From Schmidtea nova (lineage: Eukaryota): a stretch of DNA of 64,000 bases. The position numbers were made by a program, and so were the translations under genes. The stretch's first letter is position 1. Each line of letters starts with the position of its first letter. A model generated the notes under the pieces. The model made no database searches. It saw only the letters and a program-made list of their open reading frames with translations, and was not told the origin of the DNA. Positions 1 to 64,000 of this stretch are shown here, one piece after another. The stretch covers positions 561,968,001 through 562,032,000 of the forward strand of contig CM097882.1 of assembly GCA_044892505.1 (NCBI GenBank), given 5' to 3'.

Positions 1-187
1 AAAAGTGATACTAAAAGAAAAAAAAGAAATCTAAATTTTAAAGTTGAAAAATATAAATAAATTTGACACAAAAGTAACACGTTGTAATTGAAAAATTAAG
101 TTAAAAAAATAAAGAATAATAAGGTAAATTTGCTTGTGTCCGTATATAACCAATTAAATTAAAACAAATAAATATATTATAATATTT

Positions 188-418
188 NNNNNNNNNNNNN
201 NNNNNNNNNNNNNNNNNNNNNNNNNNNNNNNNNNNNNNNNNNNNNNNNNNNNNNNNNNNNNNNNNNNNNNNNNNNNNNNNNNNNNNNNNNNNNNNNNNNN
301 NNNNNNNNNNNNNNNNNNNNNNNNNNNNNNNNNNNNNNNNNNNNNNNNNNNNNNNNNNNNNNNNNNNNNNNNNNNNNNNNNNNNNNNNNNNNNNNNNNNN
401 NNNNNNNNNNNNNNNNNN
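188..418. other. Assembly gap (N run)
   Basis: Run of N. Confidence 1.
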
Positions 419-1080
419 GTCTTTATGGAAATTTTACGAATGTGATGCTTTTGTTATTTTTGATAAAGTAGTCATTATTATAGTTGTTTAATATTTTGAT
501 AGTTCAATTTTTGTAAATATTTTTCCCTTTAGTCTAGAGTGATTAAAAATTTTTTTAAGAAATGTTTTATAAGAAATATTTTCTTTATTAAATTTCTGCT
601 TCATAGTAATTTAATTTAAACGCATCTATGATGCGATAATAACAACAATATACAGAATATATAATTTACATAGAATGTGTTAAAGGTTTTTCATATGAAT
701 GGAATATATGAGTAAGCTTATGATACTCCTCGCATATCATTCCTGGAGAATAACTTTATTTAAAAATTCACTATTAGCAATAAATGCCTTTTCTTGAATT
801 AAAACATTTGAAAAAGACAGTGCCCAGATTTTTTTTGAATAAAAAAAAAGATTTTTAATTTGTTGTATAAAAAATAAAATAAGCAAAACTTTTTATTAAA
901 TTAAATTCTTTCATCAGATCATTTAGAATTTACGAGTGTTAGCAAATTTGATCGGATTTGTTTTTATATTACTATTATTATATTATTTAAATAATGAATA
1001 ATTTACAAAATTTTTAAGGAGACAAATTAATTTATAAAAAAAATTAATTGAAATAAATTATATTTTTTTTCGCTCTATAG

Positions 1081-1225
1081 CTGAACATTCTTCATTGGAT
1101 AATATTAATTGTAAAATATATTTATAAATTTATTCTAAGCCGATAATCTTTTTTATGAGAATTCAGATCATGATAATTTTAATAATGTTTACTCTTCAAA
1201 TGAAGAAAGCGAAGGCTATGATTGA
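1081..1225 (+). CDS. Possible last two exons of an unidentified host gene (...EHSSLDNINS/DNLFYENSDHDNFNNVYSSNEESEGYD*)
   Basis: Acceptor TAG at 1078-1080, exon 1081-1110, 29-nt GT..AAG intron 1111-1139, in-frame exon 1140-1225 ending TGA; no homology recognised. Confidence 0.3.
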
Positions 1226-2199
1226 ATAAGATAAAAATGATTAATTTATTATTGGATTGAAATTGCGATGAATATTTTGGATATATTTAAATAATAAAAT
1301 ACATTTTATGCTTTGTAATATGTGATGTATTATTAAGAATATCATTAAAATGCTGCGGCTTATAAAATGAGTAGAAAGTAACTGAAAAGTATAATTTTTT
1401 ACCTTATACAAAACGACGAACACTAAATTGATTCTCGAGTTCATTATCTATAGAAAGGGATTGAAAAATAAAATTTTTGAGTTTTATTAATTTTTATGAA
1501 TACTGTTTTAAAAAAATTTAACTTGAATGGAATATTAAAAAGTGAGCGAGGAATAATAAAGGAAATTAGATGAGGTAGATGGGAGATGATTAACATACCA
1601 AACCAAATAAAAAACCCAATGATTGAGATATTGCATTTTATATGTTGATTGTTATATTGTTAATAATATAGTTGTTTAAATATTCAAAATATTAATGTAA
1701 TTTCATTATATATGTGTGTGTGTCACAGTAAAAGTATAAATATAATCATAATCATAATCATAATAATCATAATAATAATAATAATAATAATTATATAAAA
1801 ATAAAAATAATTATAATTATAATTATATATAATGTATCATTAGTTATTTATTTAATTATTTAACTCGGAAATTTGTCCTATTTTCTTTATATTTTCAGTG
1901 TCCGAATTTCTTTTCAAAGACGATTATTTTGCCTCTTATTAAATAAATCAAGATTAATGATTTTATAATTTAATAATATCTCGTAAATTAGTTTAAAAAC
2001 TAACGTAAATTTTTTATATATTTTTTATCAATAAAAAATATTTGTAAGTCTACTTAGCAGTTGATTTTTACAGCATTTTTTAGATACCGTATATACTCGC
2101 GTATAGGCGTAGTATATACGAGCATATATATGGTTCTTAGTGAATTGCATAATTCGAAATAAATTAAATATTACCCATCATTTCTTACGCAAGTCATCT

Positions 2200-3090
2200 A
2201 TTTTGGACTTTTTTTCAACCATATTTTGGTGGGTTGGCTTATGTACTAAAGACATTTAGTCATAATAAACAAAATCACAAATTACAAAATGATGAAATGT
2301 CAATGGAAAAGAAAATTTGGCCCTCCATTTCAAATTTATAAAAATCTTTGAAATAATTGGCTCCTAGGATGGAACGGTTGTTGCAATTACAATTTTGTGT
2401 GCTAAACGCACTGGCGGACATGGGAACCAATCAATTTTATGAAGAAAACGATTTATAATGCTAAAAGAGATTTTTAATGTCTTAAAACTAACTGAATTGG
2501 CTGTAAAATAACTGACTAAGAAGTCTTCAAATCTTCTGACCTGTGAGAATGCGTATTCAAATTACTATTCAATATTCTTGCTAAACAAGAACCCAAGTTA
2601 AGTGAAATGATGCTTGAAGCTCTCCAAAAACGATAAAATAAGCGGCAAAACCAGGATTTCGTTGTTGAAATGCTAACAAAATTCAAACATGGTACAAAGT
2701 GAAGATAACTTCAGTAGCTCGTCTAAAGCAGCGATTGTCAATTGAGCTAAAAATATTATCAGAGAAATTTTTCCAATGAAATGAAACTGTAGCACGATGA
2801 ATCATTTGAAGATGAGGAAATTGAAAATAACCCGAACAATCTAGCGCCACAAATGCGGAAATCAATATCATCAGTAACTCTACTTCAATCCAAGAAAGCA
2901 AATCCATTTTTACAGATGAAAAAAAGCATTGAAGGCATGGAGCAACTAGTATCCGCAGGCCTATTTTGACAAGACTGGACAACGGATTAAAAACTATTCA
3001 ACCAACATCAACGGCAAGCGAAAAAAAAGTTTTCAGTAGCTGGAAACTTTTCAACAAAGCTTCCAAACTTTATGAAAATTCTAATGTGAA
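2200..3090 (+). mobile_element. Decayed hAT transposase remnant
   Basis: Broken frames give TELAVK*LTKKSSNLLTCEN (resembling the hAT at 42.2-43.3 kb) and TSTASEK-VFSVAGNFSTKL (hAT C-terminal dimerisation motif); boundaries approximate. Confidence 0.6.
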
Positions 3091-3605
3091 CGTATTAATA
3101 TTTTTAAAATATTATTTTTTGAAAAATTGATTTGTATGATTGACGATTAAGGTATAAAATATAGAAACCGAAACAAAAATGAAACGATGAAAGAAACTTA
3201 AATAAAAGGTAATTGAACTTGATACTTTAATGATAAAAAATAACAAGATATGCAATGGATTTAAAAATTGTTATGAAAAATATGAAAGAGCAGAAAATAC
3301 CATTTAGTCACAAAATAAAAATGATTGAACTTCAATTCTATGTCGTATTTACTTGTAAATCAACAATTATCGTTTGTTGTATGAATACACGTATATTTTT
3401 GATAAATTTTCACATGTTTGCCAAATTTTTACGATTTAATCAACTTTTAAAAAATACATATGAAAACCGTCCAAACCCGGTTTAAATACGACTTTGAATT
3501 TTTCTGAATTCTCTAGTTCGTTTGATTCATCGATAAAATATTTTAAATTTTTATTTAATAAATACTTAAACAAACATGAGAACGAATTAATTAAAGTAAA
3601 ACGCC

Positions 3606-3669
3606 ATTTATACAACATACGAACTATTTATTTCGACAGACTCCCTGCCATCTTCAGGTATCCATAAAT
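3606..3669 (-). ncRNA. Degenerate type-I hammerhead ribozyme motif at the Penelope 3' end
   Basis: Minus strand: ATTTATGGATAC-CTGAAGA-T-GGCAG(GGAGT)CTGTC-GAAA-TAAATAGTTC-GTATGTTGTATAAAT; core boxes, stem II and stem I pair, stem III is poorly paired. Confidence 0.55.
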
Positions 3670-5330
3670 CTATGCTAAATTCAAGTTAAAGAAACAATTT
3701 ATAAAATATAATTAGATAAAGATTTTAATTTTTTTTAATTTTTTAAATATTATTTTAAAATATAAAATTTAATTTATTAAGAATCAAACCACAAATTAAT
3801 TTAAAAATAATTAAATATTAAAAATTTTATTTAAAATTTTAAAAATTATTTTTAAAAAAGATATTTTTAAAAAATTTTATTTATTATATTTCACCAAAGC
3901 TAATTTCATCATTCAATTTAATTAATTCAATTTCATTTCATTTCATCCTTTAATTTAATTAATACAACAAAACGCACATATTAACACGCAAACTATTTAA
4001 AAACATTCAAAATACACTTGTTCACAGCATTCTGCACATTAATTTTAGGATTTAAAGATCTTATCAACAACGCATCACATATAATGCGTTCATAATGATT
4101 ATTAAGATTTTTTGATAAAATTTTAAAATCAATCCTGCCAACAATTTCTGTTACAGATTTTAGTATGATCAATAATATTGGACACTCCCTTTAGTCGATC
4201 ATTTTCAAGAACTCAAGTACAGAGATGGCGGGCAGTATCTCCAATGAATGTGGCATTACAACCATTACATGTAAATTGATAAACGAGATCTGAAAAAAAT
4301 TCAACCGGAGTTTGCGACTTATTAACAAACATACTACTCACTTTGCACGAATTGGAGATAATCCTAAAGTTTAGACAGCTCAATTGCTTTCATATCTTCT
4401 TTTTATGCTCTTTAAACCCCTCCGAATACGGCAATACCATCGTGAATTTAGGATTTTCATGTTTGATAGATCCTATTCTGCTATTCATTCCATCATCCAA
4501 ATTATCAGTATTATTGTATTAACCCTTATAAGGATCCTTAGGATTATATTTACGTTTATCCACCGTTTCTTTCATCATCATCATTTATTTAATACATCTA
4601 TTTAAACCAAACTCATTTTCGTTTTAGATTTTAAAATTTTGAAGTATTTCGAAAAATTCTATAATATTCATTTATACCATAAGCTCCCAACGGGGCGGTA
4701 CACCCACCGCTGGACAGAAAATAGATCTACGAGGCTTTTTTCGTCTAAGGCAAATTTACGGGTCGTTCAGGACTACCTTCCGCTATCCTGAGCAATATTC
4801 GCAAAAACACACTGCAAAATTTGATCTATACTAAAAATCTTCGAACGCATGTTTCAATAAGTAGTTCTAATGTCTTTTAAGCAAAATCAGTCTATATTAA
4901 AAAGGTATTGATATATCAAGAATTTTAACTTCAAAGACAAATTCCAGTAGTACATCAAGCTTTATGGGCTGCATCAAAAACTCTTTTTCAATGCATTTGC
5001 CATCAACATATTTTGCCGAAAGAGAATTTAGCGGAGTCAGTAATTTACTACAAAGAAAAGAAACAGATTGTCAATAGTGGAACGCGGAAATTTAAAATTT
5101 CTGATGACAAATATAGTACCAAATATCGACAGATGAGTGTTATAACATCTAACGTAGCCCTCTCATAAGTAGTACAGTTATCAAGTTCAATTCAATACCT
5201 CTTTCGACAATTATACGAGCTTATTAGGACACTTCGTGAAGAATAGCTCAATTGTATAATGTCTAGAAAACAACAACTACTAACCACTGATTTGGATTAA
5301 ATATGGGTAATTGATTTCGATTGTTTCCGG
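3606..5330 (-). mobile_element. Decayed Penelope-like retroelement (RT plus GIY-YIG endonuclease)
   Basis: Minus strand gives SDLVYQFTCNGCNATFIGDTARHLCT (GIY-YIG motif) and KNLNNHYERIICDALLIRSLNPKINVQ (typical Penelope C-terminus) at about 4030-4300, RT-like fragments to about 5300, and a hammerhead-like motif downstream. Confidence 0.75.
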
Positions 5331-8195
5331 GCTTTGACTTTATTCTTTAATCAATATTCTTTGGCCTTTGAAACTTCTCGTCTGCTTGGCTTCCTTTGTC
5401 TTTGCAACACAATTTTTATCTCAGCTACTGATTCAATCAATAAGTTTCCTTTTGTGTATCAAATTTCTCCTTTCGCATTTCAAACTCGTTTCGTATTGTA
5501 TACGTCAATTTTTAATTTACCTCTGGTTCAGGTTTCAATCTTTTTCTTTGTCAATTTCAAATTCTCCACTAAATCTTGTCTACCACAATTTTTCTTACTC
5601 CCACAATTTCTGTCTACAATTCTTAAATGTTCTGTCTAAATTTTCTCTAAAATTTTCTCTAAAATTCTGTCTAAACATCTGCCTGCTTCTGCTGTACCTC
5701 TCCTTTTATATATCGTCAAATTTTATGGCACTAAAGATAATTTTGTTTTTTGCATTTTAATTCCCGGCCATCTCGTGTTTTTCCCCAATTCCTGTTTTAT
5801 CTATGACAGCTGTCTAGATGATTTTGGATTTCCCTTTTTTACTTTTGAGGCCGACTTTTATCCGCACTCCTGTTATCTGACAAGTTGTCAGGATTTTATT
5901 TTCTTACTTGTTTTTGTTTACGTTTTGAAAATTCCTTTCTCGTTTTTGTACTTATTAATTAGGAATGACCTTTGTTTTTTATTTCTTGTTTGATCCCTTT
6001 TGTTTGTTCCCAACTTCTCATCTTTCATTTCTTTTTATTTCCGTTTCCTTTTTCATGTTCCCATTGGCCACCTTCTTTGTCATGACGATTTTCCCCAGGT
6101 AATTTTATTTGTTTATTTATAAATTTGTTATTTAGATATCCTCAACAGTAAGAAAATTTTATTTTATTGGCTTGGCAGCCATAATATGTGAATTTTTGTA
6201 AATAAAAAGTTGGTATACTTAACCCATTATTTTTGCTGAATATTGGGATCCTAAACAAGTATTTTAATATTTTATGAATTTAGTATAATGGTCAGGGAGA
6301 TTTTTTCAGCTAATAACTCAAACTATATTTGTTATCGCTGATATTATACGCTTCCTGTCAGACTTGCATATTTCCCGTGCGAATTTGACCGACTGACGTC
6401 ACTTTCGAAATGTGACAGACCAAAGTAAACTTGTCAACAAAATAAAATATTTCAAAAAATAGTATTGTTGGGTTTTAATATTCGAGTCGGTACTCTCTGA
6501 CTCCTCGTGTCCCATTAATCGTAAATAACAAAAATAAACTCCCCAACGTATATTGAATTACAAAATATATCTTTCGACACAAATAATCAATAACTAAGTT
6601 TTAATGAGTTTGACCGATTCTCTGCTCGGTATTGATACTTTGTCAATTTGGTATAATAATGTTCCCCTTTTTTAGTCAATGCTTCTTTGATTCACCTCTT
6701 TTCTTTATTTATTAGATTCGCTTTTAATTCTCTTTTCGTTTTCGTCAGTATCTACTGATTCTATCTTTTCTTTTTCCCTCACTTCCTATTTTCTACTTTT
6801 CCTCCTTTTTTAGTCCAATTCCTTCGTGTCCCTAGCTGAGGCAAAATGCCAATTTGTTCTGATTTTCACCTTCCTTTTATACTCTTCCAAATCTGGATGA
6901 CAAATGGGTTTTGCTGAGCCAATCTCTCTTCCGATATTCAGCTCCACATCTCTGCCTCGGCTGTCATCCGGAATGGCCCGACCAATTAAAATAATTAATA
7001 GCCTGCCTTGGACTTCTCTACACATATTATCTCTTCTTGACCTAATCCCATTAATTATTGTGACCAGATAATGGGCCTAAATATTCCTTCTGTTTACTTT
7101 TCTCTTTGTTTACCCAGCTCGAGATTTCTTTCTCTTTGCTAATTAATTAATTAATTAATTCCTTTCCTTTTCTTGTTTTTAACTCCTAAGTACCTTTTCG
7201 CACCCTTCTTGACACTTTCTGAAAATTCCGTTATCACCATGTAATTCCTCGTTACTTGTTCCCCCCACGACCAATTTTCCAGATTTCAATTCGAACATTT
7301 AAATCTTTTATCGATTTTTCACAATTCACATTTTTGTGCTTTTCCCCATAATGATACACTTTCTGACGCTTTTGTTCTCTTTTTATTTCTTTACACTATC
7401 AATTCTATACCTGACTCGATTTTCACATCTCTCCTTCATTTTGTTATAAATATAATTTTATTTTGAATTTTATTAATTTATTTTATTACTTCAACAGTAT
7501 TCATCTATTAATTGATAAAAAATAGTATAAATATTTTTTTCGCCTTAAATACAACCTCAAATTTTTCATTTTTACCAATTTCGGGATAATTTACCCTGGT
7601 TCCTTGACCACTGTCTTAGAACTGCAAATAAAAAATTGATCCAATAATATTAATATTAATTGTTGTAAGACTAGATCGAAAAATCTTTTTTTTATTATTA
7701 TTTCATACACAAGTGACAAAGGCTGTGCTAAAACATCATCTTGTCCTTATAAACAAAATTTTGTTTGACCTAGTTTTAAAAAGATTAATATGAAAATTAT
7801 TGAAATTTAAAAAAAGATATTTGATATTTTATTCTAACCTAATGTATTAAAATATCAAAATAATTTCATTGCTGCAGAAATGAGTCAGGGAAATAGTGGG
7901 AAACAACTTATTCAAACATAAATTGAATCAACAATATATCTCGTGAAAAAAATTCCATTTGTCATGTGCAAATTTACAAAATATTTGTTAAAGGATAATG
8001 AAAAATACTTTTTTTGACATACTTGTTTTGTTTAAACGAAGACTGCCAAATACGACTTAACTCGTAATTAACATATCTGTATCAGTTAATGTGTTAACTT
8101 AAATTTTTTGTGAAAATTGAATTTAAAGATTCTCACTTAAAATTGCGATTTATTTTATTTTCGTTTCATTTCAAAATAGAGATAAATATATTTAA

Positions 8196-8468
8196 CCCTT
8201 TCAACTCTTGAATTTTTTGTTGCATGACATATCTGTAACTCCAGCATACATCTTTGCAGTTTCAAACAAAAATGGTAGACTTAAGACAAAATTAATTAAA
8301 AAATAAAAATAAAAAAGGTATCATGCAAGTGTACATTCAAAGCACTAGATATATTAGTAACTGGTGAATTGGGTTTGTACCTGCTCTTAAAGGTACCTAA
8401 ACCTTTTTAGGTTAAACAATACATGTATACATAGTGGCGACATATAGTCGCCAACGGAGTGCAAAAGG
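8196..8468. mobile_element. Possible piggyBac-type MITE
   Basis: TTAA on both sides; imperfect TIR CCCTTTCAACTC / GAGTGCAAAAGG. Confidence 0.35.
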
Positions 8469-8939
8469 TTAAATACTTGAAAAGGCAGTGCCGAAATTTC
8501 GTCGTAAATATAACGCAAAAAAATATTGAATTCAGTTTGAAAGACTAATGATAAAGGAAATTGAAAATAACTATAAAAATGGATGAAAAAAGGAAAAAGT
8601 TAAAATTTCAATTTTATTAATTTGTAAAAATAATTATTTATGATCTGATCAAAATTTCAAGTATTACATTTATGACACCAATAATAGTCAAATTAAAACT
8701 AATTAAATGGTACAAGTAATGTGATAAGCCAAATGTCATGTATTTGAAACAGGTAATTAGAGCTGTTTCGATAAATTCGACAATTAAAATTTTCGAAACA
8801 ACCAATAAATTATAATAAAAGTAAATAATTTTTAGTTTACAGGTTGATTGACTGGTTGAAATAAGGTTGTTATATAAATTCTAATGGTAGACTAATTTTG
8901 AGGTTATTTGTCACTCATGGATGCCACGTAAGAAACTCA

Positions 8940-9012
8940 ATCCCTCATGGGATCAAACCCATGGACTTTACAATGATATTATAGAAACTATTTACTCCAC
9001 CACCAGGCCACA
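8940..9012 (-). repeat. tRNA-derived SINE-like fragment
   Basis: Minus strand has A-box-like TGGCCTGGTGG and B-box-like GGTTTGATCCC, each with one mismatch; no cloverleaf. Confidence 0.3.
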
Positions 9013-9581
9013 TCTAATATTACAACTGTTGAATAGTTCTTGTCCTTATGTTTGTTTATATAAGTGTTGTAAAAGTAATGCTATTTAAACAAGTAAATTT
9101 TTTAGTCACTGAGGCATTATCCTGGATTTATTTTCAATTGCGGAATTTCGGGACTACATTCTCTAAATGCGGCAATCCTGAGATCTACAAGTACCTATTT
9201 ATGAAAAAAAAATGTTCTGAATTATTTTTTGTCATTGTTAAATCTTAATTGCGAAAAAATTTAGAAACATTATTTTACTTTAGAAATTTAATTTAAGCGC
9301 ACATTGTTTAATACTTCGTCATCCAAACGAATTTTTCATTTGTGTGTTAAATAGCCCGGTCAAAGTAAATCCTCGATGTGATTTGACATTAGTCAGCTTT
9401 TTGTTATTAAATAAGAATATGCTTATTCCAGGTAGTCACCGAGTGTACCACTAGATCACAAAATAAATCTTATGGCAAGATAATGAAATGTCCGTATTAT
9501 AAAATAATTAGTATATAGTACTATACTATCTATTCCCTTCAAAATACTATTCCACAATGATTTTGAACTAAGTAAAGAATA

Positions 9582-9587
9582 CTAATG
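9582..9587 (+). repeat. Left 6-bp target-site duplication CTAATG
   Basis: Abuts the AGT terminus; identical hexamer at 22682-22687. Confidence 0.9.
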
Positions 9588-10123
9588 AGTAGGTAGATGT
9601 GTCCGGTCTGGATCCGTATCAGTTATCGCGCGTTTTTTGGCGCCATTTTTAAAGTTTGATTTGTTTAAATGTATGGAATTTTTTATTATTATTTTTATTT
9701 TATTATTAAATTTTTTTTTTTAATTATTTTTTTTTTATTAATTAATTTTTTTTAATTAGTTATTTATATTTATTTTTTTTTAACTTATATTTATTAATAT
9801 TTTTTTTTATTTAGTTCTTTTTTTTTGTTAGTATTATTTATTGTTGTTATTATAATTTTTGAACCACTTCAATGATAAACGTTCAATGAAAACATTCATA
9901 AAAATAATATAAACATATAACAAAATGAGACGATTATACACAACATAAAATTACATAGTCAAATACGATAAATATTAAACTATTATTATTATTAATATTA
10001 CTATTATTTCTATGACATAACCACAGTTTCTAAAAACTATTACCCAAATTAAAAAACAGACTGAAACTAATCTGTACAATATATAACTAAATAAATGAAA
10101 AAACAAAGTTTTTCAACAAAATT

Positions 10124-13100
10124 TTATTTAAATAAAACTGTTTCTTCTTCAGTTTGACCTTGGAATTGTTGATCTGGATTGATTCTGGGTTCGGTATGTT
10201 GAAATATAACCAAGTCACCTCCCATAAAATGGCCATATGCCAAGCTTTTATTTTTCGCAACCCATTTCCTTTTATCATCTGCGTTTGTCAGTGCAGTCTT
10301 TTCATTTTTAATAGTAAAAAGTTGGTGATTTTTACTTGTGATTCTGGTTTGAGGAACAGAAAATATTTGGTTATTATTAAAACAGTCCAGGTACGACTGA
10401 TGCTTTATGTCAGTACCCGCTAATGTTGCCCCTTTAGCTTTATTAGTTTCCTCGTCACCTAAAAGACTATAACATTTAGGTCTAAGAAACACCCACTCCT
10501 CGTATTTAAGCCCTTTATTCTCGTCTTTGAACTTGCCAATGACAGAATCAAGGTTCCTACTATATAATGGGTGATTCGGATCATAATTAGAAGTGTCAAG
10601 TAAGTTATCTCTTATCATGGCCGGTAAAAGAATATCAAGCTTACAATTTCTAATCTCAAGAAAAAACGAATCGGTGTCACCAGCTACGATGTTAATTTCG
10701 CAGTTGAATTCGTTACGATATTTTTGTAACTCTTCATACTGCAGCTGGTACATTCTAAGTTTAGATAGATCCAGTACAGTTTGACCAATGTAGCTGGGTC
10801 TATCCAAACACACCGATTCCTGATTCAGCAAGACGGCAACCAAATCATCGTCAATTTCGAAAGTCCTTTTAAAAGTTGGCTTAGAAGTATATGTAATCAG
10901 CCTAGAAGCCGAATTACATAATCTTAAATTTATGCGCTTTTTAAGATTCTCTACGGTTTTACCGTAGAGACTATTATTTAATAATTTAAAATAATTTTTA
11001 CCCAGAGCATTACTTGATTCTGCTCTAAGTCTGGTATTGGTATCGATATAATCCTTAAAAATGCATGCTTGTTTAAATTTAATTGCCCTATGGACATGAG
11101 TTATTTTTACTCCAAGAGAAAGAAAAAGTTTGAGAAGTCTCCAATGAAGAACATAGTTCTTCTTGGGATAATGCGTAAGCATCAACTTCTCAACCTTTGA
11201 GCCAGGTGGACACATCTTTTCAGCGGCAACTGGCAAATCATCCAGCTTGTCGTGAATCGAATCAGGAATTTCTAAATAGACTTCTAATGTAAATCCAAAT
11301 GTTAATACTTCTAAATCAGCAGATTCACAGTAATAAATAATTTTATTTAATTTTTCCCTATCAGTTACCCATTTAAATTCTTTATAAGGTAGTTTTTGGC
11401 TTAAGGCCCACCCATATAAATTATTTATATCTATATAAAGAAGCTCAGTGTCGTCGGAGGATACTACATGGTGTTTGTTAACAAATGTTAACCCACCACG
11501 GATCCCCCCTTCGAAAAAATTATACATCTCCATATCTTGAAGCAACTCGATAGGAGATTTCAAAGTCATCAAAGCTGAATTCCATGACATGCCTGGAATT
11601 CCCAAGAAATTAAGAGGCTCAAGTCGGTTATGTGCAATGGATTTTGCCCTAAATTGCTGAAAAAAGTCGGCAAGTAAGAAAACATCCAATTTCAGGTATA
11701 ACATCATATAATCAAACAATGTTTCACAATTAAATTCATCCCATATTTGTTGAGCTTTTTCATACTCGTCGATTTTAACTCCTTCCCAAATCGGTGGGAA
11801 CTCGTATGTATTTTGTAAAACCTCTAAAGAAGTTGCAAAATTATATGGGAATATGCCTTTGGATGTAATAATAGTCCCTATAAATTCGGATGAAGTAAGA
11901 GGAAAATCTGTTAAAGTCTTTACAGCATCGTTTAAGCTACAGCTTACAAATTGGCAAGAATCGATAAATTTAATAGTTAAACTATCGACTCTTGCATATA
12001 AAGTCAAAAACTTTTCACTTGTAGTAGGAATACAACTTATATCCCATTTATCGAATTTATTTAAACCATACTTGAGGATATGATGCAAATCATATCCGCG
12101 TAAATTATGAAATATTACTGGCATGATGAATCTTATTTGCCGAGAAAAATTACATTTAGCGCAAGCCGCACCCAAGTATTTACCTGTATAATGGTCATGA
12201 TCTTTAACCGGATTTTTCAAAGGTTTATTACACAAATAACAAATTATAGAACTACGAAATGATCTTATTTGTGCAGGGGAAAGATATTCCATTTTCTTTT
12301 TGGAATTATTTATAAAGTAAGGTAAAACTAGTTTTTCTCCTATATCATTGATTTCGGTCAAAAACTCTTCTACACAGTTAAGACCATAAAAGCTTTTATA
12401 CGATTTTTCGCCAGTAAAGTTATTAATAAGCAACAAGCCAGCAGAAATAGGCAAGTGACGTTGAAAATACTTATCGTCCTTCGGTAAAACAGCCTCAAAA
12501 TCGGCATATACAACAAAAGGAGGGGTAACAATCTTTGACCAATCTTTAAATTCCAAGTTCTTATCCGAAGGCAAAGTATACAAAGTTGTACCTAACTGGT
12601 TTTTTGTGCATAAAGCCTGATGTTTCTCAAAAACTTCAGTCAATCTAAAACCATTCAAGCAACGCTCACACCAAATGCATCTTATCCTAACATTGGTAAC
12701 AGTAAGTGTGTCACAATTCAAAAGTCTATTAATATTAGTAACTCCTATATAATGAAAAGAGTCACTTTCCTCTAACAAAATCAAATTAATTGGAGTGCCA
12801 CCTACAACCTTTGACCTATGAATAATATCTACAAATGGATGTTTCATGACTTCATCCTCCTCATTAATATTATTTAGATCATACTCGTCATATGAAAGGA
12901 TATTTATAGCCAGTCCAGGGTTTTTCGCTTCAAATTTGGGGATATTACATACTTTCATTGGAAAATCAGAAGGATCAAACACAAGGTCTAAGGGATTATA
13001 ATTATAAGACTTACTTCTATTAGATTTCACATCCTTGTATTTTAAAATTGCCAAAATACTATATATAAAACACAAGTTATCTGTATTCTTTACATTGACA

Positions 13101-14501
13101 GTGCAATGTTTTGCATTTAATGATGGTGGAGTTGAACAAGAACCTTTACCGCTCAATCTACTTATTTGGGAATATTTTGTAAGTTTAAAGCTTATTTCTT
13201 TAATTTTATTTATTGACCAATTGCTGCCATTTTCGCAGACTTTAGTCATTTTTTCACTTAATAGAGCAATACCTTCATCTAAAAAGGTATCACTCATTGG
13301 TTTTGCAGAATTTGATATTATAAAAGATTGAAATTGCTTATTCTTTTCAAATTCTACATCAATGCAGAATTGAACTTTTACATACCCCATTTTGGAAATA
13401 ACTGAATTAAATTTATTTAATAAAGGTGAAGGAATAATTAATTTATTTAAATTTAAAGAATCCACATCCATTTTAACAATGGCATGGGATTTTTTCAAAT
13501 TATATTTAACCAAAGATTCAACAGAACCGCCATATTGGACAACATGCAAATTAGGAATAACTAAAACATCGTCATTTGATGAATGGACATCTTCATCATC
13601 AGATATTACATTTATTTTAGCCGGTTTAGGACAAACAATAACATTTCGTCGTTTACTTTTATTAATTAATGCGAAAAGACTTTTCTTAGTGCATGAGAAT
13701 TGATCTAAATGGAGATAATGTTGGAAATAAAAATCAATGTAATTTATATGTTGGGCGCTCTTACATGTGGGACATAAATAGAAGGTGACTTGATTATTTA
13801 TAAGACGATAGTATCGCTCCATTAACTTGTGGCAGTCGTTATGATTTGATGACTTACAATAATTCGGATAAAATTTACCTTAATATGAAATATCTTTAAA
13901 TTTATCAAAATATCATTAAAATAAATTAATAAAAAATATGAATTATTAGAAAATAAATATGAAACTTAAGATAAATATGATTTAAATATAATAATTACTA
14001 AAATAATTTAAATTTAATATAAAAATTATTACAAAATAATATTAAAGGAATTTGTTTAAATTAACTGTTTACGTAAAGTAAAGATTATTTAAATTATTAC
14101 AAAATATTACCAAAAATATATATTTACAAATATTTTACTATATTTATTTACTAAATTAATTAAAATAATTATCAAAATATAATTAAAATTAATCAATACT
14201 TACATTGAACATTCAATACCACATCAGGTATAACTCCATTATTCATAATATTCTCATTATCAACAATCTCAGCTTGTACGGTAGTTTGTTCAGTCATATT
14301 TACATCACCTAAAGTAAAAATTAAATAATATACTAATTTAATGATTAAATACCATTTTCTTCCGCATTTTCTAACATCGATTTCCCAATTGAATTATTGA
14401 TATTACCTAAATTAATACTAAATGATAATAAATTAAAAAATAAATTTACCGTTTTCTTTCCCACTTGGGTTTTCGTTCATAAAACTTGTTATCATGTTCA
14501 T
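10124..14501 (-). CDS. polB: Protein-primed family-B DNA polymerase, left copy; predicted exons 14501-14450, 14406-14353, 14308-14204, 13878-10124 (1321 aa; 1232 aa from the first ATG of the last exon)
   Basis: ExoI YADFEA, ExoII HNLRGYD, ExoIII YLKLD, PolA DINNLYG, PolB KLLNNSLYGK, PolC GDTDS, KCY; mirror image of the right copy. Confidence 0.93.
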
Positions 14502-14550
14502 TTTTAATGTTTATTATTTGTTAAAGTGAATAATGAATGAAAAAGGATTG

Positions 14551-14636
14551 TTTATATATCAAAGTTATTACACACACATAACCTTTGACCAATAAAAATT
14601 GAGTAAGGGGTAGGAAATTTATTCTTATTAGCCAAT
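14551..14636 (-). promoter_or_regulatory. Mirror copy of the polB promoter in the left arm
   Basis: Reverse complement of 17633-17718. Confidence 0.6.
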
Positions 14637-15039
14637 CAGAATCGAGTAAGAGGCAGTAAAGGTATTATTATCATCAAATAGAGAAATGATAGAGAATTAT
14701 GACTAATCATATATTACGTTGCAGTATTTTAAAAAAACTAGAAAAGTTATTTCAACAAATTATAATACACATCAAAGTTATAAAATATTTCAATGAATTG
14801 CATGCATGTCATATGATTAAAATATATTAGACTAAATATTTCAGAAAATTACGTCTAAATTATATTACATTTCAATAATTACGTCAGTTATAAAAAATAT
14901 TTTAATTAATTTTGATAAAATACATTAGAATTGTCAATAACACACACAAAACCTTTATAATTTTCATTAGTATAGAAAATTAAATTATATCTACACATGA
15001 TTACAATAAATATTCGATAAATCTATGCTAAATAGTATT

Positions 15040-15718
15040 ACAAAACACGTGTGCATCACAAACATATCAATATACTTAATTTTGAATCAAGCCATTTTAT
15101 AGATATTTAAATTTTATTTATATGTAATTACAATGAAAACTCACTAAAGTTATTTTAAATAACTAAAACTTACAAAATTAATTACAAAACACGTGTGTAA
15201 CACGAAAAACGACAACATTTACATTTTGAATCAAGCCATTTTATAGGAAATTAAATTTTATATATACTTTATTACAATGAAAAGTCAATAAATTTATTTT
15301 ATATACATGAAAAACGCAAAATTAATTACAAAACACGTGTGTAACACCAAAAACGTCAACTTTTAGATTTTGAATCAAGCCATTTTATAGCAATTTAAAT
15401 TTTATCTATACTTTATTACAATGAAAAGTCAATAAATTTATTTTATATACACGAAAAATGCAAAATTAATTACAAAACACGTGTGTAATACAAACACACT
15501 AACAAAATAATTTTCTAATCAAGCCATTTTATAGGAAATTAAATTTTACTTATACTTTATTACAATGAAAACTCAATAAATTTATTTTATATACACAAAA
15601 AATGCAAAATTAATTACAAAACACGTGTGTATTACAAAATACGACATCTTTCAGATTTCTAATAAAGCCATTTTGTAGACATTTAAATTTTATACATATA
15701 ATATTACAATGAAAACTC
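15040..15718. repeat. 144-bp tandem repeat array, left (about 5 units)
   Basis: CACGTG at 15046, 15190, 15334, 15478, 15622; GCCATTTT at 15091, 15235, 15379, 15523, 15667. Confidence 0.95.
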
Positions 15719-16140
15719 TGCCGCCCCCCATGTGTGAACTCATATATTTTTTTATTAAATTTAAAATAAAATTTCATATTTAAAAAAAAATTAAAACAAA
15801 AAAGTCATATGATTAAAACAAATAGTCCATTTAATTTAAACAAAAATTCACTTAATTTAAACAAAATTCACTTAATTTAAACAAAAAATTCACTCAATTT
15901 AAACAAATATATGAAATTACGTAATTATATATAAAATTACATAATTATCGGGCTTTATTAAGCACACTTGATTATGTAATGGTTACGTAATCATGTGTGC
16001 TACATAAATACCCGAGCGATTACGTAATATACACACATGGGGGTAGTGGTTCAGTGCGCTCATAGCCTCCTACTACAAGACTTTAAACGCCTTTTTCGAG
16101 TCAATAAACCGGCCGATCGATTTTTTAGTGAAACAATAGA
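15719..16140. other. Unique central segment with nested inverted and direct repeats (candidate origin, hairpin end or resolution site)
   Basis: CCCCCATGTGTG (15725-15736) / CACACATGGGGG (16032-16043); 18-bp stem 15962-15979/15983-16000 with 2 mismatches and a 3-nt loop; about 3.7 copies of a 20-22-bp repeat at 15831-15910. Function is inferred. Confidence 0.6.
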
Positions 16141-17230
16141 TAGACAGAATTTTATTGTCTACAAAATGGCTGAATTAAAAATTCAAAATGTTGTGTATAT
16201 TGTTGTGCACACGTGTTTTGTCATTAAATTTGTATATTTCACCTAAATAAAATAACTTTTTTGAGTTTTCATTCAAATATTATATAGATAAAATTTAATT
16301 GTCTACAAAATGGCTTTATTAGAATTCTGAAATTTGTCGTATTTTGTGATGCACACGTGTTTTATTTTGAATTTTCAAATTTTTAACAATATAAAGTAAC
16401 TTTATGTATTTTTCATTGTAATAAAGTATAAGTAAAATTTAATTTCCTATAAAATGGCTTGATAAGAAAATTAGTTTGTTGGTGTGTTTGTAATGCACTC
16501 GTGTTTTGTAATTAATTTTACATTTTTCATGTATATAAAATAACTTTTTTGAGTTTTCCTTGTAATATTATATGTATAAAATTTAAATGTCTACAAAATG
16601 GCTTTATTAGAAATCTGAAAGATGTCGTATTTTGTAATACACACGTGTTTTGTAATTAATTTTGCATTTTTTGTGTATATAAAATAAATTTATTGAGTTT
16701 TCATTGTAATAAAGTATAAGTAAAATTTAATTTCCTATAAAATGGCTTGATTAGAAAATTATTTTGTTAGTGTGTTTGTATTACACACGTGTTTTGTAAT
16801 TAATTTTGCATTTTTCGTGTATATAAAATAAATTTATTGACTTTTCATTGTAATAAAGTATAGATAAAATTTAAATTGCTATAAAATGGCTTGATTCAAA
16901 ATCTAAAAGTTGACGTTTTTGGTGTTACACACGTGTTTTGTAATTAATTTTGCGTTTTTCATGTATATAAAATAAATTTATTGACTTTTCATTGTAATAA
17001 AGTATATATAAAATTTAATTTCCTATAAAATGGCTTGATTCAAAATGTAAATGTTGTCGTTTTTCGTGTTACACACGTGTTTTGTAATTAATTTTGTAAG
17101 TTTTAGTTATTTAAAATAACTTTAGTGAGTTTTCATTGTAATTACATATAAATAAAATTTAAATATCTATAAAATGGCTTGATTCAAAATTAAGTATATT
17201 GATATTTTTGTGATGCACACGTGTTTTGTA
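16140..17230. repeat. 144-bp tandem repeat array, right (about 8 units, inverted relative to left)
   Basis: CACGTG at 16210, 16354, (16498 CTCGTG), 16642, 16786, 16930, 17074, 17218. Confidence 0.95.
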
Positions 17231-17632
17231 ATACTATTTAGCATAGATTTATCGAATATTTATTGTAATCATGTGTAGATATAATTTAATTTTCTATACT
17301 AATGAAAATTATAAAGGTTTTGTGTGTGTTATTGACAATTCTAATGTATTTTATCAAAATTAATTAAAATATTTTTTATAACTGACGTAATTATTGAAAT
17401 GTAATATAATTTAGACGTAATTTTCTGAAATATTTAGTCTAATATATTTTAATCATATGACATGCATGCAATTCATTGAAATATTTTATAACTTTGATGT
17501 GTATTATAATTTGTTGAAATAACTTTTCTAGTTTTTTTAAAATACTGCAACGTAATATATGATTAGTCATAATTCTCTATCATTTCTCTATTTGATGATA
17601 ATAATACCTTTACTGCCTCTTACTCGATTCTG

Positions 17633-17718
17633 ATTGGCTAATAAGAATAAATTTCCTACCCCTTACTCAATTTTTATTGGTCAAAGGTTATGTGTGTGTA
17701 ATAACTTTGATATATAAA
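17633..17718 (+). promoter_or_regulatory. Candidate Pol II promoter of right polB (two reversed CCAAT boxes plus TATA)
   Basis: ATTGG at 17633-17637 and 17676-17680, TATATAAA at 17711-17718, predicted ATG at 17768. Confidence 0.6.
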
Positions 17719-17767
17719 CAATCCTTTTTCATTCATTATTCACTTTAACAAATAATAAACATTAAAA

Positions 17768-20700
17768 ATGAACATGATAACAAGTTTTATGAACGAAAAC
17801 CCAAGTGGGAAAGAAAACGGTAAATTTATTTTTTAATTTATTATCATTTAGTATTAATTTAGGTAATATCAATAATTCAATTGGGAAATCGATGTTAGAA
17901 AATGCGGAAGAAAATGGTATTTAATCATTAAATTAGTATATTATTTAATTTTTACTTTAGGTGATGTAAATATGACTGAACAAACTACCGTACAAGCTGA
18001 GATTGTTGATAATGAGAATATTATGAATAATGGAGTTATACCTGATGTGGTATTGAATGTTCAATGTAAGTATTGATTAATTTTAATTATATTTTGATAA
18101 TTATTTTAATTAATTTAGTAAATAAATATAGTAAAATATTTGTAAATATATATTTTTGGTAATATTTTGTAATAATTTAAATAATCTTTACTTTACGTAA
18201 ACAGTTAATTTAAACAAATTCCTTTAATATTATTTTGTAATAATTTTTATATTAAATTTAAATTATTTTAGTAATTATTATATTTAAATCATATTTATCT
18301 TAAGTTTCATATTTATTTTCTAATAATTCATATTTTTTATTAATTTATTTTAATGATATTTTGATAAATTTAAAGATATTTCATATTAAGGTAAATTTTA
18401 TGCGAATTATTGTAAGTCATCAAATCATAACGACTGCCACAAGTTAATGGAGCGATACTATCGTCTTATAAATAATCAAGTCACCTTCTATTTATGTCCC
18501 ACATGTAAGAGCGCCCAACATATAAATTACATTGATTTTTATTTCCAACATTATCTCCATTTAGATCAATTCTCATGCACTAAGAAAAGTCTTTTCGCAT
18601 TAATTAATAAAAGTAAACGACGAAATGTTATTGTTTGTCCTAAACCGGCTAAAATAAATGTAATATCTGATGATGAAGATGTCCATTCATCAAATGACGA
18701 TGTTTTAGTTATTCCTAATTTGCATGTTGTCCAATATGGCGGTTCTGTTGAATCTTTGGTTAAATATAATTTGAAAAAATCCCATGCCATTGTTAAAATG
18801 GATGTGGATTCTTTAAATTTAAATAAATTAATTATTCCTTCACCTTTATTAAATAAATTTAATTCAGTTATTTCCAAAATGGGGTATGTAAAAGTTCAAT
18901 TCTGCATTGATGTAGAATTTGAAAAGAATAAGCAATTTCAATCTTTTATAATATCAAATTCTGCAAAACCAATGAGTGATACCTTTTTAGATGAAGGTAT
19001 TGCTCTATTAAGTGAAAAAATGACTAAAGTCTGCGAAAATGGCAGCAATTGGTCAATAAATAAAATTAAAGAAATAAGCTTTAAACTTACAAAATATTCC
19101 CAAATAAGTAGATTGAGCGGTAAAGGTTCTTGTTCAACTCCACCATCATTAAATGCAAAACATTGCACTGTCAATGTAAAGAATACAGATAACTTGTGTT
19201 TTATATATAGTATTTTGGCAATTTTAAAATACAAGGATGTGAAATCTAATAGAAGTAAGTCTTATAATTATAATCCCTTAGACCTTGTGTTTGATCCTTC
19301 TGATTTTCCAATGAAAGTATGTAATATCCCCAAATTTGAAGCGAAAAACCCTGGACTGGCTATAAATATCCTTTCATATGACGAGTATGATCTAAATAAT
19401 ATTAATGAGGAGGATGAAGTCATGAAACATCCATTTGTAGATATTATTCATAGGTCAAAGGTTGTAGGTGGCACTCCAATTAATTTGATTTTGTTAGAGG
19501 AAAGTGACTCTTTTCATTATATAGGAGTTACTAATATTAATAGACTTTTGAATTGTGACACACTTACTGTTACCAATGTTAGGATAAGATGCATTTGGTG
19601 CGAGCGTTGCTTGAATGGTTTTAGATTGACTGAAGTTTTTGAGAAACATCAGGCTTTATGCACAAAAAACCAGTTAGGTACAACTTTGTATACTTTGCCT
19701 TCGGATAAGAACTTGGAATTTAAAGATTGGTCAAAGATTGTTACCCCTCCTTTTGTTGTATATGCCGATTTTGAGGCTGTTTTACCGAAGGACGATAAGT
19801 ATTTTCAACGTCACTTGCCTATTTCTGCTGGCTTGTTGCTTATTAATAACTTTACTGGCGAAAAATCGTATAAAAGCTTTTATGGTCTTAACTGTGTAGA
19901 AGAGTTTTTGACCGAAATCAATGATATAGGAGAAAAACTAGTTTTACCTTACTTTATAAATAATTCCAAAAAGAAAATGGAATATCTTTCCCCTGCACAA
20001 ATAAGATCATTTCGTAGTTCTATAATTTGTTATTTGTGTAATAAACCTTTGAAAAATCCGGTTAAAGATCATGACCATTATACAGGTAAATACTTGGGTG
20101 CGGCTTGCGCTAAATGTAATTTTTCTCGGCAAATAAGATTCATCATGCCAGTAATATTTCATAATTTACGCGGATATGATTTGCATCATATCCTCAAGTA
20201 TGGTTTAAATAAATTCGATAAATGGGATATAAGTTGTATTCCTACTACAAGTGAAAAGTTTTTGACTTTATATGCAAGAGTCGATAGTTTAACTATTAAA
20301 TTTATCGATTCTTGCCAATTTGTAAGCTGTAGCTTAAACGATGCTGTAAAGACTTTAACAGATTTTCCTCTTACTTCATCCGAATTTATAGGGACTATTA
20401 TTACATCCAAAGGCATATTCCCATATAATTTTGCAACTTCTTTAGAGGTTTTACAAAATACATACGAGTTCCCACCGATTTGGGAAGGAGTTAAAATCGA
20501 CGAGTATGAAAAAGCTCAACAAATATGGGATGAATTTAATTGTGAAACATTGTTTGATTATATGATGTTATACCTGAAATTGGATGTTTTCTTACTTGCC
20601 GACTTTTTTCAGCAATTTAGGGCAAAATCCATTGCACATAACCGACTTGAGCCTCTTAATTTCTTGGGAATTCCAGGCATGTCATGGAATTCAGCTTTGA

Positions 20701-22145
20701 TGACTTTGAAATCTCCTATCGAGTTGCTTCAAGATATGGAGATGTATAATTTTTTCGAAGGGGGGATCCGTGGTGGGTTAACATTTGTTAACAAACACCA
20801 TGTAGTATCCTCCGACGACACTGAGCTTCTTTATATAGATATAAATAATTTATATGGGTGGGCCTTAAGCCAAAAACTACCTTATAAAGAATTTAAATGG
20901 GTAACTGATAGGGAAAAATTAAATAAAATTATTTATTACTGTGAATCTGCTGATTTAGAAGTATTAACATTTGGATTTACATTAGAAGTCTATTTAGAAA
21001 TTCCTGATTCGATTCACGACAAGCTGGATGATTTGCCAGTTGCCGCTGAAAAGATGTGTCCACCTGGCTCAAAGGTTGAGAAGTTGATGCTTACGCATTA
21101 TCCCAAGAAGAACTATGTTCTTCATTGGAGACTTCTCAAACTTTTTCTTTCTCTTGGAGTAAAAATAACTCATGTCCATAGGGCAATTAAATTTAAACAA
21201 GCATGCATTTTTAAGGATTATATCGATACCAATACCAGACTTAGAGCAGAATCAAGTAATGCTCTGGGTAAAAATTATTTTAAATTATTAAATAATAGTC
21301 TCTACGGTAAAACCGTAGAGAATCTTAAAAAGCGCATAAATTTAAGATTATGTAATTCGGCTTCTAGGCTGATTACATATACTTCTAAGCCAACTTTTAA
21401 AAGGACTTTCGAAATTGACGATGATTTGGTTGCCGTCTTGCTGAATCAGGAATCGGTGTGTTTGGATAGACCCAGCTACATTGGTCAAACTGTACTGGAT
21501 CTATCTAAACTTAGAATGTACCAGCTGCAGTATGAAGAGTTACAAAAATATCGTAACGAATTCAACTGCGAAATTAACATCGTAGCTGGTGACACCGATT
21601 CGTTTTTTCTTGAGATTAGAAATTGTAAGCTTGATATTCTTTTACCGGCCATGATAAGAGATAACTTACTTGACACTTCTAATTATGATCCGAATCACCC
21701 ATTATATAGTAGGAACCTTGATTCTGTCATTGGCAAGTTCAAAGACGAGAATAAAGGGCTTAAATACGAGGAGTGGGTGTTTCTTAGACCTAAATGTTAT
21801 AGTCTTTTAGGTGACGAGGAAACTAATAAAGCTAAAGGGGCAACATTAGCGGGTACTGACATAAAGCATCAGTCGTACCTGGACTGTTTTAATAATAACC
21901 AAATATTTTCTGTTCCTCAAATCAGAATCACAAGTAAAAATCACCAACTTTTTACTATTAAAAATGAAAAGACTGCACTGACAAACGCAGATGATAAAAG
22001 GAAATGGGTTGCGAAAAATAAAAGCTTGGCATATGGCCATTTTATGGGAGGTGACTTGGTTATATTTCAACATACCGAACCCAGAATCAATCCAGATCAA
22101 CAATTCCAAGGTCAAACTGAAGAAGAAACAGTTTTATTTAAATAA
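17768..22145 (+). CDS. polB: Protein-primed family-B DNA polymerase, right copy; predicted exons 17768-17819, 17863-17916, 17961-18065, 18391-22145 (1321 aa)
   Basis: Same motifs in an uninterrupted 1232-aa ORF; three phase-1 GT-AG introns (43, 44, 325 nt) join upstream exons in frame (52+54+105+3755 = 3966 nt); AATAAA at 22141-22146 overlaps the stop. Polymerase identity is more certain than the 5' exon model. Confidence 0.93.
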
Positions 22146-22681
22146 AATTTTGTTGAAAAACTTTGTTTTTTCATTTATTTAGTTATATATTGTACAGATT
22201 GGTTTCAGTCTGTTTTTTAATTTGGGTAATAGTTTTTAGAAACTGTGGTTATGTCATAGAAATAATAGTAATATTAATAATAATAATAGTTTAATATTTA
22301 TCGTATTTGACTATGTAATTTTATGTTGTGTATAATCGTCTCATTTTGTTATATGTTTATATTATTTTTATGAATGTTTTCATTGAACGTTTATCATTGA
22401 AGTGGTTCAAAAATTATAATAACAACAATAAATAATACTAACAAAAAAAAAGAACTAAATAAAAAAAAATATTAATAAATATAAGTTAAAAAAAAATAAA
22501 TATAAATAACTAATTAAAAAAAATTAATTAATAAAAAAAAAATAATTAAAAAAAAAAATTTAATAATAAAATAAAAATAATAATAAAAAATTCCATACAT
22601 TTAAACAAATCAAACTTTAAAAATGGCGCCAAAAAACGCGCGATAACTGATACGGATCCAGACCGGACACATCTACCTACT

Positions 22682-22687
22682 CTAATG
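22682..22687 (+). repeat. Right 6-bp target-site duplication CTAATG
   Basis: Abuts the ACT terminus; identical to 9582-9587. Confidence 0.9.
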
Positions 22688-24288
22688 ACGTATACTAATG
22701 AAAATTTACAAAAATAAAATTCTTTGACAAGGAGGATATAAATACGTTTTCCATGATGTTGAATCCCCAGACGGTGGTTAGCAGGCCAAGAGCTTATTCA
22801 GTAACTTTTTTGAAAAGCCTACCTTCATATTATATTCTATAGTGTTTGGTACTAGATACCTGCGCTCTTTCGAACAATAAAGTGCTGTGGGGCTCTCACA
22901 GCCCTAAAAAATCAATCTTTTCACAAACTACGCAAGACCTACCGTCGCCATAAACCCAAGGTTTGGTTATAAGTTACATAAAGTTTTATGCCATTCATAT
23001 GTCAATTCGAAATGAAAATTCAATTTAAACTGTAAAATAAATTTATTGTATGAATATAGAAAATATTATAATTTTTAATGGACTTAATGGAAAACTTAAT
23101 GGAAAACGAAATTCTCGAAATGGGACTATTTAGAATGAGAAATAAAATTAAGTCGTTGTAAGAATAAATGTATTGGAAAAGAAATTACGGCAGAAATTCT
23201 GGGATCGTCAACACCAGTCACGGACTAACAAATAAACAAAATTTTTTTGGCCCCAATTTTCATTGTGTTTATTTTTTATTACTTTACAATAATAACCAAT
23301 TCACTTATACTAAACAAACTTCTTGCAAAACTTACAAAGACTATGAACATTTTTTAAGCAAATTAAAATGCTTACAAAAATGCTTACTGCCAAAGACTAT
23401 TTAAATATAAAGACGTAAAAAATTTTGAAGTAAAAATTTCGTTGGAATTTTCTGAAATCATAAAATATAATTTTATCAAAAATTTTTGTGTGCAGTTGAC
23501 CTTGAAAACTTTTTCCGAAAGAAAATTTGATGAATTAATTAATTTTTATTTTTTATTACATAATTTTGCGGACTCTCGGTTAAGATTCACTGATTTAAAC
23601 TATACACGTATTAAACCTAAAATAAAAAATAAATCACAACTGAATATTCTCGTGAATGACAACTAGGGAAATTCCCAACATTCAACTGCTAATCAGTTAT
23701 TCAGAACCGGTAGGATACGCAAACCGGCACAATTGATCAATATTTCACAATTTATTACAAAACTACACCCGTTAATTGATATACAAATCCTATTCATGTG
23801 TAACATAGAAATAGAATCCCAAAAAATTAACTTTCTGATCGGCCAACAAAGCACCGGATAAATCCCAACAGACTAATGAAAAACAAAATTCAAATTAGTC
23901 CACTTTTCTAAATCTCTGTTCGAATATTAATTTAAAAAACGACTGTGGTTAATTTCTGGGGGTTTCGTTTAATTTTTGCGGTCTCATTTATCTATATGAC
24001 AAACTTTGAAAAGTTGCTGCAGCTAGAATGGGAATTATCCTCATGGACAATCGGCTGCATTGGTAATCATCCGACTGGGACTTGTTAATTGGAAATTGTT
24101 AGTTGCACAGTTGTTACAGGCCCTTAATTATTTACAATCACTTGTCTTAATGAAAATTATCTCTGAATTTTCAATTGTCTTCGTAATATACATATATAAC
24201 TAAAGATTTGAAATTAAATTATTTTATTTTGCTCATATTTGATCTCTTTTTTTCTATTTAAAATATTTTCATTTTCCTTTTCAATATA

Positions 24289-25370
24289 CAGTCATTGCCA
24301 AATATGGTTAACCACTATTTTAAAACATGAAAAATGTTAGTCCAGAAATGCATTTTTCTTTAAAACAAAAAGCACTTAAATGCTTGTTTAAGTGAACAGA
24401 CATAAAATGAGCAAGTTTATTACAAATATCAGAAGACAGGTATGTTGAACGGCATACTCTGGTCTTTTCTTGTAAATTTGTTACAGAGATTGACTTCGTT
24501 CCAGACACTTCATTTTAATATCTTCCACAAATTCTCATTGAAATCTGGTCTACTTAGTGGAAAACTGAGGACAGGCAGTGCATGTTCTCGAAGCCAGTTC
24601 TTAACCTTCTTGGTTGTATGAAAGAGATCACATTGAGGATGCTCCATATAAGAATGAATATGTTTCTGTATGAGGATGACGTATGTTTCTGCATTTATAT
24701 TCGATTTTTGCGGGAAATATAGAGTTTGTTGGGATCTTTGATACTAAAAAACCCCAAATCATTGTGCATAGTAGTTATTTCAAAGTGAGAAATGTTTACG
24801 GAAATCAAAATGTTGAGAGACTGGAGTTCTAACATGATACACATACATGCCAAAATGATGAAAACTGTTTTCATCTGACCATAGCACTTTTTTCCACAGT
24901 TTTGATCTTGTTGAATCATATTTTTGAAGAATTCTGATGACAGATGAATGAGATACACCAGGATGGTAGGCACTATATCTAGCACAATACCCTTCATGAT
25001 TAAGAAAACAATTCCTGGGCGAATACGTGGGCGAATAATTAAAAATGAGCAATATATAATCCTCTCAAATTCTTAGAAAATCAGGAACTATAAATAAATT
25101 TCCATAATCCTCATTGATGTGATACGTTAGGGCATTATATTTAATCAGATTCTACTAACAGTATATAATTCATAACATCTAGTTGTATTTAAATTGAAGC
25201 TTTATAACATTTTTCATATTGTAGATGGTGGTGCAATACTTTTGGTAGCAACCATAAATCAAAAAGTTTGTTTTTAATTGGTATATGAATTTTCAGGTCA
25301 GCTTTTTTCAAATGTGTATTTTGAGTAAAAATAAGTTTAAAAAAAGTTGCGCCAAGTATTTGGATGACAA
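24289..25370 (-). mobile_element. Decayed Tc1-like element
   Basis: VSHSSVIRILQK (HTH-like) and WKKVLWSDE (first D of DDE); TA-CAGTCATTGCC end at 24287; other end degenerate and approximate. Confidence 0.7.
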
Positions 25371-25665
25371 TTTAAAAAAAATTTGATCTACAGTCTTTTT
25401 ATAAAAAGATAAATGAAGATTCGAAAGTTTTAAAATTATTTCTATGATATATTGTTTGAATGGACTTAACGATATATTAACCTTTTATCTGTGTACAAGG
25501 GTGCAAATACACTACAAGTTAATAGAAAGGTAAATAAAAAATTGCAAAATCCCCAAAAGTTACAAAGTTTTCTTGAGAATGTTATCCATGATATGCTTCA
25601 AACATTCGAAAAATAAATTCTTTGAAATCGTCAAATTTGAATGCATTCCACTGCATGTATTCCAC

Positions 25666-25668
<3 letters not shown>

Positions 25669-25699
<31 letters not shown>
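25669..25699. repeat. (TA)n microsatellite
   Basis: Direct reading. Confidence 0.95.
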
Positions 25700-25700
<1 letters not shown>

Positions 25701-26661
25701 CTTTCGTGCTATATTCGCTTGGGAACTATGTATGAATTTTGCGTAAACTTGTAAATTTACTTTTAGTGAATTCGTTATGTATTTTTATTTTTTATCATAT
25801 TCTTACTTCAGGATTCATGATGTTAATATAAAAGTAAAAAAAAATCAAAATATTTAATGTACACATTAGATATTATAGATAAAGTCATTTGAGCTAGGTT
25901 CTAGAGCATCAATGAAAGTAAATGTATGATTAGTTTTTAATACTGAAAGAATCAGTATTAAAAATCGGTAAAAATTCAGCAAAATACTTTATTCATTTCT
26001 TCATTGAACTATTAATAGTATTTATCTTCATATCAATTTTGACTAAATATAAATATTTTTATTTATTTAACGAGATTTTTCAGCATAGCCTTTTAAAATG
26101 TCGAAAATATAAAATTATTGATGAAAATGAAGATAAATGAAATTGATATATTTATTAGATCACAAATCTTACTAATTTGTATTTCAATATTTGTGAATAT
26201 TATGTATTTTAAATTTGTCTATATTTCTATATAAAATCGAGATAAATTTATTAAAAGTTGCAGAAATATTTATTTTTCACTTTTTACGAAATACACATCG
26301 ATATGCATTACAAACATGAATGTATACAAACCGCAAAAATTAGATTATAATCTCGATAATTTGTAGAAATAATTAAATTAAAGCATAATCATTATGTTGT
26401 TGTATTTTAATTGCACCTGAAATGGAAATTTGTTTATAAATTTCAGTTTATTAAAAAATACGTAATCTGCATAACAGAAATTTTTTTTAAAAAATATTTT
26501 GTATCATCACGAGGAACAGGTTAAAATCGGCAACTTTCCATTCTAATAATCTAAGTTTATTTTTCTCAAAAAAAAAACTAAAAATAAAACAAGCATGAAA
26601 AATTTATGTTAATTCATTTTTTCAAAGAATACATCATATTTTTCTCCTATTTTCTCACTTA

Positions 26662-26710
26662 TAAATAAATAAATAAATAAATAAATATATATATATATAT
26701 ATATATATAT
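26662..26710. repeat. (TAAA)n(TA)n microsatellite
   Basis: Direct reading. Confidence 0.9.
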
Positions 26711-29674
26711 GCAATTAATAAATTAATTTTATATTATTAACGCGTTCGCTACTAAGCAAAATTTAAGCGATGTAATACTCATTGCCATTTATGTTTTTGT
26801 ATTTGTGAGTATGTAAGTCCCATGTTTTAATCTGTATCTTTTATTTCAGCTTATACATATGTGCGACTCTACAGCTGTCTAGTGCGTCGCAGCCACGTAG
26901 GATACCAGTCTATTTTTAAAAAAAATTTTTAAATTTGTATTACATAATATCCCGAAATTTTTTTTAGTTTCAATAGAATATAATAAATTCTTTTTAATAA
27001 TTAATAAATTAATTAACTTTATTTAAACTTCTTTAAACTTCTATTAATTACGTAAAAATTAATATATAATCGAATGCATTCTGTAAAACTGTTTCTTTAA
27101 CATCCATTAAATATATAATATTTTTGGTGATATATCACCGGCTGTAGCTCAAAAGTAACTTTTGATTCATGGGGATCTACTGTTATAACTCAGAGTTACA
27201 ACTAGCTTCCCTTAACAACTATTATGACTTTTTACACTATTAAATATTTCGAAGAAAGATTTAATGGATCAAGGTGATTTTCTAACTAATTTAGATAATT
27301 AATATTATTTAAAACCTAAATTTTGTTAACTAAATATATATCAAAAGAAATAAGTTAAATAAAATCAACAAAAAATGTAAAATTTGCTTAAAAAATTAGA
27401 AGAATCTATATGAAAATGGGATTGAAATTAAAGCGTTATTTTCAATTACAATTATGTTTTACTTATATTTTTCTTTAAATATTTGTTTACGCGGTTAAGT
27501 TGGCCAAAAAAATTAAAACTAGAGTGCAAGGTTTAAAGAAAATATTGAGTCACTCCTGCCTGTACACACTGATATGATGTGTCTGTAGCCGAAGAGGCTT
27601 GCCAATAGGCATTAAACGCATTTAAATATACGAGTAATTAAACAAATAAAAACATAGACAATTACACTTAGCCCTCGATTTACATGGTAGATTGGTTCCT
27701 CAAAAATGCCGTGTAAATTGAAACTATTATTAGTAATTAAATATATATTTTATTTAAAAAATATGTGTTGAATCTAATATTAAAGAATATATATTACAAA
27801 TTTCTTTTTAATAAAATTAATATATTTTGATATTATATGCGGAATTTTTCCGCATTTTTTCTTTCGTGTTAAACCGAAACCGTGCAAATCGAGGGCTAAG
27901 TGTACAATATTAGGGTTTTTCAAATGTTAAACTTATTCAATTTAGTGCTCAATTTGTATAGCTTGAGTGTGTATTTTGATGAAATGGGGCATCAACATGA
28001 ACATTAAGTTATCTATCAACTTGCATATTTTTTCAGTAAATAATGTTGCATATGAAACGAGATTAGGCAGATGTAAGGGATACAACACTGAAAAGAAATT
28101 TAAAGAAAATTAAATAAAACTAACATGTTTTAAAATGATGTTCAGTCTGGTTACAATGGAGTATGAAAGTTATATTCAATTACAACACAAACTAAAAAAC
28201 CTTTTAATGAGAACTTCATATTATCGTTGGTATAATTAGTATCACTACTCAATACGAAAATAAATTTAATATTTCACTATTAAACTAACGTAAAATGGAT
28301 AAAAAGATATGCTAGGAAGGATATTCTTTTAGTGACTACTAATTCAAAGTATTTGAAGTCATAGTGAAACCTGTTTATTCCGAGCGCGTTTGGGTCCATG
28401 AATTTTGTACTCTTTATTAATAAACTCTAATTACACTAAACGTTAGCCAGAACCAAATATTTTGTCTGTAATATGCAGATGTCTGCAATAAACAGGTTTA
28501 ATTTAAACCTCATTTTGATCTGAAATACTTTTACAAAACCAATTGCAGTGTAATTATCCGCAATGAAAAGGGAACTAGCGATGGAACAAGTTCTTCGCAC
28601 ACAAATTCTTGTTGAACATCTTTTACAAATGTAGAAAAAGAATCTATCAATTTATCTACGAGATTACTGATGGCGCTGGGTGGTTAGAGAAGCCTTAACA
28701 TTCTTGATTGTTGTCTTGGAACTGTTTATAATTTTACATCATAATTGATTTGTTGACAATTAAAGAGTAAAATAATCTTTATAGCTTTTATCTAATATTG
28801 CAGTTATTTATTTATTTTATTATGGTTTTTATACATTTATTATGTTCTAATGGAATTTTGCTAGAGTGGTACGACGGAGGGGTTTTCTAAGAGGAATATT
28901 GTCCGAAAATCATTTGAAACACATTGAATTATTTATTATTAAATTAAGTTTATTAGTAATTAAAATATAAATTAATGAATAAAAAATGAATAAAAATGCC
29001 CATTAGTACAGAGATTGAGAATTTTCTAAAAATTGAAAATAATCAAAAAAATTTAATTCACCAATCATAACTTAAATCGATTCCGTACAAAATACTTTAT
29101 AATTTATGTGCACTCTCGAAATTTTTACTTTAATAATCAGTACATGGGAAATAACTGCATTATATTTGATAAAATAAATAAATGATTTTCTTATAAAAAT
29201 ATATAGACTCTCATTATTAAATTAAAAATATATTAAAATGTATCCGGATATCGTTCTTAAATTTAACTATTTAAAGATATTGTTTTTAATTTGTTTATCA
29301 AATGCTTAATTCGGTAAGAATATTCGGTTAAGGACCAATTAATTGTTAAAACCGAAGATAAGAATAAAAATAAAATTTGTGAATTTTTATACACGTGAAA
29401 AGTCTCACTGAGTTTAAATATTTTAAAAATACCTTTAACTTATTTTTGATAGATCAAGAATTTTATAATAAAATTTGTAATAAAATAAATAACGGATCAC
29501 ATATTTTAAAACTTTAGCATAAATAAATTTTTATTTCTAAAATCCAACTCTCAAATCAATCGTGGGACAAGTAATAATACGTATTTACATTTAATTATAA
29601 TATATCATTAGGAGTAATGAAAAATAATTAATTTTTATTTAAAAACTTTTTAAACATTTATTTTATTAAAATTA

Positions 29675-30707
29675 TAAAGGTGTGCCGGAAAGTAATCCAT
29701 TATTTTCAAAATCTATAATTTAAAATGATCTGCATTGTAGAGCCGGATACGGAAGTTAATGAAACTGATTTAAGACATTGAATGTAGTTTTCTTTACCAA
29801 AGTATAATGCAACTGAGGCTAACAGAACCATCTACACAACTTTTGTGATGTATTGAAGGTAAATAAATGGCAACGTTGGTTTAGAAAGTTTACATCTGGT
29901 TATTTTGATCTGTATGATGGTGAACATTTCGGAAAGCCATCCAGGCTGGATGATGACATGCTTACGTCATTAGTTGAGTCTGACCGACGTCAAATAATAC
30001 AAGATTTGCTACATATACTCAACTCCTTATGATCAACCGTTCAGGAACATTTAAAGAAAATCGGAAAGATGAATCTCATAATCTTTCCGAAAACAACAAA
30101 GAACAGTGGCGAAAAACTTGTAATGCTTTGTTATCAGATAAAAAATTGAGACGTTTTCGAATGATCTTATATTGGTAATGAAAGTTTGGTTCTCTTTTCA
30201 AATAAATTTTAGAAACGTTCCAAAATACCCCAACGCTAACTGAAGTAAAACAAAGTGAATTATTACTTTAAAAAAAAATAACTCTATCTTCACGAAATAA
30301 ATAAAATAAATAAAAAAGTTGAGAAAAATCGTAACCAAAAAAACGCAACTTCCAAAAATCGACGACGCATGTTGAAAATTGGTGTTAATTCTGGTGCGAC
30401 ATTAGTTCGAAAAAACGCAAAACAAATCAATGTAAAGCGAGTCCTAGGTGTATTAAATTAGGAAAATGGCTTTTCTCAAATCTGAAAAAAGACATTGAAG
30501 GATTTCGATGATGTCAATTCCATCTTAACACTTTTTTGCGTCGAAAAATAGAATTTTTTTAAATGAAATTGAATAACTTCAAGAACGTTAGCAAACCATT
30601 ATAAATAATGATGAAAATTACATAATTGATTAACATGTATTTATTCCAAGAAAATTAATGATTAAAAAGTTGTTAAAAAATAAATAATTACTTTCCGGTG
30701 CTCTTTA
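29675..30707 (+). mobile_element. Decayed mariner element
   Basis: TIRs TAAAGGTGTGCCGGAAAGTAAT / ATTACTTTCCGGTGCTCTTTA flanked by TA; FRKFTSGYFDLYDGEHFGKPSRLDDDMLTSLVESD resembles the mariner N-terminal region. Confidence 0.8.
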
Positions 30708-32302
30708 TATTTACATTAATAAGTAACAAATAAAAATAAATAAATAAAAATAAATAAATGCGTACGCAAAACTGAAATTTGTAAAATGATTTTTAAATGC
30801 TGCAAACTAAATTAGATATGTTAAATAATTAATAACAAATTTAAAGCAAATGATTTAATATTCAATTAATGCTGCTACCAAGAAATCAACATTTTATACT
30901 AAATTAGATAAGAAAATAATTTCGAAAGTGATTTGGAAATTATTTTCTATTTTGATATAGAATTATGGTTGTTTTTTATTGATAAATATGGTTTAATTAA
31001 AGTATTTATAATTGCTTTAATATTTTTTGATAATTTTGAGATTAAAATTTAAATAAATATTTCAAATGTTAATTACAACAGCAATTTTTATTGGTGATTG
31101 AATTCGTTAAGAATGCTTATAATGAAATAATTATTTACCAGATTCAAATGATAAGGGGAATTTAATAAAGTTTAACGGAATGTTGTTTAAGACCTTTATA
31201 AAGCAGAATAAAGAGAGATATTTGAAAAGAAGATAATAATAATAGAAAATAAATAAATTTAAAAATGAATAAAAAGAATGTCATCATTAATTAACAATTG
31301 GAAATTGGAAAAAAATATATCAAAAATATCTCCACAACTCCAATACTTATCAAAAGGGTTGATAAATATCAGAACTGTGCAGGCATAACAAAAGTTGAAT
31401 TTGACCACCAAAATTATTGGAAAAAGAAAAAAAGCAATTGCATACTCTACAACATAATGGAGGCATATTGGTAAATTATTGAGAGGTTTGAGAATGCAGT
31501 GAAAATGGAAATTATTATTGAGTATAGGAATTTTAAAGTAATTTAGTAAAATCCAAATTGATAGATATTTAACTTTGTGTGAATTTTTGTAAATTAAAAA
31601 GAAATTGTGAAGTCAAGGTAAAGAAAGCAACGACACCAATTTAATCAAGATATTAAACGTGAGACGGTAACCAAGTGCTTGTAAATCTGAGTTCTATCCA
31701 AATGAGCTATTCTTTACAGAACATTGTGATAAAATTTGCAAACTGTTGAGGTATCTAATCAATTTTTGTAGTTGTGATCAGTAAATCCAAGTTTGGATCG
31801 TAACTGGTCTGATAAATAAACGTTTAAATTATTCAAAATTAGTTACTGTTATTAAACAAAGTACGATTGGAGTCCAGATCAACAGTTATTAATTATTAAT
31901 TCCACTGACAATAAGTAGTTTAATTTAAAAATAGTGAAAAATGATAACAGTACTTCTTTTCTATCTCTGATCAATTTATATAATAACCGAGCTAACCGTA
32001 CAAAGGTGGGATTTTATTTTTGTTTATAATAAGTAAGTAACAAATTACTAAATTATATTAAATGTTTAAAAATAATATTAACAAAAAAGCAGTTCAAAGT
32101 TCCATAATTAAATTATAAATTGATTAAACTGTTGAATATCTTAAACATGTGCCATCGAATATAAAGTGATCAGAGGAAAATATTGTTTTGAGATTTTTAA
32201 GACTATTTCAAACAAAATATGTAATAATAATAATAATAATTAGTATTATTTATTATAATTATTATTATTAAAAATAATTAATTTAACTTAAATAATATTT
32301 AA

Positions 32303-33148
32303 TTAATTTAATAATAAATATACCGTTTCAATTTTAATTTCTTTATTAGGAAATTTTTGTTTGATCCAACTTTTGTCATTGAAATTCTCAGTTTGTGAAT
32401 TGCATAATTTATTTACTTGATTAGATTTTTGGAAAGAATATTTTTCTGTCCCCTGAGTTGGTTCATAGAGACTTTTACACCGTTCACCATCTTTCATTCG
32501 AGATCTCGAAACTCGACTATTAATATTAGAGGTGTCTTTTAATGATTTCATTGATTTGTTTTCATTTATCAAAGCAAGGGTCGGTTTTGATGACCTTGAA
32601 GTCGAACGATTGCGAAAGAAAAATTTTATTTTTTCAGATAACGAAACATGAGGAGATTTCACATTATTAGTTTGATCTGTGTTGACTTCTTTAACTTCGA
32701 TTCTTTCCACGTTTCTAGATTTAAATGGCACTGAAGCTGACCGACAGATTTTCATAACGTCTTTTACAGGAGACCATTCAGAAGAAACCGGTGGCAAATA
32801 TGGTTTGCAATCTTTATTTGAACTGTTAATACTTTTCAAAGTGCACTCGTCATATTTATTGCAGGTTTTAGATTCATAATCTCTAAATGATTGACAATGA
32901 TTGTTGTTTTGAAAATTGTCGTTTTCATTATTATTATTATTTGTGCTACTGTCAGCAGTTTGAAAGGAATTTATTTCAAAAGGAAACTGAAATTTAACAA
33001 ACACATCTGTGCTAGTGAGAGAAGACCGTTTAGAAATTCTTTGATTTCCAGGCGAAATGTAAACTAAAGATGGTGGCATTTCATTTGGGAGATTGAAATC
33101 TTTTTTACTGAAATCTTCCGAAAGTGGTCTTCTTTTCCACAGTTTCAT
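32303..33148 (-). CDS. Ser/Asn/Lys-rich ORF, probably the large first exon of an unidentified host gene
   Basis: 281-codon ORF in AT-rich DNA; likely donor GTATAT after ...EIKIET; downstream exons not resolved. Confidence 0.55.
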   Translation of the reverse strand: MKLWKRRPLSEDFSKKDFNLPNEMPPSLVYISPGNQRISKRSSLTSTDVFVKFQFPFEINSFQTADSSTNNNNNENDNFQNNNHCQSFRDYESKTCNKYDECTLKSINSSNKDCKPYLPPVSSEWSPVKDVMKICRSASVPFKSRNVERIEVKEVNTDQTNNVKSPHVSLSEKIKFFFRNRSTSRSSKPTLALINENKSMKSLKDTSNINSRVSRSRMKDGERCKSLYEPTQGTEKYSFQKSNQVNKLCNSQTENFNDKSWIKQKFPNKEIKIETVYLLLN

Positions 33149-35809
33149 TAATAATTCACAATTTTACTCACCTAACATATAATCATAAATGTATTGTAAA
33201 AATTAAGTTTAATTAATTTATATAAATAAATGACTAATTATTAGTATTAATAGTTAAAACATATTTATAGATATTAAAATATCGTAAATTTAATTTTTTT
33301 AAAGACCTTCAGAAATAGAATTGATGTATTAAAACACCAAATATAAATTATAATAAAGATGTGATGTTAAATTTGAATACTTTTTTATTAAAAGCGAAAT
33401 AAAATTAATTTATAATTTTAAAATATTTATATGAAAATTTTGAGAAAAAAATATTTTTTCCAATCGTTGAAAAATTTCAAAGATTTTAGTGATGTTAAAT
33501 ATACTATTTATAAAAAAAATAATATTACAAAGTATGTTTAAAAAACTAGTAAACAAAAATAATTTTCTTATTCAGAATTAAAAGATTTTCGATAATAAAT
33601 ATTAAATAATTTACTGAGGACAGTTGTAAAAAACAAAATAAAATATGTTAACAATCATTTATTAAACAAAACAGTTTTTCTTTAGAACTTCCAATGTCAA
33701 AATCAATGAAGCCAAATTTTTTCAAAATATTCAAAGATCTAAAATTAGAAATTTATTAATAATAAGAAATATTTTTGCTTCAATATTTATTATAAATTGA
33801 ATAGTGAAATCAACGTGAATAATATACAGTGTTTGAAAATATTTTCAGAAGTTTTTACTAGTCTGATATTTGAACCGAAATGGGCCAAGAATTTTAAAAC
33901 CTCATACCTTTTTCCCTGGAAAATATTAATTTTTGATTTTAATAAATTTGATTTTGATTAATTTTGCTCTTAATTTAAATTTTAAATGCTTTTCACGTGA
34001 GATTTTGCACTTTCAAATTTTAGTTGTATGTTTTATAAAATCCCAACAAAATCATTAACTAGGAATGTAATTTTCTAATTTTACTTATTATTACTATTAT
34101 TTTAAAAATAAATCTTTTAATATCTGTTTTTGTCACTTATCTAGAATCGCATTATATACCAAGAATTCCATTAATTCTATCAGAATTGTCGTTTTCATTT
34201 AAATATTTATAATTTTCCATTTTTTTCATTCGCACTGACTATGAATAAATCGCTGGAGTAATTCCTTGAAGTTATTGATTTAGGCTTGAGATACAAATGT
34301 TTATAATATTGTTGGGGTTGCCTGAACAAGCTTGAAATAAAAAATAAAAAGCACAAAAACTAAAAATACGAAAATTGGAAAAATAATAATTAAAGTGCAT
34401 ACATTAATTCAAAATTTATAAAATTCAAAATTAAAGATTAAACGAGGGAAACTTGTATGTGAGGATGCCAAATGATGAGACGAATTCAAATATGGGTATA
34501 TAAAATTAAAAAAGGACCCCAGAAATAAATATTAAGAAAATACAAATTAATTAAAATAATTAATTACCTATTGAAAAACCCAGCAATGTGGGAAACCCGG
34601 GGCATTCAACAAATTCATTTAATTATCCAAATAAATTGAAAGAGTAAAGGATGCCTCGGAAAGAGCCGCAAAATCAATTTGTTTAAATCAAATTATGCAG
34701 CGACAAAGACAATTGAATTATTTTGTCTTGGCTGATGACAGGATGAAAGGAAAAAGGCAGTATATAAACAGAGTAATTTTCCGATATCGCCAGTTGGTCG
34801 AAGGATCTGAAAGTCGAAAAGAAAGCTGAAACGGTAATTAAAAGTTAGAGTATCGATTTATCAATTTTCCTGCGTAAAAAAGGGAGATTTTCCATTGGGT
34901 CTTCTACCATAACGCAGAGTGCAAATAACAGTTATAACTTTTGTGATTGAATTGGAGAAATAAAAACTGTTTTGTGTTGGGTCTAATTTATTGTTGTGAA
35001 AGAAAGAACACAAGAGTCAGATACCAACTGACTATTCATTAATAACCAAACAATATATATGTCGGTATGTCAAAAGTGAAGTACCCAAGAAAATTACATA
35101 TTGTCATCGATAAAAATGCGGTAATTAAAAATATTGTATACGACGAAGTACTAAAATAATATAAAATAATTTTTTCTGGTAAAAACCTCGAGCTCAGCCT
35201 GGTTTGATGCTACTTACTAATGAATGTATAAATATGATCAATATTTTATTTTATTGAATTTGTTTATTTCTTTAAGATGCAAATTTTATTATTAAAAATG
35301 GTGTTTTTTTAATATTTATAATATTTTCTTTATAATCTACGATGAAATTTCGAGAAGTTTGAAGTCTTAAATTAAAAATTTCGAGGGTAAAATTACTCTA
35401 ACAATATAAAGATTTTACAGTTTGCTTAGAGTTTTAAATATGGTCTTTTAAATCAGAGAAATTATAATTAGAAATCTGCTATATATAAAACAATCTATTC
35501 TAAAATTAGTGAAATTTTAATAAGGTGATGAATATAAGTTTATTTTATCATTTCACTTTAAAACCTTAGAAGGCAATACTTTCAAAACACATTCTTATCA
35601 AATAGTTTTCTATTAGTATTTTTATGAACAAAATATCTTAAGTTTAACATATTAACTTCTATATTGGTATTAAAATACTATGTTGGTCACATGTAATATA
35701 ATCTTGTATTTTCAGTGAGCCCAAGGTGGTCATCAAGAGCTGGAACTGCTATATTTTTAATAATGATTAAAACAATACCAATTTCATCAACTAAAAGATT
35801 AGGTTAGAA

Positions 35810-36046
35810 CAGGGGTCCGCAACCTTTTAGTTGTGATGTGTCAAGCCACTCTACCAATTAATTCAGGGTGCCACCTTATTTCTTTTTACAAATAAGTAAT
35901 GGTATATGTCTGTCACATTAAATATTACAGTTCTTTATAAAAATAATTTGATCAGAAAATTATCTTTTAAATATATTTAATTGAAAAACAAACAACATAA
36001 AATGCCATTTATAACTCCACTGCGTACCATAGGTTGCCAATTCCTG
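35810..36046. mobile_element. hAT-type MITE
   Basis: CAGGGG...CCTG ends; 8-bp TSD GGTTAGAA at 35802-35809 and 36047-36054. Confidence 0.85.
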
Positions 36047-36132
36047 GGTTAGAACATGCAAAACAAATGTGGCATTACGTGATATGGTTTCATTTAGTTT
36101 TATTTTGTTTTATATAGTTATTAAAATATTAC

Positions 36133-39100
36133 CTTGTCATATTTACAGATTTTGATCTGTCTGTGACAGCTTTAATGATTTTATTTTTTGCAAATGAATC
36201 GGAAACCTGAATCAGAAAAAAATTTTTATTGATAAAAATTTGATAACTCTAACCTCAATCGCTCTGTGGAGAATATTATCGGAGATATTGACAAATCTTG
36301 CTGCCTGAATAGCATGACTGCATTCAATATGACCATCAACCAATTGGTATAAATATATTAATTGACTGTTTTTGTCTTCAATAATATTGAAATTCTATCA
36401 ACCATATCATTTGTACTTCACAATATTTATCTCACTTTAAACTGAACCTTCGGCAGATCTTGGATAAGAGAAAATAATCTATGAAAATGAGTAACTAGAA
36501 ATATATGGGGACAATCAGATTTCTTTGCTACCATAAACCGAAGAAAAGCTACAATCAAAGAAATTCCTGACTTCTAAGAAATTAAAAAGAATCAAAAAAA
36601 ATACAAAAAATGCGTGAAAAATCACAAAAACTGAAATAGAATTGTCATTACCATCTCTTATTCTCACCATTAATCTTTTCGTTTCTATTTCAGAAATTTT
36701 CATTATTTTTATAAAAACGATATATCAATAGTTTTTTATTATAAAGTTACACGAATTTTGGGCACAGCTTTTTTTGAGTACACCCATGAAATAGGCTGGG
36801 CCGATAATTCATGTAACTTTATAAAAAAAATATTGACCTATTGTCGTTTTAAAAATAATAAAATGCTATTGTTATAAATTTATAAAACGTATATGGTTTT
36901 AAAATTTGTAAATTTCTAACTCCTTTACTGCCTTGCGTACAAATATCTTCATTCTTCGAAGGAGTGATTGCTAGCATATTTATAGTCAGTTGCTTGGTAT
37001 GACTTTAATTGAATGAATCGCTGTTGTTATATTCTGCCATGTTCATATAAATGATAAACCCCCTAAAGTATACTGATGAATAACAACTAATTTCTTGCAT
37101 AATCACTTCGTGCACTATCAGAGACTCGGTCAATTTGCTGTGGGAAATCTTGACTCTTCACGTTGTAACATTAACAACAACAATAATACCTTTCCATGAT
37201 TTCAAAATCTCCTTTAATTTATTTATCAAATTCTTTTTCAAATTCTTTATTTTATTCCAGCAAACGTGATTTCTGTAATTTTGCTCCCGTTTTTAAGGTT
37301 CAATAATCTTATGATTGCTGGCTCATTTTGCTTCTACCGATTTTCTAGGCATGGAAAGATAGCTAGTTAACATCAAGGATTCACTTATTTAGCTTCCAAG
37401 CGCCCATTAACCATGTTATTATAACTACCCTAGAAAATCCATTTTATTTGCTCACTAGTTTGCTTACATACTTATCTTTTAATCTGATTTACATAACTAA
37501 CTAATTAAAAATTATCTATTTTAACATATTTTAACAATTCGTTTTCATCTCGTTATTCGTCATCATTAACTCTATTCCTAACATATTTTACAAATTTTTA
37601 ATCCAATAAATAATTGATTATCTTTTGGTTTCACCTTTAATCTCTTTTTTTAACTCAATAATTTTCATATTAATTTTTGTAGGACTAAATTAAATTTGTT
37701 TTTGTAAAGACACGATATTTTGGCAAGGCCTTTAGCAACATTTTTATACACACTTGATAAAGGCTATGTCGAAATATGGTGTCCTGAAAATAGGTTTTGA
37801 TCTATAGTCTTACAAAAGTAAATATGAAAATTATTGAAGCTGAAAATATAGACTATTAATAAGATGTCCTGTTAAATAATTAACAGTATTTAGCTGTAAA
37901 AACAACTGATTTGCAAAAATTTTAGTCAGAGTGCAATAATCCGAAATAAACCTACGTTTCTATGAATATTGATTTTTTGCAGCCCACCTAAAGTTAAACC
38001 TTGTTTGTTTGGCCCAAGTTCGCCTATGAGTTTGACACCCTTGAGTTAAAGGGTTTCTTCACAACTTAAAAATGTTTTTTTTAAATATTTTTCTAATTCT
38101 TAAATCAATTTTTGAATTTTAAGCACAAAAACTTAATCGTTTTTTAAAATTTTAGCTCATAAAACCAATTTATTTTTTAGAAAGATGCTTTTGCTCTATT
38201 ACGCTTCGTTTTCGAATCTATAACTTGACTAATTTTTTGTTTTATAACTCCGTCTGATCTTACTTTTCATTTTATACTTTTCACCGCGTCTTGCAAGAGT
38301 AACGGAATTTTAAATTACAGTGTTATAATAATTGAGAACATAAATTCAGTATATATCTCGAGGAGATGTATAACAATATGATTTTAAAGACTCCCTTCAA
38401 TGAGTGAGCTGAAGTTTATCCGGATGAGATTTAGAAAATATCTATTCATATATGTTATACTATTATTGTAAGGAAAGGTTATATTATTAAACCCTTTCAA
38501 TACGACTTTTGATCAGCGAATTTGTTTATATGTAAATGATAAAGATTTGTATCTACGTCTCTATAATTCATAAGAATTCATAAATCCCATTCAAATGCAT
38601 AATAAATGTAACATTAAAAATCAGAAGTTTTTAAACATATCTCGGGATGTATGGCAGCACCGAAAAGGTCAAATTAAATTCATCCATTATATGAAAAGAC
38701 AAAATGTCCGTAATATGGGCGAGAATAACAACTTTAAATTGTATTAATTAATAAATAAGTAACAAAATAGGCCTTTGCTGCAAAAATAATTTTCTCACTT
38801 AATAAAATTATTTTTGCAGCAAAGGCTTATTTTGTTACTTATTTATTAATTAATTTAATACTTAATGCTGCTACCAAGGAATCACCATTTTAAACTTTAA
38901 ATTGTGTATTTATATAATAAAATTATAATAAAATATAACGTTCCATCTTATTATATTTTATAGAAGAAATTGTTTTGGGAAAAAAGTTTACGTTTTCTAC
39001 AATTACAAGTTATTTTGATTTTCTTAAAATTCTGTTTAAGATAGAATATTGAGACAATATGGAAATCGTTAAAATTTTCAACCTTCTTCACCTTTGACTT

Positions 39101-42100
39101 TTGATCTTTTTGTATCATTTTTCAAACAATAGATCAAAAACTTGGGTTAATTAGGTGAAAAAAACAATTTTTGATCTATTGTTTGAAAAAATTGAAAATT
39201 AACAACAAGGAAAATATAATCAATATAAATAGTAATAGTACAAAATTAATATTTTAAGATAAAGCTAAAACTAATATTTTATTACTTTTATTAACACGTT
39301 GCTCACAGGAGACGCTAATTCCAGTTATATGTACTTTAGGCTGTATCGTGAAAAAAACAAAAACTACTATTAACTGACGCGTATTAGTGTCTCCAGTCAC
39401 CAACAGTTGGAAAATGAAAGACGCCAATCCGCGTTTCCAGTGAGTAATTTGTAAAAATAACTTACCATTTCAGCTCCTTTTCCAAATTCATCAATCAAAA
39501 TTGTTGAATGTGCGTTGGACTTTTTACAGCAAAGTGATATTTGATTAAGATCTACCATGAAAGTTGATAATCCAGATAAACTTGATTCTATAGACTTAAG
39601 CCTTGTCAAAAGGGCGTTTTGAGGAGTTAATATCATCTTAGTAGCCGGAACAAAACTTCCAATCTGAGCTAATACAATTAAAATTCCTATCTATAATGCA
39701 ATAATAACTCCATGAATGCCACCATAATTCTACATGCCTGTTTAAGATAAACACTTTTCCCAGATCCATTGGCACCGGATATAATAGTTAGTTTACCATC
39801 CCAATCATTGGAGTATGTTGAATTAGGTATAAATGGATCGGAATAGACTTCTTGCAGTGGATGCCTAGAGAATATTGATGCACTGTTTTTTTCTACTAGA
39901 TTTGTTACCTTCCATTTTCAATTTTAATTTCACCATTTGTATCGAATGAAGGCCGTGAGCCCTCTATCTGTCTGGCCGCTATGGCTAAAGACAGCAAACT
40001 AATAAATTGTGAATATGAACATAAAACAAATAAATATACCAGTCTAATTCTAATACTAAGTCAAAACAATTCAAAAGCATATGAGTATATTCAAGAATAC
40101 TTTCTTGTAAACAATGCATTATTGAAGTTTCCAGATCTAAAATCATATTTGTACCAAGTTAATATTATAAATTATTTGACTATTTAAAAATCAGAAATAG
40201 TTAATATAGATCAATAAAGATCAATAAATTTGTGCCTAGATTTAATTAATTGAATCATTGTCATCGGATCAGAAATATATCTGCTATCTTCGATCAATGG
40301 TAGACAAAAAATAGAATTAACCGTTGGACTACCAATTTTATATTTAAATATTTAATGTTTTTTAGTATGTGTTTTGTACATGTTATGTATGCTTATCACA
40401 GTTTATTCATGTATGGTTTTATATCAAATGAAAAAAAGGATCAAATTTGGGGGCATGGGCGTACGTGCCCCGTGGAGTTTACTGGTTGCAATCATATGTC
40501 CCAATGGGGTTCTAGCCAAAAGATTAATCAAATCATTTGTGCGTAAAAGGTTTATCCTGAAAAAAACAACCATTAGTGTATATAATATTTTATTTTGGAA
40601 AAGCGTATATAAACAGTTTACATAATGAAAATTAATCTTGATTTTACCAAAGAAATTGGTGATAAATAGCTGCTTCCTCCAAAAATCATAAAATTCCTTC
40701 AATCTAGGTAGAGTTTTGAGAACAAACATCGCGCGGTTTATCACAAACCATTTGGGATGCATATTGTGAGTTTTATAATCGCTATTTTACCATTGGGGTT
40801 GTATTAGCCATGTGCCGTTTATTCTTACTGATATTTCATTGGATTATATTGAAAATAATTTGGAAAGGTATTTTTTACCGAAATAAGTATTAAACCTAGA
40901 AAACATGGAGGTGACCAGTGGTTCAACTTAGTTTTAGATAATAATCTCTTCCCTATTGAAATGTGATAATGTTTGTTATTTGATTCTAAATTACTAATTG
41001 GATAAGTACTTGATTGTTCAAAAATAATTTTGTGTTGATCTTATCACTGTACACAATTAGAATATCAATGAAATAATAGTAAATGAAATAATAATAAAAC
41101 AAGTAATAATCTGAATTATTATATAAAATTAAATTTTTAAATAAATAAAATTCCGTTAAAAAATCATTAGCCACGCCTATTAAAATACGACAGAACTTTC
41201 CTTCCAACCTAAAATCTTAAATTAATTAATAAATTTGTATAATTTTTTAAATCTAGTTTTATTAAAGCTAGATTATCCTCGTTTTTATTTGTTTTTATAA
41301 TGTTCCGAATATCATTTACTCGAGTACTTTTTATGCTATAATATTTGGTGGGACAAGTTTCTCGGAAATGTTTTAACACATTCCAAACTATGATGATTTA
41401 ATGAATTTGTTTCAAATAAGTATCTGCTAACATCGAACAAGATGGAATTTATTTAAAAGATAAAAGTTCAGAATTCCAATACCGTTTCATGTATCAATAT
41501 TACGAAAGATACTGATAAAGATTAGACTACCGTCTTAACCCGAAAATAACACCAAGGTGTTATGTTTGAATATAAGACTACTCTGGTGTTTTATTCACAT
41601 ATAACACCATGGTGTTTTAAAATACTTTAATGTAATAACTTTTTTTTTATATATTGATATGCATATTCTCCATCCACCTTTAAAAGCTTTATTTCAACCA
41701 TCTTTTGACATTACTATCTGGAATGAATTATATGCATCTGAGTATGTTACACCTGAAAACGATGATATAAATGAAGAAAAATATCAACCACCAGAATGGT
41801 ACTTACCAGATTCAAATACTGCAAACTTTTATATGTGTGTACACCACAAGAAATATGGTAATCAATAGTGCATCCAATACCGGTATCATTTTTCAATATC
41901 GGAATTTCGGTATTGAAAAATTTCAACACCGGTAATAGCGGAAAATACCGGTATTGAAACTTTAAAAAAATAATTAAAATATGATTAAAATATGATTAAA
42001 ATCTCATATAAATAGTAAAAATTTACAGTGATTCAATAAATTTTTTTATTTTATATCAAAATACAGACTTTTTTAATTTTGTGCTTTTTTCTCCTTTGTA

Positions 42101-44987
42101 AAATATGCTCGTAAGAAACAAAGGGCATCCAGAGTATCATCCTCAAGAGATGATCGTAATTTGGTGACAAAGTTGCCACTTGCCGAAAATCCACGCTCAG
42201 ATTAAACACTTGTTGGTTTTATAGTTTTCAAGTATTCGTAGGAGTTTTGCAAGTATGTTCCACGAGTTCCTTCTTCGAAAACTGCAAGATTGTTTTTGAT
42301 GAATCTTTTGAAACGTTTAATCTCCCCTTATTTTTGCACTTATTATCATTCAAAATTGCCTTTTCTTTCAATGACAAGTTTACAGTGCTGTCAACAGAAT
42401 CGCTATCGGATGAAACGCTGGTGGAAGGGATAGGCTCGTCTGTTTGCTGATTGAGCCGCTCATTCAGTCGAACCATGGCGTTTACAATGGCTGATTTGCT
42501 AAGGTGCTCAAATGACAGCGCTGGATATAAATTCTCGTATCGTTGATGGCCGTTGTGCAGATAGTGCAGTAAGCTAGAAAAATTTGTCCGTCGCTCAATT
42601 ATTCGTCGCACAAACGCAGCTTTCAATTTAACAGCTAATTCCGTGTCTCCAAGGTTATTTACCATAAACAAAAGTGTTGTATCGGCTGACAACAATGTTG
42701 CATCATTTCAGCACAATGCTTCCACGGCTAGTTTCACTGGCGCGAGACATGAAATTGCCACAACAGATGAAATTGTGTCAAACTCCTTATCAGTTATCTT
42801 AATTTTAGAGTCAAGGTCAATCAGTGACTTCCGAATGCAATTTTTCAATTTCATGAGACGTTCGAGCATTGTGTGCAAGCTACTCCAACGAGTTTTGGAG
42901 TAGAGCATTAGTGAAAATGCTTTACCAAATTCGTCTACTGTGTACTTTTCGTGCGTTTTTGCATTTTTGTACGCACATTAGCGATTACCGGCTGCAAATC
43001 ATAAGTCAGTTTAATAATTTCGTCCTTCTCATTCATCACAACTTGAAACCCGTCAGAAAAATCTTCTTCGTCATCATTGGATATGTTTGCGTCATCGTCA
43101 GTGGTCGTATCATCGTCACTTTCACTGCTATTCTCGTCATTGAAGATTCCTTTCAAGATTGTTTTGCATGAAGTTGACGGTTTTTTGTACAAAACGTCTT
43201 GCACACCCAGTTGAATACCATGCACAAAGCATAACTGTTGATCACAATTGCTTAAATATCCCACTTTCTGCATTACGGAAGCTCCATCAGTAGTAATGCA
43301 CACAATGTCTTCATCGTAATTCAGCATAAACTGCGTCAACACTTTTTGAACTAACTCAATGCATTTTTAGCAGTCAGTGAACCAACAACTCTAGCTAATC
43401 CAAGGCTCCAAAATTAATAAATCCGGAATTAATAAATTTAGTCAGTAAAAATTGTAATTGGTCATGAATTTTGCAATTTTTAGTATGGCATAAACAGTCT
43501 CACAAAACCAATAATAGCCCTGCATTCGTCAATTTAGTTATGAAAAGTCTAATTTATTTTCAGTTAAAAAAGCAATACCTTATTAATATTATATTTTTTA
43601 ATTAAAATTGGGAAATAATTTCAAATATTTTTTATATATCCAATACCGAAATACCGGTATTGAGCCAACCCAATACCGGTATTATATCGGCAGGAAAATG
43701 TACGGTAATACCGGAATTCCGGTATCGGTAATACCGGTATTGGATGCACTAGTAATCAAGCTGAAAATACTTGGAAGGAGTATAAAAATCAATTAATTTT
43801 ATTTATGCAGTCTCTGCATGAATTATCTGATTTAGTAGATTCTAATTATTTTGAAAACATTCAGAATGATGACATACCTGCATCTGAAAACGAGATTTTT
43901 GTTGTGTCCATTAAAGAAAATTGGAACATTATAATAAAAAATGCAAATACTAAAACTTCATTTGAATATCTGGTATCAAATCCAATTAAAACTGTGGTAA
44001 TGGTAGAAATTGATCAGTATTTTGGGATACATATGCTTGGTTAATTAGCATTATATTAATGTTTAAATATTAAATAAAAAACCATGGTGTTATATTTAAA
44101 GTGGTGTTATATTTGAATTTTTCTTCAATGTTTTAAAAAGTCAAAATTTTTTAAAAACTCAAATACAACACCATGGTGTTATTTTCGGGTTAAGACGGTA
44201 GTAACAAAATATCTCATTCTTACACTGAATGGCATTTAGAAAGCCGTTTAAATGCAATTATATTCGAGAAATTTGCACTTTACTGCGATAACAAGAATTA
44301 TTTAGAACTATATAAAAAATTAAATATCATCCGATTACTATTATTTACCTTTTATTTCGTAAAGAATGTCTCCGAATTCTTTGTCTAATTCNNNNNNNNN
44401 NNNNNNNNNNNNNNNNNNNNNNNNNNNNNNNNNNNNNNNNNNNNNNNNNNNNNNNNNNNNNNNNNNNNNNNNNNNNNNNNNNNNNNNNNNNNNNNNNNNN
44501 NNNNNNNNNNNNNNNNNNNTGACTTACTTGTTTTTAACAAGAAAAGCTTGTGATTTTTTGTGATACCCAGTGCAAATCCCCAATAGCAGACTAGTTTCGA
44601 GCTTTTGGTTCTCATCAGTGCTACGCAGGAGACGCAAAGATTTCTCTCCGCGCCAGTTAAGTATAAAACAAAGTCGAAAGATTTTTGTTATATTCTATAC
44701 CTGGTCGGGTTTGAACACTTTTACTGCGCAGAGGCGAAAATGAAATTCATGCGCCATGTTTGCAAGTAACAGATTATCTGTAGGACCTTGCATATTCAAG
44801 TGATATTTTATCCAGTGAACCAGGTATAGTATATAACAAAAATCTTTCGACTTTGTTTTATACTTACCTGGCGCGGAGAGAAATTTTCGCGTCTCCTGCA
44901 TAGCACTGATGAGAGCCAAAAGCTCGAAACTAGTCTGCTATTGGGGATTTGCACTGGGTATCACAAAAAATCACAAGCTTTTCTTGT

Positions 44988-45064
<77 letters not shown>

Positions 45065-48000
45065 AATATCAATAATTTCCATAATGGATGACTATAGATC
45101 AAAATTTCTTTAAATAAGTACACAATATTTCGGCACAGCCATTATCAGTTGTGTATTCCAATCGTTATATTAACTAAATCCCAAATACTAACCTTAATTA
45201 TTTATTTTATATTTTATAAAGTGTAAAATCATCAATTGAACGGCCAAATAATAATTTTTATTCGTTTCCATAACTAAATAAACAACATTCAAATAGTCTT
45301 TCGAGAGGATTTCGGGAGAATCGTCAAATCGAACTATGACATCGTTACTGCCAGACAATGCTTGGATTTTATCATTAGATTTCGTTTTGTCCATTTCGCC
45401 ACGAACTGACATTGATTGTTTAACTACTTCATTGAATTTGTCCAGGCAACGACTTTTACAGATTACCATTATAGCTTGCAATGTAGAACTCCTGAATTCA
45501 TTTGTGATTAACTTATCAATTTGTGGACTCTGCATCGGTGTAGAAATGACAACTGATTTCGAAGAATACACCTTTCCTTCCAATCCTACATACACATCGA
45601 ATGCAAACTGGAAAAACATTCTCACAATATGCGAACCGATATTGTTTTCTAAATGATCCGGATAATGTATCCACCTATATTCACAGAATTTTTGACTCTG
45701 AAATCTCACAATCTCATTTTTAGAAATGTCTTTGGATTTACAGGCAAAAAGAACTTTTTCCAATAATCTAGATGTATTTTTACTGATGATTACGCCACCC
45801 AAATATGCATTGATGGATCCAAGTATAGAACCGACTACTCCACTTGTAGGATATGAAGAAACAAATCTTTCGATGATGGAGCATATTGTTGCATGAAAAC
45901 ATACTTTAATACCGTTTTTATTCAATGAAGCGACTGTTTTAATTACAATTTCATATCTTTCTTCTTCTTCTTCTTCAGGTGCACTTTCAAATGATTCCCG
46001 ACATGATTGATAATGTTTCACAATATCCAATTTAAAATTCCCAAACATCGCATTACCAATTGGACCATAATACATCCTAAGAATCTCATTGTCCATCTTT
46101 TCCATAATTCAATTCAAATTTTTAAACCTTTCGAAACTATAAAAAAAACTCAAATAGTTTGATAAAACAAACTCCAACTCTAAATAAAAATTAAATAAAA
46201 ATCAATTTTTCCAAAACAATCTAAATTACCCAAGCGCACACAGACGCTATAACAATCTCCCAATGCGCACACGGACGCGAGAAAAGCAAAAACAGAAAAA
46301 ATGCGCACACAGACGCGAATCGCACAAAAACTACAACAACAAAAAACGAGTGCGCACACAGACGCCAGCTCGAAACAAATTGCGCACACAGACTACAAAG
46401 TCTGATACAAAACAGACGAACATAAAGATTTTATTAAATGAAAAAAATTTATTTTAATTTTCTTTTTAAACATGATTTTTTTGTGCGAATTGAATGTTGA
46501 TGGACGGTTTGTAATTTTAATGTAAAAAGTCTCGGAAGCTAATCTTTGTAATGAATTTTTGAATCCCTCTTGTAGAATCTAGCATTTCGTTTTTTCTATA
46601 GATGCAGTTGTTTTATGTACTTTTTCCCAGTGTTCTAATAATTACTGGTTTTGTTTTTAGTGTGTTCATTAAGTCGGGTGCGAAAAGTTCTATATGTTTC
46701 TCCTATGTAAGTAGCGTCACATTTTTGATGAGAAAGTTTATATACTATATTTTTTACTTTTCCAAAAATATAGTATATAAACACTAATACGCGTCACTTT
46801 TCGCACCCAACTTAATGAACAAACTAAAAACAAAACCAATAATTATTACGAACATTGGGAAAAAGTACATAAAACAACTCCATCTATAGAAAAAACGAAA
46901 TGCTAGATTCTACAAGAGGGATTCAAAAGTTCGTCACAAATATTAGCTTCCGAGACTTCAAAAAAATTACGCCATGTTTATTTAAACAAAATATTTCTAA
47001 ATTAGTGCCAAAATCAAAAGACATTTCAAAAATTGCGATAAGCTTTGTTTAAACCCTTCAGATTATCACCAAAGTTTATTTATACACATCGCAATCACTC
47101 GATTGCTAGAAAATTACTTCAATGGGAAGGACGTGAGTAACGTACGCTAAGTATGACACAAAACACTACTAAGGTGCAATATAATTATCACAAACAAACT
47201 CCAATGAATTATTAGTTTATTTCTCGTACGAAATGTTATCTTTAAGGAATTCCTACAAATGGAATTTAAATATTCAGCTACGCAGTGAAATATATTAATT
47301 GAATTATTAGAAATGCCATTAATTAAGGTTGTCAGATTTTTACCGCGAGCAAATGGGACAACAACAAATATTTTAATATAGTAGAAAAAGTTTCAAAATT
47401 TATTTTAAAAAAGGTTGACAATTCATTAAGATTATTGAAAAAGCATAAAATAAATAACATAGGAACATAAAAATTCTAAATTAAATAAAATATAATAAAT
47501 TCAAAAAACTTAAAAATACTTAGAACTATTAATACAAAAATTGAATTTAATCATATTTTCTGTTAGATCTTGCATCCTTCAAAAGCACTTTATTTTTTAA
47601 AACAGTCATATATTTCGCTTCAATTGAAGTCGAAATTGACGATACACTGTAAGAAACCTTCTACTGTTTCCGGCAGTAAAAGACTTTGTTCGTCTGTCCA
47701 TTGAATTTATTGCGTTTTATTTGTATAACCTCAGCAAAAAAATATATCCCTGCAAGAAACATCGATAAAGAAATTAAAATTGTAAAAGAAAAGCGCAACA
47801 TTTTCGAATTTCGTTGATTTTTTAAAAAAATTTAATCGGAACGAATGAGCGTCCTGAAAAACTCTTTCGGGACTCCGGGACATTGACTTGAAAACCGGGA
47901 CGTCTGGCAACCCTGCATTAATCGAATTGTTTCCGAATTTCAGACATTCTCGTTTCATTAAGATTATTTTTCACTCTTCCTGTTTCAGTCGCTGAAGCTA

Positions 48001-51000
48001 AACGGAAGTTTTCAGTGCAAAAACGTGTGGAAAATTATCTAAGTTCAACGATGAAACAATAAAGATTAAATAAATTTGCTACTCCTAATATCAATTTTGA
48101 TATGATCAGGTAAATGGATTTCTACGAAAATATTAACAATCTATTAATACTAGGTAGATCTTTAGACAATATTATTTTTCGATGTAACTGCTGCTGGTCT
48201 CGACATACTTGCCACTGAAAATTATGTTTTAGAAGCCTTTTTGGACCAATTTGCTTCTTTTCTTCGAAAATATTTGTCACAAAAGACTTCAAATCACCGG
48301 TGTCAGTCATAGGCTTATTTAAGACTGAGTTTAACCAAGCAAGAAAAGTCGCTTGGAGAAAAATTAACACTGTATGCCGTAGACTGAAGCTCCACAAAGC
48401 CACTTTTTTGAATTGCGTTCAGTACCGCAGTCTTTTTGTGAATGGGAACGTTATCATACAAAAAACAATATTTGCACACTTGGTTTTCATCTCTTCTTTT
48501 CTGCGGCTTCAATGATATCAACGTAAAAGTTTCTGTTCAGCTTCACACTTTTTTTTGTAAAGTTTTTCTGGATAATACCACATGAAACCCAAAATATTTT
48601 CATCAAGAGGATTCGTCTATGAGATGTTGCACTGCTCTGTTTCCATAAACTTGACTCCTCAGAGAATTTCCACTCTTTAGATCAGGGGTGGGCAATTAAT
48701 ATGATTTGGATGCAAGTCCGTTTTTTGTTTATTATTATTGTCATGCTCTGATGTCCAAAACAACACAAGAATTATGGGAAGTTAAGATTGAACTATCACA
48801 TTTCAAACCAATAGCAGCTACGTTATAAAAAGTATGTAACTACCCTAAAAAACAGGAGTGTTTTTAATAAAGTTTTTACTCCTGTTTTTTATTAGTGAAG
48901 GTTCGATATGACAGTATGGATAATTTATCACCAATAACACCTGGTCAGATAGTGGAGGATATTGAACCTAAGAGAGGATAATAAATGAATTTTAAATATT
49001 TAAAAAAGTGAATAAATCAACTTTTCTATTTAGGAAGGGCTTTAAAATATATAAAAAGTTGAAAGAGTAACGAAAAAGAATAAAATAAATAAAAGATTTA
49101 ACATTTCAAAATCAAACCTGGAAGAAGCACCTCCAATGTCAAGCATGAGACGGGGTACAGTATATATGATTATTGTTATCAATGTAAAATACGTGTCAAT
49201 ACGATGAGTTGTGTTGATGTGGCCCACTTTGCAAAGGACAGATACCAATGCGGTCCTCCGTTAAAAAAAGTTTTCCCAACCCTGTTTTAGATGATCGTCT
49301 GTTCTCAAAAATGTATAAAGACAATGACGCTTCATCTTTAGTTGCAATATTGTCTAGCATTCAGTTACCAATTTTAGCAAACAGTTGAAGGTTTTCAATG
49401 CTGCACTAAAAATTTCTTCCACATATTTCAAATCTGAGAAAATAGGGAACAAACCTTGAACATAATTTTATAATTCCAAATGACTTCAGTATGTGTTGAA
49501 TAGTGCCACAGCTAACATTTAATTCTTGAACCAAGTGTTTTTCGACAATTTTCGAGCGATGGAAACCAGATTTTTCAATTCCACAAATTTTTTATCACTA
49601 ATTTTCTGAGGCCTTATTGATCTTTCATAATCTTAAACATTTATTTTTCCACTCTTAGACTGTTTATTCCATTTGTAAGTCATAAACCGTGATGGGGTTC
49701 GTTCATCTTATGCTTCTTGAAATTGTTATTTCTTATAGCTCAAATTTTCTCAAAAGAAAAAACCGGATAACGCTGAGCTTTTCGACATCTGTAAAGATAT
49801 TTTTTAAAATACGCCACAAAACTATCCTTAAAGAGATTGATTCAAACCAACTTCAATTACCTTAACTAATGACCAGGAAGTATTTGAAGCCTAAATTGCA
49901 TTATAATGACAATCTTTTTAATAGCGTAGTCTATGGGCCTTTAAGTGTTACCACGTATGTGGATAATTTCATCGTTGTTTCGTTAGTAGGTGTTTTTAAA
50001 AAAAATATTATTCTGACCAAAATTGGTTTAACAAACGACAAAAATTAATTACTTTTCGTAGTATAATTTTTGTAATAGGCAGCGTTGTTCATTGAAAACT
50101 GAAAAATAAAATAATTTTACAAAATTTAAATTTTGCTGAAATGCAAATTATTATGTTCCTTAAAAAATTTCCGAGATCTGAATTAATTGTAAAATTCATA
50201 TGAATTGCAATTTTCCAGTTGTCGGATAAACTAAAATGAGATTTCCAATATGTCGTTTTCTATAATTCACATTCATTGTATTGATTACATTTTTTGAAAT
50301 TATTTGAAATTAGCGAAATGTTACTGGCGACCACGCCGAAATTGCAGCTCTGACGAGATCACAACAAAGGCAGAAAATTGTGGAATCTTTGTCAAATAAT
50401 ATTCAAGATTCAATTTACCCAGTCATAAAGAAATTTTTGGAGGAAAAGAAGAAAATGCAAAGGACTGGCTTCAACCTATTGAAGAATTTGTGATGATAAA
50501 TTTGCTCAGTTTAGGAGCAGCGTTCGATTTGTTAGTGCATGGAGACGCAAAAGAGCTATGGATGGCCCTTAAGGAGACACAAAAGACTCCGGCTTCAGAT
50601 CAAGAGGTAAAAGGTTGGTTTATTTTAAAATATGTAAAATCCAAAGGTTTTTACAAAATATTGAAGACATGAGTCTGATAAAGCAGAGATCGGACGAAAG
50701 GTTTGAAAAATTTGTAATCAGAGTGAGGAAATTAGTTCGCGAAGTTCTTTCCGTAAATCAAACGGAAGACAGAATTGTCAAGGATATTGTAACAAAACGT
50801 ATGTATTCAGAAAAAGTTAAGGATGCAATTGCAATGAACCCAGAAGTATTTCTGACAGAAATAGAGAAAATGAATGTAAACTTTGAAAATAATTTACATA
50901 CAGATTACACCAGAGACATATTTGCACTGGCAGATGATAGGAAACAATCGTCGTATGCATCGGTAACAAGAAATAAAATTCCAGTAAGGCAAAATGTTCA

Positions 51001-54000
51001 ACCAGTGATTAGACCATCAGTTCCAGAGACTAACCAGTATGTCAGTAAAAAAAGAAATTACGACAAAAATAGCAATAGACCACATTGTACTGAAAGAATG
51101 CAAAGTTCAGAAAGTCTATTGGTTTTTTTGAAACATATTGCAAGACGAGTTTACAACAAAGCGAAAGTATTACCGGAACCAGAATTGCGACCCTTACAAC
51201 CTGGTGAATGTTACTGTTGTGGTGAATCACGTCATATTCGGAACAATTCGGAACAAGCAAATGTTGTTTAATATGTGGTAAAAATGATCATTTTTTAATA
51301 ATTGCCCTCTATTAAGAAGTAATAATACAACAATAATTTACTGTAGTCAAGAAGAGAATGATTTAGAAAATCTTGCATGGCAATGCAGATGGAATCCAAA
51401 GTGGGCGATATGATTATGAAATTATTGAAAATGGGCATTGTTAGGAAATGTTAAAGCCCATGGAATTCACCTACGGTCGTGGTAGGTAAGAAAGACGGAT
51501 AATTCTGGATGGGTCAAGATTTTAGGTAGGTCAATGAAGTTACTGAAAAGTTCAGTTTACCAATGGCGGATCCCCAAACAATATTCGATTCTTTGTCCGG
51601 ATCTTCAGTTTTTTCGTCTCTAGACTTAGGTCAGGCATATTATCAGGTATATGTTGATGAGGCGTCTCAGTTAAAAACAGTGTTTTCTACAAAGAAGGGA
51701 CAGTTTTGCTACAATCGAATGCCATTTGGATTATCCACCGCTCCAGCAACTTTCCAAAAACTTATGCACATATTATTTGATGATATTTTGTATAACGGTG
51801 TTGCAGCATATTTAGATAATGTTCTGATATATGGAAAAACTATCGAAGAACACAATAGAAATTTGGAGGAAGTTTTCAAGCGAATTAAATTAGCGGGTTT
51901 AAGGATCAATCCTAAGAAATGTAGCTTTTATTAGAGTGAATTGATATTTTTGGGTCATAAAATTTCATTTGAAGGTATATACACGAATAATAATATGATA
52001 AAAAGAATTATTGAGGTTGAAATACCGAAATGCAGCAAACAACTGCGTTCATTTTTGGGATTAGCAAATTATTATCGCAAATTTGTTCCAAATTTTGCTG
52101 AAGTAGCCAAACCGTTGTATGAAGCTTCAAAGGAACATGAAAAAGATATTAAATGGAATGACGAGTGTGAGTAAAGTTTCCGAAAACTTAAACATGCATT
52201 ATCGAGTGCACCAATATTGGCGTTTCAAATAAGGTCGATTACTTTATTTTGGATACTGATGCGTTTTTTATCGGAATCGGTGATGTTCTAAGCAAGTTCA
52301 AAATAGTTGTGAAAAAGTCATAGCATATGGTTCAAGACTTTTAAGTGCTCACGAGAAAGGATACTGTGTGACTAGAATAACAATATACGAGTACGTCATA
52401 TATTTTCGGCATTATTTATATGGAAAAAAGTTTGATATACGTACGGATCACAAGGCTTTAAAGTTCTTAAAGTCAACTTTGAAACCAATAAGTCCACAAT
52501 TCCAAACATGATTGAGTGTGTTGTCAGGTTATGATTTTGATTTAAAATATAGGAAAGGTGAAAATCATAGTAACGCTGATGGACTATCGAGGATATTACT
52601 AAGTTATTGCTCACAATGTCAAACGAACACGAAGAAGGAAAACTTGAGAAGAGCCGAATAAGAATTTTTTAACGTGATTACTTCAAGTAATTTAAATATG
52701 CAGGTATATATTGAGAATCAGGAAACAGATAATTTGTTGTCTACAATAAAGAAATATGTACTAAACCTGAGTCCCGAGATACCTCACTTGATTCGGGATT
52801 CACCTTATTCCAAAAGACTGGATCAGATATTTGTAAAAGACAATTTGTTATTAATAGTAAATGATGATAAGCAGAAGATGGTGTCACAAGTAGTCTGAAT
52901 ATGCACAAAGAACTCTGTTATTTAGGAGTTAAGAAAACAAGAAATTATATGAACGATTATTTCTTTTGGAAACACATTGTAACCGATTTACGAGATATTA
53001 TAAAAAAATGTGATGTATGCATGAGAAGGAAAGTTTTGACAAGTAATACAGCTGAGTATTTAATTCCTAGGGTAATAATGAATTCGATGGAACAAATCGT
53101 AATCATATGAAGGAAACCAGAAACCTTAACTGTTATTTGGTAGCAATAATTGATCAGTTCAGCAAGATGGTTGTTTTAGCGCCTACTCAGAACCAAGATG
53201 AAAAGACGGTATATCGGGTACTTTTACACAATTGGATATACAAATTCGGTAAGCCAGCTTACATTGTTTCGGATAGAGGTAAAGTTTTCGAGGGAAGTCA
53301 AATCAAAGGGCTAATGGGTAATTTTAACATCGAATGGATATTTACTTCACCATATGATCAAAAGTCTAATGGTTATGTAATGGTTATGTAATACGAACGG
53401 TTCATGATATGATCGTGACATTTCTGAATGATGGTCGAACTGGAGGACATTGGGATAACATTATGCCAAAAATTGAATATTCCTTAAACTCAACAACACA
53501 GAATTCTACGGGATTTTCGCCAATGGAAATATTATTTCGAAGAAAGGTTAATATGCATGGAAAGAACATTACATTTTGATTACATTTTGTTTACAATTTT
53601 ATTATATTCCTATGACGATGCCATTTTTAATGGCAGATTAATATGAAGGAAAAATGATTCAGTTATGTAATGAATCTGGACCATATATTGATATTTAGTA
53701 AAACTGGAGAATTGCCAAAATCTAGAAACGGTGCTACAGAGAATCACAAGCAGAATAAAAGTTAAAAGAGATAAATTCATGAGAAAGAAACAGCAATATA
53801 CAATGAAGTAACCAGTTATATTTTGAATTAGAGATTAATAAGATTATTTTATAATCAAAAATTTTCACTTAACAAAAAAATTTTGCAGTAAAGGATTATT
53901 TAGTTATTTATTAATTATTTAATATTTAATTAATAATGCTACCAAGAAATCATCATTTTATTCTTTCAAAACAACAATACTGAATATTAAAACACTAATA

Positions 54001-54696
54001 ATTTATATATGGGTATAACTGATCAATTTTTTTTAAATGTACGCGCATTTTCGGCAGAATTCTCAAGATTTTTATCAGAAAAAAGCTTGTCCGAAAATAC
54101 GTGATCTTTTTAAAAAAATTGATCTAGTCTATCAAAAAAATGAAAATTTCTGAAATAAAAAGAAAATATTAAAGGTGAAAATAAGAAATTTTAATGACAA
54201 TTATTTATTACTTACTAAATATTCCATTCCTGTTAATTTTATTTTCGATTCATTTTCATTGCTCTCAATTGGTATTGTTAGCAAATATCCAACCTGGTAA
54301 ATTCATATTACGGTGGGCTTTTTAACATATTAGCAACCAACTTGAGGTAGATAAACAATGCCACAAATTTGAATATCATTATTAAAACATTTTAACTCTT
54401 CCTCAGCTAAGGCTGACAGCAAATCAGGTAAGTAATAATATTTAGATTTTTCTAAATAAATGAAATCTAAAAAACTATATTACATTAATATAACTTTCAT
54501 CCAAATATGGATCCACTCCCTCTTTGACAACAAATCTTTTTTGTTTTTCGATTCCTTCAGTATCTATAATTTTATTTATCCAGGAGGCTATCAAATATAA
54601 TTTATCTGTAAAGCTGGCCTCGATTTTTCTCTTTATTTCAAGAGGCTCCTTTATCGCAGAGAATATCTCAAAAATGTGGATAAGGCTAGCAATACT
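36133..54696 (-). CDS. MSH5: MutS homolog 5 (meiotic), partial model. Exons: 54696-54495, 54451-54342, 54293-54216, (gap)44391-44349, 40136-40040, 39998-39909, 39864-39738, 39690-39466, 36573-36436, 36394-36254, 36206-36133
   Basis: Spliced translation gives IIDTEG..KRFVVKEGVDPYLDE, ELDKEFGDILYEIKDLETSIMH, LELDCLLSLA, GRHPLQE, ISGANGSGKSVYLKQ (P-loop), GLSTFMVDLNQ, ILIDEFGKG, CPHIFLVTHF, YLYQLVDG; splice phases are consistent. N-terminal exons and the last exon were not identified. Confidence 0.9.
36900..37450 (-). mobile_element. Decayed DDE integrase remnant (Ginger/SCAND3-like) in an MSH5 intron
   Basis: Broken frames: KLKEILKSWKGIIVV and MAEYNNSDSF resemble rve integrase core segments. 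Confidence 0.35.
38745..38855. repeat. Short foldback hairpin (arms of roughly 45 bp)
   Basis: AAGTAACAAAATAGGCCTTTGCTGCAAAAATAATTTT ... AAAATTATTTTTGCAGCAAAGGCTTATTTTGTTACTT. Confidence 0.85.
40374..40966 (+). CDS. Candidate small multi-exon gene nested antisense in an MSH5 intron
   Basis: Phase-consistent GT-AG introns 40659-40707 (49 nt), 40766-40808 (43 nt), 40868-40899 (32 nt) give MKINLDFTKEIGRVLRTNIARFITNHLGCIFHVPFILTDISLDYIENNLERKHGGDQWFNLVLDNNLFPIEM*; 5' end uncertain. Confidence 0.45.
41659..44044 (+). pseudogene. 163-aa cargo ORF interrupted by the hAT insertion (41659-41865 plus 43760-44044)
   Basis: Removing 41866-43759 restores one frame (...KKYGNQ/AENTWKEYKNQLILFMQSLHEL...); AATAAA at 44073. 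Confidence 0.75.
41866..43751 (-). mobile_element. Internally deleted hAT transposon (1886 bp)
   Basis: TIR TAGTGCATCCAATACCGGTAT; 8-bp TSD GTAATCAA at 41858-41865 and 43752-43759; transposase fragments CITTDGAS, CFVHGIQL, TRWSSLHTMLERL with stops; subterminal ATACCGGTAT repeats. Confidence 0.92.
44392..44519. other. Assembly gap covering the 5' part of an MSH5 exon
   Basis: N run; the minus-strand frame ELDKEFGD starts at the gap edge. Confidence 0.95.
44538..44986. mobile_element. TTAA-flanked foldback MITE (arms about 167 bp, loop about 115 bp)
   Basis: 44538-44704 is the near reverse complement of 44820-44986; TTAA on both sides. Confidence 0.85.
44991..45060. repeat. (TA)n microsatellite
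   Basis: Direct reading. Confidence 0.98.
45194..46105 (-). CDS. Intronless 303-aa ORF of unknown function inside an MSH5 intron
   Basis: Long open frame with protein-like composition; no family recognised. Confidence 0.7.
   Translation of the reverse strand: MEKMDNEILRMYYGPIGNAMFGNFKLDIVKHYQSCRESFESAPEEEEEERYEIVIKTVASLNKNGIKVCFHATICSIIERFVSSYPTSGVVGSILGSINAYLGGVIISKNTSRLLEKVLFACKSKDISKNEIVRFQSQKFCEYRWIHYPDHLENNIGSHIVRMFFQFAFDVYVGLEGKVYSSKSVVISTPMQSPQIDKLITNEFRSSTLQAIMVICKSRCLDKFNEVVKQSMSVRGEMDKTKSNDKIQALSGSNDVIVRFDDSPEILSKDYLNVVYLVMETNKNYYLAVQLMILHFIKYKINN
46233..46393. promoter_or_regulatory. Cluster of five GCGCACAC(A/G)GAC motifs upstream of the 303-aa ORF
   Basis: TGCGCAC at 46264, 46302, 46351, 46381 and AGCGCAC at 46233. 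Confidence 0.6.
46527..46958. mobile_element. Foldback MITE-like inverted repeat (arms about 160 bp)
   Basis: 46527-46688 is an imperfect reverse complement of 46796-46958. Confidence 0.8.
47970..48150 (+). mobile_element. hAT dimerisation-domain remnant
   Basis: VSVAEAKRKFSVQKRVENYLSSTMKQ*RLNK; a hAT-like end TCTGGCAACCCTG lies nearby at about 47903-47915. Confidence 0.6.
48200..48660 (-). mobile_element. mariner transposase C-terminal remnant
   Basis: FLYDNVPIHK...STAYSVNFSPSDF resembles the DN..PH and YSPDLAP.DF motifs. Confidence 0.65.
48683..49284. mobile_element. hAT-type non-autonomous element
   Basis: CAGGGGTGGGCAA / TTCCCAACCCTG ends; flanks CTTTAGAT and TTTTAGAT (7/8 TSD). Confidence 0.75.
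49300..49800 (-). mobile_element. mariner remnant
   Basis: KLCSRFVP resembles the mariner WVP linker motif; heavily decayed. Confidence 0.4.
50325..53570 (+). mobile_element. Decayed Ty3/Gypsy LTR retrotransposon internal region
   Basis: PBS-like TGGCGACCAC at 50325; gag with CYCCGESRH knuckle; RT SLDLGQAYYQ, RMPFGL, YLDNVL; RNase H TDHKAL; integrase HKELCYLG, IIDQFSK, SDRG; many stops and frameshifts; protease not seen; LTRs not identified. Confidence 0.9.
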
Positions 54697-56028
54697 CTGA
54701 AATAAATGAATATTGGTAAAAATTAAACCATTTTTAATATCTCGAGTTTTTATGAGCTATTTCTATAACGTCAGATTCTAAGGCTTAGAAGATTAGGTGA
54801 TAAAAAGGGCAAAATGAAAAAGGTGATATTTCTATTTTATGGTTATTCTTCGTTAACCCAAAGGACAAAAACGCGCTTTTACTCAAGAGAAACTCAATTT
54901 TAAATTTAAAATGTATGAGAAGATAAAGTTTTATAAAAATATAACAATTTAAATTTAATCTATGTTTGTTATATAGTCCGTTTTAATACTGAAACATAAC
55001 TCAAGAGTATTACAACAATGGCGTGTCGCTGTACGTTGAAACCATAGCTAACATGTCTAAATTAGGCCGAAATCGCCTTCATTTTGATGACTCAGGCTGT
55101 CTAAATCCTGCTTGAACTTTTGATCATTATCTTAACGTTTCCTGCTTCGTATGAAAGTAATCAACGTTATGATGAACAAACAAATGGTGATATTCTACTG
55201 CCTGTTGAAATGACCGATACCATGTCTCAGCCAAATTATTTGTGAAAGGTACTTGTTGTTTAAACTGTAGCTTATTTTTCAAAGGCTAATAAAAATCTCG
55301 GAATTTCTGAACAGTAAAAGGAAATAAGAACTTATGGTAAATCAATTTATTCCTAGACTCCAACCCATACCCCTGTACCCCTTCCATGTTACATAATTTA
55401 ATAAGGATACAGTAAGTTAATGCTGATTATTTAATTTAATCTAAATTAAAAATTTTAATCTTTATTATGCAATAATTCATTAATTTTTCTTTAATTAATT
55501 ATTTAATTAATTTTAATAATTAATAGTTATTTAAAATAATTTTATATAAAAAATTGAAATTTTTCTATAATTATAAATAAATACTTAAACAAATCAGATA
55601 AAAAGATGATAATATTTTTCAACTCTCAATGAAAAACAGTCAACTCTCATATTTCCCAAAAGTAAAAATGATACACACAAAACTAATTTTTTGATTTCAT
55701 TGGATTGTTTTCCGCCTGATACATCGATATTTCACTTTGTTGATTGAGAATATCTAATTTTAGGCTTCATACTTGAGAATTAAACATTTAAAATTTTTTA
55801 CTTAAGTTTACCGTTTTTTGTGAGTCTACTTGAAAATTTACCGCTTTTACTTATGAGAAATCTGATAACTGACCGTTTTATCAAAGATGAAGTATTTTTT
55901 TATAATTTTATCGTTATAATTATTATCTTTAAAATTATAATCTTTTGTTTCTAAATTTTGATGTGATTTATTCGTTTTGATTCATTTATTCAGTTTTTAT
56001 AATTTGAATGACCAATTATCGATTACAT

Positions 56029-56376
56029 CAAGGCTTCTTCAACTATGGGTCGCTTATCACAATCCTGGGGTCGCGAGATTTAAATGTAAAATATTTAAAT
56101 ACACGAATTTAAAATAAAAATTTAAATGTTTTATTACCAAAACTGAAATTTTGATGAAAAATACAGCATATAATTTTTGTAAATATAATAAATACAATTT
56201 AACAACTTTTTGTTCAATTTTTAATTTTATATTTTTATGTTTCTAAACAAATTCTAAACCTAATCAATAAATCATCATAAAATATTTATATATCTTTATT
56301 TTATATTTATATGGGGTCACCAAAAAACCACAATCATAGATGGGGTCGTGAATGAAAAAAAGTTTAAGAAGCCCTG
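56029..56376. mobile_element. hAT-type MITE
   Basis: CAAGGCTTCTTCAACT / AGTTTAAGAAGCCCTG ends; 8-bp TSD GATTACAT on both sides. Confidence 0.88.
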
Positions 56377-58079
56377 GATTACATTAAAAATCAATTAATT
56401 ATTATGTAATAGTGACTACGTATTAAGTAACTTAATCTGGATTAAATTACTTAATCTGAGCGGAAGGGGAGAGAGTAGGGGTTGGTTTTATGAGATTGAT
56501 TATTATTTTAGTGACATAATCAGTGACAATTATCAGAAACTATACCATTTAAAAAAGGGGTTCCAAAAGTGCGGCCCGTGGACCAAATTCGGCCTTCGAA
56601 CTGTTGAAATGAGACTGGACTGTTTTTATCTATGAGTTTGCTCGAAATGACTGTTGTTGCAGGGAGTTGAAAGATTTTATCACCTTTATATCTTAGTTGT
56701 TAAAATATTTATTTAAAATTAAAGAAAACATTTAAGTTTTTATAAAATATTAAATAAAATTATTAAGTATTAAATTAATTAATCCTTATTAAAATATGTG
56801 ATGAGGGAGGAGTAAGGAGTAGGTTGGTTAGAAAGTAGAAATAAATCACTTAGCCGCTATAACTCATTTCTCAGTACTCTCAGAAGTTTTTATATATCTT
56901 TTCAGTAATCTTATGTAAGTTGCCAAAAGTTGCTTTTTACTAGCTTATCAACTTCTGTAACTAAAACAAAGTTGAAGGCTAAAATCATTTTTACATGCAC
57001 ACAGTTATTTTCTTCATTTTGATAAGTTTCGTTAAATGATATCGTTGTATTTTCGTCTCAAACATTACCTAATTCGATGAACCATCCTGCAGATGTGTCT
57101 CGGGGACTTCTTCAAAATCTTGTATAACACAAGGAGCATTACAGCCAGGATGCAGCTGAAGGATTTCTTGTGTGACACGCTCATAACCATGCCCTATTTT
57201 CAGTAGAAACAGTATGTAGACTAGTGAATAGGTCGAATTATTAATTGAAGCATGAATAGTGAACAATTGACTAAATAGTATTGGTAACTTAGAAGGTTAA
57301 TTTCTATAAGCAAGTGTTCATTTTAAAGTAAAACGCTCATATTATCAATCGTTTTAATTATCAGAAATCCTTTTGAAGAAAATTAGTATATTTTATAGAA
57401 TTTTACAATTTTATAATGTAAGGTACGCACTTTTGTGGTGCACACAAACGACAAAGTATAATAACAGCAATTTAAAAAAAATAATTTGTGTATTGTTCTA
57501 AAGTTTCTAAATTGGTTAATAAAACGTTAATCAATAGAGGATCAAGGTGCACGCACTGTGAAATGATCAAGAATTAATTGGGTTTGCATTTAAATTACGC
57601 GAAGCAAATAAAATAGAAAAAATGATTTATTTGTATAATATATCTAAAAAATTTAATAAATATATATTTTTCGCATGATAAATTATAAATATCTTGTAGA
57701 GTTAATAATATCAAAAACCGAAGAAGTTCTACACCGGAAACTGCCAACCGGACAAATAGACAGATACTTGTCTCTGTCGTATATGCGTGTGAGTGTGTAT
57801 GCGTGCTTATGTACTTTTTTAATTTCAGAAATTAGCATTCATGTATAAAATAAATGAAAAATTTCGGAAATAAAAAATAATAGATCAAAGGTGAACAAAC
57901 TAAAGGATGCTAATAACGCTTTCTTTAAGGAGAATGAATTCGTAAAAATGTTTAACAATTTAAAATAATTTGTCTAGTAGTTCTAGCTACGCTATTACGT
58001 GGTATAGCTAAAAGTCCTTAGGTTCGGATAAAAATAATAAAAATTAGTGGGACCAAATTCATTATTATCAACAAGACAG

Positions 58080-58900
58080 ATAGTAAGATTTAGTTCTCAA
58101 CATAACCCCAATTAACCCTGGTGCACTTTCTTCAAAAGTTTACCATTGATTTGAAAGCCATTTCAAAAGTTTTTGGTCCCTTCTCCGCAAAAGATGTTTC
58201 CGTATTTGCCTTCAAATAATGCTTTGATTTAGTCATTTTATCTTTGAAATCTTTCTTAGGATGATTGAACAACCAAAAATCTCTAGGTACACGATTTGAG
58301 TTGTATAGAGAATGGTACAACTGCACAAACCCACATTTTAGTAATGTTTTCTGTGTTCGATAATATGCGTGAATCGCAGTGTTGTCATATAACAAATAAA
58401 AGTCGTTTGCCTTATATAGCCCGGACTTCATTGATGAAGGTGAAATAGGACTCTAAGCTGTTGTAACCGTTTGAAAATCGACCTAAAGAGACTCCTTTAA
58501 CATTTAAAATACACTCAATATTATGCATTTTGCGATGTGGAATTGTCTGAACAAAACACTTTTGGCCGCTTCTCTTTAAGTATACCCACTCTTGAGATTC
58601 TTTTTCGAGCAAGGTATGTAGAGACTTTAAGGTGTCTCATCTTCTATCACGATATTTGGCAGAAAACTTGATCCAATGCAATTCAATAAAAAAGTTGCTT
58701 TCACAGCAACACTTTGTCTATCCATCATATCTGCGATAAATACCATGGAACGAACCTGTTACAAAATTTTCTGATTCACAATTGACCCAACATAAGCTGC
58801 ATTGTTTTCTTGCAAACATTTAATTTTACAAACAACTCCATTTGTGTGATTTTCATATTATTAGACACAATTTACTTTAATTTTGCAATGTTTTCTCGTT
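58080..58900 (-). mobile_element. Decayed mariner transposase
   Basis: RKFCNRFVPW, IVIEDET, YDNTAIH, HSLYNSNRVPRDFWLF. Confidence 0.75.
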
Positions 58901-60175
58901 TAATCAATACATATATTCCGCTTCTTTTATTGTAAAAAGACTTGTTCTGTTGAACGAAAACTCAGGAATTGTTGCTCTTGAAGGAGCATCTAATCCATAT
59001 GCTTCTTCAATATATAGATTTTCTTTCTTTTTTACCTTCTTTAAAAGTAAATAAATTACACTAAATAAAAGATTTCTCTTAAGTATTGCCGAATGAATGA
59101 AATTAGATATTAATACATTAAATCAAACTATAGATTTAAAACCTTTATATGTATTTTATTTCAAATATAAAAAATTGTTCTGACTTTATTATTTCTATGT
59201 GAGTCTAAAGACCTTTTATCGCATATGTTGGCACCAAAAAAATCTGTCATCTCAAAGATCGAATAAAATTAAAAACTAAAATGGTCACAAAGTTAATTTT
59301 GTCTTTTCTTGAAATTTGAATCAGTTTTTATTTCACAAATTATATTTTGAAGTGTTAGTTATTTTTTAATTTATCATTGATCTTTTCGGGGATGAATTTT
59401 TATTTATATAATTTTTTTTTATTATCACTGCTGCTATATGATAATTTTTTATTTTTATTGGTTACAGATTATTCTGTGAATATTTTTTCTTTAAATTTTA
59501 ATCTTTTCACTTGGAATAATTTTAATTTGAATAAAATAAAAGAACATGTACCAATATCGATGAAGATATTAACATATCAAATCATTCAAATATTTTCTTT
59601 TTTCAAGAACTCACAATCATATTCTTGTTCATTTTTAAAAAAAAATTCCATTACCGAGATTCGCACTTTTGAAAATACTCTAACATCTTTTAATTGAGCA
59701 GCTATCGAATATCTGAATCTACGAAAGGTTTTATACACTCTTCTAATTTTGAATCGCAAAAAAAGTCCCTGTTTTGCATCTCATTTATATACTAAAGAAT
59801 AACAAGCACAGCCTGATCAAATGGTGATTCTTGCTACAAAAAGTTTTATGTGTAAAATACCATAACACATACTTTAATAATATATAACTTGCGGTTCAAA
59901 CGTTCATCTAATAATGAAGTATGAACATAATGTTTTTCAACTATTCCAGGTATTCCATTAGTATAAATACTTTCGAATTTTTAAAAATAACACTTTAAAA
60001 AGGCATTACCGAAGAAATTTATGGCTCTTTTAAACTTCCCCCACAATGAATATTGTATAACAAAACACTATAATTCATTGTAACCGATTATACATAAAAT
60101 AAAATGGTTAATACATAGGCATTTTACATTTCTGTAGTGCCGCCGTTATTTTTATATTAGTATAATATTTTTATA

Positions 60176-60467
60176 NNNNNNNNNNNNNNNNNNNNNNNNN
60201 NNNNNNNNNNNNNNNNNNNNNNNNNNNNNNNNNNNNNNNNNNNNNNNNNNNNNNNNNNNNNNNNNNNNNNNNNNNNNNNNNNNNNNNNNNNNNNNNNNNN
60301 NNNNNNNNNNNNNNNNNNNNNNNNNNNNNNNNNNNNNNNNNNNNNNNNNNNNNNNNNNNNNNNNNNNNNNNNNNNNNNNNNNNNNNNNNNNNNNNNNNNN
60401 NNNNNNNNNNNNNNNNNNNNNNNNNNNNNNNNNNNNNNNNNNNNNNNNNNNNNNNNNNNNNNNNNNN
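60176..60467. other. Assembly gap (N run)
   Basis: Run of N. Confidence 1.
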
Positions 60468-60525
60468 TAATTATATAAAGTTTGTTTAAAAAAGCAAAAA
60501 GTAAGAGAAATTCAAATCACAATAT

Positions 60526-60738
60526 ATGAGCACTTATTACAGAATGAACACAATTTTCTTCTTATTTCTAATCATTGTTATCACTACAGTTTCTGCAGTA
60601 TATAAGGATTATCGATGCAAATGTGTTCGCAATTTACCAAACGATATGGAATTGAAATATTGCAGCTGTCCATTCATCATGCCGGATTTAGATGAAAAGA
60701 AAACGCATCCAGCAACAATCCATTTTATTTTTATTTAA
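60526..60738 (+). CDS. Possible signal-peptide, Cys-containing small protein or first exon
   Basis: Hydrophobic N-terminus (IFFLFLIIVITTVSA) followed by YKDYRCKC...YCSC. Confidence 0.4.
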   Translation: MSTYYRMNTIFFLFLIIVITTVSAVYKDYRCKCVRNLPNDMELKYCSCPFIMPDLDEKKTHPATIHFIFI

Positions 60739-61849
60739 TTCTATTTTAATATTTTATTATTTTACTTAAGATTATTTAAGACGAAGGACCTATCCCTAAC
60801 ATTTATGGAAACTTTATATGAAATTATAAGAAAGTATTTGTCCACGTTAATTTTTTTTCTTTTATTTTTTCTAATACTTTCATACCATAAATGTTAGGAA
60901 TAGGCCGTTGGCCTTAAATAATTTAAAATTAAATAATTAAAAAATTAAAAATAGGAATTAAAATGGCTATATAAACCGTTTTAATTTATGTTCAATCTAT
61001 ATTTTCTGTATAATCCGTTACAATAAATTATAGTGTTTCGTTATACAATATTCAATGGTGGTGTGAAGTATAGAAGAGCCAGAGTTAGGATTAAGCATTT
61101 ATATATAGTAAAATGAAATTCTAAATAACAATGACAAGAATTTAAATGCCTTACTTGAATTAAAATATTCCAATCTGATAATAGTGCAGTTGAATTTTTC
61201 ATGCGTAACAGGATTTGCTTTAAAAATACATTATACAATTTCAATTTTAGCAATAAACCTTAATATTTCCTATGCATTTAAGTTTTCTTAATAGTAATTG
61301 AAGTACATCGTGGTTTTGACTATTTTGAAAGAAATCAACACAGTCAAGTCTTTTTTTAATCATTGATACATCAGTAAGTGGTCTTCGTAACCAGCTATGT
61401 AGCATATCAGAGGCCAGTTTAGAATGACAGTTATTTAAAAGATCTAAATAATTTAAAATAAATGTTCTAATATTCAGTTTAAAGTTTTTTTGCTCTGTAT
61501 GATTAATAATATAGTAAGATTAATTTTATGACAAGAAAATAATAGTTGATTTAACCAGTATCTGATTAATATCTGATTGACTAGTTCCAGAATGAAAAAT
61601 GATATATAAGGAACTAACCAAGTCAGTCGATCAGCTTTGTTCATTTTAGCATAGTTTTCATTTTTGCATTAATTACGTTCTACTCTATTGTAACTATTTA
61701 TTAGTCTCGTAAACTATTTCAAATTGTACTAATTTCAATTATTCAATTGTGAAATTGTAACACTCGGAAATAAAGAAGTAAATTTGAATTTATTGTGTTT
61801 TTTATTATTATTTAATTTCCCATATATTTTACCCGTCTAAAAAATGAAT

Positions 61850-63900
61850 TTTTTCCTTTTGGGGTTTGGTTGGCTACCAAGTCTCAAATTCCCAATATGT
61901 CGGAATTTCCGAACCGCGGAGGCGGTTTAAATTATATAGATTTATTAATGGAAAATTAGGATACTGGATAGCCTGAGAAATCCATACATACTCATTTTCG
62001 GGAGGGGTAAACTAATGCGAAAAATTACTAATGAAATAGATTGTTTGGTTTGCATGGACATGATTCGAATTAGTTTCACTGTACAGTAAATATAACAACA
62101 ACTACAATAATGAAATCTAATTACTTAAAGAAGGGGTAGTGTAAAAAATATGTAGAGATTTCGACCCGACTTTTCGATAAGTACAGTAGGAAAATTTTTG
62201 ACCATGCTGTTGGACAAATGTTACGATAGATATTGATACTCTCCCACCAGAACACGTTCAATAGATAGATAGGAAAATAGGAGAAACATAGCAGGTGTCA
62301 TATTGAATGAGATAAAAGACAAATTAATTCATTAGAATAGATCATTATTTTGGACAGACTCAACATCTGATCAAATCCTTACGTCATCATTGAATGAATA
62401 TAGGAATCAATTAAAAAAGAAACGCTCCAGAAAATAGACCGATACTAATGAGAAGACAGTATAAATATACAGAACAGGTTGAATTCAGTAAAACTGGAAT
62501 AATACTTATTCCCAGAATTTTAGACGTTCGTAAGCATATAATTAAATTAATAAAGTAATTAAAATTTTTCTTGTTATTCTGCTAACATTAGATGGATAAA
62601 CTATCAGACCTGAAAGGAGAACAGATGGCCGTAGATGATTACCCAATAACAAAGATCATAAATGATATTACTGTAATAGCAATGCAGTTACGAGATCCGG
62701 TTCCATGGATCTTGGAGGATAAGACCGAAAGCCTGCTACTTCAACTAAAGGTGGACAATACGACTAACACGATGACCAGATGGTATGGACGAGGACAGGT
62801 GGAAACCGTTTGAAGAGACAGTCATAAGTGGCCTAACGATGTGAATTTGAAAGATGATGGAACACCAACTCATTTTATTATCTCCTAGAATACTGTACCA
62901 GGCTATTCCAGCATATCGTATGAAGGGAAAATTTCCAATGCCAAGTTAATGCTATGAGTAGATGTGTCACACCTCGTTTTCGAGCAAGAAAAATTCATGA
63001 AGGAAGTCATCAAATAGTATTTAGCCTGAAATGATATGATGAATGTTTTACTTTATTAGTGTTTTGATTTTTAACGTTGATAAATAAAAGTATTGTGTTT
63101 TATCAAGTCATTATATATGTGTTGTGTGAGAAATAAAGTATAATCATGAGGAAATAGATGATTCTGCGAATTTGCGTCAGTAACATCCAGATAGTAAATT
63201 TCCAACCGTTAAGTAATAAGGATGAAAATATCAAGGAAAAAAGATAAGAGATTGGGGGCCATAAAAGCCGAAAGTATTTATAAAATATTCAAAAGGTAAG
63301 AATACGTGATATTGCGTACAATATGTTATGATTGGGTTAGGAATGCGAAAAGTTTGTGTGAAATGTAATTAGATTCAATTTTTCTAGTAAATTACCGATG
63401 CCGGAAATCCTAGGGGAAAATATCCAAATGCGCAAGTGTTCTCGCTAGCAAGAGATGTGGAACCGACAGACAGAAGGGCGTCTCAAGACAGAATATGTGA
63501 ACTGAAAGCTACATTTCTTCGCCAATGGAGATTAAAAAGATACGCAACAGAGTGTCAAGAAAACTCGTGAGGATTTGCAGTAAAAATTAAATGAAACACG
63601 CTTAGAGCTACGAAATTGCATAGCTGCAAAGACCAAATTATTTGTACACCAAGAACTGATGGGGATGATAAGGCTATTAACCTTGGATTGCTGGTTCCCG
63701 CAGCCGTAGTCACGACTAAGCACAAAAAAGATGTACAGACTCCAAAGAATCCTATTAAAACCTCGAACCTAAATCGGATGAGTGATAAGAAAATACGCAC
63801 TCTCAAATGGCGACAGGAGAGTAAGTTCTACTACCAATTGATGAGACAGCTGGAATATATCAACGGATTATCATAGCTCGATCTCATTAACGAAATCAAC
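61850..63900 (+). mobile_element. Highly decayed LTR retrotransposon remnants
   Basis: Purine tract AAAGAAGGGGTAG followed by TGT near 62128-62143; RT-like fragment LPMPEILGE..PNAQVFS near 63395-63445; no intact frame. Confidence 0.4.
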
Positions 63901-64000
63901 CCTTTGTAAACATTATGTACATAATTTGAATAAAGTGCTGAGTGATTTGTTATTTGATGTATGTTGATAATGTTTATTGTATAAGTGTAAAGGGTAGCTG

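What the first reader, a model, noticed from the sequence alone, without database searches (positions are those of the whole stretch)
9582..22687. 13.1-kb palindromic, polymerase-only Polinton-like element with 6.1-kb arms and a clean 6-bp TSD
Seen: a single insertion (CTAATG duplicated, AGT...ACT termini) made of two 6,131-bp inverted arms around an 832-bp spacer. Each arm has one intact pPolB gene, the two oriented divergently, and I see no other credible gene. Established: Polintons/Mavericks have 6-bp TSDs, 5'-AG termini, TIRs of hundreds of bp, one pPolB, a retroviral-type integrase, and usually an ATPase, protease and capsid genes. Here the 'TIR' is almost the whole element and contains the polymerase. 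Inference: either (a) a minimal self-replicating linear replicon of about 6.5 kb with one protein-primed end and one hairpin end, whose unfolded double-length form was integrated by a helper Polinton integrase, or (b) a Polinton derivative formed by template switching during strand-displacement replication. Either would be replication-competent but dependent on a helper for integration. I do not know of a description of this architecture.
Basis: partly seen in the sequence, partly recalled or inferred. Interest (0 to 1): 0.96.

Follow-up and report, generated by a model that had tools for sequence, protein, structure and literature searches.

The report
Palindromic polymerase-only Polinton derivative
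A 13.1-kb insertion in an AT-rich eukaryotic genome consists almost entirely of two mirror-image copies of the polymerase-bearing end of a Polinton/Maverick virus-like transposon, and may be a fossil of a replication or repair mishap that bears on how these elements copy themselves.

Summary
Window 9588-22681 is one 13,094-bp insertion with AGT...ACT ends and a perfect 6-bp duplication (CTAATG). It has two 6,131-bp inverted arms that differ by 6 substitutions and no indels, around an 832-bp centre. Each arm carries one intact 1,232-aa ORF reading outward.

The ORF is a protein-primed family B polymerase. Its polymerase part models confidently and matches phi29 polymerase far better than any other fold. 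Its closest relatives (50-62% identity) sit in ordinary Polintons with integrase, packaging ATPase and protease. None of those genes is in the element or elsewhere in the window.

New anatomy: the arm boundary lies inside inverted arrays of a 144-bp repeat. It is in register with the repeat (exactly 3 units from the array's inner end), and both arrays meet a 400-bp core in the same phase. This suggests a homology-guided exchange between inverted repeats.

My best reading is an inverted dimer of one genome end, made during strand-displacement replication and inserted by a helper integrase. Rearrangement after integration is not excluded.

No other example turned up among 115 related loci. Gene-bearing 2-kb TIRs in butterfly polintons are a partial precedent. 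I rate it a new variant of a known kind.

The parts
9582..9587 (.). Left copy of the 6-bp target-site duplication (CTAATG)
9588..22681 (.). Whole element, 13,094 bp, termini AGT...ACT
9588..15718 (.). Left arm (6,131 bp)
9588..9657 (.). Terminal 70 bp, relatively G+C-rich (44%); mirrored at 22612-22681. Presumed end-recognition sequence (inference)
9658..9860 (.). Subterminal low-complexity A/T tract (6% GC); mirrored at 22409-22611
10124..13822 (-). [quoted passage not shown] N-terminal conserved domain (about aa 1-430), exonuclease domain with a His-Me/EndoVII-like zinc insert, polymerase domain
13823..14660 (-). Putative promoter and leader of the polymerase gene: two CCAAT motifs, a TATA-like box, and three short coding-looking segments with GT/AG borders. 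Mirrored at 17609-18446 (+). Inferred, not verified
   Evidence: a comparable 5' mini-exon and intron lie upstream of the relative's ORF in L003, and another appears to in L001
15037..15718 (+). Left array of the 144-bp tandem repeat, 4.7 units, each with a CACGTG motif
15719..16118 (.). 400-bp non-palindromic core: 22-bp tandem repeats, three TTACGTAA palindromes, G+C-rich edges. No similarity to the 144-bp unit
16119..16550 (-). Three extra 144-bp units (exactly 432 bp), old and diverged (73-92% to other units), with no mirror partner on the left
16551..22681 (.). Right arm (6,131 bp), mirror of the left arm; includes array units at 16551-17232
18447..22145 (+). Second polymerase gene, intact, 1,232 aa, 1 residue different from the first
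22682..22687 (.). Right copy of the target-site duplication (CTAATG)

Best explanation
The element is a recently inserted, non-autonomous derivative of a Polinton/Maverick: an inverted dimer of the polymerase-bearing end of a parent element. Shown: the ends, the 6-bp duplication, the two intact polymerase genes, the absence of integrase, capsid, ATPase and protease genes, and an arm boundary that is in register with inverted 144-bp arrays. Inferred: in the parent, a 400-bp core upstream of the polymerase promoter was flanked by inverted arrays of the 144-bp repeat. During protein-primed, strand-displacing replication of a free linear genome, the growing strand, or two sister molecules, exchanged between these inverted arrays in register. 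That produced a molecule with the same polymerase-side end at both termini. Because both termini are valid integrase substrates, an integrase from a complete element in the same nucleus inserted it, making the 6-bp duplication. Since then the arms have acquired 6 substitutions. As it stands the element encodes only the polymerase, twice, each copy probably with its own promoter. It would depend on a complete element for integration and packaging.
For: Architecture and duplication. Polymerase identity: homologues carry PF03175; all 93 columns invariant in 38 relatives are shared by the window protein; the model has pLDDT 90 and its best fold match is phi29 polymerase at E 8e-21 and target TM-score 0.7, against 3e-10 for the best RNA-primed polymerase. 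Polinton origin: the seven closest relatives examined lie next to rve integrase and an A32-like ATPase (faint hit) (L001, L002, L005), a C48 protease (L004), or a gene block syntenic with L001 (L003, L116, L117; L116 also has a faint adenain-like hit). In L004 and L005 the polymerase is the last gene before the contig end or a gene-free stretch, as in the window. No other Polinton gene in the window. Junction: 16551-16119 = 432 bp = exactly 3 units. Both arrays meet the core in the same unit phase, and the core has no repeat similarity, so the array ends are sharp. One of the only 6 arm differences lies 9 bp from the arm boundary; the chance of that is about 1% (my calculation), and it is what an exchange just outside the apparent boundary would leave. 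Precedent: template switching by the phi29 polymerase yields subgenomic molecules from one genome end in vivo (Murthy et al. 1998, as described in PMC4974454). TIRs of related complete elements are only 270-550 bp, and the literature gives 100-1,500 bp (PMC10748475), so this one is a derived state.
Against: There is only one copy, and the same genome could not be searched: the window's proteins are not in the collections, and the terminal sequence is absent from the viral collection. No other polymerase-containing long inverted repeat was found in 115 related loci. No free replicating form of any Polinton has been demonstrated. The same anatomy would result from repair after integration. The in-register junction rests on one locus, with about a 3-5% chance of phase coincidence. 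The parent with inverted arrays is hypothetical.
Confidence: 0.5

Rival explanations
1. Rearrangement after integration. A complete Polinton was inserted normally. Later a break in its non-polymerase part was repaired using the polymerase part of the same or sister copy as an inverted template, with homology at the two TIRs and at the inverted 144-bp arrays. This replaced the other genes with a mirror copy of the polymerase end. No free palindromic replicon ever existed.
For: It explains the intact ends and duplication and the in-register junction equally well. Only one copy is known, and the architecture is not recurrent among 115 related loci. Long-TIR derivatives produced by faulty gap repair are well known for cut-and-paste transposons (established knowledge, e.g. 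Galileo/Foldback-type elements; PMC4168063 was listed but not read in detail).
Against: It needs two homology-guided invasions, one of them in arrays only 73-92% alike, and a break in one particular copy. It gives no reason for the survivor to be the polymerase side. None of this is decisive.
Confidence: 0.25
2. Two-molecule insertion. A retroviral-type integrase joined the polymerase-side ends of two separate, incomplete or broken linear genomes to one target (concerted integration does not require both ends to come from one molecule). Host end-joining then sealed the two inner broken ends at 15718|15719.
For: It accounts for the duplication, for identical ends, and for arms of unequal length with an asymmetric centre. 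It needs no inverted arrays in the parent. Hybrid-end insertions giving inverted duplications are known for P and Ac/Ds elements (established knowledge, from memory).
Against: It does not predict that the shorter arm stops exactly in phase with the inner end of the other arm's array, nor a difference 9 bp from the junction. Both could still be coincidence.
Confidence: 0.1
3. Assembly artefact: a normal element or a single arm was turned into a palindrome by chimeric reads or by the assembler.
For: Arms at 99.9% identity over 6.1 kb are hard to assemble, and the assembly has gaps or masked stretches elsewhere in the window (N runs). No reads are available here.
Against: The arms differ by 6 substitutions and no indels despite many long A/T runs. 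The centre is asymmetric with unique old repeat units. Both flanks are different single-copy host sequence with a perfect duplication. Fold-back read artefacts give symmetric centres and only one true flank.
Confidence: 0.07
4. One reading: a natural 6.5-kb mini-replicon with one protein-primed end and one hairpin end, inserted in its unfolded double-length form.
For: Half the element (about 6.5 kb) holds a terminus, a polymerase and a promoter. A 6.5-kb TIR-bounded polymerase-bearing element does exist among distant relatives (L111), though it has ordinary 272-bp TIRs and two more genes.
Against: The centre is 832 bp, asymmetric and not self-complementary. It has no telomere-resolvase-type site and no resolvase gene. 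No relative shows such an architecture.
Confidence: 0.04

Closest known systems
Polinton/Maverick elements (polintoviruses, adintovirus-like elements of animals)
   Same: 6-bp target duplication, 5'-AG...CT-3' ends, terminal inverted repeats, and a protein-primed PolB of the same clade as polymerases linked to rve integrase, A32-like ATPase and cysteine protease.
   Different: No integrase, capsid, ATPase or protease genes. The 'TIR' makes up 94% of the element and contains the polymerase, against 100-1,500 bp in the literature (PMC10748475) and 270-550 bp in related complete loci. There are two polymerase genes.
Butterfly polintons with ~2-kb gene-bearing TIRs (bioRxiv 10.1101/2025.02.07.637071)
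   Same: TIRs long enough to contain genes, so each insertion carries two copies of them.
   Different: There the duplicated genes are hexon and adenain and the rest of the element is complete. Here the duplicated gene is the polymerase, the arms are three times longer, and nothing else is left.
Subgenomic molecules of phage phi29 made by polymerase template switching (Murthy et al. 1998, described in PMC4974454)
   Same: A protein-primed, strand-displacing polymerase of the same fold. The molecules derive from one genome end through template switching. From memory, they are palindromic with terminal protein at both ends.
   Different: The phi29 molecules are free and transient. The window shows an integrated copy in a eukaryotic chromosome with a target duplication.
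Adenovirus incomplete-particle genomes and yeast killer-plasmid 'hairpin/palindromic' derivatives (Daniell 1976, listed in the references of PMC12090768; Kikuchi et al. 1985, from memory)
   Same: Defective genomes of protein-primed linear replicons built as large inverted duplications of one end. This content is recalled from memory and was not read here.
   Different: These are not integrated, and the adenovirus ones do not keep the polymerase gene. Membership cannot be tested with sequence alone.
Palindromic chromosomes from fusion of nearby inverted repeats by replication template exchange (yeast; from memory)
   Same: Exchange between closely spaced inverted repeats gives a palindrome whose centre is the spacer between the repeats. 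This is the geometry inferred.
   Different: A cellular replication fork rather than a terminal-protein-primed linear genome; a mechanistic analogy only.
Foldback/Galileo-type transposons with very long TIRs containing tandem repeats
   Same: Most of the element is inverted arms, with tandem repeats in the inner parts of the arms.
   Different: A different superfamily and duplication length, and those arms carry no polymerase. Here the ends, the duplication and the gene are Polinton-type.

Membership tests
Polinton/Maverick | [quoted passage not shown] | tested here: met
   Homologues carry PF03175; the window protein shares all 93 columns invariant in 38 relatives; best PDB fold match is phi29 polymerase, E 8e-21. 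A direct Pfam scan of the window protein did not reach PF03175.
Polinton/Maverick | Retroviral-type (rve) integrase encoded by the element | tested here: not met
   No tblastn hit with integrases of L001 or L002 anywhere in the window, and no ORF of sufficient size. Hence a derivative, not an autonomous member.
Polinton/Maverick | 6-bp target-site duplication and 5'-AG / CT-3' termini with TIRs | tested here: met
   CTAATG on both sides; AGTAGG... / ...CCTACT ends.
Polinton/Maverick | Morphogenetic module (major and minor capsid proteins, packaging ATPase, maturation protease) | tested here: not met
   No similarity to any of 34 proteins from L001-L004.
Polinton/Maverick | Polymerase groups with polymerases of complete Polintons | tested here: met
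   Closest relatives (50-62% identity) are encoded next to rve, an A32-like ATPase (faint hit), a C48 protease or a faint adenain-like hit. No formal tree was built.
Palindromic defective genomes of protein-primed replicons (phi29 subgenomic DNA, adenovirus incomplete-particle DNA, killer-plasmid derivatives) | Inverted duplication of one genome end, so both termini are the same end | tested here: met
   Arms 99.9% identical over 6,131 bp, each containing the same terminus and polymerase.
Palindromic defective genomes of protein-primed replicons | Junction explicable by a strand or template switch | tested here: inconclusive
   The junction is in register with inverted 144-bp arrays. That fits a switch but also fits repair after integration.
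Palindromic defective genomes of protein-primed replicons | Exists as a free linear molecule with terminal protein | not testable with these tools
   Only the integrated copy is visible.
Linear mitochondrial/cytoplasmic pPolB plasmids | Extrachromosomal, TIR-bounded, polymerase plus RNA polymerase, no target duplication | tested here: not met
   Integrated in TE-rich chromosomal DNA with a duplication. No second gene. The nearest relatives are Polintons.
Hairpin-telomere replicons | Self-complementary turn-around at the centre, with a resolvase site or gene | tested here: not met
   The centre is an asymmetric 832 bp and its core is not palindromic.

The most novel reading that the evidence does not exclude
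Polymerase-only palindromic mini-Polintons are not one-off accidents but a propagating class of satellite replicons. On this reading they keep their own protein-primed polymerase and both origins and rely on complete Polintons only for integration and packaging. That would make them a eukaryotic DNA counterpart of defective-interfering genomes that retains the replicase. This copy would then also be the first sequence-level trace that Polintons replicate as free linear genomes by strand displacement.
Probability: 0.15. Interest if true: 0.8.

Novelty: new variant of a known kind. Interest (0 to 1): 0.6.

Why it matters
How Polintons/Mavericks replicate has only been inferred from their gene content; no free replicating form has been demonstrated. 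A clean insertion built as an inverted dimer of one genome end is the kind of by-product that protein-primed, strand-displacing replication is known to make in phage phi29. If the palindrome formed before insertion, it is indirect evidence of two things. First, these elements pass through a free linear stage copied by their own polymerase. Second, their integrase can act in trans on any molecule with two valid ends. It would also show how gene-bearing long TIRs and non-autonomous derivatives arise in this group. If it formed after insertion, it is an instructive but ordinary example of inverted-repeat-guided repair inside a large transposon.

Tried and rejected
- Direct Pfam and PDB sequence searches with the window protein gave no polymerase call. 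A profile of 38 relatives gave only weak PDB hits: Hpy99I at 0.031 and phi29 polymerase at 0.34. The identification therefore rests on homologues and on the fold search.
- Finding the same genome or other copies failed. There was no exact protein on record, no hit above 62% identity, and no close relative or terminal 20-mer in the viral collection. The single metagenome scan returned only relatives at 57% identity or less. The host species stays unidentified: no tRNA or Rfam hit, and the host ORFs have no informative Pfam hit apart from a degraded retroelement.
- A screen of 115 related loci for a second inverted polymerase or for long inverted repeats found only L002. Its second copy is 50% identical at protein level with no DNA-level repeat, so it is not the same phenomenon.
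- I tested whether the core (15719-16118) is a decayed repeat unit or is self-complementary. It is neither. A 12-bp inverted repeat near its edges does not sit where a snap-back origin would require it (my reading).
- The idea that the left array lost three units by unequal exchange is not favoured. The last left unit is 99% identical to its mirror partner R5 and only 74% to the innermost right unit R8. It is not excluded if the exchange was at the extreme end of the unit.
- The N-terminal domain fold search gave no significant match (best E 0.017), so no function is claimed for it.
- Daniell 1976 could not be read.


Full report
**Observation.** The repeat finder reports inverted arms at 9587-15718 and 16551-22682 with 832 nt between them.

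- The ends read ...ACTAATG|AGTAGGTAG... on the left and ...CTACCTACT|CTAATGACG... on the right.
- The element is therefore 9588-22681 (13,094 bp), flanked by a perfect 6-bp duplication, CTAATG. The outermost matching base pair of the repeat is a chance extension into the duplication.
- A base-by-base comparison shows the 6,131-bp arms are not identical. They differ by 6 substitutions spread evenly from 481 to 6,123 bp from the terminus, with no indels.
- The terminal 28-mer occurs only at the two ends.
- No arm or flank sequence recurs elsewhere in the window.
- At 27% G+C, a 6/6 flank match at a fixed position has a chance of about 1 in 1,300 (my calculation).

The described structure is real at the stated coordinates.

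**Coding content.** Each arm has one long ORF: 10124-13822 on the minus strand and 18447-22145 on the plus strand. Both are 1,232 aa and read from the centre outward, ending 536 bp from the terminus. The products differ at one residue, and the second nucleotide difference inside the ORF is synonymous.

Pfam gives only a sub-threshold Endonuclease_7 hit, and PDB sequence search gives nothing. The polymerase identification rests on other evidence:

- 578 homologues were found, many with precomputed PF03175 (DNA_pol_B_2) and PF02945.
- In an alignment of 38 of them there are 93 invariant columns, all necessarily shared by the window protein, running from the exonuclease part to the C-terminal polymerase part.
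- A model of residues 421-1232 has mean pLDDT 90.4.
- Its nine best PDB matches are all phi29 DNA polymerase (E 8e-21 to 5e-18, target TM-score about 0.7). The best RNA-primed family B enzymes score about 3e-10.

So the gene is an intact protein-primed PolB. A zinc-binding His-Me/EndoVII-like insert inside the exonuclease domain is invariant in the family. The N-terminal 430 residues fold confidently (pLDDT 82) but match no solved fold.

**Origin.** The closest relatives (50-62% identity, metagenome assemblies) are encoded in ordinary Polinton/Maverick-type elements.

| Locus | Neighbouring genes |
|---|---|
| L001, L002, L005 | rve integrase and an A32-like ATPase (faint hit) on the same contig |
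| L004 | C48 protease just upstream |
| L003, L116, L117 | The same convergent gene block as L001; L116 also has a faint adenain-like hit |

L005 and L006 are chromosomal contigs with LTR retroelements, and L006 also has a piggyBac transposase. In L004 and L005 the polymerase is the last gene before the contig end or a gene-free stretch, as in the window.

Proteins from L001-L004 (34 in all) find nothing in the window except the two polymerase genes, even at E = 5. No ORF longer than 69 aa lies between the polymerase genes. The element is thus a polymerase-only derivative of a Polinton lineage. It fails the integrase and capsid criteria for autonomous membership.

**Region upstream of the polymerase.** On the coding strand, the 700 bp upstream of the start holds two CCAAT motifs, a TATA-like box, and three short open segments bordered by GT donors and AG acceptors. 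As I read them, these keep the frame into the polymerase start codon. A comparable 5' mini-exon plus short intron lies upstream of the called ORF in L003, and another appears to lie upstream in L001. I treat this as a probable promoter and leader. It is not verified by any expression data. Each arm therefore seems to hold a complete transcription unit.

**Centre and junction.** This is the most informative new finding.

- A 144-bp tandem repeat forms an array of 4.7 units at 15037-15718. An inverted array of about 7.7 units (8 BLAST matches, the outermost partial) lies at 16119-17232.
- The outer five right-hand units mirror the left array (99-100% identity).
- The three inner right-hand units (16119-16550) are old. 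They are 73-92% identical to the other units, so they long predate the 0.1% divergence between the arms.
- The distance from the arm boundary (16551) to the inner end of the right array (16119) is 432 bp, exactly three units. The boundary is therefore a normal unit-to-unit junction.
- Both arrays meet the 400-bp core (15719-16118) at the same unit position.
- The core has no detectable similarity to the unit in either orientation, so the array ends are sharp.
- A random breakpoint would be in phase within a few bases only about 3-5% of the time (my estimate).
- One of the six arm differences lies 9 bp from the boundary, with a chance of about 1% (my calculation). An exchange slightly outward of the apparent boundary would leave exactly that.

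The simplest reading is that the parent already had the core flanked by inverted 144-bp arrays, and that the palindrome arose by an in-register, homology-guided exchange between them. The core carries 22-bp repeats and three TTACGTAA palindromes, and each unit has a CACGTG motif. It looks regulatory, but I did not test that.

**Mechanism.** An exchange between nearby inverted repeats on a linear genome replicated from its ends gives two palindromic products, each an inverted dimer of one end. The window holds the polymerase-side product.

For phage phi29, whose polymerase has the same fold, template switching in vivo produces subgenomic molecules from one genome end (Murthy et al. 1998, as described in PMC4974454). 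From memory, similar inverted-dimer genomes occur in adenovirus incomplete particles and in yeast killer-plasmid derivatives. I could not read those papers here.

Because both ends of such a dimer are valid termini, an integrase supplied by a complete element could insert it with the usual 6-bp duplication. I rate this replicative origin at about 0.5. The rivals are:

- **Repair after integration** (about 0.25). A normally inserted complete element is repaired using the TIRs and the inverted arrays as homology. This gives the same product.
- **Two-molecule insertion** (about 0.1). Two broken genome ends are inserted together and then joined by host end-joining. This explains the asymmetry but not the phase.
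- **Misassembly** (about 0.07). It is unlikely given substitution-only differences, an asymmetric centre of unique old units, two different single-copy flanks and the duplication. It cannot be excluded without reads.
It is disfavoured by the asymmetric, non-self-complementary centre.

**Recurrence and novelty.** Among 115 loci encoding relatives, only L002 has polymerase matches on both strands. There the second copy is partial, 50% identical at protein level, and has no DNA-level inverted repeat.

Complete-looking relatives have TIRs of 270-550 bp. The literature gives 100-1,500 bp TIRs and 13-25 kb length for Polintons (PMC10748475). A 2026 preprint version reports butterfly polintons with about 2-kb TIRs that contain the hexon and adenain genes (10.1101/2025.02.07.637071), so gene-bearing TIRs are known. 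I found no description of a polymerase-only palindrome in which the arms make up 94% of the element.

I rate it a new variant of a known kind. Its interest is moderate to high because it may be a sequence fossil of the still-undemonstrated free replicative stage. It remains a single copy with an unresolved time of origin.

**Limits.**
- No reads, expression data or population data were available.
- No tree was built.
- The divergence of 6 in 6,131 sites indicates a recent origin, but I give no date because the host's mutation rate is unknown.

Noticed in passing
L002:3-2838: A second, partial polymerase gene (outer bounds L002:3-2276, minus strand; 50% identical to the full one at 2839-6315; truncated once at its 5' side and cut by the contig end) lies head-to-head with the complete polymerase. 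Between them are 32-bp tandem repeats (2281-2457) and a C10G10 palindrome. It loosely resembles the window's centre but has no DNA-level inverted repeat. It could be a nested insertion or an old exchange between two lineages.
   Followed up: partly
L001:12382-13431; L002:7583-8161: Related Polintons carry cellular-type genes: a Bcl-2 family gene and a TATA-box-binding protein gene in L001, and a TBP gene in L002 (unmarked Pfam hits).
   Followed up: no
L001:6945-9969; L002:11070-13141: Tandem paralogous genes of about 330-350 aa (three in L001, two in L002) lie next to the integrase, with recognisable DNA-level repeats at about 1-kb spacing. They have no Pfam hit.
   Followed up: no
L111:1-6543: A complete-looking 6.5-kb linear element from IMG/VR with 272-bp TIRs at both contig ends. 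It has a 1,115-aa polymerase ORF whose matched part is 28% identical to the window's, plus two convergent ORFs of 499 and 316 aa. It is a very small polymerase-bearing element.
   Followed up: partly
window 13823-14660 (mirror 17609-18446): CCAAT x2, a TATA-like box and three short coding-looking segments with GT/AG borders that keep frame into the polymerase start. This may be a spliced leader or N-terminal extension. A similar 5' mini-exon lies upstream of the relative's ORF in L003, and one appears to in L001.
   Followed up: partly
window 15037-17232: Each 144-bp unit contains a CACGTG motif. The 400-bp core has 5.5 copies of a 22-bp repeat and three TTACGTAA palindromes, plus a 12-bp inverted repeat near its edges (15726-15737 / 16035-16046). 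It looks like a regulatory region. TRF also finds a 288-bp higher-order period.
   Followed up: partly
window 10124-13822 (protein residues 1-430 and 506-560): The N-terminal 430 residues form a confidently folded domain with no PDB fold match. They have an invariant Cys251/His357 pair and a CCHC cluster (385, 388, 401, 405). A His-Me/EndoVII-like zinc insert within the exonuclease domain is invariant in all 38 aligned relatives.
   Followed up: partly
window 50615-51934: A degraded retroelement: a gag-like ORF (below the Pfam cut-off) and an RVT_1 fragment (E 9e-26). The window is otherwise poor in long ORFs.
   Followed up: no
window 22682-22701: The right flank repeats ACTAATG 12 bp after the duplication (CTAATGACGTATACTAATG). 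It is a local short repeat of the target region and does not change the 6-bp duplication call.
   Followed up: yes

Follow-up and report, generated by a model that had tools for sequence, protein, structure and literature searches.

The protein-primed polymerase of Polintons (pPolB) primes on a terminal protein (TP) at each end of the DNA and displaces one strand, and it has long been modelled that these elements replicate by way of a folded single strand. In the available part of 10.64898/2026.07.28.741278 the terminal repeats are modelled as annealed on the excised molecule. Vertebrate Mavericks, as described in the accessible text of PMC8097293, have (AGT)2 or (AG)3 ends, duplications of the target site (TSDs) that are 6 bp long and terminal repeats of 46–1,447 bp, and intact copies are intronless. 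For Polintons the available portion of 10.1101/2023.08.22.554363 gives repeats of 100–1,500 bp and a length of 13–25 kb.

The window, by which we mean the whole stretch of 64,000 nucleotides analysed here, contains a mirrored element of 13,094 bp (9588–22681) with a unique segment at its centre. The left arm (9588–15718, − strand), which starts 5′ with AGTAGG, and the right arm (16551–22681, + strand), which ends 3′ with CCTACT, are mirror images; over 6,131 positions they differ by six substitutions (three transitions, three transversions) and no indels, i.e. by about 0.1%. A copy of CTAATG stands at either end (9582–9587 and 22682–22687, + strand), and of 11 end positions tried solely the pair 9588/22681 yields a 6-bp flanking match. 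The mirror symmetry stops at the element boundary, plus one TSD base by chance, and both flanks are unique. The size falls inside the Polinton range of 13–25 kb and the TSD inside that of 5–8 bp (usually 6 bp); the TSD agrees with the 6-bp TSDs reported in the accessible text of PMC8097293, and the termini AGTAG..CTACT come close to the end motifs given there, AGTAGG being identical to (AGT)2 at five of six positions. The 6,131-bp repeats lie beyond the Polinton/Maverick range of about 0.05–1.5 kb. A second copy of the element was not detected by BLAST in the 64-kb window. The event may be recent, since the arms are so little apart; either the insertion is young or the arms have been kept homogeneous since, and from the TSD we infer an integrase supplied in trans. 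The outermost 65–70 bp (9588–9655 and 22614–22681) are GC-richer, contain the motif GCCATTTT of the array units described below, and are probably the original short terminal repeat.

Each arm harbors one intact, outward-facing TP/vOTU/pPolB gene of 1232 codons. The left one (10124–13822, − strand; ORF list) is directed toward the left end; the right one (18447–22145, + strand) encodes a TP with LF/PAD-like fold, a vOTU, an exonuclease with an endonuclease VII-like insert, and a palm. A sequence search of the PDB gave nothing useful. The predicted model of the protein (mean pLDDT 87) has phi29 polymerase as top match among solved structures (E 3.5e-20) and matches polymerases of the bidnavirus/adintovirus type among predicted viral structures; the catalytic motifs are conserved in an alignment of 60 sequences. 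The model of residues 95–375 aligns with the PolIV little finger (4IR1) over 92 residues at rmsd 2.6 and Z 8.0, a level rated middling by the structure-comparison tool, and with OTU proteases over 107 residues at rmsd 4.2 and Z up to 7.1. Foldseek with the N-terminal model returned zero matches at E 0.001 or better. TP and vOTU of Polintons were identified by the same PolIV little finger/OTU comparison, according to the available text of PMC11161782; judged by the predicted model, the N-terminal region of pPolB bears the TP plus vOTU signature. Pfam recognized in the ORF Endonuclease_7 alone, at an E value of 1.3e-4 that is below the Pfam cut-off. This endonuclease VII-like domain comprises residues 528–558, with conserved C/H/D/N residues, and the motif is present in 103 of the 121 proteins examined, including those of two ordinary multi-gene Polintons, L005 and L008. 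Splice prediction placed three 5′ polB exons at 17768–17819, 17863–17916 and 17961–18065 (+ strand; mirror 14204–14501). The introns are GT-AG, 43, 44 and 325 nt long, all in phase 1, and the exons keep the reading frame of the ORF that opens at 18391; through the three predicted spliceosomal introns the 5′ region (17768–18390, mirror 13879–14501) would add about 89 N-terminal codons.

ORFs of at least 100 codons inside the element are just polB and its shadow frames; the ORF list holds, besides polB, no ORF of the size of Rep/NS1 (HUH initiator) within the element, and Polinton integrase, ATPase and capsid genes were not found there among the ORFs and by tblastn. Fifteen helper-type proteins from three related loci (among them integrases, ATPases and a capsid-like protein, the set holding no identified protease) had no match in the element, and the lone tblastn match of the three related integrases is a Gypsy remnant at 53134, outside it. 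The element is not a complete Polinton and reads as a polymerase-only, copy-back (mirror-duplicated) Polinton derivative.

The rest of the window holds features of other kinds. The Gypsy remnant is part of a fragmented Gypsy-type LTR retrotransposon (50573–53391, + strand) with gag, RT, RNase H and integrase pieces. A MutS domain V exon (39400–39690, − strand) belongs to a host mismatch-repair gene. ORF pieces at 42228–43366 (− strand) look by eye like a hAT-type transposase and have no Pfam match, and for a 281-codon ORF (32303–33148, − strand) homologues and a Pfam family were not found. An intronless ORF of 303 codons (45194–46105, − strand) has one homologue (57%) and no Pfam or atlas assignment; five GCGCACAC-type motifs lie upstream of it (46230–46400) and two foldback elements flank it, one with 173-nt arms (97%) at 44533–44991, which abuts an (AT)35 run, and one with 132-nt arms (87%) at 46527–46958. 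A 56-nt MITE-like hairpin with partial copies elsewhere is found at 38738–38859, 30849–30900 and 53880–53964.

Close homologues are 55–64% identical. The recurring sizes of homologue contigs (about 5.70, 6.05, 6.67, 7.17–7.29 and 12.6 kb), considered as possible collapsed palindromes, are uninformative because an ordinary 12.7-kb element such as L002, broken at an internal array, gives similar ones. Phage and plasmid collections gave no tblastn match. A collection of prokaryotic genomes contained 20 loci, mostly 28–38% identical, which apparently are misbinned eukaryotic elements; Polinton-like contigs in bacterial genome bins are L002, L005, L008, L003 and L006. Mirrored polB was found in none of the 19 loci analysed (L020, 25% identical and partial, being left out), and enough upstream DNA is available only in L002, L005 and L008. 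In L002 (1–12666) polB alone points toward one end, and an A32 ATPase, an rve-chromo integrase and a double-jelly-roll-like protein are encoded on the opposite strand beyond a divergent gap of 1,565 bp; this is likely the parental layout of the mirrored element. L002 also encodes a TBP-like protein (1972–2421). L005 and L008 have divergent gaps with repeated motifs, and their integrase and ATPase genes lie downstream of polB.

At the centre of the element, the preliminary description had seen about 420 bp of non-duplicated DNA. Unique DNA is there, but its extent from mirror and BLAST comparison is 400 bp (15719–16118), and the gap between the perfect arms amounts to 832 bp: the 400 bp plus three 144-bp units (16119–16550, + strand) for which BLAST and array comparison gave no mirror partner. 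These units begin an array of 7.7 units on the right (16119–17232, + strand), in which AAAATGGC occurs eight times and CACGTG seven times; the left array (15037–15718, − strand) has 4.7 units, which mirror right units 4–8, and its inner edge corresponds to 16551, exactly 3 × 144 bp from the start of the right array. The segment had also been described as lying off the global axis, for which arm comparison confirms position 16134.5. The offset is real and follows from the right array being three units longer, so that no special mechanism is needed. Without the three extra units the unique segment would be central, and its midpoint, 15918.5, is the fork of the Y fold described below. Within the right array, units 2–3 resemble units 4–5 (86% and 92%) and unit 6 resembles unit 7 (94%), similarities that suggest unequal exchange. 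A 75-bp linker (16044–16118, + strand) is present only on the right, where its left counterpart measures 6 bp (15719–15724); it has no fold above chance and no Rfam or tRNA match. At 16039–16105 the motifs TAGTGGTTCAGTG and TTCGAGTC, which we take to be A-box-like and B-box-like, are separated by about 50 nt that include a T run. A tRNA- or VA-RNA-like reading of this stretch was rejected (no ARAGORN or Rfam match, fold at chance), and a bacterial promoter scan, irrelevant here, stayed at chance level.

The individual motifs of the centre had been correctly described, and their statistics could be added from dinucleotide shuffles of 15719–16118 and from host windows. The outer GC-rich inverted repeat (15725–15736/16032–16043) is a perfect 12 bp; a 12-bp inverted repeat with at least seven G+C arose in 0 of 1000 shuffles (48 of 1000 for any composition) and in 3 of 241 host 400-bp windows. 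The direct repeats at 15831–15910 consist of a 14-nt core, TTAATTTAAACAAA, at 15831, 15852 and 15872 and, with one change, at 15894, i.e. four copies spaced 20–22 nt apart (15831–15907, + strand); a 13-mer occurring three times was obtained in 1 of 1000 shuffles, and TRF counts 5.5 copies of 22 nt from 15789 on. Of the 18 pairs in the stem of the core hairpin (15962–16000, 3-nt loop), 16 are Watson-Crick, one is T·G and one T·T, a match reached by short-loop hairpins in 0 of 300 shuffles but in 10 of 241 host windows. Its extension is also real: TCGGG pairs with 16011–16015, a TTTAT/ATAAA stem lies between, and the resulting imperfect hairpin of 28 pairs (15948–16015, centre 15981) is, at −20.8 kcal/mol, stabler than all 2160 host 69-nt windows tested. 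The five TTAYGTAA-type octamers (15917, 15937, 15972, 15983 and 16020; 15917–16027) were matched in 0 of 1000 shuffles, with a host maximum of three per 400 bp. Within the 64-kb window the segment is not a host repeat: its strong BLAST matches are solely to itself, the rest being short and AT-rich.

The direct repeats had been called iteron-like. The 14-mer TTAATTTAAACAAA has six copies in the element and none in about 50 kb of host flank; TTACGTAA (18193) and TTAATTTAAACAAA (18205) stand side by side, 12 bp apart, in predicted polB intron 3 (18193–18218, + strand; mirror 14051–14076, − strand), and the 15 occurrences of CACAC(A/G)TG are all inside the element. The joint reappearance of the two main motifs in a predicted intron suggests protein-binding sites and fits transcription-factor sites at least as well as iterons. 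The octamer is presumably a PAR/C-EBP or GMEB site, TAAACA a forkhead site, GCCATTTT a YY1 site and CACGTG an E-box; TTACGTAA, we assume, would also fit GMEB/PIF, a parvovirus origin factor.

What the preliminary description overlooked are two 10-bp stems that turn the fold into a three-way junction. In the predicted single-strand Y (319 nt, 15725–16043) the 12-bp inverted repeat is the closing stem, branch A (15740–15749/15905–15914, 10 bp) encloses the direct repeats, and branch B (15916–15925/16019–16028, 10 bp) carries the long hairpin, with linkers of only 3, 1 and 3 nt; the mean pair probability of the stems is 0.74–0.98. By a test defined after the fold had been seen, none of 5000 dinucleotide shuffles rebuilt a Y-type junction; for shuffles that left 12-, 20- or 30-nt blocks intact the counts were 0, 2 and 7 of 5000, and 0, 0 and 2 of 150 block shuffles attained its energy. 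Folding of the whole segment gives z values of −5.6 and −4.4 for the two strands. In a single-strand fold of 15560–16710, pairing of the arms extends to 15718/16551 and the Y begins 6 nt later; 507 nt of the 832-nt loop fall outside the Y. The idea that the segment is a fold-back point is supported in so far as it would form the tip; position 15981 is not the axis, pairing about it dropping to chance beyond 31 nt with the arms beginning 263 and 570 nt away. A flip/flop inversion of the whole centre would be uninformative since the arms are interchangeable. The three testable relatives L002, L005 and L008, ordinary elements only 31% identical, have no strong gap fold (best z −1.0 to −1.9 versus −6.7 here), so that the Y cannot just be a standard feature that Polintons pass on. 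So precise a three-way junction, as computed, suggests a role in single-stranded DNA.

With moderate confidence we favour the view that the centre is the folded tip of a snap-back replication intermediate and also a shared enhancer, nicking not being needed. The Polinton-type ends, the 6-bp TSD and the TP-bearing pPolB lead one to expect the origins at the ends, and the proposal of a central replication origin is therefore not upheld; replication would start on TP at both ends of the element. The displaced strand, self-complementary over 6,131 bp, would snap back into a clothespin, which by geometry leaves only the 832-nt centre unpaired; 319 nt of it would, according to the computed fold, form the tight Y, which starts 6 nt beyond the long stem, and so compact the exposed loop. 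The open end could then be primed again, and the polymerase reading round the tip would restore the 13-kb duplex without nick or resolvase. In the duplex the two divergent polB promoters have the centre and both arrays upstream of them, and these sequences may serve both genes as a shared enhancer that derives from the divergent control region of an ordinary Polinton. The element would make its own polymerase and need the integrase of a helper Polinton to insert. The view is drawn from one copy of the element, and a nick-free loop would not obviously need a Y of such precision.

A template switch beside the Y is the probable origin of the mirror. The mirror junction is 6 nt from the closing stem and on an array-unit boundary, and one of the six arm differences lies at a distance of 9 nt (post hoc P about 0.009); the switch would have occurred at the left edge of the Y, its landing point being the first position of array unit 4. 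More tentatively, and rather against our expectation, the element could represent an established family of polymerase-only derivatives: 6.5-kb clothespin replicons with a TP end and an evolved Y telomere, of which the 13-kb mirror dimer, having the size of a wild type, borrows the integrase and perhaps the capsids of a helper, much as satellite or defective-interfering genomes do. On that reading the endonuclease VII-like domain embedded in the polymerase may have the Y as its natural substrate. The folded-tip view predicts a molecule that is easy to detect, a protein-capped snap-back of 6.5 kb, and the recent insertion of an integrase-less, polymerase-only derivative implies that the host should also contain an active helper. 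Should the Y be conserved in sister copies, it would connect, within a eukaryotic nucleus, protein-primed replicons with hairpin-ended ones in a natural way, and the nuclease inserts of Polinton polymerases, which are little understood, would have a candidate substrate.

We regard it as unlikely that the Y acts as a hairpin telomere or a second origin, at which the endonuclease VII-like domain or a host enzyme makes a nick or cut, and equally so that such a cut splits the 13-kb dimer into units of 6.5 kb or initiates internal replication. T4 endonuclease VII cleaves branched DNA, the junction is tight, tandem arrays flank it, and pPolB has the conserved residues at 528–558; the nuclease motif, however, is shared with 103 of 121 proteins, among them those of L005 and L008 with no strong gap fold, the arms do not reach into the hairpin, resolution is superfluous given protein-primed ends, and there is no enzyme of the parvoviral nicking type, polB and its shadow frames being the only long ORFs. 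The folded tip with shared enhancer is more likely than a nicked telomere or origin. Little credence is also given to a double-stranded enhancer alone, taken over from the parent Polinton, with the palindrome as a one-off accident and the fold as a by-product of palindromic sites or of earlier local template switches. Centre, polB intron and arrays do have motifs in common, the gaps of L005 and L008 contain repeated motifs too, none of the three testable relatives is mirrored, and an event that left the arms 0.1% apart may be recent. Against it stand the block shuffles, which so rarely rebuild the Y or reach its energy, and the clean 6-bp TSD at both mirrored ends, from which it follows that the palindrome existed free, with two usable ends, before insertion.

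Quite improbable is a misassembly, in which the assembly would have walked the polB arm a second time in place of the other half of an ordinary Polinton. An assembly graph could fork at terminal repeats and arrays, and the scaffold carries three N gaps elsewhere; but the element is free of N, six substitutions and no indels separate the arms, and the mirror stops at the element end between unique flanks, unlike in a fold-back read chimera. A long-read fold-back chimera is ruled out by the mirror stopping at the TSD. We would be most surprised if the 68-nt hairpin turned out to be a microRNA-like precursor or other small RNA: it has the size of a pre-miRNA and RNA fold z values of −7.5 and −8.0, but its Rfam matches are sub-threshold only (E 0.6–2.7, far under gathering scores), and the outer stem, branch A and the position would be left unexplained.

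Compared with Polintons/Mavericks of the adintovirus type (HNH/endonuclease VII insert), the element has in common the TP-vOTU-exonuclease-palm pPolB, the AG..CT ends, the 6-bp TSD, the 13-kb size and a polB reading outward from a divergent control region, as in L002. It differs in that its 6,131-bp repeats contain polB, which is thereby doubled, in that integrase, ATPase and capsid genes were not found, and in its three predicted introns and structured unique centre. It would be the folded-strand intermediate of Polintons taken to the limit: pairing takes up nearly all of the strand, and what is left as a loop is precisely folded. Parvovirus Y/T telomeres and poxvirus concatemer junctions are imperfect, branched, AT-rich folds with factor motifs and nearby tandem repeats. 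Of the parvoviral resemblance that had been noticed, the Y-shaped fold is borne out by computation and Rep/NS1 is not encoded; the poxviral type of hairpin end does not apply, as the hairpin is not on the axis of the head-to-head dimer. In contrast to those viral ends, the fold of the element is internal in the duplex and off the arm axis, and the element ends are of the protein-primed type. As for a junction nuclease of the poxvirus type, a candidate is the endonuclease VII-like domain with its Pfam score below the cut-off, a domain that ordinary relatives have too.

For virophages and PLVs in Halocafeteria hairpins have been proposed to matter in Polinton-like replication; those palindromes, as far as the available part of 10.64898/2026.07.28.741278 goes, are short, terminal and mostly in elements without pPolB, whereas the hairpin here is central. 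Elements with two different replicases, and the suggestion that replicases may move independently, are found in the accessible text of 10.64898/2026.10.13.758929; they are related to the present case, not the same. A palindromic two-polymerase Polinton did not turn up in the literature searched, in the parts of it that were available; supplementary tables, Repbase and subscription journals could hold one. Loosely similar is the enterococcal pELF1, which in the available text of PMC6863802 has one hairpin end and one protein-bound end but a 4-nt loop, 143 kb and a bacterial host. The pFOXC clothespin retroplasmids (PMC3035579, accessible portion) also combine a hairpin end with a protein-bound end and use a reverse transcriptase. 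Homology is not implied in either case.

In its overall architecture the element is a head-to-head inverted dimer of one protein-primed arm, as are replicons of the pGKL1 F1/F2 kind. Kikuchi et al. reportedly described in 1985 the deletion plasmids of yeast pGKL1, F2 being a hairpin and F1 an inverted dimer of F2. In these a protein-primed linear DNA is cut down to one arm and occurs in two forms, a hairpin capped by protein and an inverted dimer, which makes them the closest functional analogue of the element. F1 and F2 are said to be cytoplasmic, laboratory-derived and not integrated, with a near-perfect hairpin, whereas the loop of the element comprises 832 nt and is structured.

Follow-up and report, generated by a model that had tools for sequence, protein, structure and literature searches.

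Nuclease inserts of the type described here are already known, having been published for DNA polymerases of a single large Polinton group. PolB proteins of Caenorhabditis, 15 in number, were found to carry the motif and were placed in a resolvase clade, and what the insert does in such polymerases is stated in print as an open question (PMC6083498). The alignment in that study places the motif directly ahead of the ExoII sequence (FHNLxGYD), as in the pPolB presented below. An HNH insert was also described in nematode and oomycete pPolB2 and deemed unique to those (10.1101/2023.08.22.554363), and a weak endonuclease VII match is recorded for both moth (Spodoptera) Maverick polymerases in Table 3 of PMC5803895, where the elements concerned also carry integrase, ATPase and protease genes. 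Such inserts are regarded as invasions by homing nucleases in PMC11161782, and the available sections of PMC11296320 and PMC11071296 contain nothing on a nuclease insert.

The locus studied here lies within a 64,000-nt stretch of Schmidtea nova contig CM097882.1 (positions 561,968,001 to 562,032,000; hereafter the window), and all coordinates refer to this stretch (Table 1). Analysis of the window delimited an element of 13,094 bp (9588–22681), in which each arm comprises a whole polymerase gene pointing outwards, resulting in two head-to-head genes, and in which both 144-bp repeat arrays terminate in the same phase at a unique core. Twelve of the 14 CACGTG sites in the window are found inside the element. 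The terminal inverted repeats, AG...CT ends and a target duplication within the 5–8 bp range that characterise Polintons are all present. The two polymerase ORFs were the only ones of at least 100 aa starting from ATG in the element, no stop-free frame above 72 codons was detected elsewhere in it, and integrase (rve), packaging ATPase, protease and capsid genes were all absent within its borders. Likewise, no Rfam family was found in the element, and a search of plasmids gave no match. As the genes for integrase, ATPase, protease and capsid are missing, the element is best explained as a non-autonomous derivative, rather than an autonomous Polinton/Maverick, and the six mismatches between its arms point to a recent insertion or to homogenisation.

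Table 1 Coordinates of the features discussed, given as positions in the 64,000-nt window.
Feature	Positions	Strand	Remarks
Target-site duplication CTAATG, left copy, 6 bp	9582..9587	+	
Left arm (terminal inverted repeat), 6.13 kb	9588..15718		starts AGTAGG
Second pPolB ORF	10124..13822	-	one residue different (position 1159)
Mirror copy of nuclease motif	12149..12241	-	identical peptide
Mirror of predicted 5' extension	13823..14501	-	predicted
Left 144-bp repeat array, 5 units	15037..15718	-	mirrors the outer five right units
Unique core, 397 nt	15719..16115		12-bp inverted pair 15725-15736/16032-16043, 22-bp repeats and hairpin inside
Right 144-bp repeat array, 8 units, 7 with CACGTG	16116..17232	+	inner three without mirror copy
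Right arm	16551..22681		6 mismatches in 6132 compared positions against the left arm; ends CCTACT
Predicted spliced 5' extension	17768..18446	+	exons 17768-17819, 17863-17916, 17961-18065; acceptor 18390
pPolB ORF, 1232 aa from first ATG	18447..22145	+	terminal-protein-like, vOTU-like, exonuclease with insert, polymerase
Endonuclease VII-type (DHHRN) zinc-finger / beta-beta-alpha-metal core, C528-N558	20028..20120	+	profile, model, alignment
Arg561, three residues past N558	20127..20129	+	possible Arg compensation, hypothesis
Target-site duplication CTAATG, right copy, 6 bp	22682..22687	+	

An assembly fold-back artefact was considered as the origin of the palindrome and rejected, as the repeat stops exactly at Polinton-like ends flanked by a 6-bp duplication; the unlike flanks, the six arm differences and the asymmetric centre of the assembled sequence also contradict it. 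A search of the open-access literature returned no palindromic, polymerase-only Polinton, and passages of two 2026 preprints describe short terminal palindromes or mosaic replicases and not the present layout. As far as the literature searched shows, the palindromic polymerase-only carrier is thus a new variant and a more unusual feature than the insert itself.

Within pPolB, Ser200 was assigned as candidate linking residue of a terminal-protein-like domain and C251 and H357 as residues of a vOTU-like protease, all three being conserved in all ungapped alignment rows. In the model, Ser200 lies between a helix and the last strand of the N-terminal domain, the same placement as described for the linking residue in PMC11161782, from which the names of both domains were inferred. 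An Atlas search with residues 1–240 returned unnamed clusters only, all under 0.8. The exonuclease and polymerase motifs are intact, and a model of residues 95–1210 (pLDDT 91.0) showed phi29 polymerase as closest fold (E 1e-19); sequence and model together predict a complete replication machinery. Placement in pPolB2/Alpha PolB, based on the shared insert position and on PF03175 matches in many relatives, is only suggestive. Upstream of the gene, two reverse CCAAT boxes were found along with the 144-bp repeats. The introns predicted there (43, 44 and 325 nt) are GT-AG, about 90% AT and all in phase 1, and joining the predicted exons yields a 1321-aa frame free of stops. The two short ones resemble a 44-nt intron (39865–39908) in a host MutS-family gene of the same window, and the polymerase gene seems adapted to host splicing.

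The motif itself reads CYLC-x8-K-DHDH-YTGKYLGAA-CAKCN (residues 528–558) and is inserted between ExoI (D441/E443) and ExoII (N573–D578), with N558 and ExoII 15 residues apart. Translation of both strands confirmed this peptide, its location and the mirror copy as given in the original prediction, which had interpreted the motif as an intact endonuclease VII-like module inside the polymerase. A search with the Pfam profile Endonuclease_7 gave the sole Pfam match of the 1232-aa protein; its E value of 1.3e-4 is in line with that interpretation, but the score of 22.2 bits lies just below the curated cut-off of 23.6. Three endonuclease VII families of PHROGs were matched as well (E 5.6e-5 to 1.1e-3). 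A family-style motif pattern, composed post hoc after viewing the family alignment, was recovered in none of 20,000 shuffled versions of the protein; within the window it occurred only in the two copies, and by this measure the motif exceeds chance expectation. Weak tblastn matches in phage genomes (E 2e-3 or worse) were annotated as endonuclease in 21 of the 30 listed cases. Searching solved structures with the single sequence of either the insert or the whole protein revealed no relative, and the corresponding profile search gave Hpy99I at E 0.036 only.

An AlphaFold2 model of residues 485–575, built from 90 sequences, predicted the insert with a pLDDT of 95.2 and two strands (539–542 and 549–553) followed by a helix (555–560), H542 closing the first strand and N558 residing within the helix. 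The same placement of His and Asn is described for Hpy99I and T4 endonuclease VII (PMC2699513). These two enzymes were also the best structural matches among 48,161 chains, Hpy99I with Z 5.8, an rmsd of 3.0 and 59 aligned residues and T4 endonuclease VII with Z 4.6, an rmsd of 3.3 and 60 aligned residues; the ranks below were mostly occupied by HNH nucleases. Foldseek likewise returned both on top at E 0.18 and 0.38, with nothing at E 0.001 or better for the insert in the PDB and viral libraries. Such structural scores are modest (Z under 8), as expected for 60 residues. With sequence and predicted structure in agreement, the assignment as a beta-beta-alpha-metal fold of the endonuclease VII/DHHRN type is supported, and profile, PHROGs and model all speak for the family membership originally proposed, including the fold on which that proposal depended. 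A homodimer prediction for residues 425–735 scored 0.00 in two runs without alignment and was counted neither for nor against dimerisation.

Alignment with T4 gp49 equates its zinc ligands C23, C26, C58 and C61 with C528, C531, C554 and C557, corresponding to the N-terminal CX2-4C and C-terminal CX2C pairs of the DHHRN family, and further pairs D40 with D541, H41 with H542, H43 with H544 and N62 with N558. D541 and N558 are putative metal ligands and H542 a putative general base. The description of the motif as intact accordingly needs qualification: all four Cys, the DH and the N are retained, but the equivalent of T4 Arg54 is replaced by Leu550. Arg561 occupies the position of T4 Glu65. The Arg54 equivalent was found in all 313 motif proteins of PMC6083498, in which mutation of this residue in F-CphI abolished both binding and cleavage, while D, H and N were shown to be essential in Hpy99I (PMC2699513).

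Among 120 listed relatives, H542 and C557 were conserved throughout (120/120 each) and N558 in 119, with position 541 occupied by D (90), E (19) or H (11), i.e. by an acidic residue in 109 of 120. H542 and N558 belong to the 84 of 769 alignment columns conserved at 99% or more. This conservation argues for selection on the presumed active-site residues, although that of H and N could instead reflect a structural need. Position 550 is Arg in 37 of the 120. Within the top 73 relatives, 550 is Arg in just two and Leu, Ile or Met in 68, whereas 72 have Arg at 561; among the remaining 47, Arg occurs at 550 in 35 and at 561 in one. The top 73 also retain D541 (71 D, 2 E), an invariant H542 and N558 (72/73). 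In a clade further removed, the D40 position is taken by His (the 11 of 120 mentioned above) and both arginines are absent. In a wider set of 150 listed relatives, 18 lacked ExoII and four were left unparsed; 96 of the remaining 128 carry Arg at position 550, and 123 of 128 have exactly one basic residue among positions 550 and 561.

A tree calculated without the insert from 159 of 270 sequences shows nine and eight changes for the two traits. Of the independent pairs (n = 7), about three went in the predicted direction and none opposed it (p about 0.25). A Fisher test of the arginine swap (p 2e-17) was dropped, as it is inflated by relatedness with only 3–9 changes on the trees. The possibility that Arg561 stands in for the Arg54 equivalent is therefore presented as a hypothesis, a lead that is phylogenetically underpowered. 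The swap represents a new variant, as far as the open-access literature searched shows.

Of 7,999 candidates scored, 2,892 were full-length relatives, and a search with the ExoI–ExoII segment returned 2,999 clusters at 50% identity, although seeding with the insert biases the latter towards insert-bearing proteins. The motif was parsed in 128 of the 132 ExoII-including relatives (of 150 listed) and, among the 120 top relatives, essentially all contain the insert, its position being fixed down to about 30% identity. In genome_contigs, six of 13 loci match the motif pattern; most others do not cover the region, and one, L009, covers it without a pattern match. At another locus, L008, an insert with its Arg kept is adjoined by an rve integrase (E 7.8e-7, below the curated cut-off), and the 17.8 of 21.9 kb examined contained no inverted repeat of at least 40 nt. 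The L008 contig was binned in a bacterial MAG. Judging from these relatives, the insert is much more widespread than published. As it also occurs in gene-rich, non-palindromic elements such as L008 and the moth Mavericks, it is independent of the palindrome, and its inheritance together with the polymerase, predating the palindromic layout, appears to be the best explanation. That such insertions belong to a lineage of Polinton-type pPolBs, as originally stated, is borne out by the Caenorhabditis and moth polymerases.

The expectation that the element can form cruciforms held only in part. A small imperfect hairpin in the core (15916–16028) culminates in an 11-bp perfect stem with a 3-nt loop (15980–15982), and the core folded far better than its shuffles over 461 nt (z -5.5, 0 of 100 as good), with the 150-nt tip reaching z -5.6 against a best value of -4.5, attained by a segment inside the ORF, among 52 other windows of the element. 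This hairpin signal is strong but not unique. For the long arms the case is weak: 832 nt separate them, a distance that out-of-register pairing of the extra repeats would shorten to about 400 nt, and the hairpin tip is displaced by about 150 nt from their axis. Since a 9-bp spacer already reduces inverted-repeat breaks in yeast by 80% (PMC8053094), the long arms would be unlikely to extrude from duplex DNA, while a single strand of the element would be expected to snap back readily.

Taking these observations together, we favour, at a probability of about one half, the interpretation of the insert as a module of Polinton ancestry that is tethered to the polymerase and nicks single strands. A single zinc-stabilised, Mg-dependent unit, in which D541 and N558 hold the metal and H542 activates water, would cut one strand of the DNA presented by the polymerase, such as flaps, snap-backs, and mismatched or branched strand-displacement intermediates, with Arg561 possibly replacing the missing Arg. 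Such nicking would serve as clean-up, unlike the symmetric cuts that a junction resolvase makes in pairs. We infer catalysis, substrate and monomeric action alike, and cleavage of branched replication intermediates, also named in the original prediction, remains the most plausible putative activity. A point against nicking is the arginine that is universal in the 313 published proteins (PMC6083498) and found in just two of 73 top relatives. In an alternative reading, the insert is catalytically weak or dead in the present subclade and has been retained for DNA binding or for structure, as a module of the exonuclease domain stabilised by zinc. The Leu, Ile or Met at this position in 68 of 73 top relatives, the loss of both binding and cutting in the equivalent F-CphI mutants (PMC6083498) and the tolerated erosion in the distant clade with His at the D40 position are consistent with it, and a fold does not demonstrate function. 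We nevertheless regard this reading as unlikely, given that the D, H and N essential in Hpy99I are kept in the 73 relatives and that 72 of them carry Arg561. A homing-type or competition nuclease, which nicks or once nicked a specific duplex site (e.g. in rival elements or in polymerase alleles without the insert), thereby spreading its polymerase type, appears rather improbable. The motif is indeed used by F-CphI and by enzymes that introns encode within polymerase genes of phages (PMC6083498), capture from a group I intron or invasion by an intein has been proposed, and an HNH-bearing pPolB is reported to have replaced another type in nematode Polintons (10.1101/2023.08.22.554363; PMC11161782). 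On the other hand, the insert of about 60 residues is modelled without an extra specificity domain, the Caenorhabditis copies fall into the resolvase clade and not the endonuclease clade (PMC6083498), and the constancy of its site, even in relatives of only about 30% identity, resembles domestication.

Turning to the role first proposed for the insert, junction resolution consists of two coordinated cuts by a dimer. Two polymerases would pair via their inserts and, by resolving a cruciform formed by the central hairpin, split the palindromic 13-kb duplex into two molecules of 6.5 kb, each protein-capped at one end and closed by a hairpin at the other. Pairing is conceivable, as Hpy99I and T4 endonuclease VII dimerise similarly around the active-site region (PMC2699513), and the grouping of the Caenorhabditis copies with resolvases (PMC6083498), the well-folding core with its 3-nt loop, the repeat arrays ending in phase at this core and the contigs of some relatives, which recur near the length of one arm or near 12.6 kb, would fit such a role. 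The analysis did not bear it out, and we consider it very unlikely. The same motif serves the homing endonuclease F-CphI and the restriction enzyme Hpy99I (PMC6083498), and T4 endonuclease VII acts as an interwoven dimer, the N-terminus of one subunit meeting its partner's C-terminus (PMC10956419), whereas only residues 7–67 of its 157 align here and residues 68–157 lack a counterpart. The domain occurs equally in elements of ordinary layout and, being a general trait of the polymerase family, is not adapted to the palindrome. The conserved Arg is missing in the subclade, the arms are separated by 832 nt with the hairpin tip off their axis and a perfect stem of 11 bp only, and other close relatives reside on contigs of 11–16 kb and 27–32 kb. 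Moreover, protein-primed replication needs no cut, and hairpin and duplex forms could interconvert through protein-primed synthesis alone. Admittedly, the nicking and resolvase readings differ partly by degree, since T4 endonuclease VII itself nicks many branched substrates (PMC10956419).

The replication of the element may be envisaged along the same lines. Protein-primed strand displacement regenerates both ends of a linear replicon without cutting. A model of this kind is restated in 10.64898/2026.07.28.741278. Following excision, the terminal-protein domain would prime synthesis at either of the identical ends, and the displaced strand would fold into a 6.1-kb panhandle that restores the duplex origin without any cut, so that we infer a replication route in which the element itself provides for protein-primed synthesis, starting at either of two identical ends. 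Given the 6-bp duplication and the lack of an integrase gene, its integration would have required the integrase of another Polinton, acting in trans. Most simply, the layout would have arisen by copying one arm onto the other via the inverted 144-bp arrays.

Contig sizes of relatives were compared with the length of one arm (6131 nt) and of arm plus centre (6963 nt). In cluster P0013, eight of 15 contigs measure 6035–6068 nt and five 7145–7172 nt; in P0008, three of eight measure 6673–6674, two 7285–7286 and two 12,577–12,578 nt; and in P0002, five of 14 measure 5700–5725 nt. Against a family pattern, 12 of 15 listed members of P0005 are located on contigs of 10.9–16.3 kb, and ten further clusters displayed no clear pattern in contig sizes. 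The recurring sizes could also result from ordinary repeat breaks. The strong core hairpin, the in-phase arrays, the splicing-adapted gene and contigs of about 5.7–6.7, 7.2 and 12.6 kb are the hints of a family. Rather than a one-off rearrangement, the element could represent, in integrated form, a hitherto unrecognised family of eukaryotic linear replicons, palindromic, about 12–13 kb long and with polymerase as their only gene; irrespective of any resolvase role, this is perhaps possible, if doubtful. The same family combined with a resolvase insert is highly improbable; in it, a duplex dimer would alternate with half-length molecules bearing one protein-primed and one hairpin end, and the insert with its relocated arginine would cut the central hairpin junction.

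With respect to significance, the carrier matters more than the motif. A palindromic Polinton derivative that is intact, recently inserted and equipped with polymerase alone would be the counterpart, in a eukaryotic nucleus, of copy-back defective genomes and of hairpin plasmid derivatives, and Polinton replication could be studied on it as a minimal natural substrate. The arginine swap adds a testable twist and gives no answer on function. If the resolvase reading were true, a single protein would prime, copy and resolve its own genome.

Comparable layouts are known from protein-primed linear plasmids, of which the F1 and F2 forms of pGKL1 are palindromic/hairpin deletion derivatives; kalilo has reportedly given rise to a derivative of the same kind. 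In these fungal, extrachromosomal replicons, as in the present element, one replicon end is said to be duplicated as an inverted dimer with hairpin and duplex forms possible, whereas the element is integrated with a target duplication. With Polintons/Mavericks (Group 2, Alpha-type PolB; adintoviruses) it shares the 6-bp target duplication, the length of 13 kb, AGT-type ends one base from (AGT)2, and a pPolB with terminal-protein-like and vOTU domains. In contrast to Polintons, its polymerase gene is doubled and lies inside the repeats, integrase, ATPase, protease and capsid are lacking, and the inverted repeats extend over 6.1 kb, compared with 46–1,447 bp (PMC8097293) or 100–1,500 bp in published Polintons. 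The predicted introns likewise differ from the intronless ORFs of intact vertebrate Mavericks (PMC8097293).

At the level of the insert, those of nematode (including Caenorhabditis), oomycete and Spodoptera pPolBs share with the present one the motif, its place directly ahead of ExoII and the fold class. The 15 Caenorhabditis rows each have Arg in the conserved columns of the machine-read alignment, whereas the present subclade carries Leu, Ile or Met there, an Arg three residues past the Asn, and a carrier without integrase or virion genes. Hpy99I, the best structural and profile match, has the catalytic D, H and N in common with the insert, but Hpy99I and F-CphI possess extra DNA-recognition domains, specific duplex sites and the conserved Arg. 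T4 endonuclease VII (gp49) shares the two CxxC pairs, the D40/H41/H43/N62 equivalents and the beta-beta-alpha core and differs in Arg54 and Glu65, which have become Leu550 and Arg561; the profile alignment covers residues 7–67 and the structural alignment residues 2–81 of its 157, the C-terminal 90 residues being unmatched. Finally, T4 endonuclease VII is a free interwoven dimer, whereas the present insert is embedded in a polymerase of 1.2–1.3k residues.

The element at 9588-22681 is, over its entire length, a near-perfect palindrome of 13 kb that carries two complete polymerase genes without any other gene, and this palindromic, polymerase-only organization is arguably more unusual than the nuclease motif embedded in the polymerase. 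The unique core could serve as an origin or as the core of an enhancer, or it could be a small element that inserted there. The introns predicted in the 5' part of the polymerase gene would add 89 residues to the protein, forming an acidic and Asn-rich stretch.

Features in and around the palindromic element
Feature	Position	Strand	Remark
Three spliceosomal introns, 5' part of Polinton-type polymerase gene	17768-18446; mirror 13823-14501	+; -	prediction only
Unique core: 12-bp inverted pair, 22-bp tandem repeats, strong imperfect hairpin	15719-16115
Short repeat family, three copies	30849-30900, 38738-38896, 53880-53964
Ser/Asn/Lys-rich ORF, 281 aa	32303-33148	-
Host MutS-family mismatch-repair gene, exons	about 39400-61519	-	Pfam MutS_III and MutS_V
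Intronless ORF, 303 aa	45194-46105	-
Broken LTR retrotransposon	about 50573-53391	+

The exons of the MutS-family gene are scattered across at least 22 kb, separated by 44-nt introns as well as by long introns containing mobile elements, and what appears to be a 47-nt GC-AG intron is located near 39690-39736. The 281-aa ORF, for which no family match was found, is probably a large host exon. Searches of Pfam and PHROGs returned no credible match for the 303-aa ORF, which is flanked by inverted-repeat elements (44533-44991 and 46527-46958) and adjoins an (AT)35 run. Pieces of the LTR retrotransposon encode gag-like, reverse transcriptase, RNase H and integrase segments in separate frames, and their order is gypsy-type. 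The short repeat family resembles MITEs; one of its copies forms a 56-nt inverted repeat whose halves lie 10 nt apart.

Contigs carrying Polinton-type polymerases (L002-L013) are assigned to bacterial and archaeal MAG bins; as one insert-bearing contig (L008) also encodes an rve integrase, they probably stem from eukaryotic viruses and were binned incorrectly. In 11 polymerase relatives (P0099-P0101, P0103, P0105, P0106, P0109, P0110, P0112, P0114 and P0116) the metal-binding Asp (T4 D40) is replaced by His and both arginines (the T4 Arg54 and the Arg561 positions) are absent; these relatives possibly carry the insert in a His-liganded or inactive version.
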